DNA of 64,000 bases from an uncultured Candidatus Peribacteria bacterium. GTDB taxonomy: Bacteria > Patescibacteriota > Gracilibacteria > Peribacterales > Peribacteraceae. The translations under genes were made by a program, and so were the position numbers. Where the stretch lies: contig CAZZDD010000001.1 of the NCBI GenBank assembly GCA_964652185.1, positions 20,407 through 84,406 of the forward strand, written 5' to 3'. Under the pieces are notes generated by a model. It had not been told where the DNA came from and ran no database searches. It saw nothing but the letters and a program-made list of their open reading frames with translations. Shown here piece by piece: positions 1 through 64,000 of the stretch; position 1 is the first letter of the stretch, and each line of letters opens with the position of its first letter.

Positions 1-368
1 CCATGTCCACATGCCCGCGTGCGTCCGTGGGTTGCGTGTTAGTTCGTGATAAACATTTGGTGGTTGCCGGGCACAACGGAGCACCACGAGGGTTGCCCCA
101 TTGTACAGACGTTGGCTGTATGCTCGAAAGCAATCATTGCATACGTGCCAACCACGCAGAACAGAACGCCATCACTGAGGCTGCAAGGCGAGGTGTCAAC
201 GCTGCTGGCACAACACTATATGTCACCCATCACCCTTGTGCCCTATGCGCCAAGATGCTGATAAATCTTGGTGTTGTCCGAGTTGTCTATCTTAATGAAT
301 ACGTGCCGGCTGACAATGGCGAGTTTTTGCGTATGGCCGGTATACCAGTGGAAAGGATTGTGCTGTGA
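1..368 (+). CDS. dCMP deaminase (CMP/dCMP-type zinc deaminase), 5' end cut by window edge
   Basis: HAEQNA (H-A-E) and HPCALCAKM (P-C-x-x-C) zinc/catalytic motifs in canonical order. Frame is open to nt 1 and the usual N-terminal ~20-25 aa are missing. Confidence 0.85.
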   Translation, partial: MSTCPRASVGCVLVRDKHLVVAGHNGAPRGLPHCTDVGCMLESNHCIRANHAEQNAITEAARRGVNAAGTTLYVTHHPCALCAKMLINLGVVRVVYLNEYVPADNGEFLRMAGIPVERIVL

Positions 369-688
369 CTGAAAGTGTATTCATATTAGATCAAAACAAG
401 CCGTTTCCACTGAATCAATGGTTTGATGATGGATTCAACCAATGTCCGTCCCAAATCTATTGTCATGTGCAGGACAGCAACGGTATTGATTATATACTGT
501 ATCTTCGTTGGCGACATGGAGATCCTTGGACTGGTGATATCCTGGTTGGCGCTGGCAACCGCAAGGAAATGCAGAGTGATGGTGTTGAATGGATTGAAGG
601 TGTGCTGACTAAAGATTTCACGCATGACGATTATGAACAAGCATGTGAAGAATTGATGAAGCGATGGAAGGAATTGTATTGTGACTGA
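365..688 (+). CDS. hypothetical protein (107 aa)
   Basis: GTG start overlapping upstream stop (GTGA). Co-oriented coupled array. No recognisable motif. Confidence 0.55.
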   Translation: MTESVFILDQNKPFPLNQWFDDGFNQCPSQIYCHVQDSNGIDYILYLRWRHGDPWTGDILVGAGNRKEMQSDGVEWIEGVLTKDFTHDDYEQACEELMKRWKELYCD

Positions 689-1010
689 ATTTGTCAGAGA
701 GTTTGATTCGTTAATGGTGCAAATACACGAGAATGCCGTCAACCACGGATGGTGGGAAAGTGAACGCGGCGACGGTGAGATCATCGCATTAATTCACAGT
801 GAAGCGAGCGAGGTGTTGGAAGCATTGCGCCACGGCAATCCGATGGACGAGAAGTGTCCAGAATTCACGAATGCAACCGTGGAACTAGCTGACATCATCA
901 TTCGTTGCATGGACTTTGCCGGCGCTCGTGGCTGGGATCTAGGTGCTGCGATTGTGCAAAAGCATATCTACAATACGACGCGTCCTTACAAGCATGGAAA
1001 GGCGTTCTGA
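681..1010 (+). CDS. MazG-like nucleotide pyrophosphohydrolase (all-alpha NTP-PPase)
   Basis: LIHSEASEVLEA ... VELADIIIRCMDFA ... KHIYNTTRPYKHG pattern typical of phage MazG-like proteins. GGAAGGA precedes the GTG start. Confidence 0.75.
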   Translation: MTEFVREFDSLMVQIHENAVNHGWWESERGDGEIIALIHSEASEVLEALRHGNPMDEKCPEFTNATVELADIIIRCMDFAGARGWDLGAAIVQKHIYNTTRPYKHGKAF

Positions 1011-1327
1011 TGAAGACATTTCAAATGTCCGAAATCTTTGAAGCTTATGAACATGTAAACACAGGCGGGCAGGCGCTGCACCTGCACACAGTCAACCAAG
1101 GTCATCCTCTATTCAAGCGCTATCCTGTGATTGCTCACTTGCTTGATTTAGACAAGGATCGACTGGTGCGCACGGCGAAGAAGTTAGGTGTACGTGTAAT
1201 CAAGGTTGAGCGCGAAGGTACGGGCAAGCAGCATATTGATTTGTGCGGCAAGCCACTAGAACGAGCTAAGGAGTTAGCAGACCGCGCCGGCCGTGGCGTC
1301 ATTGGCGGGAATGGGGATAATCGATGA
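1010..1327 (+). CDS. DUF4031-like protein
   Basis: Internal ATG at 1010 overlaps the upstream TGA (TGATG). AHLLDLDKDRL..AKKLGV...HIDLCGKPLERA resembles the DUF4031 core. Weak call. Confidence 0.45.
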   Translation: MKTFQMSEIFEAYEHVNTGGQALHLHTVNQGHPLFKRYPVIAHLLDLDKDRLVRTAKKLGVRVIKVEREGTGKQHIDLCGKPLERAKELADRAGRGVIGGNGDNR

Positions 1328-1785
1328 AAGCACTCACGATCAAGCAACCGTGGCTATGGTGTATCACCGATGCCACGAAGCGTGTTGAAAATCGCACCTG
1401 GAAGCCGCCATTTAATATGATTGGTCAACGGATCGCCTTGCACGCTAGCAAAAGTCACACGAAGGACGATTGGTCACATGCGCAGGATATTTACCCGGTC
1501 GCAGCGATAGCAACAGTTCCACTTGGCGCAATCGTAGCAACGGCTGTGATTGTCGGTTATGTGGTGGTAGAGCATAAGCCGAATATGACGCCACGATTGA
1601 TTGAAGCGACAAAGAGCGCTATGGGCTACAACGAGCGCTCAGATCCTTGGTTCTTTGGTCCCGTTGGCTGGCTACTTGACGATGTGGTAAAGTTGTCGCA
1701 ACCGGTACCATGCAAGGGCGCGCTTGGCTTGTGGACTGTGCCTGATGATGTGATGGAGGCAATCGATAATGCTAACAATTCGTGA
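1324..1785 (+). CDS. ASCH domain protein
   Basis: N-terminus MKALTIKQPWLWCI...VENRTW....IALHAS matches the ASCH signature (L-[ST]-I-[KR]-Q-P-W ... E-x-R-x-W ... I-H-A). ATGA overlap with upstream gene. Confidence 0.7.
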   Translation: MKALTIKQPWLWCITDATKRVENRTWKPPFNMIGQRIALHASKSHTKDDWSHAQDIYPVAAIATVPLGAIVATAVIVGYVVVEHKPNMTPRLIEATKSAMGYNERSDPWFFGPVGWLLDDVVKLSQPVPCKGALGLWTVPDDVMEAIDNANNS

Positions 1786-2038
1786 TTCTCAAAAAGTGCA
1801 ATGGTGGCTAGCCGAGCTAGATCAGTACGATAATGTGTCAAAGCTGATCGACGGTGCTCACAGTGAGCAAAGCGGAGCCAATCAAGCGTATTACCTGATT
1901 CAACGCTTGGGGTTATCAAGTGGCGGAAAGAGGTTAGCCGTAGTGCGCTGCGAAGTTTTTGAGCCTGTACCCGATGCTTCAGAAGTGAATGAGGATGCGA
2001 TTGATGCGCTCAATATGATACGTGGTGGCAATCGATAA
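1769..2038 (+). CDS. hypothetical protein (89 aa)
   Basis: Co-oriented ORF overlapping upstream gene by 17 nt. No motif. Confidence 0.5.
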   Translation: MLTIRDSQKVQWWLAELDQYDNVSKLIDGAHSEQSGANQAYYLIQRLGLSSGGKRLAVVRCEVFEPVPDASEVNEDAIDALNMIRGGNR

Positions 2039-2358
2039 TGCCGACAATCAACGCTATCATCATCGTGTTTACAGTAGCTTTCATAGCGGTTGGCATGTGT
2101 CTTTGTGGATTAGCCATAATTAGATTTCTTGGCTACGGAGTCAATATGGAAGCGCCAACAGAAGCAGGCCGCGCCGTGTTCGTCAACGGTGCGATGGTGG
2201 CATGGTTTGCTGAGTTCAACGAAGCTGCCGAAGACTGGTGCATTGATAATTATTATGGCGAGTGGTTGACGTATCCGGCGGCAAGTGGTCCGGTGGTGGT
2301 ACTTGATGATTGTCAGGTTGTTGTGGGGGTGGATGAATTGAGAAAGGTGACATCATGA
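2038..2358 (+). CDS. hypothetical membrane protein (106 aa)
   Basis: TAATG stop-start overlap. Hydrophobic N-terminal helix (INAIIIVFTVAFIAVGMCLCGLAII). Confidence 0.55.
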   Translation: MPTINAIIIVFTVAFIAVGMCLCGLAIIRFLGYGVNMEAPTEAGRAVFVNGAMVAWFAEFNEAAEDWCIDNYYGEWLTYPAASGPVVVLDDCQVVVGVDELRKVTS

Positions 2359-2918
2359 TCATAGGCATCGCCGGCAGAGCCCAGCACGGCAAAGACACTA
2401 TCGGCAAGGTGCTTGTCGAGCACTACGACTATCGACGCGTTGCGTTCGCCGACAAAGTGCGTGAGCTGGCGATGTATATCGATCCCGCGATTACGCACGG
2501 TGTCACCATTAGCCCGCTGGGGAATATCGTGCGCGCTCGTGGCTGGGACTACGCCAAGACGATCCCGCAGGTGCGCAAATTCTTACAGAATCTTGGCGAG
2601 GGCGCACGCCAGGTGCTTAGTTCGGGCACTTGGATTTTTGCGCTATTCAGCCATATTGATGGATTGCCGGACAATTTTGTGATCACGGACGTACGTTACC
2701 AGAACGAAGTCGCTGCCATCCGCAACCGTGGCGGCAAGGTCTGGCGTGTGACACGTCCCGGCTTCGACAATGGCGTCGATCCTGAACATCCGAGCGAGGC
2801 GAACGTGGCACTGTTGGATGTGGACGTGGATATCTGCAATGATGGCACGGTTGAAGAGTTGGCGGCTAAGGTGATGCGGCTGATGGGCGGTGATCATGAC
2901 TGGAACTCAAATTGGTGA
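2355..2918 (+). CDS. deoxynucleoside monophosphate (dNMP) kinase, phage type
   Basis: P-loop GIAGRAQHGKDT, then FADKVRE, LQNLGEGAR, ITDVRYQNEVAAIRNRGGKVWRVTRP, HPSE, NDGTVEEL. This is the order seen in phage dNMP kinases. ATGA overlap. Confidence 0.75.
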   Translation: MIIGIAGRAQHGKDTIGKVLVEHYDYRRVAFADKVRELAMYIDPAITHGVTISPLGNIVRARGWDYAKTIPQVRKFLQNLGEGARQVLSSGTWIFALFSHIDGLPDNFVITDVRYQNEVAAIRNRGGKVWRVTRPGFDNGVDPEHPSEANVALLDVDVDICNDGTVEELAAKVMRLMGGDHDWNSNW

Positions 2919-2960
2919 GTGGAGCCGAGAAAATTTAAGGTAAATCCGCCAATCTCGCTA

Positions 2961-2989
2961 TTGACATTTTAGTCTACTTAAAGTATACT
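2961..2989 (+). promoter_or_regulatory. sigma70-type promoter TTGACA-17 nt-TATACT
   Basis: TTGACA at 2961-2966, 17-nt spacer, TATACT at 2984-2989. Lies in the only intergenic gap of the block, 38 nt upstream of an SD-preceded ATG at 3027. Confidence 0.7.
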
Positions 2990-3026
2990 AGATTCATCAA
3001 CGGACAATGACGAAAGGTGGACTAGA

Positions 3027-3320
3027 ATGTCAAAACGACTGATTGCAAAGGCTGTTACGGTTAATGAGGCGCGCGAGAAACTCAAAGCGATGCACATCTT
3101 GTTCGATGAGGATTTCACTGTCAAGATTGCCGGTCAGTGGATGGATGCGTCGGGCGTTGTTCAGTTCGGCGTACCGATTGACACAATGGATGTTGTGTCA
3201 ATCGGCGTGAAATATGTCACGCTAGATGACCGAACGGAGTGCGGCGAGTTGAAATTGCAACCAGATCCCGACGCGTCGAGTTGGCGGACGCCGGAAATTT
3301 ATTTCTATGCGGAGGTGTAA
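3027..3320 (+). CDS. hypothetical protein (97 aa)
   Basis: ATG preceded by GAAAGGTGG. First gene after the promoter. Confidence 0.6.
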   Translation: MSKRLIAKAVTVNEAREKLKAMHILFDEDFTVKIAGQWMDASGVVQFGVPIDTMDVVSIGVKYVTLDDRTECGELKLQPDPDASSWRTPEIYFYAEV

Positions 3321-3322
3321 TT

Positions 3323-3607
3323 GTGAAATTGACCGAAGTGCGCCAACTAATGCAGCTTCTTGAAGAGGAAGTTACCGTGTTCAAGCGCCGCGGGCAAATA
3401 GTCATTAGGCAAAAAGTGTCGTCCCGCCATCGGTGGACCGCAGATTCTCTATTTGATAGACTGCGGAGGAAGGGTTTTGTCGGTGACTCCGCAGTAGTCG
3501 ATGGACCCGGCGTTTACCACCAACTGTACGCTGAGTTTGTGGTAAAAAATGAAGTCCCCCCAAGATTGCGCAAAGTTGGGGAGTTTTGGTTGAAGGATGA
3601 ATCATGA
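3323..3607 (+). CDS. hypothetical protein (94 aa)
   Basis: GTG at 3323 lies 6 nt after GGAGG and 2 nt after the upstream stop. The longer track ORF from 3239 would overlap the upstream gene by 82 nt. Confidence 0.55.
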   Translation: MKLTEVRQLMQLLEEEVTVFKRRGQIVIRQKVSSRHRWTADSLFDRLRRKGFVGDSAVVDGPGVYHQLYAEFVVKNEVPPRLRKVGEFWLKDES

Positions 3608-3717
3608 CTCAAATATACAAAACCGGCGAAACTGTTGGCTATGCGTTGGCGAAGTTTTTGATCGGCCACATGATGCGATCAATGCGTTCATGGAGATTGC
3701 CCAATGACCAAGCCTAA
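3604..3717 (+). CDS. possible small protein (37 aa)
   Basis: ATGA overlap with upstream stop. Below the ORF-track size cutoff. No other support. Confidence 0.3.
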   Translation: MTQIYKTGETVGYALAKFLIGHMMRSMRSWRLPNDQA

Positions 3718-3943
3718 ACGCATCGGTAGACCGCCACGTAACACCGGTGGTCAACGCCGAACGTTAGTGCTAACATGCACAGATGAGGAATGGCAACGGC
3801 TGTTGGATGCGTTGCCGCAGGATACGAGAGAGCGGTTTGAGTTGATAGCGAAGTTTGCAGGAGACGAAAATGGAAAAAGAAAATCCTTATCAAAACGAGA
3901 TCAAGATAGATCAACCAACGACTATCGAAGTGATCACAGGTGA
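3704..3943 (+). CDS. hypothetical protein with basic GRPPR N-terminus (79 aa)
   Basis: ORF with KRIGRPPRNTGG (AT-hook-like). Its 3' 74 nt overlap the next gene and read as a Lys/Arg/Ser-rich tail. Confidence 0.4.
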   Translation: MTKPKRIGRPPRNTGGQRRTLVLTCTDEEWQRLLDALPQDTRERFELIAKFAGDENGKRKSLSKRDQDRSTNDYRSDHR

Positions 3944-4067
3944 CAATCGATACTTCATCTATGTGGCCAACGGTGCTATCACGATTAGTTCGCATATGGA
4001 AAGCATGATTCTCGCTCCGCGTGGCGGGAACCGTGTGACGGTAACGATTGGCGAGGTGCAATCATGA
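3870..4067 (+). CDS. hypothetical protein (65 aa)
   Basis: ATG at 3870 preceded by GGAGA. Confidence 0.5.
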   Translation: MEKENPYQNEIKIDQPTTIEVITGDNRYFIYVANGAITISSHMESMILAPRGGNRVTVTIGEVQS

Positions 4068-4282
4068 CGCTAGAGCAATGCTTAATGCAGTGCGCAGCCA
4101 CACCGGAATTCGTCAGAGAGTTCGACCGGCTGAATCATTCCGACTTGGCGCGACGTGGCATCCCGATCAACATCATGATCGATGATGCTACCGGCAAGAC
4201 GGATGCAGATATCAAAAAGTTTGTGGCGTTTGTGGCCGAATTCATATGGTTGCCATTGGTGGCGAAAGAGGTAGAAGCATGA
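4064..4282 (+). CDS. hypothetical protein (72 aa)
   Basis: ATGA overlap with upstream gene. Confidence 0.55.
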   Translation: MTLEQCLMQCAATPEFVREFDRLNHSDLARRGIPINIMIDDATGKTDADIKKFVAFVAEFIWLPLVAKEVEA

Positions 4283-4515
4283 ATAATCTAATCAAGTGTG
4301 AACCACAGCCGGTGCATAGCCACGATTATTGGTGGTGGTATGGCGATAAATTCATGACAGATGATTCGTTGCAGTCTTATTTATTCCATGACGTTTGGGG
4401 CGAGTATCTAGCGAACGTGCCCGATGATGTAGAAGATGTGAATGTTGAGTTGATTGATGGCGTGTGGTATTGGGTGCTTGATGTGGATGAGGCGGTGCCG
4501 GCATGTACCAAGTAG
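4279..4515 (+). CDS. hypothetical protein (78 aa)
   Basis: ATG at 4279 in ATGA overlap with upstream stop. AGAGG upstream. Confidence 0.55.
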   Translation: MNNLIKCEPQPVHSHDYWWWYGDKFMTDDSLQSYLFHDVWGEYLANVPDDVEDVNVELIDGVWYWVLDVDEAVPACTK

Positions 4516-4781
4516 GTGACGTAAGCAAGTGCGACAATGACGACCCCAAGTTCGATCATTTAGCAGATGCAATTGGATTTGCGTTCACGTGGGCGCTGCA
4601 CGGTAAATACAATGGCGACTACGGCGACTGGATTGGGATATGGGGTGTTAGCGCAGAGGAGCTTTACTTGCCTGATGATATTGCTGTCGTGAATGCGTGC
4701 GCTCCGAGCGGACCAAAGATATTTTGGAGTGAACACATTGACGGCAGTGAAGTATCGAATAGTGTGAGGCTATCGCTATGA
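4503..4781 (+). CDS. hypothetical protein (92 aa)
   Basis: Co-oriented ORF with 13-nt overlap. Confidence 0.5.
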   Translation: MYQVGDVSKCDNDDPKFDHLADAIGFAFTWALHGKYNGDYGDWIGIWGVSAEELYLPDDIAVVNACAPSGPKIFWSEHIDGSEVSNSVRLSL

Positions 4782-4836
4782 CCACCGACATGCAGGATCG
4801 GATTGATGAGGCGATTGATACACTGAAAGGTGGAAT

Positions 4837-5130
4837 ATGAATATTGAATTCCCGGAAAGATACCACATCCACGAAATTGTACCAACCATGTATGATATCA
4901 CAGTGCCAAACGAGTACGCTGCCGCGCTGCTAAATATCTTGAAGCAGCAACGATGGGTAGTTAATGCTTTCCCGTTCAGAACTCGTATTACAGTCATAAT
5001 ATCAGAAGCTTACGAGGTGAATTCCGATCAAGCGCACGAGGCGCTATGTCGGCTATGCGAGCATGTTATGCAACCCGCTGCTGACGTGGATATTGAGATT
5101 TGGGGCGAAGTATTGAAAGGTGGTGAATAG
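4837..5130 (+). CDS. hypothetical protein (97 aa)
   Basis: ATG preceded by AAAGGTGGA. Confidence 0.55.
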   Translation: MNIEFPERYHIHEIVPTMYDITVPNEYAAALLNILKQQRWVVNAFPFRTRITVIISEAYEVNSDQAHEALCRLCEHVMQPAADVDIEIWGEVLKGGE

Positions 5131-5474
5131 TGGGTTGGAACATGGGCTATACAATCTACGAAGAAACTGTGGTGAATGCATGCGACACCGGCGAATTGAC
5201 CCCCGCTGTGCTGCGGGCGATGCTGGCACCATATCACGGCACGGACATCGATCCTGGTGGATGTGGTGATTTGACATCCGCCGATGGTTTAAGCGCGGGC
5301 GAGATTGTCTTAAAACTCTTGCGTCTAGATTTATTCAATAAATATCAGGAGATCGGTGACGCAGATAGCGATGGCGCTTATGACTTGCTACACGCGGTTT
5401 ATTGCGCCGAAGTCGAAGGCAATAGGACATGGTTACAGCGGTTAGAAATGAAAGGTGGTGATGCCACTCAGTAA
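5130..5474 (+). CDS. hypothetical protein (114 aa)
   Basis: GTG start overlapping upstream TAG (TAGTG). GGTGGTG upstream. Confidence 0.55.
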   Translation: MGWNMGYTIYEETVVNACDTGELTPAVLRAMLAPYHGTDIDPGGCGDLTSADGLSAGEIVLKLLRLDLFNKYQEIGDADSDGAYDLLHAVYCAEVEGNRTWLQRLEMKGGDATQ

Positions 5475-5537
5475 ACGCTGAAACCCAAACCGAGACTAGC
5501 ACATGCCCCATGTGGGGCATCTATAGAAAGGAACAAT

Positions 5538-7106
5538 ATGCAAGTAGCAACAATGGTTAGCGCAAGTGATGACCGGCAATATGAACAGTTATTGCGACAA
5601 CTCACAGTGGCAGACGGTCCACTGTTTACGACAGATGTGATTGGCTTATTCGATACATTTTTAGACTATCTGCCAAGCGAATACCGACAACACTACACAT
5701 GCAATTCGTGCCGGCAATTTGTAGATCGCTTTGGCGGGCTCGTGACGATTGATGAGTTTGGCAATGCGGATCCTGCGATATGGGATGTGATGGATAAGAT
5801 TCCGCCATTGTTCGGCAATTCTATTATCGCCATGCGTGGCATGATTGCCTCGGCAAAGGTGACAGGCGTATTCTACTCCGACAAGAGCACTTGGGGCACA
5901 CCCGTCACCGGCAAATGGCGCCACATGCACATCGTGCCGCCGTCGTTAATGGTGTATCGGTCGCGCCTACAGACACCTTTTCAGGCGATGGCAGAAAAGG
6001 CGGAAGATTACGGCGTTCTAGGCCGTAGCCTTGGCGACTATTCAAGGTCAACCGTTGAAACAGCATTGACGATTTTGCAATCTGACTCGTTGTATCGAGT
6101 ACAGAAAGTTATTGGCGTAGCTGAGTGGCTACATGGATTAATGTCGAGCCTAGAGAAAACAAAGCACCAGCAACGCCGGCATAATTTAATGTGGCGCGCC
6201 GTGGCCACAGCGCCGGCGGGATTCTGCCATGCGCGCAACACCATGATCGGCACGCTACTTGACGACATTGCGTCGGGCATGGATTTCGATGCAGTCAAGC
6301 GCCGATTCGATGCCAAGATGCACCCATTGCAATACCAACGCCCACAGGCAGCGCCGTCGGCGGGAAACATTGAACAAGCCGAGAAGATTGTTGAGAAGCT
6401 AGGTATTGCCAATAGCCTACGCCGCCGTTTTGCACGGATTGAAGATGTGGTCGCTCTATGGGTGCCAAAGCGGATTGCCAAGCCTACCAATGGTGTGTTC
6501 GGCCACTTAACCACAAAGGACAAGCCTGCCACAAATACGATGGAGCTACCGTCGCAGACGGTGACGTGGGCAAAGTTTGAACGGGACGTATTGCCGAAAG
6601 CAGAATCGATTCAATTCTACATCAATGGGCAAGATCACTTCACGGCATTATTGACAGCAGCCGACATGGATGCGCCACCAATCTTGCAATGGGACAACAC
6701 AGAACAGCGCAATCCCGTATCATGGTATTTGTATAATAATGGTTCCTCACCGGATCGGTGGGGACTGCCTAGAGGATGGGTTGATGTTACTGCTGTCACG
6801 CTGCAACCGTGCATGTGGTATGGCAACTATAGCCACCAAAGCAAGGGCGTTGTGTTCCTGCTAAAAGGTGCCGTCGATAAACAATCTAGTGGCAATGGCT
6901 TGTTTCCTGAGATTCTAAAAAGCGAGTTGCGTGAGATTCGTTCCACTATTGAAGCATACTCACGCAATGCCACGGTTGAAGACCGAGCCGAAGCATCGGC
7001 ATGTGGTGTGATTTTGCAAGATACAAATCGGCAACGTTGGAATGGTCGTTTTCGTGTGATTGTTGGCAATACCGTTCAGCAGTACACGATTGATCGATGG
7101 GAGTAA
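5538..7106 (+). CDS. large conserved-looking orphan protein (522 aa) with N-terminal C-x2-C element
   Basis: ATG preceded by AAAGGA. Long uninterrupted ORF. HYTCNSCRQFVDRFGGLV near the N-terminus. I cannot assign a family. Confidence 0.7.
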   Translation: MQVATMVSASDDRQYEQLLRQLTVADGPLFTTDVIGLFDTFLDYLPSEYRQHYTCNSCRQFVDRFGGLVTIDEFGNADPAIWDVMDKIPPLFGNSIIAMRGMIASAKVTGVFYSDKSTWGTPVTGKWRHMHIVPPSLMVYRSRLQTPFQAMAEKAEDYGVLGRSLGDYSRSTVETALTILQSDSLYRVQKVIGVAEWLHGLMSSLEKTKHQQRRHNLMWRAVATAPAGFCHARNTMIGTLLDDIASGMDFDAVKRRFDAKMHPLQYQRPQAAPSAGNIEQAEKIVEKLGIANSLRRRFARIEDVVALWVPKRIAKPTNGVFGHLTTKDKPATNTMELPSQTVTWAKFERDVLPKAESIQFYINGQDHFTALLTAADMDAPPILQWDNTEQRNPVSWYLYNNGSSPDRWGLPRGWVDVTAVTLQPCMWYGNYSHQSKGVVFLLKGAVDKQSSGNGLFPEILKSELREIRSTIEAYSRNATVEDRAEASACGVILQDTNRQRWNGRFRVIVGNTVQQYTIDRWE

Positions 7107-7215
7107 GTTAGCCGTACGGAGACACAACTTTGCGCTTGCACCGGCGCATCAATTAAGTGGTGCAACGCCACCCTGAGAAAGTTTCGTTGCACCACTATCC
7201 ATAAAGGACTAGACA

Positions 7216-8064
7216 ATGATACCCCGATTTTTAGTAGTATTACAAATTGTTACAATGTTGGTTGGACTGCGAACCATGCCAACAAGCGCCGCCGATCTGT
7301 GCCGATTGCCCGATGTTGTGTTTCTGGGTGAGGGTGCCGGCACATACACCTTGCCCAACGGCTACGATACATTGATCGTGAAGCAGTTCAATCCGTTTCG
7401 CTTTGGCGCTGTTAGTGCCAACAGTGTCACCTTCACAGAAGCAAACAATGGCGGCTACGTCGCTCGTGCGTGGGCATCCACGGGTACAAGCGTGCCATCA
7501 GCGCACTTTGGCGAAAAGGTGTCACTAGGTACGATTGACGCAGGTATGCTAGTGCGAACAATGATGATCGATGATGACAACGATAATCGACTTACCACCA
7601 TCGTTAACGAGTCGGAGAGTGTCTACACGGTATTGCAGCCTGCGATGGTACAGTTGATCGAATTCACCACAACACATAAGGGCGAATACTTCATTGATAG
7701 CGCTGACAGTATTACGTTTTGGCCGGTATGTGCTCTACCATTCGTGCCTGACGATCCAACCGTGTTCCCGACCCACACGGCGACGGCCACACCATTGCCA
7801 ACCGGTACACCCACACCGCCATCAACAGTTACGCCTAGTGCAACGCCAACGGTTACACTGACGCCGACGCCGACATTTACGCCTAGCGCCACAGCCACGC
7901 AGACGGCAATGAATACGCCGACGGTGACCACTACAGCAACGGCTACACCTTCGCCAACATCCACGCCAACGTTAGGTGTGCCGACGGGACTGACGCCATT
8001 TCCGCAGGTGACGTTGCGCCCGGAGTGGCAGATGTATATATGGTTGCCGGATGTGCGGCGATAA
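7216..8064 (+). CDS. secreted/membrane-anchored protein with C-terminal Pro/Thr-rich low-complexity region
   Basis: Hydrophobic N-terminal signal-like segment (FLVVLQIVTMLVGL...SAA). About 80 aa of PT repeats (TPTPPSTVTPSATPTVTLTPTPTFTPSATAT...). AAAGGA upstream of the ATG. Confidence 0.7.
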   Translation: MIPRFLVVLQIVTMLVGLRTMPTSAADLCRLPDVVFLGEGAGTYTLPNGYDTLIVKQFNPFRFGAVSANSVTFTEANNGGYVARAWASTGTSVPSAHFGEKVSLGTIDAGMLVRTMMIDDDNDNRLTTIVNESESVYTVLQPAMVQLIEFTTTHKGEYFIDSADSITFWPVCALPFVPDDPTVFPTHTATATPLPTGTPTPPSTVTPSATPTVTLTPTPTFTPSATATQTAMNTPTVTTTATATPSPTSTPTLGVPTGLTPFPQVTLRPEWQMYIWLPDVRR

Positions 8065-8081
8065 TTGAATAGGTAAACAAG

Positions 8082-8110
8082 AAAAGGCGATCCGCATGGA
8101 TCGCCTTTTC
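8082..8110. terminator. bidirectional rho-independent terminator between convergent units
   Basis: GGCGATCC (8086-8093) / GCAT loop / GGATCGCC (8098-8105), flanked by AAAA on one side and TTTTCTATTT on the other. This gives a U-tract on either strand. Confidence 0.8.
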
Positions 8111-8262
8111 TATTTCCACCCCATCCTCGTATCCACCCTGCCCGCCACCACGCACGCACACAGCGCAACTATTCCCGCCAACAGTGCTCCACCAAATAGA
8201 AGAATGCACATGCCGCCCCCATCCCCACAATTATCCCCACAGCCACACCCGCCACGAATACA

Positions 8263-8904
8263 TCAGCCATTGTTGCTTGCTCCGCAGACGCCGATCTCGA
8301 TTGCCCAATAGTAGGTATACGGGCTCCCGTCTAGCTTGACATAGGCGATCCCGATGTCGGTCTGATTGCGGAAGTGATCGGTCTGTCCGAATATGTGTCG
8401 GGCGTGCTTTGGCGACCGTGCCAACGAATCGAATGCGTCTTTGACGTACTGAGCGCCGGCGCTCAACGACTCAACGTCGTTGCCATTCGGCGCATACCAT
8501 GTCGGCAATCTACACCCTGACGCAATCGCCACGGCGTTGGGGCATACGCCTTTGGGATCGCAGTGCGCAAAATAGCCAAGCTTGGCTAGCGAATCCGCAC
8601 GTACCTGCGCAGCTTGCACCAACGCAGGATTACAGCGTAACACCTTGCGCTGTTGGCGTGAGTCGGCAGATAGCAGGCGTGCGAACTCTGCCGCTTGTGG
8701 TGTGCGGTAGCATGATGGTTTCGGTGTGGATGTCGGTGTAGGGCGTGGGGATGGGGTAGCCCGTGGCTGACCTTGCAATTGCGGAAGGTAGACGCGATAC
8801 CGATACACGGTCACGCCTGGGAGTGGTGACACGGCGTAATTTTGGGATGGGCTGCATCCTGCGAGGATAGCGACAATGAGTAGGGGGATAAGTCGCTGAT
8901 ACAT
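8263..8904 (-). CDS. lipoprotein with CAP/SCP (YkwD-like) domain
   Basis: Lipobox LLIVAILAGC|S. PT-rich linker. CAP-like core (NPALVQAAQVRADSLAKLGYFAHCDP ... SLARSPKHARHIFG ... DIGIAYV). Confidence 0.75.
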   Translation of the reverse strand: MYQRLIPLLIVAILAGCSPSQNYAVSPLPGVTVYRYRVYLPQLQGQPRATPSPRPTPTSTPKPSCYRTPQAAEFARLLSADSRQQRKVLRCNPALVQAAQVRADSLAKLGYFAHCDPKGVCPNAVAIASGCRLPTWYAPNGNDVESLSAGAQYVKDAFDSLARSPKHARHIFGQTDHFRNQTDIGIAYVKLDGSPYTYYWAIEIGVCGASNNG

Positions 8905-8925
8905 GGTCGTCCTGTCACATCATTA

Positions 8926-9423
8926 CTATTCGTTCCTGATGTCGGGAATCAAAATCACTCTCGTTGGCCGTGGCGGAATTACCCACGGTATCGTCCCATT
9001 ACTACCAAGGTACTCACTCACGGGCTGAAACCGTTGATGCTCAAATCGATTATCGCCAATGGCCACGCTAACATACTGCCCATGCGGAACGTCACCGACG
9101 ACCACACCCGACAGACTTATTGTGCGTGTATCCGTGAGTACATCCTGATAGCACAGTACAGCATTCACACTGTGGGCCACGCACGGCATGGTTGATTCGA
9201 CGTTCGACAGATTGATGTTGTCCTCGATTAGCCACACCACGTACGCATCATGCACGGGTTCGGCGCTGTGGATCTCTAAAGTGTATGTCTGCACGTCGCC
9301 AAACAGCACCGGTGATCGCCACGTTAGATTGGCTGTGATGCGTCCTAGGTCGGACTGTTCAGCCTGCGCCGGTGTGGCTATCAGCATCAGCAGGGCGATG
9401 GTGAATAGTAAGCGTATTGCCAT
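8926..9423 (-). CDS. secreted protein (165 aa)
   Basis: Classical signal peptide MAIRLLFTIALLMLIATPAQA|EQ. GGAGA 7 nt upstream of the ATG. Confidence 0.7.
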   Translation of the reverse strand: MAIRLLFTIALLMLIATPAQAEQSDLGRITANLTWRSPVLFGDVQTYTLEIHSAEPVHDAYVVWLIEDNINLSNVESTMPCVAHSVNAVLCYQDVLTDTRTISLSGVVVGDVPHGQYVSVAIGDNRFEHQRFQPVSEYLGSNGTIPWVIPPRPTRVILIPDIRNE

Positions 9424-9574
9424 GTGATTTCTCCATTAACGATTCAAGCACGTCGGGCGGCGCATCAATGGTGCCATCTTCATTGACAGCAAACCAACCA
9501 TGTTCTGTTTGAATGGCTATGGTTTGCCACGATGCCTTTTCCGCATCGGCAATGAGTTGCTCAACGGTCATCAT
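9359..9574 (-). CDS. hypothetical protein (71 aa)
   Basis: ATG at 9574 in ATGA overlap with upstream stop. 3' end overlaps the next gene by 65 nt. Confidence 0.4.
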   Translation of the reverse strand: MMTVEQLIADAEKASWQTIAIQTEHGWFAVNEDGTIDAPPDVLESLMEKSHGNTLTIHHRPADADSHTGAG

Positions 9575-9999
9575 GCGATCATCCACGAAATGGCATACAA
9601 TATATTATATTTGAGCACCTTGTCACCATTGATGTCGTCCACCAAATCGGGAGACAGTGCGCTGTAGTCAATGCTCGCAAACAATGCGTCTTGGCTGATT
9701 GGCGTGAACAGTAGATCGATTTCTGCCGTGTCGAGTTTTACCACCTCTTTGGATGCCTCTTCGGCGCATTCTTCTTTCCATACATACCGATTGTTTTCGG
9801 TTTTGTGCTTGCCTTCATCATCCGTTTGAGCGTATTTGCCCACGATGGTAGCACGCACCTGCTGGTAAGTACTCAGTACCGGCTCTAGTGCCTTGTCAAT
9901 TAAGATGAGGCGCATTCGTACTACATTGTCCGTGATTGCCGGACTGATCATACTCATCGCTGTGTTGCCATTCACAATTTGACTGTTCGTGACCTTCAT
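9571..9999 (-). CDS. hypothetical protein (142 aa)
   Basis: ATG preceded by AAAGG. First gene after the candidate promoter at 10047-10074. Confidence 0.6.
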   Translation of the reverse strand: MKVTNSQIVNGNTAMSMISPAITDNVVRMRLILIDKALEPVLSTYQQVRATIVGKYAQTDDEGKHKTENNRYVWKEECAEEASKEVVKLDTAEIDLLFTPISQDALFASIDYSALSPDLVDDINGDKVLKYNILYAISWMIA

Positions 10000-10046
10000 A
10001 TTTGCCTTTCATTATTCATTGAATCGTATACGCTCACACGATCATC

Positions 10047-10074
10047 AGTATACCACGATTGACGCAAAATTCAA
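10047..10074 (-). promoter_or_regulatory. candidate sigma70 promoter (TTGAAT-16 nt-TGgTATACT, extended -10)
   Basis: Minus strand: TTGAAT (10074..10069), 16-nt spacer, TGG then TATACT (10052..10047). Lies in the 91-nt gap after the fibre-associated genes. Confidence 0.45.
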
Positions 10075-10090
10075 TCACTTGACGAATTGA

Positions 10091-10474
10091 TTACGCTACT
10101 TTTTCAGGTTGGCGCATGATTAGCTGGCGCGGCGTTTCGGCTAGTTCAACCGGCGAGCCAAGCACAGTCGCAGCGGTTGCAGTAGAAAGCCATTCTTTGA
10201 AACTGAGGAACAATACCTGGTACTTGTACACGCTCGCCTTTGTCACAGTGCCGCCGCTGTCTAGCGCTTCAGTCGGTTCTGCCGCCAGCATAAGCGTGAG
10301 TAAGTCAGTGTTGTCCCAAAAAATCTGTACATTCTCCGTTGCCGTCATAATGGCACGCATTGCAGTCAGGAATGCGTCCGTTTTGCGTTCTAACCGTGCA
10401 GCCGGCGACAGGTTTACGCTATCGCTCTCCGTCCATAGTGATTCGATTTGCTCCTGCTGTTTTCTGTTGATCAT
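10091..10474 (-). CDS. hypothetical protein downstream of the tail fibre (127 aa)
   Basis: ORF starting immediately after the fibre stop codon. The position suggests a fibre accessory or assembly role (inference only). Confidence 0.55.
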   Translation of the reverse strand: MINRKQQEQIESLWTESDSVNLSPAARLERKTDAFLTAMRAIMTATENVQIFWDNTDLLTLMLAAEPTEALDSGGTVTKASVYKYQVLFLSFKEWLSTATAATVLGSPVELAETPRQLIMRQPEKVA

Positions 10475-13400
10475 CTAGTTTAGTCTCGCTTTCATCATCT
10501 TGACTTCGCTCTCAAGTTCTACGATCCGTTGTCGCAGAACCTCTGTCTCTGTCCGTGCTTCCATTCGCACTTCACCGATAGCCACCGCCAACAGTGGCAC
10601 CATGCGTGCATAGTCCACGCTGTACGCGTCTTTCGTAACTACGCCGTCCCGCCCGTTGTGCTGCCATCGTGTGATTACCTCTGGAAATTGCTCCGCTACA
10701 TCCTGCGCCAAGAAACCTAGCTGCCGCACTGGATCCCCCGCTTTGTCGCAGAACTGATCGTACGCAGAGTAGTTCTTTGTCCATGTAAAGTTGTAGGCAG
10801 TCAATGCGGCGAACTTGTCGAGCGTTCCGGTGATAGGTCGTAGATTCTCCTTGAATCGTGCATCTGACGATGTGGGGAAGCTCGACGCGTGTGTGCTGCC
10901 ATTTACGTCCAGTGCGTACGATGGCGTGGCACCTTTGATACCCACCTGCTGCGATGCATCACAGTAAATAGACGCATTGGCTACCGAGTTGCTCAACGCA
11001 TTCGTGATGAATGAGAGCGTCCCGCTGCTGGACGACGCTTTAATGTAATTTGCACCGCCACGCGTGAAATTCAGCACAGCGCCTTGCGTTTCAACTTGCA
11101 CGTTGCCAAGCGATCCTGCCACTTCAAGTAGATGGCTTGTAGACGATGTACCGATGGCAAGTGAGGCAACGTCGTAAATGTCGTAGCCATTAACGTCTAC
11201 ATTTACATTCACCGTCATGGTGCTTCCTGCGATAGCTAGGTCAGCCGTTGCGTCACCACTGCGATATAAGTAAATGCCCTCATTGGCATACAGCTTGAGT
11301 GTGGATGATGCTCCGCTTGCCGTAACACTGGCGACAACTCGTGGGGCACCAGCCGCGCCACCGCCATAGATTGTGCCCGTTTGCTCTGCACCAAATGATG
11401 CTGTAGAGATCTCCTGATTTGGAGATCGTGCATACATATCGATGCCATATGTGGTGCCCGCGCTGATGTAGTAGCTAGTCAATCGACCGACAAGCGTACC
11501 ATTGCTTCGTGCAAAAGTAATTGCACTGGCATCATTCTGCGATCCATGCGTGGATGTAGTATCAGCAAGTAGCGTGATACCACTACTGTCTAGCTTAACG
11601 TTGGCACCACCCGCGTATAACTTACCATCGGTATCGGCGTACCACTGAGGTGACGCGCTACCGCTGTTGTAACCTGCAATGCGACCAATGCTACTGTCTC
11701 GCCAAATTCGCAGCCCGGTAAAGTTACTACCTATCGTACCGCTCCCTTGACGAATCTCACCACTTGTCCCGATGGTCATCACTCCAGCGAAATAGCTATT
11801 ACCACTATTGTCGAGTGTGATGAGATTGGTGGTGTCTTTACGCAAATGCAGACTGGAACCATCGAAGTAGAGGTTGGGCAAGTTTGTACCTTCTCGCCCA
11901 ATCAACATTGTTCCACCGCTGCCCAGCACTGCCACCTTCGTGGCGTTGACTTGCAGATTGAGATCGGTGCCGTCGAAATATAAGTTAGCTTTGCTTGCTA
12001 CCAGTGGTCCAATTCTGAGCTTGCCATCACTTGCCACGAAATCAAGGCTTGTCGTTGTGACCGAACTGACATTCGTGCCAGCTTTGATGTTGCCCGACGT
12101 ATCAACCGTAAATTTATCATTGGTCGCGGTAACGGTGATGCCACTAGCATCCAACTTGACAGCACCGGCACCGGCATACAAGCGCCCATCGCTACCCGCG
12201 TACCATTGCACCGTGCCTGTGTTGTAGGCGGCGATGCGACCGGTGCCAAGCCCTCCATCTTTCCAGATTTTTAGTCCAGTTGTTGGCGACGCAAACGTGC
12301 CCGATCCCTGATAAATTCCGCCATCATCACCCAAATTGATGACGCCCTCAAACGTCGCCGCACCCGTGCTGGCGAGCCTGATAAACGTAGCATTGTAGAT
12401 GTTGAAATCTAAATTAGTGCCATCCCATCGCAAATGGCCCTTGCCACTGGCGTACGGCCCAAGGCGAACTACGCCAGTACCGGTATTTACCTCGAACGTA
12501 GTTGTGTCTATTCCACTGACATTCGTGCCGAGTTTTAGGTTGCCGGTTGTGGATAAACTTGCGGTTTGCACCGTACTGTTGTAGGCAGACAGGTCAACGT
12601 TGAATAGGCGTATACCGTCCGTGGCATCCGCCGTCAATCCTTTGAATCCGCTCGTCGGCGTCAGCGTCAAATCATTACCAAGCGCAATACCGAACTTATC
12701 GCTTGCGTAATCCACAAACGAACGCAAGTTCCCAACCGCTACGGTTGGATCCATATCGTCCCAACTTGTGGTGGCTGTACGGCTGTAAATCGCCATCGTT
12801 GGTCCGATGTGATTGTGCACCGTGCTCACCGCAGCAAGGTCGATGTACCCTTCGCCAACCGCGCCGCCAAGACTGGCCACAGCATCACCGGTATACCAAT
12901 TATTAACGAAGCTGCCATCCACGCCACGAATCACGGTGTATCGATAGCCATTGCCGATGCCCAGATCGGTATAGGACGAATCGATCTTCATCACCTCAAA
13001 CTGCGCTACACCGCCGGGTGCAGTTTTAAGTACAACATAGTCACCAGATGCTAATTCGTTGTGCTCCACATCAATTGTGGTAGCCCCATCAACATGTTCG
13101 TAGTCATATACTTCGTCATGCGTGCGTCCGGTTGTGCTATTGCGCAGCCAGGTGCGTTCGGTCGAATTCGGTATATAATTCTTCCAGAATCCTAGCTCAT
13201 CAATGCGTCCTTGGTAGTAGCGAGTGACGGCACCACTCTCCGATGCCCCGACCATAAATAAGCCGTTGTCATCACGAACACCGCCGCTTGGAAACGCAGT
13301 AGATGCCGATGTGCCATTGAGCGCAATCGTGATCGTATTTGCCGTCGCATCATGCCACGCCTCAACAAAATACCATGTGTTGGTGGTAACGGTGCCTGTT

Positions 13401-16400
13401 GTGCCGATATACGTGAGTGCGCCCGCAGGCGTGTATGCGTCGAAGTAGACTTTACTGTCAGCCCAGCTGATATTGACAGACCACGCCTTCTGCGTGCTGC
13501 TGCCTTTACTGACAATGGTCATCACGCTACCATCGTTCAGTGTCGGATAAATCCAGCAGGACACATAGAAATCCACATCGCCGGCGCTCAGTGCTGCGTT
13601 GTCTGCTGTGCTCAGGTATTCACTGTTTGCTTTTGTGAATACCGCGGCGTTGCTCTGCTTTCCGGTAGTGCTCGTGACCGTATTATTGTCGGTCAGGTTA
13701 TTGGCAAGCACTGAATCGGCACGGGATCCGCTTGCCTCATCCAATGGCCAGTAGGAGATCAGATTCGTATACAGTGCTGATGTGCCATATCCGCCCGACT
13801 CGCCGGTCACATCAGCCATTAGTTTAGTGGTTGGTGCAACCAAAATTTGACCACCAATTGTGCTGATCACCTCTTGCGCCACGAGCGTTTGCACGTACAA
13901 CTCAGCAGCAAATAGTGTACGCACCATTCGATTGTAGTCGCCAACATCGATTACCATGCTGGACTGTGGATTCAGCCGTTCTTCGTTGACGGTCCAAATA
14001 GCGCTACCATCAATGGCTAAATCGATGTACTGACTTGCTGCTGCTTGCAATTGCGTTGCGCCACTGCTGAATTGAGCGAGTGCCGCTGATGCCGACGTGC
14101 TGTAGTCGTAATGCGCAAAGGTCGCACTGTCCGCAGCGGCGGCATAGTCGATTCGTGAGCGACCAATGATGTGCGTGCTGTCCGTATTCGCAGCCACAGA
14201 TAGCACACCGGTGATGGTTGCATTGTTACCGAAGGTCGCCGCGCCGGTGACATCGAATGTATCAGTGACATCAAGATCGCCATTGATGGTGATGTAGTCG
14301 CTGCTAAAATCGCCATAGATGAGTGGTGATGCAGTGTTGGTGTTGTCAATGTAAAGTTTGTTGGAGCCGGTTTCGCTGTAGCCAGCATTTGCGCCAATGA
14401 AAATGTTGGACGAGCCTGTTGTGCTCCAGCCCGCACGGTAGCCAATAGCGGTATTGTAATCACCAGATATTAGGCTGTGTAATGCCTGGAATCCAATACC
14501 ACTGTTGTAACTCCCCGTGGTATTTTGATCGACGGCGTTGCTTCCAAATGCATTGTTGTAGCTGCCTGTGGTATTTTCGGTTAATGCGTTATACCCCATC
14601 GCATTGTTGATCTGACCGGTCGTGTTGTTACGCATGGCGTTGGTGCCCATAGCGTTGTTCTTGTTGCCGGTCGTGTTGAACTTCAGTGCGCCAAGACCAA
14701 CAGCAGTGATGTACCGACCATCATTGCCACTGCCGTACGTGAGACTTGCACCACCATCGCCAAAATAATATGTACCAAGAAAGCTACCACCAGGTACATA
14801 GATTGCCTGTGTAGCAGCGACATAGTATGTAGTTGCAACATCCACCCCGTTGGTGAATACCTGCTTTTGGCTTGTCGCTCCTGTGGTTGTACCGTCCGTC
14901 TTGACGTAGCCTGATAGCATCGTTGCAGCATCGACTGAAACTAGCGCAGTCACGTGACCAAACCCATCGAGCGTGACATCTTGAATAAAATTGTACGCAG
15001 AATTGTTGACGCTTGCCTGTGAACTCGTGTCATCATGGCTAATTGTGATATTGGCGGACAATGCACCGCCGCCGGTAAGTCCCGTGCCAGCGGTGACAGT
15101 TCTCGCAACCGGCACGAATACACCAGACAATGCCGTCGATGCATCTGCGGATACCAACGCTGTGACGTGACCATACGTGTCCAACGTTACGTCTTGGATA
15201 AAAGTGGATCCACTATTGTTGACGCTAGCCTGCGAACTTGTATCGCTATGGCTAATGGTAATGTTACTACTGAGTGCACCGCCGCCAGTCAAGCCGCTGC
15301 CGGCTGTAACCGTGCGGCTAGTCTGCACAATTGATGCGCCTTGAATGCTGTCTACCGTGTCGGCATCCAGCCCACTACCACTGCCATCATTGCCCGCGTG
15401 CCAAACGGTATTGGCGTCAACCTTGACCGTGCCATCGTTGTAAACCTGCAAGCCGTTTGATTTACCGAAGAATGCGAAGTCGTCACTAACACCGGTAATG
15501 TAGCTAACACCGACATAGAACGTGCTGTCCACATTGGCGTTTGCCGTGCGATCCAACACAATCATTTGGAAATTATCAAATGACATGGTGAGTTGATCGC
15601 TCATCGTGTCGCCGGTCACGTTGACATAGGTGCTGTCGTGACTGTGAGCGTACGACGGCGTACCAACGATGGTGTCGGTGTGAATACTGCGGACATAGAT
15701 ATTGTCAAAATATACCGACGCTGTACCGATATCGTCCGTGCTATCTGCGTGTGCGGCAATGTCCCGCGTGGTGAGTGTATTGGTTAGCGTGCCACCGGAT
15801 AGCGGCAGGTAGACACCGCTGTGATTGTGGCTATCATAGGCTGTCTTGAATGCTGAAACATCTACGCCATCAACAGTTGCGCTTGTCGCCAGGACGATGT
15901 CGCCGGCGAACAGTTCGAGATCTCCCTCAACAGTTAGATCATGCGTGATGTTCACACGCTGCGATGCCGGGCTAGCAATTACTTCAAGTCCAACAGGTAT
16001 GGTATCAGGATCAAGTAGTAGATTGAGATACCTGCTACTTGTTACTGTGCGGGTCGAGAGTACCGCATCGACCGTGCTCCAAGTCGTGGCATTGCGAAAG
16101 GTGATAGCGTTGGCGGTCGCCCAAGTTGACGACGAATTCATTCGTAGCCATAACCCGGTTGAGTCCATCCCAATGCTACCAGCCGCAGCGTATAACTTGC
16201 CATCAGTGGCGTCAGCATACCACTGTTCAACGCCACCACCCACACCTTGCAACTTATTGGCGCTTGCGTCCCATTGCAGATAGTTGGTGCCATCCGATCC
16301 AGCCATCTTGAAATCGCCATTAGAGGCAATGTACGTTTTCCACACCGAGCTATCGTAATAGCCCATATAGTTCGAGCCTAAGTACAAGCCCGCCCCACTT

Positions 16401-18442
16401 GGCGTAATGGCGCTTGCCGGTATTACCGACGTGACGAGGTTGTTACTGCTATTGATGGCGGTGTAAGCGCGCCCTGCGCCGGTAACTTGGTTGGCTGTGG
16501 TACGAAAATAAGTGCTACCATTTGGCACATCATCAAGATCATCGGCTACAGCAAGCGCTCCGGCATCAGACAGACTGCCGATGCCGGAACCGCCTGTGAT
16601 CACAATATCGCCTTCAATGGCTAGCGTTGAACCATTCCAGGACAAGCGCTTATCAGTGTCGTCCACGCCGATCCAAACATTGGTGCCATTCGCATCTATG
16701 TTGACCTTCTGCGTACCGCTGCTGTACAGCTGCAATGGCACGTTGTTAAGCCGAACCGCATTATTACTGATGCGGAGATAGCTGTCATCATCGGTGACAC
16801 CATTGCCAGCATATAGCCCGTACTCATTAGCTACCGACCAAATGCCGTAAAGATTACCAAGGCGAGATCGCAACGTGACATTGCGCGGGTGCGTCTCCCA
16901 GGTGACGATCTGCGCGTATGGCGAGTTGGCACCATACAGGCCGTCGATAGCATTGACCTCATAGTAGCCATTACCGCTTGTGCCATAATCCAGCACAATG
17001 GCATCCTCCAACACCGTAGTGCCCGATGTCATCGCGCCGGCATTCGGACTAGCCGAACGTGTGAACGTGTAGCGCTGTGATTTAGTTGCGCTATCAAATC
17101 CGCTTGTGCCGTAAGAAGTATCGAGAACAACCGTTCCCCAGCAGTCGCTAATATCAAGCCCGCCGCCGGCACGAGAAAACTTACGAAGGCGAACATAGTC
17201 ACCATTGACAAATACAGCCATGCCGGTAGCACTTGGCAGATCGCGCACCGTCAACGTGGTTGTACCACCCGCAGCTGGCGCTGTGAATGTGCTATAGATC
17301 ATCGTCACCGATTTGGTGATGATCTGCCCGCCTGCCAACGCTTGCTCCAAATCAGCGATAAATGATTTGGCGTGCATCTCATCCACGAACAGGTAGCGGA
17401 AATCGCCTTGCCCGTCGTAGGTTGCACGCCAACCGGTCAACTGGCTAGTGTAGTTGTCTGACTGCAACGATACACCGCTTGTAACTTTGACAAGATTACT
17501 AGTCGGATCCAGCATGATATCGTCAGCCGGTGCCAACGTAAGATCGCCCGTCGCCGTGGTTACCAGTGGCGTGATCAGACTAGTATCAGCACGTACACTG
17601 ACCGTTGCTCGTACGTCGCCAACTGCGTCAATTCGATACGATGGCGTGATATCGCCAAAACCGACATTACCTGTCTCGGTAATCGTTATCCGTTCGTAAG
17701 TGGAACGAAAATCGGTGTCACTGAGATCTGTAAACGTGGTTGTCGAAACAATTGTGTAAAAGGCGAGTTGACCAGGGAACCGTTCAATGATGGCGACGGA
17801 ATCAGATGACGCGCTTGTCTTTGTCCAGTCGGTGCCATCAAAGGACAGATCTGCATTGCGGGACATGATGATCGACCCGCGCATATTCGTAGGCGAGTAG
17901 TTGCCGACGCTGTTGAGTTGAATCGAGCCTGCGGTTCCACTAGCGTTATTGATTTGTACACCAGCGCCCGCTGGCAAAATCGTGAGTGCACCGCTAGCCG
18001 TATCGATTAGTGGTGTGGTGATCTTCGTGGTAGCGACTAGTTTTGGCAGCGTCAGGAAGCCGCTCGTGTCGCTCTTGAGAATCTTTGATGTCGCACCAGG
18101 CGCGCTTGATGGCGTGAGAATGCCAAGCGTGTTGGTTGCGGACAGCCCAACAATGTCCAGTGCTGAACCGGTGACGCTGTGATCGGATACAGACGTAATA
18201 CTGTGCAGGCGCAGGTGGTGAGCATCAGGATCGGACGCGTGCGTAGTTATGGCGCTACTAATGTCAGTTGCGACCCACGGCGCTTGGGATCGGTCTAGCG
18301 TGCCTGTGTGATAATCACCATAGAGATCATGAGCGACCAATGCGCCAGACGCATTGACATTCGTTCGTGTTGAGTTCGCAATGAGATCGATAATGAATGG
18401 CTGTAATTTTTGATAAATCTCAAACGCTGAAACCTTGCTCAT
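10475..18442 (-). CDS. giant tail fibre / receptor-binding protein (2655 aa)
   Basis: ATG at 18442 in ATGA overlap with upstream stop. Contains an internal LamG/concanavalin-like module (about 13170-13765). Also has YadA-head-like NNAxG repeats (about 14330-14700) and two ~57-aa tandem repeats (about 14940-15340). WYA(G/D)xDGxLYAG modules are repeated. C-terminal S74 intramolecular chaperone domain. Confidence 0.9.
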   Translation of the reverse strand: MSKVSAFEIYQKLQPFIIDLIANSTRTNVNASGALVAHDLYGDYHTGTLDRSQAPWVATDISSAITTHASDPDAHHLRLHSITSVSDHSVTGSALDIVGLSATNTLGILTPSSAPGATSKILKSDTSGFLTLPKLVATTKITTPLIDTASGALTILPAGAGVQINNASGTAGSIQLNSVGNYSPTNMRGSIIMSRNADLSFDGTDWTKTSASSDSVAIIERFPGQLAFYTIVSTTTFTDLSDTDFRSTYERITITETGNVGFGDITPSYRIDAVGDVRATVSVRADTSLITPLVTTATGDLTLAPADDIMLDPTSNLVKVTSGVSLQSDNYTSQLTGWRATYDGQGDFRYLFVDEMHAKSFIADLEQALAGGQIITKSVTMIYSTFTAPAAGGTTTLTVRDLPSATGMAVFVNGDYVRLRKFSRAGGGLDISDCWGTVVLDTSYGTSGFDSATKSQRYTFTRSASPNAGAMTSGTTVLEDAIVLDYGTSGNGYYEVNAIDGLYGANSPYAQIVTWETHPRNVTLRSRLGNLYGIWSVANEYGLYAGNGVTDDDSYLRISNNAVRLNNVPLQLYSSGTQKVNIDANGTNVWIGVDDTDKRLSWNGSTLAIEGDIVITGGSGIGSLSDAGALAVADDLDDVPNGSTYFRTTANQVTGAGRAYTAINSSNNLVTSVIPASAITPSGAGLYLGSNYMGYYDSSVWKTYIASNGDFKMAGSDGTNYLQWDASANKLQGVGGGVEQWYADATDGKLYAAAGSIGMDSTGLWLRMNSSSTWATANAITFRNATTWSTVDAVLSTRTVTSSRYLNLLLDPDTIPVGLEVIASPASQRVNITHDLTVEGDLELFAGDIVLATSATVDGVDVSAFKTAYDSHNHSGVYLPLSGGTLTNTLTTRDIAAHADSTDDIGTASVYFDNIYVRSIHTDTIVGTPSYAHSHDSTYVNVTGDTMSDQLTMSFDNFQMIVLDRTANANVDSTFYVGVSYITGVSDDFAFFGKSNGLQVYNDGTVKVDANTVWHAGNDGSGSGLDADTVDSIQGASIVQTSRTVTAGSGLTGGGALSSNITISHSDTSSQASVNNSGSTFIQDVTLDTYGHVTALVSADASTALSGVFVPVARTVTAGTGLTGGGALSANITISHDDTSSQASVNNSAYNFIQDVTLDGFGHVTALVSVDAATMLSGYVKTDGTTTGATSQKQVFTNGVDVATTYYVAATQAIYVPGGSFLGTYYFGDGGASLTYGSGNDGRYITAVGLGALKFNTTGNKNNAMGTNAMRNNTTGQINNAMGYNALTENTTGSYNNAFGSNAVDQNTTGSYNSGIGFQALHSLISGDYNTAIGYRAGWSTTGSSNIFIGANAGYSETGSNKLYIDNTNTASPLIYGDFSSDYITINGDLDVTDTFDVTGAATFGNNATITGVLSVAANTDSTHIIGRSRIDYAAAADSATFAHYDYSTSASAALAQFSSGATQLQAAASQYIDLAIDGSAIWTVNEERLNPQSSMVIDVGDYNRMVRTLFAAELYVQTLVAQEVISTIGGQILVAPTTKLMADVTGESGGYGTSALYTNLISYWPLDEASGSRADSVLANNLTDNNTVTSTTGKQSNAAVFTKANSEYLSTADNAALSAGDVDFYVSCWIYPTLNDGSVMTIVSKGSSTQKAWSVNISWADSKVYFDAYTPAGALTYIGTTGTVTTNTWYFVEAWHDATANTITIALNGTSASTAFPSGGVRDDNGLFMVGASESGAVTRYYQGRIDELGFWKNYIPNSTERTWLRNSTTGRTHDEVYDYEHVDGATTIDVEHNELASGDYVVLKTAPGGVAQFEVMKIDSSYTDLGIGNGYRYTVIRGVDGSFVNNWYTGDAVASLGGAVGEGYIDLAAVSTVHNHIGPTMAIYSRTATTSWDDMDPTVAVGNLRSFVDYASDKFGIALGNDLTLTPTSGFKGLTADATDGIRLFNVDLSAYNSTVQTASLSTTGNLKLGTNVSGIDTTTFEVNTGTGVVRLGPYASGKGHLRWDGTNLDFNIYNATFIRLASTGAATFEGVINLGDDGGIYQGSGTFASPTTGLKIWKDGGLGTGRIAAYNTGTVQWYAGSDGRLYAGAGAVKLDASGITVTATNDKFTVDTSGNIKAGTNVSSVTTTSLDFVASDGKLRIGPLVASKANLYFDGTDLNLQVNATKVAVLGSGGTMLIGREGTNLPNLYFDGSSLHLRKDTTNLITLDNSGNSYFAGVMTIGTSGEIRQGSGTIGSNFTGLRIWRDSSIGRIAGYNSGSASPQWYADTDGKLYAGGANVKLDSSGITLLADTTSTHGSQNDASAITFARSNGTLVGRLTSYYISAGTTYGIDMYARSPNQEISTASFGAEQTGTIYGGGAAGAPRVVASVTASGASSTLKLYANEGIYLYRSGDATADLAIAGSTMTVNVNVDVNGYDIYDVASLAIGTSSTSHLLEVAGSLGNVQVETQGAVLNFTRGGANYIKASSSSGTLSFITNALSNSVANASIYCDASQQVGIKGATPSYALDVNGSTHASSFPTSSDARFKENLRPITGTLDKFAALTAYNFTWTKNYSAYDQFCDKAGDPVRQLGFLAQDVAEQFPEVITRWQHNGRDGVVTKDAYSVDYARMVPLLAVAIGEVRMEARTETEVLRQRIVELESEVKMMKARLN
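10478..10870 (-). other. peptidase S74 / intramolecular chaperone auto-processing domain of the fibre
   Basis: SSDARFKENL...GFLAQDVAEQFPE...VDYARMVPLLAVAIGE followed by a terminal coiled coil. The S-D-x-R-x-K hallmark is present. Confidence 0.8.
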
Positions 18443-20430
18443 TCGACACTCATTCCTAGATCCCACATGCTATCGGTGCCGGGTGGCTCTAATGACCATT
18501 CACCCGAATCGATATGGTATTCGGCGCGTTCGATGAAAAACTTTGACAACGGTGCCAGATGATCTACACCTTGCGGTATGCCGTGTATACGCAGCCATTT
18601 AGCCGTAGGCAGGACACCCGCTTCAACAGGCACACCGTTTGGTTGTGTCAGCGTGCCGTCAGACATCATCACTAAATCACTGCCAATATCCGATGTCGGC
18701 TGCTCGTAGATTGACAAAATATTGTTGCCGTCAATCTTCGCTAAGAGCCTAGCCGCATAATCGGTGCCGCTGTCTAGCAGCTTTTCAATCTCGAATAGCG
18801 CCGTGCCATCGCCTTCTCGGTATTGATTCGATTCAACGCCCGACGCTTGTTGTAAATCGTAGCCATCAATAAACTGTGCTGAATTGGATAGGATTTCACC
18901 GATCTGCGTTGTTGTTTCAGATGCTCCACGAATGATAAATGGCATATCAGCATCGGGATCGCGTGCCACCCACGCAGCGCCGGTCCAAAGCTTCAGATCG
19001 CCACCGGCATAGCCAAGGTCTTCCGCCACATCTACAACGTAATAATTGACCATGCCATTCGCACCAGATCGGCTAACAACGATCCAGTAATCGGTGCCAT
19101 AGGTAATACTGTTGGCATTAGTAAAGATAAATTTCTTCCATGCCATCGTAGATGCAATGTCCTCGGCTGCCATCGATACGGATTCGATCAATGTGTCAGG
19201 TGAGCCGCCGGAATCGGTGTACAGTGCTACCACCACATTATCGAGCGGCGTGCCAACCTTCTTCACACGAATGGCGATATCGTTGACCGTCCACGTTGTA
19301 TCGGCTGCGAGCGTGAATTTCTGCGCCACTTTCACGCCATGCACTGTTAGTGTGACGGTAGCTGACGGTAGTTCATTCGTGAAGGTCGTGTTTGTCTCAA
19401 TAAACCCCGCTTGCGTGATGGTGATTGATGGTCCAGCCGCTTCAGTGACAATTGTCGTACCACCAACGGTGATATGTTCAGAATTGATAGCATTGGTGAC
19501 GATGCGCACTTCGTCATTAGATGATGAACCCGATATGTCAATGATGTCGTAATCATTTAGAAACGATAGCCCTGTGCCAAGCACATCTAGGATATCGTCG
19601 GATGGATCGAATGCAATCGTGGTAGCGGTGTAGACTTCGCCGTCTACACCGTTGCGAATCGTGCGCACGGTCTGATCATTGCTGCTGCTTCCAGAGATAA
19701 TCACGGATACATCAGCAGGCAATGCGTCAAGGTAGTTGTCGAAATCCGTAATCTTCGTGTTGCTGAATCCGAATTCAGCAGATGTGCGACCAACACCGAG
19801 TATCTGATCTGCGCCGCCCGACGTGTTGTATTCAAGCAGGCCGGCATTCTCTGAATAAAGTTGCCGCTCTAGCAATCCCCATTGCCCCGTACATGTCATT
19901 GACGCTGTTGGTGCATTCGCCCCACGTAGCGCACGGATAATTGGTGTTGGATTCTTCAGCGTGGCAAGCATGGTGTCTCGGTACGCTTCAGCCTGTGCCG
20001 TTGATACATCCGCCTTTGTCATCAATTTTTCACTGTAGCCATATCGAGCGATGCTTTCAGCGTCTTCCGCCCAATCGGTGGTGAGGCGTTCCAGTGTGCC
20101 GTCAATTGTCGCTTCGGTGTAGGCGATTTTGACGCGATTGACAATGTTCTTGATTGACAGTCCTACCTGCATAGCACCATAAGTGACTAACACTTCTTCG
20201 ACTCTGCCGACCCAAACCAACGTGTAATTAGCGTTGCGGATGTGTATCGTATTCCCGATCATTCGCAGTACAGACATGATCGAATCCTGCGGACCATCAA
20301 CCCGTATCTCGGCTTTCTCGTACCCACCCACCGCCATGCTGCTATACCAGGATGGCGTAAATTCAAGCCGTTCAAGTGTAGATACAGGATCGCCGGCTGC
20401 CGTAAATACCTGCACAGAGAAGTTACTCAT
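18439..20430 (-). CDS. tail tip / baseplate-hub-like protein (663 aa)
   Basis: Second gene after the tape measure in a siphovirus-type order. ATGA coupling on both sides. No specific motif recognised. Confidence 0.6.
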   Translation of the reverse strand: MSNFSVQVFTAAGDPVSTLERLEFTPSWYSSMAVGGYEKAEIRVDGPQDSIMSVLRMIGNTIHIRNANYTLVWVGRVEEVLVTYGAMQVGLSIKNIVNRVKIAYTEATIDGTLERLTTDWAEDAESIARYGYSEKLMTKADVSTAQAEAYRDTMLATLKNPTPIIRALRGANAPTASMTCTGQWGLLERQLYSENAGLLEYNTSGGADQILGVGRTSAEFGFSNTKITDFDNYLDALPADVSVIISGSSSNDQTVRTIRNGVDGEVYTATTIAFDPSDDILDVLGTGLSFLNDYDIIDISGSSSNDEVRIVTNAINSEHITVGGTTIVTEAAGPSITITQAGFIETNTTFTNELPSATVTLTVHGVKVAQKFTLAADTTWTVNDIAIRVKKVGTPLDNVVVALYTDSGGSPDTLIESVSMAAEDIASTMAWKKFIFTNANSITYGTDYWIVVSRSGANGMVNYYVVDVAEDLGYAGGDLKLWTGAAWVARDPDADMPFIIRGASETTTQIGEILSNSAQFIDGYDLQQASGVESNQYREGDGTALFEIEKLLDSGTDYAARLLAKIDGNNILSIYEQPTSDIGSDLVMMSDGTLTQPNGVPVEAGVLPTAKWLRIHGIPQGVDHLAPLSKFFIERAEYHIDSGEWSLEPPGTDSMWDLGMSVE

Positions 20431-21779
20431 ATCGTCAATCGTCGCGCCCGTGCGTACACACGCACACTAAATGTATTTGCAACTGTCGGTGTACCGCTTG
20501 TTTCGTCATGCAAGAAAATCAAGCGCTGAAGTTTGTTCGGATACAGCCATATTGTGGATGCTGTAGACGTGTAAATCGGTACACCGTCGGCGTGCATACT
20601 GCCGTCAATGCCATCGAATGTAATTACGTCGCCGTTGTCAACCGTATCGCCCAGTTGCGTGATCGCTGCATAGCTATCCGTTGGCGTCAACTGCACGAAG
20701 TCAATATCAAAGGTACATGACGCCGATGAGCGCATGGCAAAATACAGCCGCATCCCTGCCCAGCTAGCGTTGGCTGTGGATGGCGGCAACGGGACAGCGC
20801 CAAGATCAGCGATTGCAATGTCGGAGTTAACCAGCACCTCATCGCCGGAATAGAGCACCGTTAGTCCGTTGGCATCCCTGATCTGCGGTGTGATATAGCC
20901 CGATCCAGTCACATCGGAGAATCGTACAAGCACCCGAAAGTAGCGTCCTTTTGACTTTTGCAGTTGCGATCCTGAGATCGCCCACTGCATCGACGTTGTA
21001 CCGGTAAATGTCACCCTGCGTACATTGCCGCCACTGCTGCTGCCACTCGATACTGTAGAACCACCACTTGCCGCACTTTCGCCTTCGTAAAAGTGAGTAA
21101 AATTCGCCGGATCGCTATAGGCGTTCGTACCTATGTGAAAGTGCCAGTAGCCAATATTGCTACCAGTGTTATTAGTAAGCGTAACCTTTGCCGGTGTCGG
21201 CAAATCGCCACCAACTTGTGTTGCGGCTATCTCTACCCAATTGTCCTGCCCAGCGTTACCATCGTTATTGTAGATAGTCCTACCACCTGTCGCCTGTCCA
21301 AGTGCCGACGTACTGATTGACAGTTCTACTTCCGGTCCCTCCCAGAAGTAGGCTCGTTCAACCGTGATCGACGCCAACACTTTGATGTTGGCGTAATGAC
21401 GCAAGGCATCCTGATCAAGCTCAAGGCGACCGGTGTAAATCTCGCTACGGTAAGCGCTTGCCTCGCCGTCCACCTGCAATTGCAAATAGACGCGGCTGCC
21501 TGCTCTTGTCCATTGTCGCTGTTTAGCATCGGTGAATAGTCGGTTGATGCCGTTTACCTGTGCTTGCAGCGCCGTCTTGCTTGAGTTATCAAACAAGATC
21601 TCAATCGTTTCGGTCACGTTCTCATAAACTGGCTGATCAACCGGCGTCCCGTCGCCAACCGAAGATCGGCGCGTACTGTTAATGCTTGGCGTTGCCGGCA
21701 CGTACTGCGTCAGCAACACATTGGTGGTCACCAAGCTGATCGTCGTGGTGCCATCGGTGATAGATAAGCTATGCGTCAT
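20427..21779 (-). CDS. distal-tail-like protein (450 aa)
   Basis: Immediately downstream of the tape measure (TAATG overlap). Call is by position only. Confidence 0.55.
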   Translation of the reverse strand: MTHSLSITDGTTTISLVTTNVLLTQYVPATPSINSTRRSSVGDGTPVDQPVYENVTETIEILFDNSSKTALQAQVNGINRLFTDAKQRQWTRAGSRVYLQLQVDGEASAYRSEIYTGRLELDQDALRHYANIKVLASITVERAYFWEGPEVELSISTSALGQATGGRTIYNNDGNAGQDNWVEIAATQVGGDLPTPAKVTLTNNTGSNIGYWHFHIGTNAYSDPANFTHFYEGESAASGGSTVSSGSSSGGNVRRVTFTGTTSMQWAISGSQLQKSKGRYFRVLVRFSDVTGSGYITPQIRDANGLTVLYSGDEVLVNSDIAIADLGAVPLPPSTANASWAGMRLYFAMRSSASCTFDIDFVQLTPTDSYAAITQLGDTVDNGDVITFDGIDGSMHADGVPIYTSTASTIWLYPNKLQRLIFLHDETSGTPTVANTFSVRVYARARRLTI

Positions 21780-24700
21780 TAGCGCCGCCTTTGAATTGCT
21801 TGAACGACTTTGTACGCCATCGCTTCGATGTCGATATTGCTGGCCACGCTAGCCACATTGACGGTTACATTGACGTTACCGCCGCCCGCCATTGCCATCG
21901 AATCGTTATTGCTGTAGATTCGACTCCCCCGTGGTAAAGCAACAAGTTCCGGCCCTGTCTCGCCAACCCACGTCGTGCCGCCGCGCCAATTGCTTGTGCC
22001 AATGGCATTGCCATCAAAACCACCAGAACCGCCACCGCCGCCACCAGACCCGGTAGCGGGTTCATTGACCTTGACACCAGTGTTGAAAATGTTGACGAGC
22101 GAGTCCAGCCACCAGGGGTAAGGCACCGGCGGCCATCCCCATGTTGGAGGATCGATCATGGGCCATCCACCAAACAGCGATGTTGGGATACTGGGCCAAC
22201 CCTCAAATAGCCCCGTCTTGATTGTGGGCCACTCCCAAGGCGAGTATGCCGGCCAAAAATTCGTAGTCAGCACAGGTGCATTCATCGTCAACAATGGTGC
22301 CATTTCTGTGGCGGCTGGCGGTTTGATGACGAGATCGGAAACGATGTCTAGTGTAGTTGCGCCAATGTCAATTGTTAATTCAGTCAACCAATCGGGCGGT
22401 GCTGGTTTCCAGTTCATCAGGTCAGCTGCCCAATCTGGCGGTGTTGGTTCTACCGTAGTTCCAGACACAGCTTCCTGAATAGCGATCCTCTCATTGCGTA
22501 GACCCGTTTCCTTTGTCCCACCTGTCACCAGTACCCCCGCAGTATTGCCCAGCGCTTTAAGCATTGCCTGCGCAACGGGTGAAAAGTCCTGACCGGCCAT
22601 TGATGCAGCTAGACCAGTAATGAAGTTATTCAGGAACCCCGACACCTGATCGTTGAACTTATTCCAGTCAATAGAATTGAACTCGTTTAGCAAACCCGTG
22701 GCAAGGTTAGAAGCACCAACGGCAATCCCCGTCAAGGCGTCACCCATGCCTTGCCCCAGGTCCTCGCCAAAGTTCGGATCGCCTAATGTGTTGCCGATCT
22801 GCGCAACAATGGTTGATACAAAGCTCCCCACTGATGTCCCAAGATCAACGATCGCCGGATCGGATAACGTTTTTTCCAGTTCTGACCCAAAACTCTTGAC
22901 GATCCCCGCAGCACCATCTGCTATCACGGTTGTGTCTACGCTGGCGGCAAAGTTGTTCAGAAAATCAATCACAGACGTCGAGAGCGTCGTCAGCGCCAAT
23001 ATCTGTTCGCTCTTGCCCTCAAACGATGTGGACGCAACGTTGGTAACAACGCCAAGGATCCCACTGACTGCCAGGTTGAACCCTTCCGATATCGCCGCGG
23101 CGTCAACGCTTTCTAGCTTTGTGCCAATGTCTACCAATGTGCCATTGACCAGATTATTGACTTCGGTTAGCACGCCAGTTTCGCCAAATAACAGATTGAC
23201 ACCCGTTTTGATTCCGGTGCCTATTTGCGTTGCAACAGTGGTGAAATCAATACCTGCACCATCAGCGCCCAGTTTGGAGAAAATAGCAGTAGGAAGCGTT
23301 TTCACAGTGCCGGCAATGCGTTCTGCCAATGCAGTTAGATCAATACCCCCTATGCCACCAATGGCTGTGTAGATAGCCGTGGGCAGGCTCTTAATGCTAG
23401 TACTCACTGTCTCCGCAATGGCTGTGAAGTCGAACGATTGCATTGTGCCAACCGCCGCATAAATCCCCGTTGGTATCGCCTTGATGTACCCTGCGATCCT
23501 CTGCTCAAGTGCGCCGAAGTCGATGTCTAGCGTTGTGTCATTGAAAGTGAATGCAATCTTGCCACCGGTGCCAACTTCGACACCGGCAAAGAAGTCACCA
23601 ATCTGTACCTTGGCAATCTTGTCCTTTAGGCTTAACTCACCGGTGAAAAAGTCACCAATTGCCATACTCAACCCAAGATCCTTGGGTGAAATGGTGCCCG
23701 TGAAAAAGTCGCCAATTTGCGACGTGGTTGTGTAGTCGGCAAGGTTAAATGTGCCGGCTACGATGTCTCCAAGGGTAATACTTAGATCCTTCGTGGCATT
23801 ATCAAATGATGCTTGGATACCGCCCCAATCGACACTGACAACCTGTGCCCCAATCGGCACATCCACGATTGCGCCGGTTGCCGTACCGAGTCCCGCCAAG
23901 ATCCCGCCAACGATATTGCCGCCGCTTGCCAGGAAATCGAACTGTGTTTTTACATTTACAATCCGGCTCACGGTTCGATCTAGCGCGTCCGCCACATTCC
24001 CCGCAAACGCAATGATAGCTGGCGTGAAATCGCTTAGCATTGAGGTTGCAGACTGAAAAACCGTACGTAGTGCCGGTTGAAATTCGTCGCCAATTTGAAT
24101 TTTGACAGACTCGACTACTCCACGGAATATCTCCATATCCCCGGCGAGATTGTCCATGCGCTTTGCAGCGCTATCAATGGCACTAGTGTTCCCCATCGTC
24201 TCTTGAAGATCTTCGTATCCATCTTTGCCGAGCTTCATCATGCCGTACGCTGCACGGTAGGCATCCGTGCCAAATAAAGTGACCAACGCATTGGTGCGCT
24301 GTTGTTCTGTCATGCCTGTAAATGTTTGATCCATGACGCCGGCAATTTCGTTAAGATCACGCAGCGCACCGGTTGAATCGTAAAATGCGTTCTGTCCATC
24401 CGCTGTGATTAGCCCTAATTCTTCCATCAGGACAGCGGCTTCTTTGGTCGTCGGATTCAAGCGCGTCATCATTGTCTTGAATGCCGTGCCAGAGTCCGAG
24501 CCGCTTTTAAAGTATTGCGCCGTTCCAGCGAGATAGGTGTTGTAATCCTTAAAACTGACACCGGAGGACGCGGCTACACCGCCGCCTTGAGCGAGCGCCA
24601 ATCCGTAATCGTCAATGCTAAACTTGCTATTGTTGACAACCGACGTAATGCCATCCACAGCGCCGGCCATGTCTTTTGCTTGGATGCCAAAGATCGCCAT

Positions 24701-25198
24701 TGCATCAGTACCGATGTCAGCAGCGGTTGAAAAATCTGCGCCGGTAGCGTTCGCCAAAAGCACAGTTGCCTTGGCTGCGCCCTCCATGATCTGAGGGACT
24801 TTCAACCCGTTACGCGCCAACATCTCAATCGCCTGGGCCGCTTCTACGGCTGAAACCTTGAGATTAGGATCGACGCCCAAGTCGAGCGCCAGCTTCTTCA
24901 GATCACCAAGTTCACTAGTCGTCGCACCTACCACGGCACCAATGCTGCTGATCTGCGCGTTGAAATCCGCTGCCGCCATCGATGCGTCAGCGAGCCCGCC
25001 GACAACGCCACGCACAGCATTGTTCAGCGCACGCACACTGCCAATCGCCGCTGCCGAAATAAAATTGCCGGCAGCGATCTTCATTACGCCACCAAGCGAC
25101 GACTGAATGCCTTTGATGTCACCTTGCAGGCCCTTCAGTACACCCTTAGCCTGATTGCGTGCAACTATGTTGATGCCTAGTTCAGCAGTCGCCATCAC
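21779..25198 (-). CDS. tail tape measure protein (1139 aa)
   Basis: TP901-type TMP core (AADFNAQISSIGAV...LGVDPNLKVSAVEAAQAIEMLARNG...NSKFSIDDYGLALAQGG). IGDFF[TA]G repeats. Gly-rich C-terminus with VGETGPELV. GTG 25198 or ATG 25195 start. Confidence 0.9.
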   Translation of the reverse strand: MMATAELGINIVARNQAKGVLKGLQGDIKGIQSSLGGVMKIAAGNFISAAAIGSVRALNNAVRGVVGGLADASMAAADFNAQISSIGAVVGATTSELGDLKKLALDLGVDPNLKVSAVEAAQAIEMLARNGLKVPQIMEGAAKATVLLANATGADFSTAADIGTDAMAIFGIQAKDMAGAVDGITSVVNNSKFSIDDYGLALAQGGGVAASSGVSFKDYNTYLAGTAQYFKSGSDSGTAFKTMMTRLNPTTKEAAVLMEELGLITADGQNAFYDSTGALRDLNEIAGVMDQTFTGMTEQQRTNALVTLFGTDAYRAAYGMMKLGKDGYEDLQETMGNTSAIDSAAKRMDNLAGDMEIFRGVVESVKIQIGDEFQPALRTVFQSATSMLSDFTPAIIAFAGNVADALDRTVSRIVNVKTQFDFLASGGNIVGGILAGLGTATGAIVDVPIGAQVVSVDWGGIQASFDNATKDLSITLGDIVAGTFNLADYTTTSQIGDFFTGTISPKDLGLSMAIGDFFTGELSLKDKIAKVQIGDFFAGVEVGTGGKIAFTFNDTTLDIDFGALEQRIAGYIKAIPTGIYAAVGTMQSFDFTAIAETVSTSIKSLPTAIYTAIGGIGGIDLTALAERIAGTVKTLPTAIFSKLGADGAGIDFTTVATQIGTGIKTGVNLLFGETGVLTEVNNLVNGTLVDIGTKLESVDAAAISEGFNLAVSGILGVVTNVASTSFEGKSEQILALTTLSTSVIDFLNNFAASVDTTVIADGAAGIVKSFGSELEKTLSDPAIVDLGTSVGSFVSTIVAQIGNTLGDPNFGEDLGQGMGDALTGIAVGASNLATGLLNEFNSIDWNKFNDQVSGFLNNFITGLAASMAGQDFSPVAQAMLKALGNTAGVLVTGGTKETGLRNERIAIQEAVSGTTVEPTPPDWAADLMNWKPAPPDWLTELTIDIGATTLDIVSDLVIKPPAATEMAPLLTMNAPVLTTNFWPAYSPWEWPTIKTGLFEGWPSIPTSLFGGWPMIDPPTWGWPPVPYPWWLDSLVNIFNTGVKVNEPATGSGGGGGGSGGFDGNAIGTSNWRGGTTWVGETGPELVALPRGSRIYSNNDSMAMAGGGNVNVTVNVASVASNIDIEAMAYKVVQAIQRRR

Positions 25199-25772
25199 TT
25201 CTTCGCTTTCGCTCTTGCCGCGTTTGCCGCTTTTGCCTGGTCGCGCTTGTTGCGCTCATGCTCCCATTTGCGCCGTGCGTATATTCGTGTGGCTAGCTCG
25301 TCAATGTAGTCGGCAGGTTGAGCGTGAACTTGTTCGTGCGTCCATCCGTGCTCTTCTGCCAACGTGACCTCCACGGGATACCGACTCGGCATAGGCATCG
25401 AGACGCCATGCATGATAGCGCGCTCGAATGCCTGCTCTATTCTTTTTTTTCGTCGGCGTCCAACTCCTCATTGGATTCGCCCATGAGCGCAAGCATTGCC
25501 TGTGCAGCGTCCTGATCTAGCGCTTCAATGTTTTCAGGCGTGCAGGCAAAGCCCTCAAACTCTGGACCCTCCCAGCTCACCATGCGCGCCTTGAAGATCT
25601 CCAATGACAATTCGGCAAAGTCAATCGATGCTTCCTGCGTGAACGGATCGACCTTGCTGCACTTACTGATCAGCTTTTGGCGCTTGCCGTAACTTAGCTT
25701 GCGGAACGTGATCTTGTGTTCGTCATCAAGCGCCTTGGTGACGTGATCGGATGTGGTGAAAAACTTAGACAT
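25195..25772 (-). CDS. tail assembly chaperone G-T-like fusion made by -1 programmed frameshift
   Basis: The -1 frame entered at A AAA AAA (25449..25443) is open. It is the same frame as the 72-aa ORF 25195..25413 (codon phase checked by hand). The product ends 1 nt into the TMP start region. Confidence 0.75.
25437..25772 (-). CDS. tail assembly chaperone (G-like, 111 aa)
   Basis: Position between the major tail and TMP genes. Ends ...DEKKE* across an A8 run. Confidence 0.8.
   Translation of the reverse strand: MSKFFTTSDHVTKALDDEHKITFRKLSYGKRQKLISKCSKVDPFTQEASIDFAELSLEIFKARMVSWEGPEFEGFACTPENIEALDQDAAQAMLALMGESNEELDADEKKE
25443..25449 (-). other. -1 ribosomal frameshift slippery heptamer A AAA AAA
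   Basis: Zero frame reads GAC GAA AAA AAA GAA TAG. X XXY YYZ phasing is satisfied. Confidence 0.75.
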
Positions 25773-26770
25773 TAATGACCCCCGCTGCCATAGGTGGCAA
25801 CGCCATTCGTGAGTGCTGCCGTAAACGATAAACTATCCGTGGAACTCGCAACCGCGTGACCGTCGAGCGTAACCGTGGTGTTGCCGTCACTGTTGGTGTA
25901 GTCGCCAACCGTGTCGTACTTGCCGGCCCAATCGAGATTGAGAATGCGTGTGGAATCTGTGATGGCTAGGCGGAAGAGTAATGTACTGTTGGCACGATAG
26001 TTGTCACGCTGATCAGCAACGACCGAACTGTCTTCAAGTTCTAGCGTGACGGAGTAAGTGATCTCTGGCTGCGTCCACTTGTAGTCAACATAGTAGAGCT
26101 GCCCATCGCCAACGGGTACAACCTTTAGGCCAGTTGTTACGTTGATTTTTGCCGACATCAATACACCGGTCATCTGTGTCGTACCGATAGTGCCGCCCGA
26201 CGCATCGATATAAAGCTTGGTGTGAGGGAATAGTGCCTCGTTTACACTCGGTGCCGACAACGAGGTTGTCTTGGCAGTTTGTTGCATCTGCCGACATATC
26301 CAATTACTAGAAACCATCCATGATTCGCCGAAAGAACCCGACAATTCAAACGATTCGACAAATCCGAATTCGCCCTCATATTGATCTTCAGCCACGACGG
26401 ATGAGCCAGTCTCAATGGTGTAAGTCTTAATCGTGTTGACCGTTGTGCCACCGTATGGGTAGTTGTAAGTGCGCACGTACGGACCCGTTCCCGATGGCGT
26501 AGCAGTCTTAATGCCAGCCTCGAAAATATGTGCCACTTGCTCGTAGGTGAGTGGCGTTGATGGTTGCGCCCATGCAGCTTGAATCTTGCCGTCATAGCTT
26601 CTCTCTGGCTGCATGAAAGTTCCAATATTTTCCGAAACTATGGCACGTTCGCGCGTGTCTTCGAGCATGGAGAATTCTCCACGCCATAAAGTGGTGGCTG
26701 GAACCGCCGTTCCCTTGGTCGATTCACGTCCTAACTGCGTATAGGTCATACTAAATGGTGAGTATGCCAA
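25772..26770 (-). CDS. major tail (tube) protein
   Basis: Position directly upstream of the G/G-T chaperones. Likely TTG start at 26770, 7 nt after AGAGGT. The track ATG at 26806 lies inside the upstream terminator stem. Confidence 0.7.
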   Translation of the reverse strand: MAYSPFSMTYTQLGRESTKGTAVPATTLWRGEFSMLEDTRERAIVSENIGTFMQPERSYDGKIQAAWAQPSTPLTYEQVAHIFEAGIKTATPSGTGPYVRTYNYPYGGTTVNTIKTYTIETGSSVVAEDQYEGEFGFVESFELSGSFGESWMVSSNWICRQMQQTAKTTSLSAPSVNEALFPHTKLYIDASGGTIGTTQMTGVLMSAKINVTTGLKVVPVGDGQLYYVDYKWTQPEITYSVTLELEDSSVVADQRDNYRANSTLLFRLAITDSTRILNLDWAGKYDTVGDYTNSDGNTTVTLDGHAVASSTDSLSFTAALTNGVATYGSGGH

Positions 26771-26793
26771 TTCGGTTACCTCTTTCTGTGAAC

Positions 26794-26839
26794 AAAAAAA
26801 GGGCATCCAACCAACACTTTCTAGTGTCAGTGGATGCCC
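26794..26839 (-). terminator. strong hairpin + U7 immediately upstream of the major tail gene
   Basis: Minus strand: GGGCATCCA..ACACT AGAA AGTGT..TGGATGCCC followed by TTTTTTT (26800..26794). Confidence 0.7.
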
Positions 26840-26873
26840 TCGCGTAATCGCAACAGCCGATATTTACTTGTGT
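26836..26873 (-). promoter_or_regulatory. conserved box, copy B (minus strand CACAAGTAAATATCGGCTGTTGCGATTACGCGAGGGC)
   Basis: 34 of 37 nt identical to 32561-32597. Both copies abut the 5' side of a hairpin-U7. Confidence 0.6.
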
Positions 26874-26903
26874 GTTGCGCCTGTACTGCTTATTACTACA
26901 TCG

Positions 26904-27107
26904 CTAATCGCTGATTTGATTCTCTCGGTACATTGCCTGATAACAACAACCATCAGAACGAAAACTTATTCCACCAACCGCACACCAACCGGTTTCCGCC
27001 ATATTGTTTACAGCCGCAACAAGCTCAACGACTTCAAATCCTCTGACAACGGCATACTCGTATGGTTCTCTAATTGGCTTGGATTTTGGCTTATAGACAT
27101 CGGTCAT
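26904..27107 (-). CDS. DUF1737-like protein (67 aa)
   Basis: YEYAVVRGFEVVELVAAVNNMAETGWCAVGG......YQAMYRE resembles the DUF1737 pattern. Confidence 0.55.
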   Translation of the reverse strand: MTDVYKPKSKPIREPYEYAVVRGFEVVELVAAVNNMAETGWCAVGGISFRSDGCCYQAMYRENQISD

Positions 27108-27352
27108 GTATCGCTGCTCGCCTCCACAACCGGCACATCCTCAGACTTCGCCTTGCTCGTCTTGCTCACCTTCGCCGGCTCAACCTTGGCGTAGATAGCC
27201 CCTGGTGTTTCCATGTTAGCTAAAATCAACGCTTCCATATCGGGATCGGCTTTGACCTCCCACTCGGCAATGTCACGAGCCGGCAAGCCCGACACGAATG
27301 GCGAATTGTAGCTTCGTTCAGGCAGGTATTTGTAAGCAATATCAGTGTTCAT
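27104..27352 (-). CDS. hypothetical protein (82 aa)
   Basis: ATGA-coupled, co-oriented ORF. Confidence 0.5.
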   Translation of the reverse strand: MNTDIAYKYLPERSYNSPFVSGLPARDIAEWEVKADPDMEALILANMETPGAIYAKVEPAKVSKTSKAKSEDVPVVEASSDT

Positions 27353-27978
27353 AGTCGCTCAGTTCTATACAAGTTAGGCTGTGTAATGTCAGGATAGTGC
27401 GCTTTGTCGCCGTCAATATGTCCACAGATGCAGCCTAGATCGTGCCTTTGGATAAATCCGTAATTGGCGCAATCCACAGCAAAGCACCAATCACTAGCCA
27501 CGGTTCCATCGGTGCGAAATGCGATTTCTTCCAACACGTGGCGACGAATCAACGTACAGCCCATGCCGGCACCAAAGCTGCCAATGTGAATATCGGTAAA
27601 TTCACGATTCAGTGTTGGCACTGCGCTCAGTGGCATTGACATTGCTCTATCAATAAAGCACAGCCACCTGCTTGGATCTCGCCTCGATACATACAACCCG
27701 TATGCCACATCTGCTTCAATTGCCATCAACCGATCAACCGTGTCAGCCGGCACAATCATGTCTGCATCGATATGCAGTAGCGCATCATAGCCACCGTTTA
27801 GCACTAGTCGCCTTGCCCGATTGTGCTTGTTGCAAAGATCGGCAAGTCTTGAAAGCGTGCCCCCTGGCTCTGTCTCAATGCCGATAGATGCGCAGCCAAG
27901 TGCGTCGATAGATTGTTGCGTCAGTGGATGAATGCGATGTGGTAATGGTCCATGCGGCGTGCAGATTAGGACATTCAG
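27349..27978 (-). CDS. GT-A fold (family 2-like) glycosyltransferase lacking a canonical start codon
   Basis: The track ORF starts at GTG 27804 (LLHIDADMIVP, GAGMGCTLIRRHV). The same frame is open upstream to 28023 and encodes a GT-like N-terminus (NVLICTPHG...SIDAL...NKHNRARRL) with no ATG/GTG/TTG. CTG at 27978 lies 7 nt after AAGAGG. Confidence 0.55.
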   Translation of the reverse strand: MNVLICTPHGPLPHRIHPLTQQSIDALGCASIGIETEPGGTLSRLADLCNKHNRARRLVLNGGYDALLHIDADMIVPADTVDRLMAIEADVAYGLYVSRRDPSRWLCFIDRAMSMPLSAVPTLNREFTDIHIGSFGAGMGCTLIRRHVLEEIAFRTDGTVASDWCFAVDCANYGFIQRHDLGCICGHIDGDKAHYPDITQPNLYRTERL

Positions 27979-28385
27979 TTCGCGACCTCTTTCATGCGCA
28001 CCGTGAAACGCATACCAAAGTGCTCAATAGCGTTGTACTTCATCGGCCCCGTAATATAGCTAATCTCAGCGCGCCCATTCTCGCTTACCACGTCAATCGT
28101 GCCGGACTGCATTGCTGCATTGATTGCCGTATACATTAGATCGGGCCACACCTTTGCGCTATCAATCGCCTGTGGCAGCAGCTGCCGTGCGTGATAGATA
28201 TCCACAGCCAGCGTATGATAATTGCGTGTTAGTCCACTGCTGCCAAACTGCATAACGCCGTTGCGTGAGTAGACAATGGCACTCGGAAATTGATTAACTG
28301 ATTCAGGCGGATCGGCATACACGTACAGACCTGGAATCGTATCCACAATCGTGCGCAACGTGTCAATGGTAGCGTCTAGGCTCAT
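27975..28385 (-). CDS. head-tail joining / tail-terminator-like protein (136 aa)
   Basis: Position after the connector gene. ATGA coupling. Weak resemblance to DUF3168-type tail completion proteins. Confidence 0.5.
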   Translation of the reverse strand: MSLDATIDTLRTIVDTIPGLYVYADPPESVNQFPSAIVYSRNGVMQFGSSGLTRNYHTLAVDIYHARQLLPQAIDSAKVWPDLMYTAINAAMQSGTIDVVSENGRAEISYITGPMKYNAIEHFGMRFTVRMKEVAN

Positions 28386-28963
28386 AGCATCGGCCCCGCC
28401 GGTTGCAGCAACGCAATCACCTGTGATGGTATCGGTGCGCTGTAAATCAACTGCCCTAATTCAATATTGACCGTGGCGTCTTGCAGTGCGGCCTGATAGC
28501 GCTTTAGGATCGACGCCGACCACATGGCCGTTGCTTCAACCACGTTCGGCGGTGGCGTCAGGCTGTAGCCAAACTTGCCGACAACCACGATCTCGCCATC
28601 TGTGACAAACCCCCACCCGTAGCCACTCAGCAATTCAATAAAGAACTTGCGGCCCTGATTGCGTGGATGTAGTCGGTAGCCTGCCGGTGGTATGGCTGAT
28701 TCGTCACCATTCGTCAGGCTGGTGACGGACAGGCACGACATATCCAAAAGAAGTCGGCCATGATGGATGTCGCTATATTGATAGTAGCGAGTAGAGTCGG
28801 CGCTTACTGCGTAGCCACCCTCCGGTAGATTGTGCATCTGATCAATGCGCAGTGAAACGGCGTCAATGACGTTGGTAAGTACATCATCATCATCACCGCT
28901 CGTAATATTCAATCGACCATAGGAACGCACGTCGGATGGCGTGCAGTAAGCGACAACCGTCAT
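28382..28963 (-). CDS. head-tail connector (gp6-like adaptor) protein
   Basis: N-terminus AYCTPSDVRSYGRL...DDDDVLTNVIDAVSLRID matches the usual gp6-like opening (Y-x-T-x-x-D-V-x-x-Y ... D-D-x-L ... I-x-A-A). Confidence 0.65.
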   Translation of the reverse strand: MTVVAYCTPSDVRSYGRLNITSGDDDDVLTNVIDAVSLRIDQMHNLPEGGYAVSADSTRYYQYSDIHHGRLLLDMSCLSVTSLTNGDESAIPPAGYRLHPRNQGRKFFIELLSGYGWGFVTDGEIVVVGKFGYSLTPPPNVVEATAMWSASILKRYQAALQDATVNIELGQLIYSAPIPSQVIALLQPAGPML

Positions 28964-29148
28964 CAGTTAGCCTTCTTGCTCTTCTTGGGTTCCGGCTTCG
29001 GTTCCTCTGTAACTACCAACTCGGCTGCATCTTCAGCAACAATCTGCGTGGCGGCACTGTCATCTAGGGAAACAACAGTGCCGGCCACATAGTATTGCTC
29101 CTGAGTCAGTTTGCCGCGGTAGTCTCTGGTAAATCTGATCTCAGTCAT
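28963..29148 (-). CDS. hypothetical protein with Lys/Pro/Glu-rich tail (61 aa)
   Basis: Coupled ORF between capsid-associated genes. Confidence 0.5.
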   Translation of the reverse strand: MTEIRFTRDYRGKLTQEQYYVAGTVVSLDDSAATQIVAEDAAELVVTEEPKPEPKKSKKAN

Positions 29149-29157
29149 TAGAAAACC

Positions 29158-29556
29158 TTACGCTAGTGTCACGTTGATGTTGTTCGTGACGTACCATTCG
29201 CCTTGGTAGGCAACTACGGCAAGCCCATCGCCGATTGCACCACCGAACGTGCCAATGTCGCTAGACGCGTCGCCGGCGTTGAATCCGATGGTAGTTGCCG
29301 TCACGGTATGCGCTGCCGCAGTGGTAGATACGAACACAATCTCCACGCCATCGTGTGTGGTTGCTGTCGGTGCCGCCAACGTCAGCGCTGCCGCAGTGCC
29401 TTTAGTGATGAACACCTTGACTCGCCCGCTTGCCGGAATTGAGATGGCACCATTGGCGCTAGCCACTGCGATCTGATTAGAAACATCAGTCGCAGCAATT
29501 GACGCCAGTTCATCACCCGTCGCTACGTCGCGCTTTAGGTTATAAAGTCCTGCCAT
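29158..29556 (-). CDS. capsid-associated protein, possible decoration protein (132 aa)
   Basis: Immediately downstream of the capsid gene. Ala/Thr/Gly-rich, beta-type composition. Function by position only. Confidence 0.45.
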   Translation of the reverse strand: MAGLYNLKRDVATGDELASIAATDVSNQIAVASANGAISIPASGRVKVFITKGTAAALTLAAPTATTHDGVEIVFVSTTAAAHTVTATTIGFNAGDASSDIGTFGGAIGDGLAVVAYQGEWYVTNNINVTLA

Positions 29557-29567
29557 TTGCGCACCTC

Positions 29568-32498
29568 CTAGAGAGTAATGTTGTACGAAACCGCACTGGC
29601 TTCCGTATCCCGGTAGACCATACCGACACGCATGGTGCCAACAATCACAGTGCTATCACTGATAGCATCGCGTTGCACTTCAAACATCCAGCGCCGCTTG
29701 TAGCCAAGACGCCATTGATCGAAACGCACACCAAGAATAGAGCCCGTGGTGTTATTGCTGGCGGTATCAAGATCGACCTTGCCGGCAGTGTTCGCCTTCA
29801 GACCATATGTGGCATCTTGATTTGCACGGTGCATGTTTGCCGAGGCGAACACGCGTGCGCCGTAGATGCTGGTCAGCATACCCTCTTCAATGGTCGGTCG
29901 AATGAACACGTCACGAGTTTTAATCTCGGCAAGTTCAAGCGACTTCCAGTGAGTGTGCATATCGGTAATGAATGCAACTTTGGATTTATCAGCAGCATTG
30001 CGCCCACCCAAGCCCATGAGCTTAAGAGTTTCCAGATAATCCTCAAGCGTCAACGTGCCGGCGCTACGAGCATTGGCTGTATTCGTCACCAACGCCAACT
30101 TGCGAAACCCATCAAACAGCATGAACGCTTCAGTGCCGGCAGGTGTGCCGCCGATGTCGTTGATGTTCGTGGTGGCACCCGCTGCGGTGTCGCCGTCAAG
30201 GATGACGTGCTCCATCACTTCGGCAGCTTCCGCCACAATGTCACGGCGCAACTCGGACACCCACGGGATGAACGAATCTTCCTCAAGTTCGCCACTGTAG
30301 TTGATGGCTGCACCAAGCTTAGACACCGACAGGGTTTGCTTGGCAGTGTTCAGGCGGCTTGTGGTTTGCGTCGGGGTGACGCGGCCAGGATTGCTATCCT
30401 GCGCACTCGCCTGAGCAACCTTGTAGAAGGTTGGGCTTGTGCCAATGACGGGGATGATAATCGATTCGCTGCCTTGGGGAATTTCCACGGTTGGAATCTG
30501 CGCAGCAATAGGAGCGGCCAAACGAACCTTATCCCACAGCTGGGTGCTGTAGGTAACGCCAACCCACTCGTCACCATAGCTGGCAAGCGTGGACTGGTTT
30601 AACTCGTTCGCCTTCATCGACATGCCTGCGCCCTTCATTGCAGCCTTAGATGCAATGTATTCGCGCTCTTCGTCGCCTGTGGTTTCGGCAATGCGCACAG
30701 CCATCGCTTTGATCAGATCTTCGCTTGGCCCGGTGCTCATGCGACCACCGACACTAACGCCCTTTGCGCTGTTCAATACACCGGCGGCAAAAGCAAGGTC
30801 GTCAATACCAAGCGTGTCATACTTCCACAGGTTGCCGAACTTGGCTTGGTACGGCGCTTCTCCACCACCCGGCAAGCGTCGCGCTTCGGCAGCTTCGGCT
30901 TTTGCGGCTTCGATTGCAGCCTTGGCGGCGGTACGCTCTTCCTCGAATTGCTTTTCGAGTTCGACACGCACGGCTTCAGCGGAACTCTTGGCAGCGTTTT
31001 TTACTTCATTCTGTCGATCCTGTTCAGCCTTGACAGCGGCATCGCGTTGCGCGAAAACTTCCGCCACAGACTGAGCAACAAGATCCTTGACGTTCACTTC
31101 GTCCATTGTCTTATTCTCCATTACTTCAGATCGTTGTTGGTTGTCCGTCTCGCTTGCTTTTGCCGATGCCCGCCCTCGCAATGGTGTACTGCCATCACCT
31201 ATAGCTGCATCCTCTGGCGCTTGCTCAGAGTCCGGTTCTATGTCATCAGGCAGAGTAAGCCCCGCCTGTGTCCATACTGCTTTCATCACCGGCAATGCCA
31301 CGGCGTATTGATTCGCCGGTTGCCGGTTGCCTACTGCATCAAAGATACTCAGTTCCGCGACGGGCCAATGCGTGATGTGCCCGTCTTTGCCCTTGCGAAC
31401 TAGGTGCGTAATTGAGCCACTTGACGCACGTGCCACACCCTGCTTGGCAGCTTCCCACACGCGCTTGGCGTAGGCGCTTGCCTTATCCAGTACCACACGA
31501 TACCAATGTCCTTTGTTATCAACGTGGCTATAACTTGCTGTGCCAATGTATGCCGGCTCACTGGACGGACGGTTATTTTCGTCGTAGCCGTGGAAGTAAA
31601 TTGCCGGCACAGCCTTGAATTGTTCGGTGTACGTTTTCGTCTGCTCGCTGAAATACTCACCGTCAGAATCACGTCCGGCATTGTGCCCACCGAATGGGAC
31701 GCCCAGCACATCAAGTGCCCACACATCGCCATCTGATTTGATAGCACGCACAAGCCCGTAAATCACCGGCTGCGCTTCGGCTGTGGATTTCTCTGCGCTC
31801 TTGACGTTGATCTCGATCTCAACCTTGCCGTTATCCTCTTCGCAATCTTCTTCCTCACCCATGCCCATCAGCGGGAAGTCAAGCCGTTCACCGGCCCAAA
31901 TCAAGCTGACTTTTTCAACTCGCATCGGCGTTGCCGGAATCATCAGATCGGGCATCGGCATTGCCGCCGGTAGGTAAGCCACAGTGATATGTGGCGTAAA
32001 CCCGTGGTCGGATTCTTCGATATATTCGTCAACTTCTTCGCATAACTCCGCACGAAGGTCCGCCAACTGTGGGCTGTCGTAGTTCAGGAACAGCGGGTAT
32101 TGCCCTTCGCTTTCACTGAATCGTCCGTAGCCGTTGATCGTGCCTTGCAGTGGGCTGTAGCACTTGGCGCACTCGGTAATGGCGGCAACGATGTCGTTCT
32201 TGCTACCTGCAATAGTCGCCACGTCATCAGCCAAGTAAAGCAACGTCACGTGGTCACATTCGCCGGTTGCCATTTCGCCGACAAGACCACGCACGGTGCC
32301 AATCTGTTCGGGCGTCAGCATGAGCGCAATCATTGCGCCTTGGTTCGCCATCGGATCGATCTGCACTGCCTTAGTTTGAATCGTGGTCGTCATTGCTTCC
32401 GGCTCCATATCATTCACCGTGGCCACAATGCTCGTTGCAGCACTACGGATGTCGTTCAGTCGTTGCCGGTCATTTCGATTATTGCGTGCACCTGGCAT
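29568..32498 (-). CDS. polyprotein: 2H phosphoesterase - prohead protease - scaffold (delta-like coiled coil) - HK97-fold major capsid protein (976 aa)
   Basis: Single uninterrupted ORF. HxT motifs at H83 and H170. Protease-like GVPFGGHNAGRDSDGEYFS...AIYFHGYD...SSGSITH. AEK-rich coiled coil. C-terminal HK97-type MCP (LNQSTLASYGDEWVG...KQTLSVSKLGAAINYSGELEEDS...ILDGDT...FEVQRD). Confidence 0.85.
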   Translation of the reverse strand: MPGARNNRNDRQRLNDIRSAATSIVATVNDMEPEAMTTTIQTKAVQIDPMANQGAMIALMLTPEQIGTVRGLVGEMATGECDHVTLLYLADDVATIAGSKNDIVAAITECAKCYSPLQGTINGYGRFSESEGQYPLFLNYDSPQLADLRAELCEEVDEYIEESDHGFTPHITVAYLPAAMPMPDLMIPATPMRVEKVSLIWAGERLDFPLMGMGEEEDCEEDNGKVEIEINVKSAEKSTAEAQPVIYGLVRAIKSDGDVWALDVLGVPFGGHNAGRDSDGEYFSEQTKTYTEQFKAVPAIYFHGYDENNRPSSEPAYIGTASYSHVDNKGHWYRVVLDKASAYAKRVWEAAKQGVARASSGSITHLVRKGKDGHITHWPVAELSIFDAVGNRQPANQYAVALPVMKAVWTQAGLTLPDDIEPDSEQAPEDAAIGDGSTPLRGRASAKASETDNQQRSEVMENKTMDEVNVKDLVAQSVAEVFAQRDAAVKAEQDRQNEVKNAAKSSAEAVRVELEKQFEEERTAAKAAIEAAKAEAAEARRLPGGGEAPYQAKFGNLWKYDTLGIDDLAFAAGVLNSAKGVSVGGRMSTGPSEDLIKAMAVRIAETTGDEEREYIASKAAMKGAGMSMKANELNQSTLASYGDEWVGVTYSTQLWDKVRLAAPIAAQIPTVEIPQGSESIIIPVIGTSPTFYKVAQASAQDSNPGRVTPTQTTSRLNTAKQTLSVSKLGAAINYSGELEEDSFIPWVSELRRDIVAEAAEVMEHVILDGDTAAGATTNINDIGGTPAGTEAFMLFDGFRKLALVTNTANARSAGTLTLEDYLETLKLMGLGGRNAADKSKVAFITDMHTHWKSLELAEIKTRDVFIRPTIEEGMLTSIYGARVFASANMHRANQDATYGLKANTAGKVDLDTASNNTTGSILGVRFDQWRLGYKRRWMFEVQRDAISDSTVIVGTMRVGMVYRDTEASAVSYNITL
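31860..32340 (-). other. 2H phosphoesterase (LigT/CPDase-like) domain within the capsid polyprotein
   Basis: GAMIALML...ECDHVTLLYL (motif 1) and FTPHITVAYL (motif 2), 87 aa apart, each H-x-T followed by hydrophobics. C-terminal VSLIWAGERLDFPL strand. Confidence 0.7.
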
Positions 32499-32520
32499 GT
32501 CAGCCCCGAAAAATTGGAAT

Positions 32521-32564
32521 AAAAAAAGGGCGAGACAGACAACCTTTCGGTCATCGTCTCGCCC
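32521..32564 (-). terminator. strong hairpin + U7, 22 nt upstream of the capsid polyprotein ATG
   Basis: Minus strand: GGGCGAGAC..GACC GAAA GGTT..GTCTCGCCC then TTTTTTT (32527..32521). Confidence 0.7.
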
Positions 32565-32597
32565 TCGCGTAATCGCAACAGCAAATATTTAGTTGTG
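32561..32597 (-). promoter_or_regulatory. conserved box, copy A (minus strand CACAACTAAATATTTGCTGTTGCGATTACGCGAGGGC)
   Basis: 34 of 37 nt identical to 26836-26873. Same position relative to a hairpin-U7. Confidence 0.6.
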
Positions 32598-32759
32598 CGT
32601 CAATCCCAAGTAAAGCCTTGAGTCAGTCGCAAAAGTTCGTTTGCGTTTCTCTATGTAGCGCCCCACATAAACCGAGCACTTAACATGCCTTGACGCATTC
32701 ACATTCCTAGTGGCATTGGGTGCAACGTTCTTTCACCATCACCATTTAGAACGATTCTA

Positions 32760-32788
32760 ATTATATCACTAGCTTACCGAATCGTCAA
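32760..32788 (-). promoter_or_regulatory. sigma70-type promoter TTGACG-17 nt-TATAAT with TG extension
   Basis: Minus strand: TTGACG (32788..32783), 17-nt spacer ending TGA, TATAAT (32765..32760). Lies in the 413-nt non-coding gap upstream of the capsid gene. Confidence 0.65.
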
Positions 32789-32911
32789 GCACTTTAGTGA
32801 GTCTTTTCGTTTTCGCAGTTGTCCACGTCAACACCCTAGAAAACGTCACCACGCAGCGTGTGGCTAGACGGATTGCAGGACGGTAAAGATAGCGTACGTG
32901 CAATGGTTCAG

Positions 32912-33235
32912 TCACACTGTCTCCAAGAAATAACTTGTTTCCACATGCATCACCGGTCGCTTTGGGTAATTATTCTGCTCATCCATGCGGCAAACGATAA
33001 TGGCACCTGGAATCATATCGTCCTTGGGCAAAAATCTTAATCCTAAAATCCTAATGTAGGTTTCTTCTTCGTTATATTCACATGGTGTGTACGGCAAATA
33101 TCTCGATGACTGCGATTCGTACTTTATGCTCAGTGTTATCATCTTTGCCATCGAGTAGTTACAGACAATGCAGTCAGGATCGCGTCTGTTCCCCCGTGTA
33201 TACGATTCGATTAGTAGTGCAATAAAATCAATCAC
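32912..33235 (-). CDS. hypothetical Cys-containing protein (107 aa), AT-rich island
   Basis: GTG start in GTGA overlap with the upstream small ORF. No motif. Confidence 0.5.
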   Translation of the reverse strand: MIDFIALLIESYTRGNRRDPDCIVCNYSMAKMITLSIKYESQSSRYLPYTPCEYNEEETYIRILGLRFLPKDDMIPGAIIVCRMDEQNNYPKRPVMHVETSYFLETV

Positions 33236-33393
33236 GCCGTCAACCTCGCCAAATGGTACGATGCCAATGACAACCCGATCATGGCAAGAATCACAGTCTG
33301 TGCCTGATCTCTTGGCGCGGCACCACTCGCTAGGATGATCAGAAATGCGGCAATGTTAATGATGATGGCTAGCCATTTAAATAGTCGGTTCAT
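33232..33393 (-). CDS. small two-helix membrane protein (53 aa), AT-rich island
   Basis: Below track cutoff. ATG 33393 in ATGA overlap with upstream stop. WLAIIINIAAFLIILASGA and VILAMIGLSLASYHLA hydrophobic segments. Confidence 0.5.
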   Translation of the reverse strand: MNRLFKWLAIIINIAAFLIILASGAAPRDQAQTVILAMIGLSLASYHLARLTA

Positions 33394-33689
33394 GGCTTTG
33401 TCTCCGAATTATTCAGGCGTCGAATTGGGGCGTCAATGATCACTGTCTCGGCAATCAAGTTGGCAATCTTTTCATCGATCCATTTTGGGCTGTTCCATCT
33501 CGCCGGCTTTGTTCTGTACGTCACAGTATCAGGCGGCATGACATATCCACGCTGTTCACCATGAGAGCGGTCGGATTCTCGCAGAAATCCTCTTGGTGGC
33601 GTTGATTCTGTGGATTCACCTTTGATCAACCGTTCTGCGAATTCGTCGGCAATTTTTTTTGCTGCTGTTTCCATAGAATAAGCAACCAT
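33390..33689 (-). CDS. hypothetical protein (99 aa); probably the body of a longer gene interrupted by an in-frame TAA
   Basis: ATG 33689 has no SD. An SD-preceded ATG at 33764 is in the same frame, separated by TAA at 33719..33717. Confidence 0.5.
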   Translation of the reverse strand: MVAYSMETAAKKIADEFAERLIKGESTESTPPRGFLRESDRSHGEQRGYVMPPDTVTYRTKPARWNSPKWIDEKIANLIAETVIIDAPIRRLNNSETKP

Positions 33690-33760
33690 GCGCTGGAGCG
33701 TTTCGTTGTCAACTTCTTACAACCGTTGGCACAATTCTTCACTGATTGGAATACTGATCT

Positions 33761-34126
33761 TCATCTTACTCGCTTCTCCTTCGTCCGTGGCAACTCGATA
33801 AACAATAGGTCGCCATTTGTAAATTTTATCTTGTATACAATTGTATCAGCGTCAGGATTGGCGTGGATACTACTTTGCGTGCTTTTTATCACAGCACCAC
33901 TTTCAAGCTTTTCCAGAAACTCACGCAAATTATCTATATTGATTGTTCGTTTCTGTGGACCTTGGATCGATTGCTCTCCCCTCAGTGCCCTTCTTGCATC
34001 ATAGCCACGTCTAGTCATTTCGCCTTCAATCTCGATCAGCGTCATTCGATCAATGGGAATGCGCCATGCGACTTTGTAAGAAGCCATTAAATCGTCAAGG
34101 CTCTGTTCGGACAATGGAATTTTCAT
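33761..34126 (-). CDS. hypothetical protein (121 aa), AT-rich island
   Basis: ATGA coupling. Starts MKIPLSEQSL and ends LPRTKEKRVR. Confidence 0.5.
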   Translation of the reverse strand: MKIPLSEQSLDDLMASYKVAWRIPIDRMTLIEIEGEMTRRGYDARRALRGEQSIQGPQKRTINIDNLREFLEKLESGAVIKSTQSSIHANPDADTIVYKIKFTNGDLLFIELPRTKEKRVR

Positions 34127-34320
34127 CGCACCCGCTTCTCTTTCGTTGTTGGCAATCCGAACGCATTTTCAAGTGCAGTCAATCCACGGATGCGTTCTTC
34201 GCGCTCACGAATAGTGATATAGTTTTCCAGGCGCAGAACGCGCATAATGAGATCGTTGTATTGCTGCGATGATAGTTGGATTATAGCATTGTCCGGCAAT
34301 GGTTTCAAACTATCGCTCAT
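34123..34320 (-). CDS. hypothetical helical protein (65 aa), AT-rich island
   Basis: ATGA coupling. Ends LPTTKEKRVR, the same tail as the next gene. Confidence 0.5.
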   Translation of the reverse strand: MSDSLKPLPDNAIIQLSSQQYNDLIMRVLRLENYITIREREERIRGLTALENAFGLPTTKEKRVR

Positions 34321-34613
34321 TGTTCGATCTTCTTTGCCTCCACAAGCCAGGTGTCGTCGGGTTCTTGTGTAATCGTCAGGGCATATTCAGGCGGAACACT
34401 GCCATAGTCGCAAGGCTCAAATAGCGCTGAGAAAGCCTCATACTCAATATGATTCAATACAAACATGTGCTCAGCACGTACAATAATGAAATTGCCAAAG
34501 AGACTACATAATTGTGTGCCAGTTGAATACCCAAGGGCGTCTCGGCTTATATTGAATCGCCCAACACGATGCTGCCTGATTAGTTCGTTGTATACCGGCT
34601 GTTCCTCGCTCAA
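34317..34613 (-). CDS. hypothetical protein (98 aa), AT-rich island
   Basis: Starts directly after the upstream stop. No motif. Confidence 0.5.
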   Translation of the reverse strand: MSEEQPVYNELIRQHRVGRFNISRDALGYSTGTQLCSLFGNFIIVRAEHMFVLNHIEYEAFSALFEPCDYGSVPPEYALTITQEPDDTWLVEAKKIEQ

Positions 34614-35015
34614 CTAAATCGCTCCCTCAATCGCTTGCGCAAAATCACTTTCAATTGCATCCATGTTGCTTAAAATAGCTTCCTCATCATTTGTCCAACG
34701 TCCCACGTGGGTCGCGCTCTGTTGCTCTTTGCTGCCAACATACGGTCCATAGCTGCGTCCACGCTTATCCCGAACAGCGTTGCCGAGCACGCCCGTAATA
34801 CCGTCGCCGTTCTCATTGATTTCCGAGGTCCATTCACGGCCGTAGTTGCCTGTGCGTTGATAGGTGCTGCCTGATGGTGGTGCCGGATAGATCGCCATCG
34901 CACTTTGCAACCGTCCCATACTGCGCGTCATCGGCGGGCGCAAAACCCGATTTTGTTGCAGTGCGTTTAGCTTGGCGAATAGGGCAGTGTCGCCGTCTAG
35001 TGTGATGCTGATCAT
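34614..35015 (-). CDS. virion-module protein (133 aa), gp10/neck-like
   Basis: Follows the MuF gene. The YQRTGNYGREW motif resembles Y-x-R-T-G-x-L-x-x-W of head-tail joining families. Weak call. Confidence 0.5.
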   Translation of the reverse strand: MISITLDGDTALFAKLNALQQNRVLRPPMTRSMGRLQSAMAIYPAPPSGSTYQRTGNYGREWTSEINENGDGITGVLGNAVRDKRGRSYGPYVGSKEQQSATHVGRWTNDEEAILSNMDAIESDFAQAIEGAI

Positions 35016-35021
35016 AGTTTA

Positions 35022-35774
35022 TTAGTCCACATAGGGTTGAATAAAGCAACGACATGAGACGTGTGCCGGCGGGAATAACCCACCCGCAAAATTGCCACGA
35101 ACATCAGTAGTCGTCCCATTTAATGGCTGGCAAATTTGACATACTTTTTCATCAGATGCCGTGTACCAACGCATTTGAGTGATTACCCCGCCAGAAATCA
35201 GACTGATTCGCATTCCTTCAGCGAATGAGCGGGTGGTTTCAGTCACGCTCACGATCTCAGCACGCCGCCTACTAAACAATGTCCGTTCGAGATCAGCAAT
35301 CAAATCATTGTACGTTCGGTCGTTTTGCACCCACTCAGCAAGCAAGGTCCGTAGTTGTCGCTCACTAGTGGTTGCCATCGATTGAAGAACAGTGTTGGCA
35401 TAACCATCGCCAAACCCTGTTCCGAACTCTGTGCCATTACCTAGGATCCACGCCAGAACATCGCTATTAATCAGATCCCAATCAACACCATTAATGAATG
35501 CAGCTTTGCCGACACCCATCGCCCATTCGGTTTGTTGTCGCCCGATGTCAGCACCTAGCAGTGCACCATCGGTAAGCATAGCCACAAGCGCATCACGCAA
35601 GATTGACTGATTGTCCCGATAGCGCTGTACAGCAATGTCTGGCGTGATGTTGTCGGGTGTTGTACCCGCCGGTGCCACTTTGCGCATGATTTGCCGTAGC
35701 GCCTTGTGGATTAGCTCAGTATGCTTGTTCTCTAGCTCGCTGCGTTCACTGTCTGCGCCATCCGCACCCGGCAT
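35022..35774 (-). CDS. head morphogenesis protein, SPP1 gp7 / Mu F family
   Basis: C-terminal signature SDEKVCQICQPLNG....FPPAHVSCRCF. Start uncertain: ATG 35774 just after the portal stop, or upstream ATGs to 35855. Confidence 0.8.
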   Translation of the reverse strand: MPGADGADSERSELENKHTELIHKALRQIMRKVAPAGTTPDNITPDIAVQRYRDNQSILRDALVAMLTDGALLGADIGRQQTEWAMGVGKAAFINGVDWDLINSDVLAWILGNGTEFGTGFGDGYANTVLQSMATTSERQLRTLLAEWVQNDRTYNDLIADLERTLFSRRRAEIVSVTETTRSFAEGMRISLISGGVITQMRWYTASDEKVCQICQPLNGTTTDVRGNFAGGLFPPAHVSCRCFIQPYVD

Positions 35775-35778
35775 CGGT

Positions 35779-37530
35779 CTACGGGTAGCTTTGCCACTCA
35801 GATTGAAAAAAGGCATCAGTGCCGGCGGCATCCTCCGATTCGCGCACGTCGGCAACGATGGAAGCCTTTTGTGTTGGTGTCATGTGCTCAACAATGAAAT
35901 CATCAGGATCGCCGCCCGGTCGCTTTTTCAACCACTTGCGAAACGCCTTCATCTCTGCCACTTGCTGCTCGGTTTCATCTCCATCGTCGCTAACGTTTTC
36001 GCCAACGTCACCCCGTGTCGCTTCTTCTGTAGCTGTGGGCGCCATCAATTGCCGCGGTTGCGCCACAACCACAGAAGAATCAATGGACGGCAGCAACGAT
36101 GTGTCAAGACCGACGATGGCAAATAGTCGCTCCACCGGCACACCCACGGCCACACCCGCTGCAATTGCCTCAAACTTTGCCTTGAGTTCCGCCGGTGGTT
36201 CTTTATCGAATGGTGGCAAACCTAGTGATGTACGCGCCTCGGCGCGGGTAACAATGCCGCTGTTGACCTGGTATGCAAATACCTGTGTCAATTGCGCAGC
36301 CGGGTCTGTAGGCTCTGCCGCCGTAGGCTCTTGCTTGACCGGCTCATTTAGCAATCGAATACCACGAGCATCGGCCAACGGCTCTAATGCATAGTACTCT
36401 TGGCGCAACTCATCAATCGTCATCACCTGCGCAGCTGCGTTCTGTTCGGCAATCTCCATGCCACGGTCGACGATGCGAATATCATCGAATTCGCCAATCA
36501 GGTTGTCGCCATACGCCGGCAGCAAATCATTCGTGATCTTCTCTGCCATCGCAACTAAGTGCGGCCACACACCTAGCTCAATGAATGTCGCCTTACCCGC
36601 TTTGCTATTTGCTTCGGTTGCATTGACTGCCGTCATGGACGCTAGCCCAGGCGCATAGATACCGTAAATCTCCTCTTTGTTAAAGGTACGTCCGGCTAAA
36701 AACTCCATGTCCTTCTGCGACATCGCCATATTAATCCACGAAACACCGCCCTGCCCAACGTTGCGCAGCATCATCAATTGACGATTCGTGCCCCCATGTT
36801 GCGACGTAATGTCAGCTTTAATTTTCGACCACCGCACATCGTCAATCATGTCGCTAAAAGCCAGTGCGCCAGGTGCCTTGGCGTTGTTCTTGTCAAAGTA
36901 GTTTGTGTTCCATCGCTGCATGGCAAGATCGCCGGTTGCGATAGTGGCTAGCGATTCGATGGGAGACAAGCCAACAAACTGTGACAATGGATGGTAGCGT
37001 TTAAAGTGAACAATCTCATAACGTGGAATAAATAGATCCTCACCCGCATCCGTTTCATAGTTGTAGCCACGAATGAACATCCGTCCATCAGGTACAGGCG
37101 CAAGTTTGTTGGACGGAATCACCCAAATTTCATCGGGTTCCGATTTTTCATCCTTGCGGTTTAACCACCAATACGCATTGCCGGTTAGTGCCCGATAGCT
37201 CAGTGTCGCCTCAATTAGTTCAAAACGAGACATCAGTGGATTCGGACGGCGTAAGCGCAACTCAAATGGATGATTGTCGATGGCGTTGGTTTTTTCACCC
37301 TTGAGCTCTGAAACACCGAACGGCACAGTCGCCGCCATGCTCGCCACAGACGACACGGCAATCTGTACCCATGATAGCCGCTGATACAACTCAAGTTGCG
37401 CTGTGGGCATCGTGTGATCAGGCGTGCGATACATCTGATCTTCTGCTGTCATTCGCAGCCAATCTGCCTGTACCTGATCAGCTTTGCGGTATCCAAGCCA
37501 AGATGCTACGCTATCTAAAATTGTCGCCAT
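35779..37530 (-). CDS. portal protein (HK97-family type)
   Basis: 583-aa ORF directly after TerL. Portal-like blocks (LSYRALTGNAYWWL, FKRYHPLSQFVGLSPIESL, GGTNRQLMMLRN). Long acidic C-terminal extension. Confidence 0.85.
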   Translation of the reverse strand: MATILDSVASWLGYRKADQVQADWLRMTAEDQMYRTPDHTMPTAQLELYQRLSWVQIAVSSVASMAATVPFGVSELKGEKTNAIDNHPFELRLRRPNPLMSRFELIEATLSYRALTGNAYWWLNRKDEKSEPDEIWVIPSNKLAPVPDGRMFIRGYNYETDAGEDLFIPRYEIVHFKRYHPLSQFVGLSPIESLATIATGDLAMQRWNTNYFDKNNAKAPGALAFSDMIDDVRWSKIKADITSQHGGTNRQLMMLRNVGQGGVSWINMAMSQKDMEFLAGRTFNKEEIYGIYAPGLASMTAVNATEANSKAGKATFIELGVWPHLVAMAEKITNDLLPAYGDNLIGEFDDIRIVDRGMEIAEQNAAAQVMTIDELRQEYYALEPLADARGIRLLNEPVKQEPTAAEPTDPAAQLTQVFAYQVNSGIVTRAEARTSLGLPPFDKEPPAELKAKFEAIAAGVAVGVPVERLFAIVGLDTSLLPSIDSSVVVAQPRQLMAPTATEEATRGDVGENVSDDGDETEQQVAEMKAFRKWLKKRPGGDPDDFIVEHMTPTQKASIVADVRESEDAAGTDAFFQSEWQSYP

Positions 37531-37543
37531 GTATGTTAGTTCC

Positions 37544-39049
37544 TTATGCGAAATCTACCAATTGATCGGCTGTCGCCAAGCCTCTTGACCATCGAATCAT
37601 TGCCTGCGTAAAAGCGTCCACATCATCATCGTGTGCGGCGTTCGGGAAAGCCGCACAATTATCAATAAAACCATTCACCCATGAATATAGCGCTGGGTGT
37701 GGCAGATAGACGTTGTGCGATTCAACCGATGGTGATGCTGCATGTGCTCTTGCAATTTTGCCACCCTCTGGATTAACAGCAATCATGCCATCAATCTTGC
37801 CTTGCAATAGTTGAATCACTGCCGGCCCGTTTGCCTTGTCCTCAATAAGCTTGGCATAGGCTTGCGGCCACCTGTCTGTAAAAGTTGCTATTGCCCGAAT
37901 AGATTTGTTGATATCGGCACGCTCTTTGTAATAATCAATCATGTACTTACTTGCGCCGACACATCCCCAAACTTGGCCGGCCACAAAATCACTACTTTTG
38001 GTATCCTTGAATGCGAGATCCCAACTTTGCAACATCTGGTCGAATTCATCCGGCAAGTCAACGGCATCGATTTCGATGTACTCATTATCGTCAAGCCTGA
38101 TTGTAATCGGTGGCATCGTGACATCCTTGGGCTTCCAGTATCGCCAATCAGACTTAGAGAAAATGCCACCGGAATCAGGCGACGGTCGTTGTTGCAACTG
38201 CCCTGCCACAGCGTATCGATCCATGCTACTTTCGAGTCCGGCCAATGCCGTTGGTGTAAATCGCTCTGGCCAAAGTAATTGCCCCACTTCTACACGCGGA
38301 TCGCTCCACCCTATCGATGTAATGCGGCTTGTTTCTTCATAGCGTGCAGGTAAGCATAAGTGCTCATATTGCTGACCGTCGGACTTCATCTTCTCCAACA
38401 AGTGTCCTGTTAAATCCTGCTCATGCAATCGCTGCATGATAACAACCTTAACAACTTTATCAGGGTTGTTACCACGAGTTGACATGGTGTTATCCCACCA
38501 GTCCGTCACGGCTTCCCGTGCTGCCACGCTATGCGCATCTGCTTGTTTTAGCGGATCGTCAACAACAATAAAATCACCACCCTCGCCTGTGCCCATTCCG
38601 CCAATACTTGTCGCAATTCGATAACCGGTCTTATCATTATCAAATCTTGTCTTCTGATTTTGATCGCCTGTTAAGCTAAATGCATTACCAAAATTACGCT
38701 GATACCATGTAGATTGAATAATGCGACGACACTTGAGCGAATCACGAATTGCTAAATTTTCGCCATAACTACTGTACAGCCATCGTGACTCTGGTTTCGT
38801 TGTCCATACCCACGTTTGCCAAAAAACGCAACACAATAATGATTTGGCGTGACGTGGCGGGATATTAATGATTAAATTGCGAATCTCACCCCGTGTCGCA
38901 GCTTCTAAATGCTCAGCAATTGCATCAATGTGCCAGCCATGAATATATTTATTTGCCGGCTCTACAATGTGCCATGCTTGCCGGATGAACTCAGCTAGAC
39001 TTTTGCGTGCCAGCGCTATATTGATTTCGTCAAGCGTGGGTATTTGCAT
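37544..39049 (-). CDS. terL: terminase large subunit
   Basis: LIINIPPRHAKS (Walker A-like), FIVVDDPL (Walker B), RLHEQD, C-terminal nuclease motif AAHDDDVDAFTQA. Confidence 0.9.
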   Translation of the reverse strand: MQIPTLDEINIALARKSLAEFIRQAWHIVEPANKYIHGWHIDAIAEHLEAATRGEIRNLIINIPPRHAKSLLCCVFWQTWVWTTKPESRWLYSSYGENLAIRDSLKCRRIIQSTWYQRNFGNAFSLTGDQNQKTRFDNDKTGYRIATSIGGMGTGEGGDFIVVDDPLKQADAHSVAAREAVTDWWDNTMSTRGNNPDKVVKVVIMQRLHEQDLTGHLLEKMKSDGQQYEHLCLPARYEETSRITSIGWSDPRVEVGQLLWPERFTPTALAGLESSMDRYAVAGQLQQRPSPDSGGIFSKSDWRYWKPKDVTMPPITIRLDDNEYIEIDAVDLPDEFDQMLQSWDLAFKDTKSSDFVAGQVWGCVGASKYMIDYYKERADINKSIRAIATFTDRWPQAYAKLIEDKANGPAVIQLLQGKIDGMIAVNPEGGKIARAHAASPSVESHNVYLPHPALYSWVNGFIDNCAAFPNAAHDDDVDAFTQAMIRWSRGLATADQLVDFA

Positions 39050-39764
39050 TTTCCATCTTTGCCACCATATCGCGCATGGCTTTTAATTCATCCACAGACA
39101 ATTTACTGAGATCGTGTTTGATTTCGATAGGCCCACCATTCTTACCTGTATGTTCTATTTCCTGCTTTTGTCTCCGGCCACCCGTCTCCGATGCCAAATC
39201 CGCAAGTGTGGATCTGTACTCGCTAATCAATGCGGCATTAAATTTCACAATGTCAACACGTGTTGCATTCTCACCACTGCCAATCTGTTTGACGTCAGGC
39301 AACCACACCTTGTGCTGCTCAAAGCCTGCTTGTGTGACACGTGGTGCATTGCCGGATAAGGTTGCAGCAATTAGATCCTCAGTGGACAGCGATTCTGGTT
39401 CCGACGCCTCGTCGTAGATCTGCTTTTCCAAGAATCGGGCAAGCTGCTTAAGCTTAGTCACCCGCTCATAGTCAAGCGCTAAACCCTGTTCAATAACCTG
39501 TTTGCGCTTTTCATTTTTTGTAGTTTCAAGTTCGGCATCGTAGGCAGAGGCACGTAGTTGCCAGTCAAAGTCAGTAGACCAACCTTTTAAGGTGTCTAGG
39601 GATTCCGTAGGCTGTGTTTTTTTGTGGCTTTTAGTGTACTTGCCATGCAGTTTCGGCAGTGACCGCGACGGACCCATACGCAAATAATCGTTACACGCTT
39701 GCACGGCCCGATCTGTCTCATTATCCTTACGCTCACCTGCCAATGGCTCAAGTCGCTTTGTCAT
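39030..39764 (-). CDS. putative terminase small subunit
   Basis: Directly upstream of and overlapping terL by 20 nt. N-terminal AVQACNDYLRMGPSRSLPKL...WSTDFDWQLRASAYD resembles HTH-type small terminases. Confidence 0.6.
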   Translation of the reverse strand: MTKRLEPLAGERKDNETDRAVQACNDYLRMGPSRSLPKLHGKYTKSHKKTQPTESLDTLKGWSTDFDWQLRASAYDAELETTKNEKRKQVIEQGLALDYERVTKLKQLARFLEKQIYDEASEPESLSTEDLIAATLSGNAPRVTQAGFEQHKVWLPDVKQIGSGENATRVDIVKFNAALISEYRSTLADLASETGGRRQKQEIEHTGKNGGPIEIKHDLSKLSVDELKAMRDMVAKMENANTHA

Positions 39765-40046
39765 CTACTCCCCACCTACCGGAAAACGCAAGACATGAGT
39801 AAAGCTGCCATCGCCATTATTTTGCGTCGTCACCTTGCACTGTGCTGCAACCGCTTCCAACTCCCGCAACCGATTCGCCGCCTCATGCAACACTAAATCA
39901 GCGTCTCGATCTCGCTCTGCCGGTATGCGCATGTAAAATTCATGCAAACCCGCTTCGCCTTTTGTGACGGCATCGGATAGTTCGTTAAGGCGTGCCGCTA
40001 GTACTTCGGTCGGTATGTGGTCGCCGGTTTTGTATTGGTGGCTCAT
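39765..40046 (-). CDS. hypothetical protein (93 aa)
   Basis: Stop abuts the TerS start. Co-oriented. Confidence 0.5.
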   Translation of the reverse strand: MSHQYKTGDHIPTEVLAARLNELSDAVTKGEAGLHEFYMRIPAERDRDADLVLHEAANRLRELEAVAAQCKVTTQNNGDGSFTHVLRFPVGGE

Positions 40047-40558
40047 GTTTCACTGCCCGCATCCACGCTATCGCCGTGGCACTCGTCCCACAGATCATCG
40101 AGTTCGCTATTCACGCTTGACAAGAGTTCGATGCCTGCATTGTGGTAATCAATCCCGTTGCCGAATGTGGTTGCGTCCAAATCAATCGCGCCTTGACGCA
40201 TCAACTCCAAGCCTTTTGATAGCGATTCACCACCATCGAGTCCATTGAGCCAAATGGCTTCAACGTCACTGTTGCTACCGAGCGCTTCCCACTCAACAAT
40301 GAATGATTCGGCGTAGCCATTGTAGGCGGTGATGATGTCAACATATTCAGCGTTCAGGATAGGATCTGCGATGTCGCCGCTATCGTACGACTTGTGCCAA
40401 TCATACAGTCCTGAATCATAGTAGCCACGATTCAGATCGCTGTATACAAACCTTGCGGCGTCACTCCATACGCATGTGTCAGTCACAGCCGCCGCTGGCG
40501 CTTGTGGCGCTTCCGCTGTGGATAATGCGATCAGGATACCAATCAGTAGTTCAACCAT
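40043..40558 (-). CDS. secreted acidic protein (171 aa)
   Basis: N-terminal signal-like MVELLIGILIALSTAEA|PQA. Confidence 0.55.
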   Translation of the reverse strand: MVELLIGILIALSTAEAPQAPAAAVTDTCVWSDAARFVYSDLNRGYYDSGLYDWHKSYDSGDIADPILNAEYVDIITAYNGYAESFIVEWEALGSNSDVEAIWLNGLDGGESLSKGLELMRQGAIDLDATTFGNGIDYHNAGIELLSSVNSELDDLWDECHGDSVDAGSET

Positions 40559-40777
40559 TTATTCATCCACCTTCAATACAGTCCACTTAGCTCCTCTAAG
40601 TTTCGCCAACTCGACCAGCACTTCAACGTTCATCAATTCTTCTAAATCAGCAAGCGTCAATGGTTGATCATACTCACACGCGTCGCCACTGTGCAGCCCG
40701 TTGCGATACAGGATAGTATCGCCGCTTTGCTCAAAGTTGCGCCGGTGCCAACGTCTGGCAATGTCTTGTGATGTCAT
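40559..40777 (-). CDS. hypothetical protein (72 aa)
   Basis: ATG 40777 in TAATG overlap with upstream stop. Confidence 0.5.
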   Translation of the reverse strand: MTSQDIARRWHRRNFEQSGDTILYRNGLHSGDACEYDQPLTLADLEELMNVEVLVELAKLRGAKWTVLKVDE

Positions 40778-41106
40778 TAGATAACCCACTCGTCATGCAC
40801 TTCGATAACCGAATCCAACTCGACTGCATCCCAATCGATTGTGTATTTGGGATCGACAAGTCTCGCAAGTGCTGGCACATCGGTAGATAGCAACGCATTG
40901 GACAGTTGCAGCGGCTGATCGTATGTTAGCTCAATGTAGCCACTGCCAAGATTGTATAGCCCCCCGCTAGGCGGTAGCATGTTGCTGATCTCAACGGTGA
41001 ACCATTCGTCACTCACCGCCGGCACAGCCGCCTTACTCGCCACGGTGCCAACGACAGCGGCGCTTGCAATGCCTGCAATTTTCTTAAAGAAGTCTCTGCG
41101 ATTCAT
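40777..41106 (-). CDS. Tat-signal-bearing exported protein (109 aa)
   Basis: ATG 41106 preceded by AAAGGA. MNRRDFFKKIAGIASAAVVGTVASKAA is a twin-arginine signal (R-R-x-F-F-K plus hydrophobic region). Confidence 0.6.
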   Translation of the reverse strand: MNRRDFFKKIAGIASAAVVGTVASKAAVPAVSDEWFTVEISNMLPPSGGLYNLGSGYIELTYDQPLQLSNALLSTDVPALARLVDPKYTIDWDAVELDSVIEVHDEWVI

Positions 41107-41119
41107 GATTAATCCTTTG

Positions 41120-41560
41120 CTATTCATCACTCGGCACATCGCCGACACGCTTGCAAATAAAGTGGTAGCCATCCACACTGGTCCCGCCTAGCCCAGCCTG
41201 CGCAAACGCTTTAATATGCGCCTTGGCTTCGCTGTCGGTAACGACTAGCTCGGACAGCGTGTCGTGCGTGGATAGATTGATGATGTAGACTTCGTAAAGC
41301 GTTAGTGACATGGTTGGTTGCTCCTGTTTGGACTGTGAATATGATGCTGTAAATGTTTGGTAGCCATTTGATTCGTAAATAGAATTATCGCTACTGCCAT
41401 CATTCGCTTTGAAACGAACCTTATACGTATACGTGCCGTCATTGTGAACAGTCATAAAAAAACGAGCCCCTTGCCCTGCCCATTTAAGTAGCTGAGTAGT
41501 AGTGACATCGGGTTCAAAGTTATAGAATTCATCTACATGAATGATTAGTTCACTTACCAT
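41120..41560 (-). CDS. hypothetical protein (146 aa)
   Basis: Co-oriented ORF. Confidence 0.5.
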   Translation of the reverse strand: MVSELIIHVDEFYNFEPDVTTTQLLKWAGQGARFFMTVHNDGTYTYKVRFKANDGSSDNSIYESNGYQTFTASYSQSKQEQPTMSLTLYEVYIINLSTHDTLSELVVTDSEAKAHIKAFAQAGLGGTSVDGYHFICKRVGDVPSDE

Positions 41561-41933
41561 TCAGTCCACCCTCCACCCCTCTTGACTTATACCCTTTACC
41601 CGTCAGTATCAGCACGGCATTGTCGATATCGGTATCATCGAAAAATTCGGCAAGCAACACCTTGATTTCGCTGAAGCGCTTTTCTTGCGTTTTGGCGCAA
41701 TGCCAAGTAGTGAAGTTGAGCATCTCAACGCACATGCGCAACGGAATAGGTAGCTCCGATAATGTAAGGGGTGCGCCCGTGGCTGAATCGTAAGTGTATG
41801 CTGTCTTCGGCGCGCCTTTGCTAACCAAGTCTAGATAGCATCTAGCCAGATTCGATTCGCTGTACTTCATAGTGGCGAGTTGCATTGCCTCATCGTGGTT
41901 GATGACTAGTTCGTCATTTGTTGCCATCGCCAT
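41550..41933 (-). CDS. hypothetical protein (127 aa)
   Basis: ATG 41933 lies 6 nt after GAGGGA. Confidence 0.5.
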   Translation of the reverse strand: MAMATNDELVINHDEAMQLATMKYSESNLARCYLDLVSKGAPKTAYTYDSATGAPLTLSELPIPLRMCVEMLNFTTWHCAKTQEKRFSEIKVLLAEFFDDTDIDNAVLILTGKGYKSRGVEGGLNGK

Positions 41934-42078
41934 CTTCCATCCCTCTAATCGTCGCCGTCCGAATATCCGCCGACAACTTACCAACCTTGACGTAATCCCG
42001 TTGCGCCTTAGCCTGCGCTAGCTCGTCCCACATGGCTTGCGTGTGCGGCTGTGGCTGAATGTAGCCTGTGGTTTTCAT
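41914..42078 (-). CDS. possible small protein (54 aa)
   Basis: ATG 42078 follows the upstream stop with GGGTGAGG upstream. The longer track ORF would overlap the upstream gene by 119 nt. Confidence 0.35.
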   Translation of the reverse strand: MKTTGYIQPQPHTQAMWDELAQAKAQRDYVKVGKLSADIRTATIRGMEDGDGNK

Positions 42079-42085
42079 CGCTGCC

Positions 42086-42334
42086 TCACCCATTCGGTCG
42101 AATCTTCTGCTGTGCGATTGCATCCGCGATTGCGTCACGTAGCGACTCAAACGATAGTCCAAGAAGCGCTGTGCGAAAGTATCGAATCTCATCCGTGTAG
42201 CCATGAACCACGTTCACAAAACGAGCATCGCCAATCTGTTGAATCACGACACGTAGATCAATGCTGTCGCTCTTGCGTATCCATGTGGTCTTGTCTACTC
42301 GCTCAAAGTTGAGACTGCGCAGAAACTTATCCAT
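42086..42334 (-). CDS. hypothetical protein (82 aa)
   Basis: Starts 2 nt after the upstream stop. Confidence 0.5.
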   Translation of the reverse strand: MDKFLRSLNFERVDKTTWIRKSDSIDLRVVIQQIGDARFVNVVHGYTDEIRYFRTALLGLSFESLRDAIADAIAQQKIRPNG

Positions 42335-42335
42335 A

Positions 42336-43373
42336 CTATGCTCTCGGTATAATTGTTTGTGTCGGTGTGGCGGATACTGTCAACGTACCAGTGTATGGCG
42401 GCCCGCTCTCACTAGTACCATAGTAAAATTTAACATCGTACGAGTATGTACCGGTCGTCAATTGCGCCGTGGTGTCATCATCCAGCGCAATGTCCACCTC
42501 ATCATCATCGGTATTGATGGATATGCTTCCACCAACCAAGTCGCCCGCAGCACCACTCAGAACAATTAATCCGTCCGCCTCTGCGTCGCCTGGATTAGTG
42601 ACAAGAATCTGAATCACCGACGCTGTGTCCACCTGCGTGATCGTGCCCGACTCTTTTACGGTAAATCTAGCAGCAACCCAGTCCGCCGGCGCGACGATGC
42701 CTGTCAGTGTCGCACTGAACGTGGACGCACGAATGATCTGCAAAACACCACTAACGTTACCGCTAGACGACGCTGCTGCCGGAATGACATTCAGTGCTTC
42801 AATGTCAGCTTGAATGGCGACTTGCGTAGCAGTAAGTTCGGCGCTGGTTGCCGCGTCGTATGTAGCCAGCGCGGCAGCAATGTCGCCCGTACTAGCAGGT
42901 GCTACTGGCAAATTGTCTGTCTTCGCCTTGATTGCAGCAACCTCTGTATCGATGTAACTTGCGACTGTTGCCAGACTCGCGGCTGTTGCCAGGGCGGCAT
43001 CGGTAATCGCCGTGTCAACCTCGGCATTAACCTGCGCCGCCGTCAGCGTGGAGGTTGCCGCTGCAACCACGTTTAACCTGTCCGCGCCGCCGATCCATTC
43101 AGTGCCGGTAGCGTCAGCCCAACGCAGTTTAATGTAGCCGCCTGCGCCCGCCGCTGTCGTTTCGGCTGCCGACAACGTGATGTCAATGAACTCGCTACCC
43201 GATGGTGACACGACCGGATCGTTGTCGAGCGTGTCCCATCCACCGCCATTGATACTGATCAGAAAATCGTTGGCAGCGTCAATAGTTGGATCCGTTTTAG
43301 CAACGCCTGCGCTGGCGGCATCTTCAACTGTGAGTGAGACACTGTAGGTTTGCCCTGCGATTGGATTTGTCAT
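42336..43373 (-). CDS. fibre/spike-like Ala/Thr-rich protein (345 aa)
   Basis: ATG 43373 after the upstream stop. Shares architecture and AQVNAEVDTAI / DAALATA-type segments with ORF 45937..47538. Confidence 0.55.
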   Translation of the reverse strand: MTNPIAGQTYSVSLTVEDAASAGVAKTDPTIDAANDFLISINGGGWDTLDNDPVVSPSGSEFIDITLSAAETTAAGAGGYIKLRWADATGTEWIGGADRLNVVAAATSTLTAAQVNAEVDTAITDAALATAASLATVASYIDTEVAAIKAKTDNLPVAPASTGDIAAALATYDAATSAELTATQVAIQADIEALNVIPAAASSSGNVSGVLQIIRASTFSATLTGIVAPADWVAARFTVKESGTITQVDTASVIQILVTNPGDAEADGLIVLSGAAGDLVGGSISINTDDDEVDIALDDDTTAQLTTGTYSYDVKFYYGTSESGPPYTGTLTVSATPTQTIIPRA

Positions 43374-43404
43374 ATCTAAAGTGAAGACCCCTAGTCCTAT
43401 GGAG

Positions 43405-45411
43405 TTATATCGCCAAAAATCGATTAATACGCACGGTGCCGCTAACGACTCGCACAACAACGGTATGCTCATCGTAATCCATATTCCATACACTCAGGTA
43501 CGCGGTCCCTTGTTCGCTTAGGTCAACTTGTTGCTCTTCGCTGCCATCCACGGTCCAGGCATAAACGCCCGCGCCCACGCTGTTGTTGCTGTCAAACCCA
43601 AACGAGCAGAACGTACCCGTCCAACTGATTGTGCTGTTGACCGTGGACGATGTGCGTGCGGTAGTGCTCACCGTTGACCATGTGCCCGTCTCACCATCGT
43701 TGTCAACACCCGTACGGATTTGGCTTTCTCTCTCATAATCTGCCGATTCAGCGTAATAGCGGGACGGTAAGACGCTTGGTTTGTTCGGTGCAATTGTCGC
43801 AAGCCGTGGGTACATAGCACCTGCAATTAGAGCGTGCCCCGCATCGGATGGGTGAACGTTGCCAGGAGATGCTATATATGGCTCTATATCACTGTCATCG
43901 TAAGGCTCCCCCACCACTGCAACAATCGCGTCATCGAATCGAGCGGGCGTCAGACCGTAGAGCGAACAAAGAGCAAGCCATTTATCACGTACATCCTTCA
44001 TTGTTTGCGTGACATAGCTGTAATCCTCTGGTCTGGTAAAAATACCAACGACCAACATGGCGGAGGGGAGTTCTGTCCACAATCTCCGTATCAATGCTTC
44101 GGCAGTTGGCGCAAAGCCGTCGCTGCGATCTCCAATTTCGTCGTAGCCATCGTTGACCGCAAAGTCAACGAACACAACAGCGGGCGAATAGTCCAACACA
44201 TCGGTTTGAAGGCGCACCAGTCCGTACCATGATGGCGTGCCACCTTCTGCCGATTCAATCGATGTAATGGTGTAGTTCAGCTTGTTTTCGTTGAGCCACT
44301 TACGTGTTAGAGCCCGCCAGCTTGTTCCCTCATTTTCCGTACTGCTTGCGCCGCCGGTGATACTGCCGCCCAACCAAACCACATCAATGTCTGGACCAGG
44401 CTTGGTCATGAAAAACCCCTGCGCTTCACAACCGCCACCGGTACACCATAGTCCGTGATAGCCATTGTCAACGATCTCTGCGTCACTGATCGTTTGGTCG
44501 CTACCAACCTGAACATCGCCATACCAAAGCTGGAAAGTGGTTGACGCTGTACGCCTTACCTCAACGTGCGCCCCGGCGAAGTATGTGGCACTGCTGCTAA
44601 TGAGTTCTGTTATTGTGCCACTGACAACTTTGGACATTTTCACAGTCTCGGTAATGCGGTCGAAGCGTGCCCGCACGTAAGATGTGGGATCGCTGGTGCT
44701 ATTGGCACAGACTACAACACCAGCGTGCTGTCCATCAGGTATATTCCAGCCTGCCCGTACAATAACCGGTCCCGTCACAACTTGGTCACGGAAGGTCATC
44801 AGCGACGCGGGAACCATAATCTTTGCTGATACGTTGTCAAAGTAGAGACTAGCGTTTGGCGCAATGCCACGCGATAAAAAAAGCTGCTGGTTAGTGACAG
44901 ATGGCGCAAGTGTCACTAGTGCGTCCGTCCAACTTGTACCGGGGGTAATCGTCCCACCCACCGTTGTTGACGCACCGCTCTGAATACGTATGATCGCTGT
45001 GTCGTCTGACGCACGTACACGCACCGCAACACGCTCGAAATCACCAACGGCTACAGCCACCGTTTGCCGTATGCTGCAACCACTGCTTGAACCGTCAATG
45101 TCAAAACGGGCACTGTAAGTGCCGGAATCAACAATCGTACTCTCTTGGTTGACCGTGGACGATCCGGCGATAGTTTCTGTCCAACTCGTCAGATTGGTTG
45201 CGCTAGACCAATTCTCAAACGCACCATCAGTAAGCAACTCACTGCCAACCGATGGCGTGTTAGTCGCTGCGCCGTTGACGATTTGCCATGTACTAGCATT
45301 GAGCCAGCCATTACCGAGGCTACCATCATCGCGATCAAAAAGATCGATAAATCGCGGTGTGCCACTTACTCCCAACCTGCTACCCAGCAATCCACTACCC
45401 AATAATGTCAT
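43405..45411 (-). CDS. carbohydrate-binding + SGNH/GDSL-type esterase protein (668 aa), probable virion-associated depolymerase/deacetylase
   Basis: CBM4/9-like opening (LLTDGAFENWSS...LTSWTE). SGNH blocks: VVWLGGSITGG (I), SAEGGTPS (II), VFVDFAVNDG (III), VHPSDAGHALIA (V). Confidence 0.7.
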   Translation of the reverse strand: MTLLGSGLLGSRLGVSGTPRFIDLFDRDDGSLGNGWLNASTWQIVNGAATNTPSVGSELLTDGAFENWSSATNLTSWTETIAGSSTVNQESTIVDSGTYSARFDIDGSSSGCSIRQTVAVAVGDFERVAVRVRASDDTAIIRIQSGASTTVGGTITPGTSWTDALVTLAPSVTNQQLFLSRGIAPNASLYFDNVSAKIMVPASLMTFRDQVVTGPVIVRAGWNIPDGQHAGVVVCANSTSDPTSYVRARFDRITETVKMSKVVSGTITELISSSATYFAGAHVEVRRTASTTFQLWYGDVQVGSDQTISDAEIVDNGYHGLWCTGGGCEAQGFFMTKPGPDIDVVWLGGSITGGASSTENEGTSWRALTRKWLNENKLNYTITSIESAEGGTPSWYGLVRLQTDVLDYSPAVVFVDFAVNDGYDEIGDRSDGFAPTAEALIRRLWTELPSAMLVVGIFTRPEDYSYVTQTMKDVRDKWLALCSLYGLTPARFDDAIVAVVGEPYDDSDIEPYIASPGNVHPSDAGHALIAGAMYPRLATIAPNKPSVLPSRYYAESADYERESQIRTGVDNDGETGTWSTVSTTARTSSTVNSTISWTGTFCSFGFDSNNSVGAGVYAWTVDGSEEQQVDLSEQGTAYLSVWNMDYDEHTVVVRVVSGTVRINRFLAI

Positions 45412-45713
45412 CGCTGCCTCACCATCAGTCGGATTGTGCGATCATCCTCGCGCCCTTGGTTCGTAACGATATGGCAAGTCACGTTATAGTTCGTGCCGGC
45501 AGTGCCACCGCTAATCCATGCGACGACAGCCGTGGACGTGCTAGCCAATGCGCTGCTGTCTACTGTAATGCCATCGTCAGCCGTGATTGTGTGGCTAGTG
45601 ATTATCTCCTCGGAGCCTAGCCAATCAGAATAGCCATAGCCATTTGTCAACGACTTCCAGTCCCACCGGTAATCAAGCGTTGCGTCGGGATCGTGTGTAA
45701 ATCTATCGCTCAT
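45408..45713 (-). CDS. conserved small phage protein (101 aa) with DxxLDYxWDW motif
   Basis: DPDATLDYRWDWKS...GTNYNVTCHIVTNQGREDDRTIRLMV. I recall this pattern from fibre-adjacent phage proteins. ATGA coupling. Confidence 0.5.
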   Translation of the reverse strand: MSDRFTHDPDATLDYRWDWKSLTNGYGYSDWLGSEEIITSHTITADDGITVDSSALASTSTAVVAWISGGTAGTNYNVTCHIVTNQGREDDRTIRLMVRQR

Positions 45714-45937
45714 GAGTAGTACACTCTCAATTCTCGCAGTGCCGCAAACACTCGTGACTCACGCAACACAGCGAAGATTCTGATCAATGGTGTGATGACA
45801 TCGGACACAGCGAATGGAATGTACGCACGTAGCAAGATCGCCCGATCTGTGCCATCCACCGTGCCATCTGCGCTTGGCAACATCCACACGGAAACGCCTA
45901 GCGCAGCGCGTCGCTTGGTTGCGGTATCAATCGCCAT
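45710..45937 (-). CDS. hypothetical protein (75 aa)
   Basis: ATG 45937 in TAATG overlap with upstream stop. Confidence 0.45.
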   Translation of the reverse strand: MAIDTATKRRAALGVSVWMLPSADGTVDGTDRAILLRAYIPFAVSDVITPLIRIFAVLRESRVFAALRELRVYYS

Positions 45938-47538
45938 TACGACCACTCGCCTTTGGTAAAGGTGTCACCGTCGTCAGTCACGGTTGCCGTGTTCTGTGCC
46001 GTCACGCCGTCGTCGGCGTACAGCGTTTGCGTGGTGGATGATTGCGTCAGCTTGTTACGTGCGAGCTTCATCAGCCATCCAATTTTTGCCGCCAATGAAG
46101 CGGTCGCGCTTGGCGTGCTTGTCGGTTCGGCGTAGGTGTCTACATTGAGCGTGTCCACTACCTGAGCGTTGACATCCGCTTTTGCCTGTGTGCCTAGGGC
46201 ATTGACCGTGCCGACCGTGACGCCACTTTGATCAGCCGCTAGACTGTAGCCCGCCTTGCTGCCACTTGCCACTACCACACCATCGGTGCCGGTATCAGCA
46301 AGCACATCGGCAATTGCCTTGCCAAGCGTGCCTGCTGTCGCATGTCCGCTCATCGCTTCGTCCAGAACAGCATCAGCAATCGCTGCCGCTGTCGGATCGT
46401 TGAGATTCGTGTTAGCCGTCAATGTACGTGTGCCATTTGCCCACACGTCAGCGGCGCTATGTGTGCTGAAACCACTTGCCGTCACCCACGCTGCATCACC
46501 ACGATCCCTCAACGCCTCCACGCTGTCCGTCGTGTTGGCGTAAGCACCTGTGCCCGATCCGCCATTAGCATTGATGGCCGTCAACTCAGTAGCGTTGTCG
46601 GTAGCAATAGCTGAATCCTTGCGGAACAACAATTGGAAGTATTTTAGAACCTTGCTGCTGAGTGTGGATATCGATGATGCCGTGGCAAGCGCTGCATCAC
46701 TGATTGCCGCGTCAACCGTGGCGTTAATTTCCGCTACAGCATCGGCAGCCAGCGCATCAGCGTCAATGGCATCGGTAGCAATGGTTGCAGCCGTAATCGC
46801 GCCGGTGGCAATAGTCACACCGTTTGTGACACTCGCCACACTGCCAACGACATTGCCGCCAACGTTGCCCGTCACCGACGCTGCTATTGGCGTCGCTGCT
46901 GTCGCTGCCGTGGTGACAGAGGCTTTCATGGTTGCAGTAAGATCACCGTTCGTCGGCGCATTGGTTAGATTTGTGACGGTGGTGATTGTGCCCGCCGTGA
47001 TATTGGTTGGCGTAGCTAATCCGCTCTGAATTTCGGCTATGGCATCCGATGCCACCTTGGCGGCAGTGATGGCGTCGCTGGCGATCTTTGCCGCAGTGAT
47101 AGCACCATCGACAAGACCCGCAGCAGTCACAGATGGGATCACGTTATTGGTGCCAGCGTAACCCGTGCCATCGAAGAAAGCTTCAGCGTTATCGGCTGCG
47201 GTTGCATCGCCGCTGATCTGCCCAACATCCACACGGACATCACCAAGCTCTTCGGGATAGATGGTAATCACGGCAGTTTTTGCATCCGACTTGACGATTA
47301 CCGCAATCGTGTCGCCGTTCATTTCGCCGCTGCTCAGGTCTAAGTAGTAGACGCCGCTGGCCGTGGCAATCTCGGTCGCTTCGTTCGTGCAGTCTGAGAA
47401 AGTGCCGCCATCAATCGATACTTCGCTGTCAAGCCCCGCCGCGCCGGTCTTCAGATTGCCGTCCGCGTCGAAGATGGGGAACGTTACTCGAAACGCTGTG
47501 TTTTTTCTTGGAATCGGACGGGAATCACTCGCTGCCAT
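45937..47538 (-). CDS. fibre/spike-like protein (533 aa)
   Basis: N-terminal beta-rich module, then VDVGQISGDATAADNAEAFFDGTGY and long Ala/Thr-rich repeats (DAITAAKIASDAITAAKVASDAIA). Confidence 0.6.
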   Translation of the reverse strand: MAASDSRPIPRKNTAFRVTFPIFDADGNLKTGAAGLDSEVSIDGGTFSDCTNEATEIATASGVYYLDLSSGEMNGDTIAVIVKSDAKTAVITIYPEELGDVRVDVGQISGDATAADNAEAFFDGTGYAGTNNVIPSVTAAGLVDGAITAAKIASDAITAAKVASDAIAEIQSGLATPTNITAGTITTVTNLTNAPTNGDLTATMKASVTTAATAATPIAASVTGNVGGNVVGSVASVTNGVTIATGAITAATIATDAIDADALAADAVAEINATVDAAISDAALATASSISTLSSKVLKYFQLLFRKDSAIATDNATELTAINANGGSGTGAYANTTDSVEALRDRGDAAWVTASGFSTHSAADVWANGTRTLTANTNLNDPTAAAIADAVLDEAMSGHATAGTLGKAIADVLADTGTDGVVVASGSKAGYSLAADQSGVTVGTVNALGTQAKADVNAQVVDTLNVDTYAEPTSTPSATASLAAKIGWLMKLARNKLTQSSTTQTLYADDGVTAQNTATVTDDGDTFTKGEWS

Positions 47539-47541
47539 TGA

Positions 47542-47865
47542 TTAGCTCCCTACAACCTCTTTAAGTTGCGCTTGCAGTGCAGCTTTCGCCGTGTTCAGCG
47601 CTGCCACGGTGTTTGTGTGTTCGGTGCGGTGCACATCAAACGCGTCCTGCGCCGACTCAATCTGCGCATTGACCGCGCTGATCTTGGTCGTGATGCCGCC
47701 AACGCTGACGATTGCGCCAACGTCAGACGCATCTAGCTCTGCCTGAACCGCAGCGCCAACCAACGCACCAAGGTACGCCGCAAATTCAGTTACACTTGCG
47801 CCAGATGCGATTTGAGCATCGGCAAGTGCGTCGATTAAGTCTGTTTGCTGCTGTGTTGTTGCCAT
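47542..47865 (-). CDS. Ala-rich coiled-coil protein (107 aa)
   Basis: Co-oriented ORF, helical composition. Confidence 0.5.
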   Translation of the reverse strand: MATTQQQTDLIDALADAQIASGASVTEFAAYLGALVGAAVQAELDASDVGAIVSVGGITTKISAVNAQIESAQDAFDVHRTEHTNTVAALNTAKAALQAQLKEVVGS

Positions 47866-47883
47866 GATTGTCTCCTATGAAAT

Positions 47884-48582
47884 CTAGAGTAGGTTCATCG
47901 CTGTTGTGAGTGCCGCTACGTCCGCGCCGCTTAGTGTGGTTGAGTAGATGGCGAGAGCTTGGACTTTGCAATTAGTGTATTGGGCTGGTGCGCCAAACAA
48001 ATTCAGCGCACCAATAAATATCGATAGCGCTGAGGCGGAACCGCCGGCCGCAATGGCATTGCTCTCTGCTGTGCCATTGCGATATGGATTTTTACCAGCA
48101 ATCGCATATATGCCACCGAATAATTGCGGCGTGTTTGTACATGCCACTCCAGCGCCGTTGAATGTGATAACGTTGCTGGTGTTGAGCTGGATCAAAAATG
48201 TTTTACCGGTATCGTATGTGCCAACAATTGTAGATGACGCGCCGACAGTTGCATTGGAGTATCGAGCGATCAGTGACCAATTGGGGATGTTGGCATTGTT
48301 TATCCCAGTAGTCAGATACTGGCTCGTGCCGTTGAACGTCCACCCGTCCACGCTGCCGTGTGTCGGCGCAACCCCCGGCGCGGCGTTGTATGTGCCAGGA
48401 TTGGCAAGATTGATATAACTGCTTGCAAGGTCAGCAGACCCCTTCGGCTGATAAGCTGCCACGCACGTCTGCCCCGCCACGTCCCACCAGTTTGACGCTG
48501 CTGCGCTACCCCGTCCGCTGCCGATCTGCACTCCCATCCCAGGCAGCACGACAGGTCGCCCCGGTCGAATAATCATCATCAA
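47884..48582 (-). CDS. LamG/concanavalin-A-like lectin domain protein (232 aa)
   Basis: GWTFNGTSQYLTT...WSLIARYSN...TFLIQL...YAIAGKNPYRNG...IGALN...KVQALAIYSTTLSGADV is laminin-G_3-like. TTG 48582 or ATG 48579 start. Confidence 0.6.
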   Translation of the reverse strand: MMMIIRPGRPVVLPGMGVQIGSGRGSAAASNWWDVAGQTCVAAYQPKGSADLASSYINLANPGTYNAAPGVAPTHGSVDGWTFNGTSQYLTTGINNANIPNWSLIARYSNATVGASSTIVGTYDTGKTFLIQLNTSNVITFNGAGVACTNTPQLFGGIYAIAGKNPYRNGTAESNAIAAGGSASALSIFIGALNLFGAPAQYTNCKVQALAIYSTTLSGADVAALTTAMNLL

Positions 48583-48701
48583 TTAAACCCAGCCCCATTC
48601 ATGAACTCATCGATCAGTGCGTACAGCGCTTTTCTTGCCATGATAGCCACCACAACCAATGTCACTACCACGCCAACGCCAATCCACAATAATGCCGTCA
48701 T
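48579..48701 (-). CDS. mini membrane protein (40 aa)
   Basis: Below track cutoff. ATGA overlap with the upstream mini-ORF. One TM helix (LLWIGVGVVVTLVVVAIM). Confidence 0.4.
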   Translation of the reverse strand: MTALLWIGVGVVVTLVVVAIMARKALYALIDEFMNGAGFN

Positions 48702-48781
48702 TCATTCTCGCCTTTCACCCACAGCCACGCCACGAACAGGATCGCAGCGATGATGGCGGCCACGAGCCTGATGGCTAGCAT
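48698..48781 (-). CDS. mini membrane protein (27 aa)
   Basis: Below track cutoff. ATG 1 nt after the upstream TAA. One TM helix (LAIRLVAAIIAAILFVAWLWV). Confidence 0.35.
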   Translation of the reverse strand: MLAIRLVAAIIAAILFVAWLWVKGENE

Positions 48782-48782
48782 G

Positions 48783-49034
48783 TTAGCCTAGCAATAGTTT
48801 GCTGATCTTGCTGCGTTGCGTAGGCGCATCACCCATACCGCGAGATTGGGCGGATGGCTCATCGGTGCTTGCAGCGACAACGATGAACTTTAGCAATGTT
48901 GGAATTGTCGCCAACAGAATCGGTGCCCACACGTATTCACCGCCGGGGTTACCTGTGGCAAAATATGTAGTTGCCCAAGTCGCGATGGCTAATACCAAGC
49001 TGTACACGATCCCTGGAACTTTGATTTCACTCAT
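48783..49034 (-). CDS. holin-like membrane protein (83 aa)
   Basis: Two or three hydrophobic helices and a charged C-terminal tail. Function is inferred. Confidence 0.45.
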   Translation of the reverse strand: MSEIKVPGIVYSLVLAIATWATTYFATGNPGGEYVWAPILLATIPTLLKFIVVAASTDEPSAQSRGMGDAPTQRSKISKLLLG

Positions 49035-49055
49035 CTTATTCTCCTTGTATCAAAA

Positions 49056-49823
49056 CTATCTCAATACTAACTTTTCCGCTTGCTTGTAGTCTAGTGCCAA
49101 CTTTGCCTCGTCCACCGCCTGCTGTACCGGCAGCCCCGCGGCGAACAACTTATAAAACTCTTGTGCAAATTCGATAGCTGCATCGTCTTCGATTTCGCCG
49201 CTCACCGCCACCACGTGCTGAACGCCTGCACGCTTCATTGCATCTGCTACACTCTCGTCACTGAAACACGCTAGTATGACAGCTACGCGGATGCCTCGAT
49301 TCTTTAATGCTCTTTGCCACCACCCCGCCGTCAGCTCATGCTGATCGATAAATATGGCATCAGCATCACCATGTGCACCGATCTCTATTACAGTGATATT
49401 GCCCTGACGCAACTCTCGCAAAATATTAGCTTTCGTAGCTGCATCACCGATTAGCGTTCTATACTCGAATCCGGCATCATAGATGGCGTCTCGCTCTGCC
49501 ATCGTGTCAAGATTATCGCCACTCCAAATGCCAAGTATCGTTACCTCCGACACATGATTCACCTGTTTGCGCAGCGTGTTGATCTCTTGCTCTAATCTCG
49601 CTCTATCCTGTCGCAGTTCCTCTATTTCCCGCTTTGCTTGATTCACTTCAATCAGCAACGTATTCCGCTCATCTCGCAGCCATGCAACTTGCTTTTTCAA
49701 TTCCTGGATTTCCATTGCTGTACTGGCTGTGTTTGGAATCCAACCACGCCGTATACTAATTACAAAAACGACAAATAGCAGCAATGAAAACATCAACGAC
49801 AATACAAAAAACCACCCACTCAT
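49056..49823 (-). CDS. membrane-anchored coiled-coil protein with C-terminal CHAT (caspase-like) domain (255 aa)
   Basis: N-terminal TM (FFVLSLMFSLLLFVVFVISI RR). Heptad coiled coil (aa ~37-90). CHAT-like core VIEIGAHGDAD (H151) ... IRVAVILACFSDE (C186) ... AGVQHVVAVSGEIEDDAAIEFAQEFYKLFAAG. Confidence 0.65.
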   Translation of the reverse strand: MSGWFFVLSLMFSLLLFVVFVISIRRGWIPNTASTAMEIQELKKQVAWLRDERNTLLIEVNQAKREIEELRQDRARLEQEINTLRKQVNHVSEVTILGIWSGDNLDTMAERDAIYDAGFEYRTLIGDAATKANILRELRQGNITVIEIGAHGDADAIFIDQHELTAGWWQRALKNRGIRVAVILACFSDESVADAMKRAGVQHVVAVSGEIEDDAAIEFAQEFYKLFAAGLPVQQAVDEAKLALDYKQAEKLVLR

Positions 49824-50125
49824 CTTCGGTTCCAGACCTGTCTAATCACATAGACGATAGCTATAATCGCTAGAATGGTTAGCAGCGGTGTGGTTACGTA
49901 GAGTAAAATCCATTCCTGTCGAAAAATAACACTTTGAAAAAACGATAACATGATTAATGCAACGCAGAGATGCAGCATAGACACAAGTACCGAAGATCTT
50001 GTCCAATTGTGCGCTGCTCGAAAAATCGACACTAGCATAATAACGAGATAATCCAGAAGTCGGATAAGCCTAGCAAGATCTTCAATATCCATCAGCATCC
50101 CTGCAATGTGTGCGTCAAATCTCAA
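49820..50125 (-). CDS. three-helix membrane protein (about 90-101 aa)
   Basis: Three hydrophobic segments. ATGA-coupled to the CHAT gene. Start uncertain: TTG 50125 or ATG 50098/50092. Confidence 0.5.
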   Translation of the reverse strand: MRFDAHIAGMLMDIEDLARLIRLLDYLVIMLVSIFRAAHNWTRSSVLVSMLHLCVALIMLSFFQSVIFRQEWILLYVTTPLLTILAIIAIVYVIRQVWNRR

Positions 50126-50136
50126 AAAATCTTTGC

Positions 50137-51294
50137 CTACTTTGCTCTATAATCAGCGTTGTATTGTTCTAGCTTTTCCACGGCCAACTCTAGGCTGTCA
50201 TATCCGGTCATGCCATGCTCAGGATGAAAAATCACAGTAACGGCAGTGCTTTTGTTTGCCTCTGCAAAGCCAATCTTAGTGGCGAATTGATCGTAAACCT
50301 TGTACGCTCCACAAATCACGGCTAGCCCCGTTTCACCGCCTGCGTTGAACTGTCTCGATAGTCCGCTTACGTGCGTATGGGCTCCAACGCCCAACCGAAA
50401 CGGCTTCGCCTGATCTCGCTCAAATGCTCGCTCAATACCATGTGTCGGATTCAGCACACTGTGGTATTGCCATTTGTGTCGAATGCGTGCCGGCACAACA
50501 AGTGATCCAACTTCGATATTTACTAGCAGCTCATCAGTGTGGTAGAGCACATCCGGTCGAACGCTAGACAACGCATTGCGCAACTGATCGACTCCGCTCA
50601 TTGCCGCTGTCCATTGATCGTGATTTCCACTGACAACCGCCAGCAACTTCGGTCCAATGATCTCTAGGTACATCTTGGCAAGCGCCCATTCCTCTGGGAT
50701 CGTTGTGCTCGTGAACAGCCGTAGCGATAATAATTTGCTAACGATAAAATTATCAACCAAGTCACCGACGTTGATAGCGTAAAGATTGTCGGTGTCAGCA
50801 ATCAGTGAAGCCTCAGCAAACATTCGTTCGTAATCCACGCCTTCGCCCCCGATGTGATTGTCCGCTGCGAATGCAATGCCAATCGGACGATTCGGAAAGC
50901 GTATGAACTGATTGCGCCGTCGGTCCATTGAGTTACGCAATGCGTTAAACCGTGCAATGGATCGCTCTAGTACCGCCCTTGCGTCTGGCAATTGTTCGCC
51001 GGCTGTCACGCCTTGAATCTCAACTATGCCATCGTTCGGAATTGAACCAAGTCGGGCTCTTACCGCCTCCCTAACTTCAGGATTGCGAACCATCAATCCA
51101 CGCCATGCACCCGGTGTATAGTCGAGTCCTAATGCTTGATTCGTGCCCATGCCAGCAGCCGCAACGGAAGTGTATAGCGGTGCCAGTTCAACAATCTTTC
51201 GTAATGCTTCATCTCGCAGTGCCGTGTTAGTGTTGGCGTCAATGTTGTCGGTTGGCTCTGCGGCGTCGGTCGGGATTTGCGCCGCTTCTGTCAA
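50137..51294 (-). CDS. metallophosphoesterase (calcineurin-like)
   Basis: Motifs in order: AADNHIGG, NVGDLVDN, VVSGNHDQW, GVGAHTHV. TTG 51294 lies 8 nt after GGAGG. About 140-aa N-terminal extension without motif. Confidence 0.8.
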   Translation of the reverse strand: MTEAAQIPTDAAEPTDNIDANTNTALRDEALRKIVELAPLYTSVAAAGMGTNQALGLDYTPGAWRGLMVRNPEVREAVRARLGSIPNDGIVEIQGVTAGEQLPDARAVLERSIARFNALRNSMDRRRNQFIRFPNRPIGIAFAADNHIGGEGVDYERMFAEASLIADTDNLYAINVGDLVDNFIVSKLLSLRLFTSTTIPEEWALAKMYLEIIGPKLLAVVSGNHDQWTAAMSGVDQLRNALSSVRPDVLYHTDELLVNIEVGSLVVPARIRHKWQYHSVLNPTHGIERAFERDQAKPFRLGVGAHTHVSGLSRQFNAGGETGLAVICGAYKVYDQFATKIGFAEANKSTAVTVIFHPEHGMTGYDSLELAVEKLEQYNADYRAK

Positions 51295-51363
51295 AAAATT
51301 TACCTCCAAAATGGTGGGGCGACAACGGAGTTGCACCGCTCACCGGCTGACCGGTTCTCAAAG

Positions 51364-51606
51364 TTACTGCTCGTTCCCGCCGTCGGGAAGATTGCGTATC
51401 AGGTTGCTAGCCGCTTCGATCTCTTCTTGCGTAAAGAGTTCCGCTAATAATCCACAGACCTTCGATTGCATGTCTGCCACGGACATATGGTTGTACATTT
51501 CGCTGTATTGCGTGGCGTACGTCCACAGTTCAGCGCACAAGATGACCGCACGGGATGACCTGCTAAACAATCTCATCCACATCGGGCCATTCGTCCATAC
51601 CTTCAA
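51364..51606 (-). CDS. hypothetical protein (up to 80 aa), start uncertain
   Basis: The ORF overlaps the upstream gene by 44 nt if started at 51606. No clear SD. Confidence 0.35.
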   Translation of the reverse strand: MKVWTNGPMWMRLFSRSSRAVILCAELWTYATQYSEMYNHMSVADMQSKVCGLLAELFTQEEIEAASNLIRNLPDGGNEQ

Positions 51607-52108
51607 GGATAAGGCGCACTTGCCGTGCTATTACAGCGTTATTCCTTACCACACGGTTCGCCATTATCAGTGCATCTTCACTGTATCGCACTATCGGGGT
51701 CTCTATATCAATTAGCATGTTGAACAATAAGTCAATTTTCTCGACGGAGATTGAGCGCCACGCCGGTTTATTGCAGCGTTCGGGTATATCGTCTACCGAA
51801 TTGTAGACAGTCATACCCATGCGATTGGCTTCGCGCTCTTCCTCGCTTGCGCCTGTGCTGTCGCCGTCTAGCCTCAACATCGCATCGCACATATTGAGCC
51901 ACTCCATGCAGTACTCCATCCAAAATGCATGATCGTGTTGGTGAAGCTCTTGCCAGTAATGCGACAGTAGCGGCAAGAATGGCGTGTGCCCGCGGCGTGA
52001 TAGTTCCTCCGCTGCATCAATGCTGCGATTCACATTGGCGATCAGCACAGCGGGATCGGCGATGGTGTCGCCGTTGCTATATGGTGACGAAATGAAGATT
52101 CTCACCAA
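51563..52108 (-). CDS. DUF4406 / nucleoside 2-deoxyribosyltransferase-like protein with C-terminal extension (181 aa)
   Basis: RIFISSPYSNG...AAEELSRRGHTPFLP...WMEYCMEWLNMCDAMLRLDGDSTGASEEEREANRMG follows the DUF4406 pattern (I-x-G-P ... CD-x-x-x-x-L-x-G-W-x-x-S-x-G-A-x-x-E). Confidence 0.55.
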   Translation of the reverse strand: MVRIFISSPYSNGDTIADPAVLIANVNRSIDAAEELSRRGHTPFLPLLSHYWQELHQHDHAFWMEYCMEWLNMCDAMLRLDGDSTGASEEEREANRMGMTVYNSVDDIPERCNKPAWRSISVEKIDLLFNMLIDIETPIVRYSEDALIMANRVVRNNAVIARQVRLILEGMDEWPDVDEIV

Positions 52109-52191
52109 CCCCCCAGTGCCTTAGTCATCAGTGCGAAGAAGCCAGCCAAGACCAGCACGACAACGCACGAGATGATTTGTATTGTGGTCAT
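52102..52191 (-). CDS. mini membrane protein (29 aa)
   Basis: Below track cutoff. ATGA overlap upstream and GTGA overlap downstream. One TM helix. Confidence 0.35.
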   Translation of the reverse strand: MTTIQIISCVVVLVLAGFFALMTKALGGW

Positions 52192-52466
52192 AGTTCGCCG
52201 CCAAGATGTGCCCGAATCATAGAAAAGCTCCTATCACGCACCAATACCATTGTGTAGATCCCAACTCGTGTACCCCAAAATCGACACTCAAGCTTGATAA
52301 GCCAGTGAGGGAACATGCACAATGCTACCACTCTTGGCGACTTCATTAGCCGCCACCCATCATAGTTGTCGAAATGCCATGATTGCCACAATAGCCAGCT
52401 CTGCATGAGCATGAGTAACGGACATGTGTATGGGTGATTCAGCAAGTAAGGTTTTCGTTGCTTCAT
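52188..52466 (-). CDS. hypothetical Trp-rich protein (92 aa)
   Basis: ATGA coupling. Unusual composition. An alternative-frame ORF exists at 52360..52602. Confidence 0.4.
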   Translation of the reverse strand: MKQRKPYLLNHPYTCPLLMLMQSWLLWQSWHFDNYDGWRLMKSPRVVALCMFPHWLIKLECRFWGTRVGIYTMVLVRDRSFSMIRAHLGGEL

Positions 52467-52657
52467 AATTCAGCATCAACCCATTTCCAGCCAAGCAACA
52501 ATCGGTGCATCCAGCGGTGAAACCAGTTCGGACGCACCGTTGCGCCAATCCATACGTATGGCAAAATCTGCCAACCTCCAACGGTCGTGTGGCTATTAAC
52601 AAAACTTACGCCCCGTGTAGATTCCGTGCCCACCGTGTATTGATCGTATGAACTCAT
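52463..52657 (-). CDS. hypothetical protein (64 aa)
   Basis: ATGA coupling on both sides. Confidence 0.4.
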   Translation of the reverse strand: MSSYDQYTVGTESTRGVSFVNSHTTVGGWQILPYVWIGATVRPNWFHRWMHRLLLGWKWVDAEL

Positions 52658-53226
52658 AGCTCACCTTCAAACGCCATCGCCCACCGCTCAAGCTTTTGCA
52701 CTCGATTGCGAAGATCCGCAACCTCTTGCGTTAGTTCGTTGGTTGGCGGAAGGACTGGATCGGGATCCGTCGGTGGCGGTGTGACTGGCGACATATGCCG
52801 CTTGAACCTAATGTAGAAAGAATGGTGACCGAAACTGTTCCAGTTCTCACGATTTGGTCCATGCTCATCAGCGTGCCGCGTGTGAATGCCTGTAACGACA
52901 TCGCTATCCAACCCAGATCCAACCATGTAGATCGACACAGTATCATTGGCATATAAATCTACAACGCCGTCGCCCTTTTCCATCGGGCCATCGTTTTTAT
53001 CCAACTTCCGCAATTCTTCGGCACTCTGCGGGCTGCGCCGAAATGCCATGCGCAAATCATCGTCGCGTACACGGTTGCCATGATCGTCAACTGCATCAAC
53101 GTAAATAGCATGACCACCACGATTTTCGCTTGGCGACAAGTGACGTATTTCTTCCACATGCCAGGCAAAAGGCGTCTTAACCGTAGCTAGTCTTACGTCG
53201 TACGCTTCAGCTTGATTCACTGTCAT
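52654..53226 (-). CDS. hypothetical protein (190 aa) with Pro-rich linker and C-terminal coiled coil
   Basis: ATG 53226 in ATGA overlap with upstream stop. Confidence 0.55.
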   Translation of the reverse strand: MTVNQAEAYDVRLATVKTPFAWHVEEIRHLSPSENRGGHAIYVDAVDDHGNRVRDDDLRMAFRRSPQSAEELRKLDKNDGPMEKGDGVVDLYANDTVSIYMVGSGLDSDVVTGIHTRHADEHGPNRENWNSFGHHSFYIRFKRHMSPVTPPPTDPDPVLPPTNELTQEVADLRNRVQKLERWAMAFEGEL

Positions 53227-53549
53227 CCGCTCACCCACCCCAACCATTTCCATAACGCATCATTCGTAATATCGTCAGTCCCGCAATCGTCCGACTCGTC
53301 AATCTCATAGTAGATATACGCCGCATATTCATCGCTGCTTGGCACCACCAACCGGATCGCCCGCTGCCCGTGCCGCCATTCAATCCGCACCTCGCCACCG
53401 CCGCTCGTGTGCGCTTTACCGATCATCTTCGTTTCGCCAGCTTCGTTGATCAGCCGCTTGGCTGTGGCTACGGCGTAAGCGGATGGCGGTACGTCGGCTG
53501 ACTGTAATTCGTCAATGGCAGCGAAGGTCCATTGTGTGCCGGTCTTCAA
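53223..53549 (-). CDS. hypothetical protein (108 aa)
   Basis: TTG start in TTGA overlap. Confidence 0.5.
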   Translation of the reverse strand: MKTGTQWTFAAIDELQSADVPPSAYAVATAKRLINEAGETKMIGKAHTSGGGEVRIEWRHGQRAIRLVVPSSDEYAAYIYYEIDESDDCGTDDITNDALWKWLGWVSG

Positions 53550-53965
53550 CGGTACTCCTCAATCAGTTGCCGCATTGACGCATAGTGCGCACCTTCGAGC
53601 TTGTGTGTCATCATGATTTTTTCTTCCGCCATTGCACAGACACGATTGTAAAAGTCAACCACATCTGCATTATTAGGCACACGTTTGTTCCATATAGCCG
53701 CCGCTAGTCGCATGGCTTCAATCGGATCTTCATGGTGCACACTATCGGTCATTAATTCACATGTAGTGCATTCAATCCATGTCGCATTAGGATCTAGTGT
53801 GTCTAGCCATTGACCAAACAGGGCTATACCACCGCAGCAGGGACACGGCAACAAGTCAGGTTCCCTTGGCGGCGGATCCTGTTTAGCCCATCCCCACTTT
53901 CGAGAGAGATCATCTTTGACCGCTCCCATCAAGGCATCCATCATTTCCCATCCATCATTCGGCAT
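53546..53965 (-). CDS. Lar-family (restriction alleviation-like) zinc-ribbon protein
   Basis: LLPCPCCGG...WIECTTCEL...EAMRLAAAIWNKR matches the C-P-x-C-G ... C-x-x-C ... A-x-x-x-W-N-x-R layout. ATG 53965 in TAATG overlap. Confidence 0.55.
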   Translation of the reverse strand: MPNDGWEMMDALMGAVKDDLSRKWGWAKQDPPPREPDLLPCPCCGGIALFGQWLDTLDPNATWIECTTCELMTDSVHHEDPIEAMRLAAAIWNKRVPNNADVVDFYNRVCAMAEEKIMMTHKLEGAHYASMRQLIEEYR

Positions 53966-54168
53966 TACAGTTCCACCCAATCACACGCTGCCTTAGTCAC
54001 GCCATCAACCACAATCAGATCATCATTGCTCAGTAGTTCGGGATCGTCTTCCTCGTCCCATCCCCACGTTGGATTAAAATCTTGATTGGCATATCGAAAC
54101 CGCACGTAGACAACACTGCCATGTTCTTCGCCACCAAATCTAACCGTGTAGAATCCGTCGCTTGGCAT
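53965..54168 (-). CDS. hypothetical protein (67 aa)
   Basis: ATG 54168 overlaps the endolysin stop (TGATG). Confidence 0.45.
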   Translation of the reverse strand: MPSDGFYTVRFGGEEHGSVVYVRFRYANQDFNPTWGWDEEDDPELLSNDDLIVVDGVTKAACDWVEL

Positions 54169-54992
54169 CACGCCCCCACCAATTGCCGAATCAACTGAGC
54201 ATAATGACTAGCATTTGCGCTGCCATTGTAGGTCTTCGCAAAGCCTAGATAATCGCCAATCTTCAATGCTGCCAATGCCCCACTGCTATCCATCCACCGG
54301 AACATAGCTTCAATCTGCACGTCTTCGCCCTCACTGAACGCCAACGCCATTGCCGGCGCTGACACGTAGCCAAGCATTTTATGATGGAATCCCATTAGTT
54401 GAGGCGCACCCATACTGCAACTCTGCCAAGCAGATTCGGCATCGATCATTGTGGCTAGACTAAGCGCTTGCCACTCACCATTTTGCTTGCCGTGATAGCC
54501 TACCCAATCGGCTCGCGGTGAAGTACGCAGTCTGTGTTGGTTGCCGTCCCACACTGGTGAGCCAACAGCGAACAATCTGTCGAAGCCGTCGCTTGTGGCA
54601 CGAACTCGAAACACGTGTGGCTCAAAGCGAATCACAAGCCGTCCATCCTCAAAGCCACGCCCGCCCGATTCAACCTGAATCACAGCCTTGACTTTCGCCA
54701 CATCTACGCCGTAAGCCGCCGACAGTCGATCAATCAATGGCGGTGTCTCACCAAGGACAATCAGTAATGGACGCCCGCTTACGGCCTCAGCGCACCAGCC
54801 AACTTTGTCGCCACTCTGCACACCCCACCATCGCAAGCCGTCCGCGTCAACAGGACCATCAACCACACGCAGCGGATCGCCGGTGTAGGACAGTTCGCCA
54901 ATCTTGCCGTAGCTGCGACCTGGACCACTGCGAATATTTACGATTAATGGCGTGCTGACATTTACGCCGATGGTGATTGGTTCTAGTCCCAT
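54168..54992 (-). CDS. endolysin: SH3b domain + N-acetylmuramidase (DUF3380/PF11860-type)
   Basis: VNIRSGPGRSYGKIGEL...GLRWWGVQSGDKVGWCAE (SH3b). AVIQVESGGRGF...IRFEPHVF...SCSMGAPQLMGFHHKMLGY...FAKTYNG (muramidase). ATG 54992. Confidence 0.85.
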   Translation of the reverse strand: MGLEPITIGVNVSTPLIVNIRSGPGRSYGKIGELSYTGDPLRVVDGPVDADGLRWWGVQSGDKVGWCAEAVSGRPLLIVLGETPPLIDRLSAAYGVDVAKVKAVIQVESGGRGFEDGRLVIRFEPHVFRVRATSDGFDRLFAVGSPVWDGNQHRLRTSPRADWVGYHGKQNGEWQALSLATMIDAESAWQSCSMGAPQLMGFHHKMLGYVSAPAMALAFSEGEDVQIEAMFRWMDSSGALAALKIGDYLGFAKTYNGSANASHYAQLIRQLVGA

Positions 54993-55183
54993 ATGATCGC
55001 CCCGCCACGTTGCAACGAAAGAAAGCGATCCCAGTCCCAAGAATAAACCGCATCTTGTGGATTTAGTCCCGGCACAAGCGGACATATCTGCCCGATCATC
55101 CACTCAGATAGCGCAGCCTGAAGAGACTCGTCTGTCTCGCTGATTCGGATATAGTTGATGCCATCGTGATTGTGAATTTGCAT
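54983..55183 (-). CDS. hypothetical protein (66 aa), first ORF after the structured leader
   Basis: ORF with a weak SD. No TM segment, so not an obvious holin. Confidence 0.4.
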   Translation of the reverse strand: MQIHNHDGINYIRISETDESLQAALSEWMIGQICPLVPGLNPQDAVYSWDWDRFLSLQRGGAIIWD

Positions 55184-55341
55184 GAATTTCTAATTCCGTG
55201 ATATGAGCCGGTCCCGCCCCGGCTATAGATCGGCCCTGCCCTCACGGGTTCGGACTCTGCTGCGCAGATGGCGTCTCACCGATTACTCTACTAGAGGGAC
55301 TATCACAGCGTGTCATCTCGCCACGCCGCCACATCACCAAT

Positions 55342-55391
55342 AAAAAAAACGGGCGCAGAAACTAACACGAATGTGCTAATCTCTGCGCCCG
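55342..55391 (-). terminator. strong rho-independent terminator (hairpin + U8)
   Basis: Minus strand: CGGGCGCAGA..UAGCAC AUUC GUGUUA..UCUGCGCCCG followed by TTTTTTTT (55349..55342). Confidence 0.8.
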
Positions 55392-55434
55392 TTGACAGTA
55401 CAGTTACGCTGTTGCTATTTTACTGAACGATGAA

Positions 55435-55626
55435 TCAGTTCAGTTTTATTTTTCGTTTCGGTGGCTGGAAGTCTACAATTGCGGTGTCTTGATTCGGTAG
55501 AATGCTGATCACCACAGTGCATCCCTCTCGTTTGGCGATCATGAGTAACGCAGCTAAGTTGTCATTAAGCTGATCAGTAATCCGCTCAATAATTATTCTT
55601 GCTTTTGCCTCTGTCGCCTCTGTCAT
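55435..55626 (-). CDS. small early protein (63 aa)
   Basis: GGTGGTG upstream of the ATG. Bracketed by two promoters upstream and a terminator downstream. No motif. Confidence 0.6.
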   Translation of the reverse strand: MTEATEAKARIIIERITDQLNDNLAALLMIAKREGCTVVISILPNQDTAIVDFQPPKRKIKLN

Positions 55627-55662
55627 TCACCACCATCAAACAAAATAAGCCACGCCGACAAA

Positions 55663-55671
55663 ATTATATCA
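55663..55671 (-). promoter_or_regulatory. extended -10 promoter element TGATATAAT
   Basis: Minus strand: TG-A-TATAAT (55671..55663), 37 nt upstream of the ATG at 55626. No good -35. Confidence 0.5.
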
Positions 55672-55707
55672 GGCGCGGCGTAATGTGGTCGTTGATTGCC
55701 TTAATGA

Positions 55708-55736
55708 ATTATACGTCATGTCGTCAGGTTTGTCAA
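55708..55736 (-). promoter_or_regulatory. perfect-consensus sigma70 promoter TTGACA-17 nt-TATAAT
   Basis: Minus strand: GTAG TTGACA AACCTGACGACATGACG TATAAT TCATT. Hexamers at 55736..55731 and 55713..55708. Confidence 0.75.
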
Positions 55737-55770
55737 CTACTTTGGACTGATTCTAAGTGTTGGCGGCAAA

Positions 55771-55806
55771 CTACTAACTTGCTACTAATTATTCGGAAAT
55801 TAGTAG
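55771..55806. promoter_or_regulatory. operator-like repeats: CTACTAA direct repeat plus CTACTAATT-N7-AATTAGTAG inverted repeat
   Basis: CTACTAA at 55771-55777. CTACTAATT at 55782-55790 and its exact reverse complement at 55798-55806. Located between the divergent promoters. Confidence 0.55.
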
Positions 55807-55835
55807 TTGCGTGGCGGCTAGAATAAAATATCCTA

Positions 55836-55864
55836 TTGACACGTTTGCAAGCATGGCGTACAAT
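55836..55864 (+). promoter_or_regulatory. sigma70 promoter TTGACA-17 nt-TACAAT (P1)
   Basis: Hexamers at 55836-55841 and 55859-55864. 40 nt upstream of the SD-preceded ATG at 55905. Confidence 0.75.
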
Positions 55865-55904
55865 AGGATATTGAGCACTTAATCATTAGCCGAGGAGAAA
55901 CAGC

Positions 55905-56096
55905 ATGACAAATACCGACAGCAAGTCGCAACGACGCCACAACAAGGAATGGAAAGACAGTACACGCAATGATCGTACCCGTGCCCGCGAGCAGGCACTG
56001 AAGGATATCTTGCAAGCCGCCGGATGGAGCAACAAGAGCGAACTATTGACGGCGATTATCAATGGCGATATTGCCGTGCCGCAAAAGCCAAGATGA
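55905..56096 (+). CDS. small basic protein (63 aa), candidate DNA-binding regulator
   Basis: GAGGAG upstream of the ATG. Arg/Lys-rich N-terminal half (KSQRRHNKEWKDSTRNDRTRAREQ). Function inferred from position in the switch-like region. Confidence 0.6.
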   Translation: MTNTDSKSQRRHNKEWKDSTRNDRTRAREQALKDILQAAGWSNKSELLTAIINGDIAVPQKPR

Positions 56097-56154
56097 TCGT
56101 AAGGTCAGAAGCGAAATAGAACAAAATTGCTACAAAATTCGTCAATATTGGGTA

Positions 56155-56183
56155 TTGACACGTTTGCAAACGTGTAGTATAAT
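56155..56183 (+). promoter_or_regulatory. perfect-consensus sigma70 promoter TTGACA-17 nt-TATAAT (P2) with embedded 18-bp perfect palindrome
   Basis: Hexamers at 56155-56160 and 56178-56183. ACACGTTTG|CAAACGTGT at 56158-56175. The first 17 nt (TATTGACACGTTTGCAA) are identical to P1. Confidence 0.8.
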
Positions 56184-56233
56184 AGGTGTACAGGCAGAAA
56201 CAACCATTAACAATCAAATAATAGGAGCGCAAT

Positions 56234-56383
56234 ATGAAATTCGATGTCTTTATGCTCGACGGGTACTTCGTCGGTAGCTTCAACGGTCATCAAGACCAAG
56301 CCGAAGCTAGCTTCCGCACTTGGTGCTGGCAGACGAACCGCAACCATGAGAACTACTACTTCCACGCACACATTGAAATCTAA
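56234..56383 (+). CDS. small protein (49 aa)
   Basis: Below track cutoff. ATG lies 6 nt after AGGAG and about 45 nt downstream of P2. Sequence MKFDVFMLDGYFVGSFNGHQDQAEASFRTWCWQTNRNHENYYFHAHIEI. Confidence 0.6.
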   Translation: MKFDVFMLDGYFVGSFNGHQDQAEASFRTWCWQTNRNHENYYFHAHIEI

Positions 56384-56438
56384 GCCAAACAAAGAGAGCC
56401 GACGCTGAGTCATCGAAGGGAGTAGCCCTCCCGCCCTA

Positions 56439-56705
56439 ATGCAGGTGATAGCGGTCACAACCCCGCAGGCAGAATGCAGAGTGAGGCAATCATACATTTA
56501 TTCACAAGGAGCACGAAATGCAAATCGTATCACTTACAGCGAATCGTATCAGCGAAGAATACACCTCAATGGCAAGCCGGTGTCCGAGAGAGAGTACACC
56601 GCCAAGCAGCGTCAAATGAAAAAGATGGTGACACGAATCGAAGCAGTGCCGGTGACAAAATTCATCGGCGTAGCGCTGACCATCAATGAGTATGAAGTAC
56701 ACTGA
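56439..56705 (+). CDS. hypothetical protein (up to 88 aa), start unresolved
   Basis: Protein-like ORF but no SD at its ATG. The only strong SD-ATG (AAGGAG-6 nt-ATG at 56518) is in the +1 neighbouring frame and is open for only 33 codons. Confidence 0.35.
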   Translation: MQVIAVTTPQAECRVRQSYIYSQGARNANRITYSESYQRRIHLNGKPVSEREYTAKQRQMKKMVTRIEAVPVTKFIGVALTINEYEVH

Positions 56706-56755
56706 AACAATCATCGCAGCCGGCAGCCCTGGCGCTCTAACCCAACTAATACCGG

Positions 56756-57124
56756 ATGTCCCAAGTACCGGATGAGAAATGGGGGAGGGGAGCGACGATT
56801 AAAACATTTCACGAAAGGTATAAAACGATCATGCTAACAAAAAACGATTTCAGAGACAAGGAATTACCATCAAAAATCTTGGAGTCCCTAACTCCTGAGA
56901 CGCAAGCGAAAGGAATGGCGCTGTACCACCAGTGCCCGGAAAATAAGATACGTCGCCAGAAGACGGCACGCGATCTAGGCCCAACACCAACAGCGCCGTT
57001 AATCAATGCTGTTCTGGACAGAGAGAACAGCATTGTAGTATCACAAGAAGAGATAGACCAATTCGTGGGTATCCACGAATTGATGATCGACAACAACGGG
57101 AATCAATTCTGGTTCCCGTTTTAA
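56756..57124 (+). CDS. hypothetical protein (97-122 aa)
   Basis: Last + strand ORF before the shared terminator. Start is either ATG 56756 or ATG 56831. Confidence 0.5.
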   Translation: MSQVPDEKWGRGATIKTFHERYKTIMLTKNDFRDKELPSKILESLTPETQAKGMALYHQCPENKIRRQKTARDLGPTPTAPLINAVLDRENSIVVSQEEIDQFVGIHELMIDNNGNQFWFPF

Positions 57125-57150
57125 AACCCATGTCACATACGCAAAAAGAA

Positions 57151-57180
57151 AGAAGCCGACACGTGATTGTGTCGGCTTCT
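57151..57180. terminator. terminator hairpin shared by convergent units
   Basis: AGAAGCCGACAC (57151-57162) / GTGATT / GTGTCGGCTTCT (57169-57180). The minus-strand reading is followed by TTTCTTTTT. The plus-strand reading is followed only by TTGAT. Confidence 0.75.
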
Positions 57181-57190
57181 TTGATCAACG

Positions 57191-57427
57191 CTAATTCAAC
57201 GTTCGTGTGCTATCATCGCTCCTCCCCCGCGCTTTCTCCATCTTCGCCAACACTTGATCTCTTCGTCGCACCCACGCGGGACGAATACCGAGCGCTATGC
57301 TCGATGCCATGCCAAGCGCTATGCCCGACGCTATCACCTTGCCGGCATGATGCATCGACAGCCGAAGATTCCCGAATGCCTCCACCACTTTATACGCCTC
57401 TTCAATTCGCTGTTGGTTGGTATCCAT
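57191..57427 (-). CDS. hypothetical protein with a hydrophobic central segment (78 aa)
   Basis: Last ORF of the minus-strand early array. Confidence 0.45.
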   Translation of the reverse strand: MDTNQQRIEEAYKVVEAFGNLRLSMHHAGKVIASGIALGMASSIALGIRPAWVRRRDQVLAKMEKARGRSDDSTRTLN

Positions 57428-57719
57428 TGCCGTCCCTTTTGATATACTTTTCGAGACAAATCTTTATCACAACGGATTCCAGTTGGTGTTGGATAAGGGC
57501 CGGCATATCACTCACTGCTCGTAGATAATCCCACGGCACGCCAAAACCCCCAGATCCTAGCCCGTTTAGCTCTAAGCGCACAACGAGTTCACATTTGCGG
57601 GCATCAACAGTGAACGTACCGTTGGCAAGCAACGCCGACATGATAGCATTGACCCGCTCTAATAATTTCTGTGCTTCATCGGTAGATATGCCGAATGGCA
57701 TCACTATTGATTCAGTCAT
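57402..57719 (-). CDS. hypothetical protein (105 aa)
   Basis: ATG 57719 overlaps the upstream small ORF by 8 nt. Confidence 0.5.
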   Translation of the reverse strand: MTESIVMPFGISTDEAQKLLERVNAIMSALLANGTFTVDARKCELVVRLELNGLGSGGFGVPWDYLRAVSDMPALIQHQLESVVIKICLEKYIKRDGNGYQPTAN

Positions 57720-57882
57720 TGTTCGCCACATCCAAATTTCGCACGTCCACCCAGTGCCGAACGCCGCCCACGTCTACCAACGCAGACTGGCCCGACACGA
57801 GTACAACCACGCCGCTGCACCATGCGTTGTCGGCAGGTTGCCATCCGATGTAATTGACGGTGGATCCGGTTGTGATTGTCAT
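57712..57882 (-). CDS. small protein (56 aa)
   Basis: Below track cutoff. ATGA overlap with upstream stop. Balanced, beta-type composition (MTITTGSTVNYIGWQPADNAWCSGVVVLVSGQSALVDVGGVRHWVDVRNLDVANND). Confidence 0.5.
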   Translation of the reverse strand: MTITTGSTVNYIGWQPADNAWCSGVVVLVSGQSALVDVGGVRHWVDVRNLDVANND

Positions 57883-58139
57883 TGGTTATCCTCGCTTAAA
57901 CTCAACACCGCCTCACGCACAAACTCAGCCGTGATACCCTCGCCGCTTGCCTCGTATCGACGATGCGAATTGTCGGCGGAATCATAGTATGCTAGATTGG
58001 CAATTGACATGTAATCAACATTGCCCACATTGACTGTAAAGGCGATCAGATCGCCTCGACTCCATGTTGAACTAAGATCCCTCTTGAAGCCCATACTCTC
58101 CAAGCAGGTTTTAGCTTCTGGATAGTCTGACATTGCCAT
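57879..58139 (-). CDS. hypothetical protein (86 aa)
   Basis: GAGG 9 nt upstream of the ATG. Confidence 0.5.
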   Translation of the reverse strand: MAMSDYPEAKTCLESMGFKRDLSSTWSRGDLIAFTVNVGNVDYMSIANLAYYDSADNSHRRYEASGEGITAEFVREAVLSLSEDNQ

Positions 58140-58386
58140 TGTTTAACCTCGCTTCGTGCACCTCAACTCCAATCCCATAATCACTCCCATGCGCCAATGC
58201 CCACGCGCCTACCGCCTCTTGTACAGTCTTGCCACAGTCCCACACTGCACTGTTGCCGGCTAATGCGCAATGGTAGTCGTGTGGGCGCTTGGTAACGACC
58301 AGGGCAAGTCGTGGTAGCGTTATGCGCCATTCATCGCCGTTGCCAATTGAGATGTCGGAGAATAGGGTACTATATTCAAATGACAT
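58111..58386 (-). CDS. hypothetical protein (91 aa), N-terminal paralogue of 58953..59192
   Basis: ATG 58386 overlaps the upstream TGA. Starts MSFEYSTLFSDISIGNGDEW. Confidence 0.5.
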   Translation of the reverse strand: MSFEYSTLFSDISIGNGDEWRITLPRLALVVTKRPHDYHCALAGNSAVWDCGKTVQEAVGAWALAHGSDYGIGVEVHEARLNNGNVRLSRS

Positions 58387-58619
58387 CAATCCACCTCATA
58401 TTTCGTTGTAACTTTCACCGGCTTGGGTACCACGATCTCGCCCTTGATTAGCATCACCATGTTGGCACCCCAATAGACGGGCTTGACATATCCGTCAAGC
58501 CCGTCCACAAATTCGACTGGCGCGCTTCTCTCAGCTAATTCAGCCAAATAGCGCTGAATGTCTACTTGCCGAATCGCAATATCGCCGTCATCGCTGCATG
58601 ATAATTCAAAGTATGCCAT
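58386..58619 (-). CDS. hypothetical protein (77 aa)
   Basis: ATG 58619 lies 7 nt after GGAGG. The longer track ORF is an Arg/Cys-rich off-frame read of the upstream gene. Confidence 0.55.
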   Translation of the reverse strand: MAYFELSCSDDGDIAIRQVDIQRYLAELAERSAPVEFVDGLDGYVKPVYWGANMVMLIKGEIVVPKPVKVTTKYEVD

Positions 58620-58956
58620 CAGCAATCCTCCAAGGTAAATTAAACATACGCACTGACCAATCAGGCAGAGTAATCGGCTTGCCTTTGTCCGCCATTGCAC
58701 ACCGCTCACATTCACGCACGCACCATTTATTCGGAAACTCTGCCACACTGCCGGGCTTGCCGTCGCTACCTTCGTAGGTGCCCGGATCTGTCGGTGCAAT
58801 ACCAAGTTCGCCATCAGCCAAGTGCACAACATCGTCGTCATCGCCCGACAGCTTGATCTCAGGACGTTGACTGACACCCCACGCCTTTGCGCAGTTGCCG
58901 TCGCAGGCAACGATGACAGCATTGCCGAAGTAGGTTATATTTGCTTGCGGCATCAT
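58606..58956 (-). CDS. Cys-rich hypothetical protein (116 aa)
   Basis: ACDGNCAKAWG ... NKWCVRECERC suggests metal binding. Co-oriented. Confidence 0.5.
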   Translation of the reverse strand: MMPQANITYFGNAVIVACDGNCAKAWGVSQRPEIKLSGDDDDVVHLADGELGIAPTDPGTYEGSDGKPGSVAEFPNKWCVRECERCAMADKGKPITLPDWSVRMFNLPWRIADGIL

Positions 58957-59192
58957 CGCATCTCCTCAAAATGTCGCCGTGCCTCAGCCGGCAATTCTTC
59001 GATAGCCGCCGATACAATACACGTTTGTATTGAAAATATCGGCAAGCACAACGCCAACTCGTACGTTGTAATGTCCACCTGTGGCTTCCACATGTACTGA
59101 CGTAATGGCTTTGGCGTGTAAGTGGTCAACGACCACTGATCGCCGCCGACAATGCAAATATCGGAAAACAGATCACTATATTCAAATGCCAT
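58953..59192 (-). CDS. hypothetical protein (79 aa), N-terminal paralogue of 58111..58386
   Basis: ATG 59192 just after the upstream stop. Starts MAFEYSDLFSDICIVGGDQW. Confidence 0.5.
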   Translation of the reverse strand: MAFEYSDLFSDICIVGGDQWSLTTYTPKPLRQYMWKPQVDITTYELALCLPIFSIQTCIVSAAIEELPAEARRHFEEMR

Positions 59193-59196
59193 TAGT

Positions 59197-59661
59197 TCAC
59201 CCCCACCACGAGGAAAGCCACCATTGCAAATTTCCATCGTGCTCAATCCCATGCGTTGTGCAAAAATCAAGCAGGATTTGCCGCTGTTCATCCGTCACAA
59301 CCATTTGCGCCGGATCGAGTGCTTCGGGATAACCCCGGCGGGCACTATTTGCTGTACCGGAAACGGCGAGAATATACATTGTGTATTCATCGCTACAGTG
59401 ACCAACAAGATCGACCGGCAATGGGTGAGCCCGGAGGAAGTCAAATTCTTCTTGAAAGTACCGTGACACATCGCCGTCGCTGATACCTGGTAGCCGTTCC
59501 CCATCTGCGTCATAAGCATCGAATGAGTGCTTGAAACCTAGCACATCGTATGCCCACCACCTTTCAATTTCGCCGCTACCATTCTCGTCAAGCCAAGGGA
59601 ATTCGTACCCTTCCTCAAACGAAAGACCATAGCAGATTTGCGCGTCAGTTGAAACACCCAT
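59197..59661 (-). CDS. hypothetical acidic protein (154 aa)
   Basis: Coupled ORF. Confidence 0.55.
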   Translation of the reverse strand: MGVSTDAQICYGLSFEEGYEFPWLDENGSGEIERWWAYDVLGFKHSFDAYDADGERLPGISDGDVSRYFQEEFDFLRAHPLPVDLVGHCSDEYTMYILAVSGTANSARRGYPEALDPAQMVVTDEQRQILLDFCTTHGIEHDGNLQWWLSSWWG

Positions 59662-59861
59662 TATCTCACCTTCAATTCCACGTCCACCCGCGCCGGCTCA
59701 TGCAGATTAACATAGTATCCAACGCGAGAAACATCCACGCTATCCACAACGAGCTCCGGGTTCTCTGCCTCAAACACTTCAATCAACGCTGCTATTTGTT
59801 TGCCTAGCGCCCGTCGTTTCGCCGTGAGCGATTCGGGTTGAGTGGTTGCGAGTTCAGTCAT
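59661..59861 (-). CDS. hypothetical protein (66 aa)
   Basis: Coupled ORF. Confidence 0.5.
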   Translation of the reverse strand: MTELATTQPESLTAKRRALGKQIAALIEVFEAENPELVVDSVDVSRVGYYVNLHEPARVDVELKVR

Positions 59862-60042
59862 TAGCCACCGCCACGGTTGTTTTCGTCAGCGCAACTTCTG
59901 TAGCTTTGCGCAACCCGCCTAGATCCTCGCTGGTGACAACAATGCACATGTTGTCATTGTCGGGATCTCGCGCTATCACCGTTAGATTGGTGATGCCTGT
60001 CAATCCGCTATCATGAATCTCGTCCTCGATCCCCTCCAGCAA
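59854..60042 (-). CDS. hypothetical protein (62 aa); probably the body of a longer gene interrupted by an in-frame TGA
   Basis: TTG 60042 has no SD. A GGAGG-preceded ATG at 60099 is in the same frame, separated by TGA at 60066..60064. Confidence 0.45.
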   Translation of the reverse strand: MLEGIEDEIHDSGLTGITNLTVIARDPDNDNMCIVVTSEDLGGLRKATEVALTKTTVAVAND

Positions 60043-60115
60043 AATTGCAATGCGACCGTGAAGTCACAGTAGTGCTTTTTGTTTTTCTGCTTCAGTCATT
60101 TGCTTGTGTCCTCCA

Positions 60116-60469
60116 TCACCAATAATTCGCCGTCAACTTAATTACCACCGAACAATTGTGCGCTTGCGCCAATGGTTCAGCCCATGCGCGCAACTCGCCA
60201 ACCCTGCGCTCCACTTCGCCCCACTCTATGGTTTCACCGTAGCCATACGTCAGATAATCGTGGAAAACAATATCACCTTCGTTTGCCGAGATCTGACGGC
60301 TTTCGTCGTAGTCGGATTCCATAATCGTTGTTGAGAAGCTATGGTTGCCGATCTTGAACTCGCCGTCCTTATCAGCGCCACAATCCGTCCATATCTCACG
60401 GGCTGTCTTCCGCGTGGTGCCATCGGGCGTGAAGACCGCCATCAGTATTACGTTGGGGTGCGTGCTCAT
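60116..60469 (-). CDS. hypothetical protein (117 aa)
   Basis: Co-oriented ORF. Confidence 0.55.
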   Translation of the reverse strand: MSTHPNVILMAVFTPDGTTRKTAREIWTDCGADKDGEFKIGNHSFSTTIMESDYDESRQISANEGDIVFHDYLTYGYGETIEWGEVERRVGELRAWAEPLAQAHNCSVVIKLTANYW

Positions 60470-60472
60470 TCG

Positions 60473-60847
60473 CTAGATCCTTTCGCTATCTATTGCCATC
60501 AACACAACCGGCTTGCACTTCTCTTTGGCATACTGAACCGTCCTGTATGTTCCGCCGACTTTACGTCCGTCCCATAAAGCGTACAGGATATCGCCACGGT
60601 CAACTATCTTGAAGTTACGCATGATCGGTGCCACCTTCGCTGAATACTTTTCGTAATCGGGTTTAATCACAATCAGCGTGCCGGCAGCTTCGCTCTTGCC
60701 AAGGAAGATAGCCTTGCCATGCACCTGCGTATCGAATCCGATAGCGCCGCCATGCACCCATGTTGCGCCGGGATACTCTGCTTCGATGGTAAGTAACGCT
60801 GCGTGATTGGCTAGCCGGTCACGGTGACCGGTGAAGGAGATGATCAC
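60473..60847 (-). CDS. SLOG-fold / DUF2493-like (YpsA/DprA-related) protein
   Basis: ISFTGHRD...WVHGGAIGFDTQVHGKA...RNFKIVDRGDILYALWDGRKVGGTYRTVQYAKEKCKPV follows the G-x-R ... H-G-G-A-x-G-x-D ... R-N ... G-G-T layout. Confidence 0.55.
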   Translation of the reverse strand: MIISFTGHRDRLANHAALLTIEAEYPGATWVHGGAIGFDTQVHGKAIFLGKSEAAGTLIVIKPDYEKYSAKVAPIMRNFKIVDRGDILYALWDGRKVGGTYRTVQYAKEKCKPVVLMAIDSERI

Positions 60848-61599
60848 TTGGTGGTTCCTTTCGCTACTGCTGATATATCCCTCGCCAAATCCATTGCCGT
60901 GTACCCGTCTTCAAAAAAGTATTCGTTCCAGCTGTCAGGCTTCAACTCAAGATTAGGGTGATTTATCTCTAGCGCCATCATTGCTAGGCTCCACTGTTCT
61001 TTGTCGGGAAGATCATACCACGCATCATAATCGGGCTCACCATCCTCATCAAGCGGTGCTTCATAAAAGAATCCGGCTATATCCTGATTCGGGAATTGCT
61101 GGCAGACGCTATAGCTCAGCACTACCGGCGATTTATCGTCCTTCAATAGTAACGCAATCACGTCATCCCACCCCATGCCAGCACGATACAATCCACACGC
61201 TAGCCCCTGCTGCACAATGCCGGCCAGCCATCTGCGGTTCTCACCCTTTGCCCAACAGTGAATCTCGCATTGCCCGTGAATGCGTGCAGCGAGCCTGACG
61301 GCATCGTTACCTATTGCGTACGCCGTGTTGAGCGATAGGGCGAATGGGTTGATGGGTTTGCCGTTCAGGTAAAGTTCGTCTCTCGCCTGCTGGAATGCTA
61401 CCCGAATAGAATTCTTTGATGTCTTGTCACCATGAATGTAATGGTGCGGTGGAAACAGACTCAGTATCGGCTTGCTGTAATCGCCGTAGTAATCAAGAAA
61501 TGTCCACGCTAGGCTTTCGCAAAATACACCAAAGCTTGCCCGTTCAGAACCGCTGACTTCCGCGTCACCCGTTGGGGTGTGAAAGTAGATTCTCGACAT
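60844..61599 (-). CDS. hypothetical protein (251 aa)
   Basis: Largest early ORF. ATGA-coupled to the SLOG-like gene. No motif. Confidence 0.6.
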   Translation of the reverse strand: MSRIYFHTPTGDAEVSGSERASFGVFCESLAWTFLDYYGDYSKPILSLFPPHHYIHGDKTSKNSIRVAFQQARDELYLNGKPINPFALSLNTAYAIGNDAVRLAARIHGQCEIHCWAKGENRRWLAGIVQQGLACGLYRAGMGWDDVIALLLKDDKSPVVLSYSVCQQFPNQDIAGFFYEAPLDEDGEPDYDAWYDLPDKEQWSLAMMALEINHPNLELKPDSWNEYFFEDGYTAMDLARDISAVAKGTTK

Positions 61600-61602
61600 T
61601 GA

Positions 61603-61875
61603 TTACCACCCCACCGGTGACACACGATCATCAATCATGTCGTCAACCCCCAACCCATGCTCGTCCATAAAATTCGATTTCCTCTTATCATCGCAATAAC
61701 GTTGAATGAGCAATTGGATCTGACTTACTATCGACTCGAAATCATCATCGCTCATGCGCGGTACACCAATATGACTCCAGTTATCGGCGCTTACTTCATC
61801 AGTAAAATGTTCCAACTTCGGATGAGTCACTAACCCGTCATCGCAATTTGACACAACCAACAAGGCATTATTCAT
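61603..61875 (-). CDS. hypothetical protein (90 aa)
   Basis: Coupled ORF. Confidence 0.5.
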   Translation of the reverse strand: MNNALLVVSNCDDGLVTHPKLEHFTDEVSADNWSHIGVPRMSDDDFESIVSQIQLLIQRYCDDKRKSNFMDEHGLGVDDMIDDRVSPVGW

Positions 61876-62150
61876 TTGTTATCCTTATCACTTGGGGTCA
61901 ATGTTCCGTTTAATGCACCTTCGTATGGTATGTGGGTCGTTTGTCCGCTTTCCATCTGAATCACTACAATTCCAGGTTTTATCCTGAATCCAGTAGAGTC
62001 AATAAATGCTTTTGATTCGATACGCTCAACAACCACTGGGACTTTGTACGGCAAAATTCGCCCAAGTTTAGGTGTAAGCCATTCAACCTTCTTACCTGGC
62101 AGAAGCCAATCTGCCACATCCATTTCAACATTGTATTTCATTGCATCCAC
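61872..62150 (-). CDS. hypothetical protein (92 aa)
   Basis: Coupled ORF. Confidence 0.5.
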   Translation of the reverse strand: MDAMKYNVEMDVADWLLPGKKVEWLTPKLGRILPYKVPVVVERIESKAFIDSTGFRIKPGIVVIQMESGQTTHIPYEGALNGTLTPSDKDNK

Positions 62151-62332
62151 TTATTCCCGTCCAGCATTTTAATAACGGCAATTGCAGCCGCTTCCCACCC
62201 GTCACGGATATCATCACGCAATTCTTCCCACGGTGGGATCTTCGATTCATCATAAGCTATCGCATGACGTTCATTTCGGTAAGCATTGAACATCACTCTT
62301 GCCACTGTTACCCGCTTCACGCTATCAATCAT
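62138..62332 (-). CDS. hypothetical protein (64 aa)
   Basis: Co-oriented ORF. Confidence 0.5.
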   Translation of the reverse strand: MIDSVKRVTVARVMFNAYRNERHAIAYDESKIPPWEELRDDIRDGWEAAAIAVIKMLDGNKWMQ

Positions 62333-62350
62333 TGTTAATCACTCCTCAGT

Positions 62351-62608
62351 TCAGTTGACCGGTGCCAGCACCAAGCACAGCACGCCACCTTTTACATCCT
62401 CATCATCGAAGCCACGCCTACGCAATTCATCAGTCAACCGCTCAATACCAACGTCGCCATGCCATGTTGATTTAGCGGCGTAGGTGCAATTGTCATCCAT
62501 GTCAGCAAGTGGACTGAAGCCGTTGCCCTCGGCATCCTTCTGCAAGATGACGATGCGAGTTTTATCTTCGATGCCGTTGAGTCGGTCGATTAGTTGTTGG
62601 ACTGTCAT
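62351..62608 (-). CDS. hypothetical protein (85 aa; alternative start 62626)
   Basis: ATG 62608 lies 4 nt after the upstream stop. Confidence 0.45.
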   Translation of the reverse strand: MTVQQLIDRLNGIEDKTRIVILQKDAEGNGFSPLADMDDNCTYAAKSTWHGDVGIERLTDELRRRGFDDEDVKGGVLCLVLAPVN

Positions 62609-62612
62609 TGGT

Positions 62613-62927
62613 TTACGCTTCCCCATGATTCGCCAATGCCAACAGTACGTCTGCATGGCACGCTTGATCGATTGAACACCAGCAGGCCAGATCCTTGCCC
62701 TTCAACTCGCCAGCATGTTTTAGTATCCAATCAGCCCAAGGATGTTCCTGCGGATTCTGTAAACCCACAATGAAGTCCTCAAGACACAAATCACGCCCAT
62801 TGTCGAATCCGTCATAATCCGACAGCGGGAACGGATTACCGAACTTTGTCGGACGCCCGACATACACCGCGTTATCAGGCATCTTCCATCCACGAGTGCG
62901 TTTGCGCTGAATTCGTTTTGGTGCCAC
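62613..62927 (-). CDS. DUF4326 domain protein
   Basis: RGWKMPDNAVYVGRPTKFGNPF ... LKGKDLACWCS..QACHADVLLALAN matches the DUF4326 layout. Confidence 0.7.
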   Translation of the reverse strand: MAPKRIQRKRTRGWKMPDNAVYVGRPTKFGNPFPLSDYDGFDNGRDLCLEDFIVGLQNPQEHPWADWILKHAGELKGKDLACWCSIDQACHADVLLALANHGEA

Positions 62928-62966
62928 GGTATTATCCCTTCTAGTTAGTTGACTCGATTTCGGTCA

Positions 62967-63176
62967 TCAATCACACTCCATCCAATCAAGAACCTTCAAT
63001 AAATCATCAACCGCGTCGTGACGTTCAGCCGCCCAAATCAGCGATAGCGCTTGTGATTTTAGATCAATGTCCGTAGCGTAGCATGAACGCACGCCGGCTG
63101 ATGCTGCAATTATTGAGATGATTGTAGCGTCGGGCGGGATCCGCTTCGCTAATTCTATGCGCTCATCAACTGTCAT
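62967..63176 (-). CDS. hypothetical protein (69 aa)
   Basis: ATG 63176 preceded by AAAGGA. The longer track start would overlap the upstream gene by 68 nt. Confidence 0.45.
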   Translation of the reverse strand: MTVDERIELAKRIPPDATIISIIAASAGVRSCYATDIDLKSQALSLIWAAERHDAVDDLLKVLDWMECD

Positions 63177-63420
63177 TATCTCGTCCTTTCTGCTCAAACG
63201 GGCAATCGACCGGCCCGATCCATTCGCCGTCAAACGATTCAGCGTCTAGCCACTCGCCCCAAAATGAAATGATCGGATGCTCGCGCATATTGTCCTCAGG
63301 ACGTGGAACACACAGCGCTTCTACACCTTCGATGGTGATATCTTCGTCAATCGCGATGCGTCCGTCGAACCACCACCATCCGCCGGTGGCTAAGACTGTG
63401 TCAATGGTTTCGTTTTTCAT
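63166..63420 (-). CDS. hypothetical protein (84 aa)
   Basis: Co-oriented ORF. Confidence 0.5.
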   Translation of the reverse strand: MKNETIDTVLATGGWWWFDGRIAIDEDITIEGVEALCVPRPEDNMREHPIISFWGEWLDAESFDGEWIGPVDCPFEQKGRDNDS

Positions 63421-63457
63421 GAGAGATCCTTTCTAGTTGCGCTCACGGTATGCGCCG

Positions 63458-63757
63458 TTACCATGCCGTCGTACATATCATGTCCCCACTCTTCGCTAAT
63501 GCCAACCATTCAGCTACGGTCGCAGCACAATACCGTCCGCCTTCTTCGTCCATAAAAATATCGGCAGGCACGCTACCCCTTGATGGTTCATCTTCGTAGA
63601 AATAAACAACCAACCGCTCATCCATCGGCACTTCAGTTATTACAGTATCATCGATTTCGACGTAATGTTCGGCGCAAGCAAGCTTCTCCGCTTCCTCTGC
63701 TGACTCTGCCGCTATCCAATGGCGTTCGCTATCCTCAAGTAAAAATAGTTTTAGCAT
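63458..63757 (-). CDS. hypothetical acidic protein (99 aa)
   Basis: Co-oriented ORF. Confidence 0.5.
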   Translation of the reverse strand: MLKLFLLEDSERHWIAAESAEEAEKLACAEHYVEIDDTVITEVPMDERLVVYFYEDEPSRGSVPADIFMDEEGGRYCAATVAEWLALAKSGDMICTTAW

Positions 63758-63779
63758 CTATCGCACCTCAACCGTTACG

Positions 63780-63989
63780 TTAGTCCAATTCGCCATTCAT
63801 AAATGCCGACAATTTCCCGTTGACCGTTACCATTTTACCACGACCCTGCTTTTCCACATGCACAACTTCTTTGGAAACTAAATTGGAAAGTAGATCGGAA
63901 ACCGTTGTATGAGATACGCCAATTTCATCGGCAACAGAACGATTGGATGCAGATGGATTACTCTGGTAAATAGCGATCATTCGCCTCAT
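63780..63989 (-). CDS. winged helix-turn-helix DNA-binding protein (69 aa)
   Basis: NPSASNRSVADEIGVSHTTVSDLLSNLVSKEVV is an HTH of the MarR/AsnC-N-terminal type. First gene of the visible early array. Confidence 0.6.
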   Translation of the reverse strand: MRRMIAIYQSNPSASNRSVADEIGVSHTTVSDLLSNLVSKEVVHVEKQGRGKMVTVNGKLSAFMNGELD

Positions 63990-64000
63990 TAGATCATGTT

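Follow-up and report, generated by a model that had tools for sequence, protein, structure and literature searches.

Results

A gene for a membrane-anchored CHAT protein

The window, by which we mean the whole 64,000-nucleotide stretch of DNA analysed here, carries genes for TerL, portal, tape measure and endolysin proteins, in agreement with the sequence-only reading, which took the gene under study to be phage-encoded. This gene lies on the minus strand and its product combines a transmembrane (TM) anchor, a coiled-coil stalk and a C-terminal CHAT domain, laid out as follows.

49056..49823, minus strand: TM-coiled-coil-CHAT gene (from the ORF list; ATG start, stop TAG, 255 aa plus stop)
49752..49814, minus strand: N-terminal TM anchor, aa 4-24 (Kyte-Doolittle score 2.92)
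49746-49751, minus strand: R25-R26, codons of the CHAT gene directly after the TM anchor
49557..49730, minus strand: coiled-coil stalk, aa 32-89, ~9 heptads (model helix and heptad register)
49059..49541, minus strand: minimal CHAT / caspase-fold domain, aa 95-255 (Pfam, AlphaFold, Foldseek)
49371-49373, minus strand: His151 codon (verified)
49266-49268, minus strand: Cys186 codon (verified)

The TM helix at residues 4-24 reads WFFVLSLMFSLLLFVVFVISI and runs directly into R25-R26. AlphaFold models residues 32-89 as a single continuous helix, and the best heptad register places L, I, V or M at 72% of a and d positions over 63 residues, the remaining registers reaching 39% at most. An N-terminal TM helix followed by RR and a heptad coiled coil of about 55 residues had been read from the sequence beforehand, and both features are borne out here. 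The stalk also matches coiled-coil families in Pfam, PADLOC and PDB searches.

A predicted minimal caspase fold with a conserved dyad

The Pfam CHAT family (PF12770) matches the phage protein above threshold (E=3.1e-10, 40.4 bits, gathering cutoff 24), with residues 113-246 aligned to profile positions 122-268 of 289. Profile positions 1-121 have no counterpart, which falls short of a full-length CHAT domain, and because only positions 122-268 are covered we regard the protein as a truncated, minimal CHAT core. The AlphaFold model has a mean pLDDT of 90.9 and shows the secondary-structure order b1-a-b2-a-b3-His...b4-Cys-a-b5-a-a-b6 in the CHAT domain, with beta3 (145-149) running into His151 and beta4 (180-183) into Cys186. 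Foldseek returned SAVED-CHAT (8tl0) as the best match to this model (E=1.4e-9, 23% identity), followed by DdvA, Csx29, gingipain, caspase-7 and separase, all at a probability of 1.00. The top 30 matches consist of CHAT, separase, gingipain, caspase and legumain structures, every one at probability 1.00, and the top matches are all clan-CD proteases. The C-terminal CHAT core of about 160 aa proposed from the sequence is thus upheld by Pfam, AlphaFold and Foldseek, and the fold prediction that had been suggested as a check on it returned a caspase fold in which strand 3 leads into the His and strand 4 into the Cys.

The same reading had named His151 and Cys186 as the dyad, and alignments agree. 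H151, G152 and C186 are invariant across 26 close relatives, in 20 of which the catalytic Cys is the sole Cys, and the dyad is retained in 25/27 distant, diverse family members. Searched against PDB sequences, the single CHAT sequence gave noise only; 8tl0 was reached with the family profile, as its only significant PDB match (E=2.7e-6). By residue count of the profile alignment, H151 and C186 align with residues H355 and C402 of the 8tl0 chain, which correspond, at an identical spacing of 47 residues, to H375 and C422 of SAVED-CHAT. These two residues are a validated dyad, the H375A/C422A double mutant of SAVED-CHAT being inactive. The GHG and AC motifs of the dyad align residue for residue with SAVED-CHAT, and a helical FAxxFY motif after the Cys is common to both proteins.

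From the sequence and the model, the CHAT gene encodes a predicted catalytically competent minimal caspase-fold cysteine protease. The fold could instead act purely as a scaffold, a binding module such as an antiholin-like binder of a partner's cytoplasmic domain. Two distant family members have exchanged His for Arg and Cys for Asp with the whole architecture otherwise kept, indicating that at least some lineages function without catalysis, and pseudo-orthocaspases are known (PMC6426788). For the phage protein, however, we judge a non-catalytic role to be extremely improbable, since conservation of the dyad to the extent given above is not expected without catalysis, and the motifs around it match those of an active protease, SAVED-CHAT.

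A phage-associated family

Homologs of the CHAT protein form a family of 240-320-aa bitopic membrane proteins that comprises 75 clusters at E<=1e-30, and PF12770 is present in 44/44 homologs. Full-length members were found only on contigs that are of phage origin or too short to be classified, and wherever the context is long enough for judgement, terminase, portal or capsid genes mark the contig as phage. Among 185,579 species genomes neither a full-length relative nor a prophage copy was found; the CHAT matches there are multidomain proteins of 295-1583 aa that have no TM helix and no coiled coil, and in these cellular relatives some 70-440 residues precede the homologous region. Of the 64 distant cellular CHAT matches, at least 29 come from Chloroflexota; this and a Promineifilum-labelled MAG contig are the only hints of the host.

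Neither the 5-kb region (megablast) nor the full protein (tblastn) found a match among GenBank phages, and thus there is no annotated relative from which a function could be borrowed. A permissive tblastn of the CHAT core against GenBank gave one marginal match (E=8e-4), on an unannotated faecal contig. The TerL of the window phage shares no more than 44% identity with its counterpart in any cultured phage. NCBIfam produced a weak match to HetF over the helices after the Cys (E=0.003, far below the cutoff of that model). HetF is a founding member of the CHAT family, a cyanobacterial, cellular protein of cell division and heterocyst differentiation with an 836-position model, and since only about 50 residues align we see no evidence of orthology.

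The initial reading was aware of no characterised phage protein with this architecture, and the database and literature searches agree. As judged from its members and their contigs, the CHAT family is an uncharacterised, diverse, virus-side family. Taken jointly, the claims that the protein is a predicted active CHAT-fold protease and that its family is phage-associated are ones that we hold with high confidence.

Small membrane proteins encoded around the CHAT gene

The CHAT gene is flanked on both sides by ORFs for small membrane proteins in the same orientation.

49820..50125, minus strand: C3, 101 aa, 3 predicted TM (TM prediction), holin-like; stop overlaps the CHAT start (ATGA)
48783..49034, minus strand: C4, 83-aa membrane protein, 21 nt downstream of the CHAT gene; basic tail ...AQSRGMGDAPTQRSKISKLLLG
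48698..48781, minus strand: candidate gene (ORF) for a 27-aa single-TM peptide, sequence MLAIRLVAAIIAAILFVAWLWVKGENE
48579..48701, minus strand: 40-aa single-TM peptide with a conserved C-terminus ...NGAGFN (homologous 41-aa peptides)

The junction between C3 and the CHAT gene reads ...CGA AGA TGA / ATG AGT GGG, so the ATGA coupling to an upstream 3-TM protein that had been noted earlier is present as an overlap with 49820-50125; the 83-aa membrane protein and the two mini TM peptides reported downstream are likewise all there as ORFs. C3 ends in a basic C-terminus (RQVWNRR) and has the features of a holin, being small, with at least one TM helix and a charged C-terminus, and lying in the same operon as an endolysin; searches of Pfam and PHROGs gave no match to a named holin family. 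Homologs of C3 occupy the same position in loci L004, L082, L079-81 and L087 (HMM E 1e-15 to 1e-44), and in L005, L083, L086, L089, L090 and L091 the gene that overlaps the CHAT start encodes a different multi-TM protein. An overlapping upstream multi-TM gene is found in at least 10 lineages, down to 26-33% identity of the CHAT protein. The conserved core of these loci is a translationally coupled pair, in which a gene for a small multi-TM holin-like protein with a basic, predicted cytoplasmic end is followed by the gene for the CHAT protein.

Usually 1-3 further small membrane proteins follow the CHAT gene. A small TM ORF adjoins it in 13/15 lineages where 28% would be expected (P ~4e-6; the lineages are not independent). 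C4 has one TM helix by a hydropathy threshold and two as read from its sequence, and its homologs are encoded after the CHAT gene in L006/L007, L083 and L089 and close to it in L072; they keep a tail motif, RSKIxxxLxG, and diverge in their TM regions. In L001-3 and L074 the genes that follow CHAT include homologs of the 40-aa peptide, 41 aa in length (HMM E 1e-24 to 1e-27), and L076 gave a weak HMM match.

Membrane topology

In the CHAT protein of the window no Lys or Arg precedes the TM helix and two follow it, a pattern found in all 23 TM-bearing members of set A1. Across 27 diverse members the N-terminal flank has 0-1 Lys or Arg and is mostly acidic, and the C-terminal flank carries +1 to +3. 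Given a very short, uncharged or acidic N-terminal tail, one TM helix and an Arg/Lys cluster right behind it, the positive-inside rule, the one criterion that we applied, predicts an N-out/C-in protein, and the stalk and protease head probably lie on the cytoplasmic face of the host membrane. Such a location is a prerequisite for the processing of holin tails and argues against action on surface components.

The opposite orientation would suit a spanin-like or other periplasmic envelope factor, with an i-spanin-type stalk (N-in/C-out) whose enzymatic head would attack proteins of the periplasm, cell wall or outer layer at lysis. The i-spanin Rz indeed likewise has a long coiled coil behind an N-terminal TM helix; in L004 and L082 the gene follows an endolysin and a holin-like gene and comes right before the terminase, the place of lambda Rz; and periplasmic CHAT domains exist, as in DdvA. 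The charge distribution is nevertheless opposite to that of an N-in anchor in every member examined, and there is no lipobox-bearing o-spanin partner: C4 and the 27-aa and 40-aa peptides contain no Cys, and the minus-strand ORFs embedded in the CHAT gene have no signal peptides. A single catalytic thiol would also be better suited to the reducing cytoplasm. We therefore regard a periplasmic function as very improbable, and the identification of the protein as a spanin was rejected on the predicted N-out/C-in topology and the lack of an o-spanin.

The surrounding late-type operon

Upstream of C3 the minus strand carries, among other genes, the following features.

55349..55392, minus strand: strong intrinsic-terminator-like hairpin, 20-bp stem and T-run (terminator scan), just upstream of the endolysin gene
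54168..55103, minus strand: endolysin, SH3_3 and N-acetylmuramidase (PF11860 E=1.6e-35, SH3_3; PHROG endolysin families E=9e-42)
52654..53253, minus strand: C2, conserved soluble 199-aa protein, in 7/15 of the first loci and in L086 and L087
50137..51336, minus strand: C1, calcineurin-like metallophosphoesterase, 399 aa, 11 nt upstream of C3 (phrog_7339 E=2.3e-36)

The endolysin gene is the first in this orientation past the hairpin, and the scan predicted no minus-strand terminator between 55349 and 47400; the hairpin probably marks where the transcription unit of the CHAT cluster begins. Both promoter and terminator scans report consensus matches, which do not demonstrate function, and sigma-70-like sites were fewer than in shuffled controls. 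The CHAT gene and its partners sit in a long minus-strand unit that begins with the endolysin and continues to tail-fibre and terminase genes. The lytic-module neighbourhood proposed in the sequence-only reading holds insofar as an endolysin lies upstream with no predicted terminator in between, and is looser than proposed, with 4.3 kb and accessory genes separating the two. As these are Lar-like, DUF1937 and metallophosphoesterase genes, the region in the window could be an accessory island of a general kind and not a lysis cassette.

An endolysin-type gene in the same orientation lies 0.3-4.3 kb upstream of the CHAT gene in the window and in L001, L004, L005/L086, L006, L076 and L087, and this role is filled by four non-homologous enzyme types. 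The genes from endolysin to CHAT in L086 are tightly packed, with stops and starts mostly overlapping, and a separate 59-aa TM gene directly behind the endolysin could be the true holin of that phage. In L079-81 the CHAT pair is found among head and tail genes, also late, with no endolysin nearby. This placement is moron-like, of a kind typical of exclusion or defence cargo.

C1 gives a weak Pfam Metallophos match and contains DxH, GD, GNHD and GHxH motifs; it had no match among PDB sequences. It lies beside the CHAT gene or one small gene away, on either side, in 8/15 of the first loci and also in L083 and L087, and in L005 and L086 a non-orthologous Metallophos gene takes its place. C2, which often adjoins the endolysin, had no match in searches of Pfam, PHROGs, PADLOC and NCBIfam; its model is a beta-sandwich (pLDDT 72) with no Foldseek match below E=0.05. 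In other phages the endolysin, C2, metallophosphoesterase, multi-TM partner, CHAT and small TM proteins occur together with their order shuffled. The metallophosphoesterase and C2 have no obvious place in the lysis model set out in the Discussion.

These neighbours bear on a second role for the protease, that of an anti-defence or host-takeover factor that cleaves host proteins at the inner membrane face while its TM partners merely recruit or regulate it. Such a protease might target defence effectors or sensors associated with the membrane, or proteins of division or cell-wall synthesis. A counter-protease is plausible in that CHAT and caspase-like proteases are central in bacterial immunity (type III-E, SAVED-CHAT and caspase-like Thoeris), and the Chloroflexota origin of much of the nearest cellular CHAT diversity is compatible with capture from a host. 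A Lar-like restriction-alleviation gene is among the intervening genes in the window and likewise in L083, and the metallophosphoesterase beside the CHAT gene could degrade a nucleotide signal. Anti-defence genes, however, are usually early, whereas the CHAT gene lies in a late-type operon or among structural genes, and no PADLOC defence model or known anti-defence family was matched. In PADLOC-DB v2 the CHAT protein gave coiled-coil noise only (LmuB and PbeC; E 1e-4 or weaker, residues 32-93), and eight neighbour proteins searched against PADLOC-DB v2 and NCBIfam gave no defence match and coiled-coil noise at most. Nor would this role explain why the CHAT gene is so strictly coupled in translation to one for a small multi-TM protein, an arrangement kept down to 26% identity. 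On balance we consider it fairly unlikely.

A third role is suggested by the tail-gene setting of L079-81, where a self-contained two-gene unit occupies a classic moron position. RexB is a small multi-TM protein and RexA a protein of about 280 aa, a pairing similar in size and architecture to that of C3 and CHAT. The pair could thus be a RexAB-like two-gene moron for superinfection exclusion or abortive infection, with the multi-TM protein as channel or effector and the CHAT protein as sensor or activator, and would kill or depolarise the cell upon a trigger; its variable position relative to neighbours is in keeping with this. The window, however, contains neither an integrase nor a repressor that we could find, and a virulent phage is suggested by the dNMP kinase and the genome size of 95 kb. 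Neither a promoter nor a terminator specific to the unit is evident, the unit is packed tightly in the operon, there was again no PADLOC match, and recurrent linkage to an endolysin is not expected of an exclusion cassette. We regard an exclusion function as quite improbable. No tRNA genes were found in the window.

Considering the coupled pair and its surroundings together, we lean slightly towards a functional link of the CHAT protein to the adjacent membrane proteins and the lysis module.

Discussion

Our preferred reading of this locus, and a tentative one, is that the CHAT protein is a proximity-activated protease that acts on the adjacent holin-like proteins or on other membrane-proximal targets and thereby controls lysis. 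The sequence-only reading had put forward three functions, namely a protease of lysis timing or holin processing, one that inactivates a host defence or surface component, and a superinfection-exclusion effector. The lysis-linked option has circumstantial support, in that the gene recurs in a late operon together with genes for endolysins and holin-like proteins, a setting that would also be compatible with anti-defence or exclusion. We envision a scenario in which the CHAT protein would build up in the membrane late in infection and its coiled coil would drive dimerisation or oligomerisation, switching on the protease by induced proximity, as in initiator caspases and the SAVED-CHAT filament. 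The protease could then cut the holin- or antiholin-like partners expressed with it, in their cytoplasmic tails or loops, or some other target close to the membrane, and this cleavage would license or time membrane permeabilisation and endolysin action. That a holin or antiholin is the specific substrate is rather doubtful. A caspase-and-pore lysis switch in the strict sense, in which the clustered protease cleaves the tail of the coupled holin or antiholin and so fires permeabilisation, is unlikely; if true, the timing of lysis would be set by proteolysis and not by holin concentration alone, and the system would represent the first enzyme-gated holin and a counterpart, in viruses, of caspase-gasdermin pyroptosis.

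The best structural match to the phage protein, SAVED-CHAT, is a type III-B CRISPR-associated protease of Haliangium ochraceum that is activated by oligomerisation, and the same mode of activation is proposed in our model. SAVED-CHAT, about 500 aa long, is soluble, senses cA3 through its SAVED domain and is encoded by bacteria beside CRISPR genes, whereas the phage protein is devoid of a sensor domain and of the N-terminal part of the CHAT model and is anchored in the membrane via its coiled coil. TPR-CHAT/Csx29 of the type III-E Craspase and separase belong to the same Pfam family as the phage protein and have the caspase-hemoglobinase fold and His-Cys dyad in common with it (Foldseek E 1e-6 to 1e-4). 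In contrast to it, they are cytosolic proteins of about 650-2000 aa with TPR or ARM scaffolds and are regulated by an RNA-guided complex or by securin. Residues 1-94 of the phage protein hold only the TM helix and coiled coil, with no TPR or SAVED domain, and no Cas families were reported in the window or in about 20 related loci, the neighbours there being phage genes. Membership among the CRISPR-associated proteases was rejected on the lack of a sensor domain and of Cas genes.

DdvA of Myxococcus (8rot/8rw5), the second-best structural match, shows that a CHAT domain can reside in a single-pass membrane protein. It is dimeric, and autoproteolysis in trans has been proposed for it. In this protein of about 1000 aa the CHAT domain is periplasmic and C-terminal to TPRs, and a zinc anti-sigma domain forms the cytoplasmic N-terminus. 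The phage protein differs from it in having the opposite predicted topology and no anti-sigma domain.

The logic of the proposed mechanism is also that of the bacterial caspase-like or CHAT proteases that activate gasdermins and of the caspase-like effector of type IV Thoeris, the subject of preprint 10.1101/2024.10.24.620036. In 2022 Johnson and colleagues reportedly described, for bacterial gasdermins, how the activity of a caspase-family protease leads to membrane permeabilisation or cell death. These systems serve host defence, and their substrates are soluble gasdermins or many cellular proteins, whereas the CHAT module described here is encoded by phages and its protease is partnered by integral membrane proteins of small size. 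Neither the window neighbours nor the precomputed Pfam matches of the related loci revealed a gasdermin domain. With no gasdermin gene in the context, membership in a gasdermin system was rejected.

Among phage lysis proteins, lambda Rz, T4 RI and RIII and P1 LydB are found, like the CHAT gene, in a late-operon setting beside endolysin and holin-like genes. Rz also resembles the CHAT protein in its TM and coiled-coil layout and differs from it in its topology, which is opposite to the one predicted here, and in having an o-spanin partner. By analogy to the antiholins RI, RIII and LydB, the CHAT protein would have a regulatory action on a holin. To our knowledge none of these proteins is an enzyme, and we found no phage-encoded protease known in the literature to act in lysis control.

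Recent work has given caspase-family (CHAT) proteases a central place as executioners in the antiviral immunity of bacteria, with Craspase, SAVED-CHAT, gasdermin activation and caspase-like Thoeris as cases in point, and all of the characterised examples that we know of are host-encoded. The family described here is new in that it is virus-side, with a minimal catalytic core tethered via a coiled coil and genetically coupled to holin-like proteins. If its members control lysis, they would extend the holin-endolysin paradigm, at present considered protease-free, by an enzymatic layer and would provide an evolutionary parallel to caspase-gasdermin cell death. If they instead destroy host defence or envelope proteins, they would constitute a new class of phage counter-defence. 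The 160-aa core is an attractive minimal model of the fold and a possible engineerable membrane-localised protease. At this length it is among the smallest intact CHAT domains.

A minimal caspase-fold protease on a membrane-anchored stalk

Altogether, our analyses show that the predicted product of the CHAT gene (49056-49823, minus strand; ATG start, 255 codons, TAG stop) has the sequence and modelled structure of an intact minimal caspase-fold protease with a membrane anchor and a coiled coil. A strongly hydrophobic stretch spans residues 4-24 (Kyte-Doolittle 2.92), with Arg25-Arg26 directly after it. The AlphaFold2 model, computed from an alignment of 26 relatives (mean pLDDT 90.9), comprises a TM helix, a single unbroken helix (32-89) and a compact alpha/beta domain (95-255). 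Heptad periodicity is clean along the long helix: in the best register L, I, V or M occupy 72% of the a/d positions across 63 residues, and every other register reaches 39% at most. The C-terminal domain matches Pfam CHAT (PF12770; E=3.1e-10, 40.4 bits, gathering cutoff 24 bits), and the top Foldseek matches of the model in the PDB are exclusively clan-CD proteases: SAVED-CHAT is the best (8tl0, E=1.4e-9), and the others include the transmembrane anti-sigma factor DdvA, Csx29/TPR-CHAT, gingipain R, caspase-7, caspase-3, separase and legumain. These findings bear out a sequence-only reading that had described a TM helix followed by two arginines, a heptad coiled coil and a CHAT domain, and had proposed AlphaFold as a check on the last. 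Only positions 122-268 of the 289 in PF12770 are matched, and in cellular relatives the homologous region begins about 70-440 residues into much longer proteins, which makes the protein a truncated, minimal CHAT core.

The proposed catalytic dyad, His151/Cys186, was likewise supported. H151-G152 and C186 are invariant across 26 relatives, as are E147, G149, S188, D189 and D213, and in the AlphaFold2 model the histidine follows strand 3 and the cysteine strand 4, as in all caspase-fold enzymes. In a comparison of the family profile with the PDB, SAVED-CHAT was the sole significant non-coiled-coil match (E=2.7e-6); the family GaHG motif aligns to His355 of its chain and LaC to Cys402, with residues counted along the profile alignment. 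Double mutation of the published SAVED-CHAT dyad, H375 and C422, abolishes activity. Both pairs are spaced by 47 residues, so the two numberings differ by a constant offset of 20 and the family dyad falls on the published one. Histidine and cysteine are kept in 25 of 27 diverse family representatives. The distant members P0111 and P0134 have Arg for the catalytic His and Asp for the Cys, retain the TM helix, coiled coil and CHAT fold, and are probably pseudoproteases within the family. Such proteins are what one would expect if the CHAT protein were a non-catalytic scaffold, a rival reading against which the invariance of the dyad among the 26 relatives speaks.

Predicted topology

Across 27 diverse family members the N-terminal flank of the TM helix contains 0-1 Lys/Arg and is usually acidic, and the C-terminal flank carries +1 to +3. 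By the positive-inside rule, the lack of positive charge before the helix and the Arg/Lys cluster after it predict an N-out/C-in orientation, from which we infer that stalk and protease would be cytoplasmic and anchored to the inner surface of the membrane. A cytoplasmic location fits a single-cysteine thiol protease, and 20 of 26 family members have one cysteine only.

The combination of TM helix and coiled coil superficially resembles the i-spanin Rz, and the CHAT protein could on that ground be read as a periplasmic spanin-like factor. Its predicted topology is the opposite of that of Rz and no lipoprotein partner was found among the inspected window ORFs; on these two counts we consider a spanin identity very unlikely.

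An uncharacterised phage protein family

A word-indexed search retrieved 44 relatives of 230-290 aa, each carrying PF12770; annotations leave them unnamed or call them hypothetical. When 1.84 billion cluster representatives were searched exhaustively with an HMM, 75 clusters scored E<=1e-30; among the best 150 matches the majority are 240-320 aa long and cover almost the whole family profile, and long multidomain CHAT proteins enter the match list only from about E=1e-18. All 27 diverse representatives have the N-terminal TM helix. One genome each from 185,579 species contained no full-length relative, giving only CHAT domains of 24-48% identity in proteins of 295-1583 aa without the TM helix and coiled coil (at least 29 of the 64 cellular matches from Chloroflexota). 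Full-length relatives lie on ten IMG/VR viral contigs, and among about 20 loci compared, every CHAT-carrying contig long enough for judgement is phage DNA. Genes for large terminase, portal, tape measure and endolysin identify the window itself as a tailed-phage genome, in agreement with the earlier assignment of the gene to a phage. These data show that the family is phage-borne. No full-length relative was found in 50,697 GenBank phage records, and the papers we searched characterise no CHAT protease from a phage and mention one just in passing, in the annotation of mycobacteriophage Aelin gp72. This agrees with the earlier reading, which was aware of no characterised phage protein with this architecture. 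The CHAT protein defines a substantial, hitherto uncharacterised phage protein family.

With the sequence, fold and dyad of the CHAT/clan-CD family, the protein nevertheless lacks the features that define each of the characterised CHAT systems. It has neither the SAVED domain of SAVED-CHAT nor the TPR of TPR-CHAT/Csx29, and no Cas neighbours as in either; no gasdermin gene lies near it; and unlike DdvA it lacks an anti-sigma domain and has the opposite predicted topology. None of the PADLOC defence models matches it. Its catalytic fold is thus known; the membrane-tethered architecture and the gene context in which the fold occurs here, on the virus side, are new, and we found no characterised member.

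Two other viral proteins of similar length from BFVD, A0A1P8DJ94 (264 aa) and A0A8S5MXG5 (320 aa, Myoviridae sp.), share the fold at 12-17% identity (Foldseek E=1.8e-9 and 4.7e-8). In phages, small CHAT-like proteins may have a wider distribution than this family by itself suggests.

Pairing with small membrane proteins

ORF calling, TM prediction and protein clustering across about 20 loci from independent assemblies show that the CHAT gene is genetically paired with small membrane proteins. The ATGA overlap with the upstream three-TM gene and the three small membrane ORFs downstream, both noted before, are present in the window. Immediately upstream lies the gene for a small multi-TM protein whose C-terminus is basic; in most cases this gene overlaps the start codon of CHAT. 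This position is held by the family of the window's 101-aa holin-like protein (C3) in the window and the related loci L004/L082, L079-81 and L087, and by a multi-TM protein of 118-144 aa in L005/L086, L083, L089, L090 and L091. An upstream partner persists down to 26-33% CHAT identity, indicating that the conserved core is a two-gene unit. Loci without it have one to three small TM proteins downstream. Among the downstream families, that of the 83-aa membrane protein at 48783-49034 has a conserved tail (RSKIxxxLxG) and divergent TM regions, and members of a family of 40-aa peptides share the C-terminal ending NGxG[FW]. Thirteen of 15 lineages have a small TM ORF within 80 nt of the CHAT gene, where 28% would be expected; the binomial P of ~4e-6 overstates significance because the lineages are not independent.

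Linkage to endolysins in late-type operons

The CHAT gene is also recurrently linked with endolysins, a phosphoesterase and a conserved protein (C2) in late-type operons. Seven lineages have a co-oriented endolysin-type gene 0.3-4.3 kb upstream of CHAT, the role being filled by four non-homologous enzymes:

CHAT-linked endolysins
Muramidase: window, L087
Hydrolase_2: L001, L005/L086
GH108: L006, L076
Peptidase_M23: L004

Window features of this region
50137-51336, minus strand: C1, calcineurin-type metallophosphoesterase, in many phages adjoining the CHAT gene or one small gene away, on either side
52654-53253, minus strand: C2 (a protein of 190-200 aa), co-travelling with endolysin and CHAT genes
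53546-53980, minus strand: Lar-like restriction-alleviation protein (PF14354, E=3.5e-8), between endolysin and CHAT cluster
55349-55392, minus strand: very strong terminator-like hairpin (20-bp stem, T-run >=8), directly upstream of the endolysin gene

In C1 the DxH/GD/GNHD/GHxH motifs are intact, and the protein is extended at its N-terminus by some 130 additional residues. C2, for which family and fold searches gave no match, has an invariant His/Asp/Glu-rich patch (H124, R126, H127, D129, E130, H143, H144) that suggests a metal site. Early/middle transcription probably gives way to late transcription at the hairpin; the window terminator scan predicted no terminator between endolysin and CHAT cluster, and gene junctions from the metallophosphoesterase through a 232-aa gene are 0-21 nt or overlapping. 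The arrangement resembles the late operon of lambda, in which the lysis genes come first. The stretch from endolysin to CHAT in L086 is tightly packed, most neighbouring genes overlapping at their stop and start codons, and L087 has the same gene set rearranged within 5 kb (C2, endolysin, 51-aa TM gene, C3, CHAT, 85-aa gene, metallophosphoesterase). In L079-81 the C3-CHAT pair lies without the other partners among head and tail genes, including those for capsid, head-tail adaptor and an 1821-aa protein. Such a moron-like position is what a RexAB-like exclusion cassette, another rival reading of the pair, might occupy, yet it is still late.

From its GTG start, the window endolysin (54168-55103, minus strand) has a 37-aa N-terminal extension with a weakly hydrophobic Gly/Ser/Leu-rich stretch (GLFLGLGSLSFVATW) resembling a SAR signal-anchor. 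A hydrophobic segment likewise opens the related endolysin of L087.

A possible role in lysis

Taking induced-proximity caspases and the SAVED-CHAT filament as models, we envisage that coiled-coil-mediated clustering would activate the CHAT protein, and that the protease might then act on cytoplasmic tails or loops of the holin-like proteins expressed with it, or on further targets close to the membrane, such cleavage serving to control lysis. Shortening or altering the basic C-terminal tail of the lambda holin changes timing, which makes tail clipping a plausible switch. On genomic context, a lysis-linked role is the best-supported reading, and we favour it tentatively; holin processing specifically seems to us rather unlikely. 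Against a lysis role stand the accessory genes between endolysin and CHAT gene in the window, the roles of the phosphoesterase and C2, which it leaves without explanation, and the dyad-less family members. The Lar-like gene, also found in L083, would suit the rival view of the CHAT protein as an anti-defence or host-takeover protease; the recurrent endolysin linkage is circumstantial support for lysis. For specialists in phage lysis and prokaryotic immunity, a conserved phage-encoded caspase-like protease coupled to holin-like proteins is surprising and readily testable.

Other genes of the window and of a related phage

10475-18466, minus strand: 2663-aa giant ORF, downstream of the tape-measure gene
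29568-32498, minus strand: 976-aa protein of the structural region, with an RNA-ligase-like segment (residues 82-211, phrog_14859, E=8.5e-15)
43405-45411, minus strand: 668-aa GDSL/SGNH esterase-domain protein (PF13472, E=7e-12)
45937-47538, minus strand: 533-aa Ala/Thr-rich fibre-like protein

No PHROG family matched the giant ORF or its neighbours of 663 and 450 aa; all three may encode novel tail or host-recognition proteins. The 668-aa and 533-aa proteins, both encoded between the CHAT cluster and the terminase genes, are probably tail fibres or depolymerases. An RNA-ligase-like segment within the structural region is an unusual placement. The related 66-kb phage contig L004 (regions 3969-4388 and 19047-20210) carries IS605-type TnpB genes (OrfB_IS605 / Cas12f1-like_TNB), a glycosyltransferase/methyltransferase cluster after the terminase genes and an actin-like ALP_N segregation protein.
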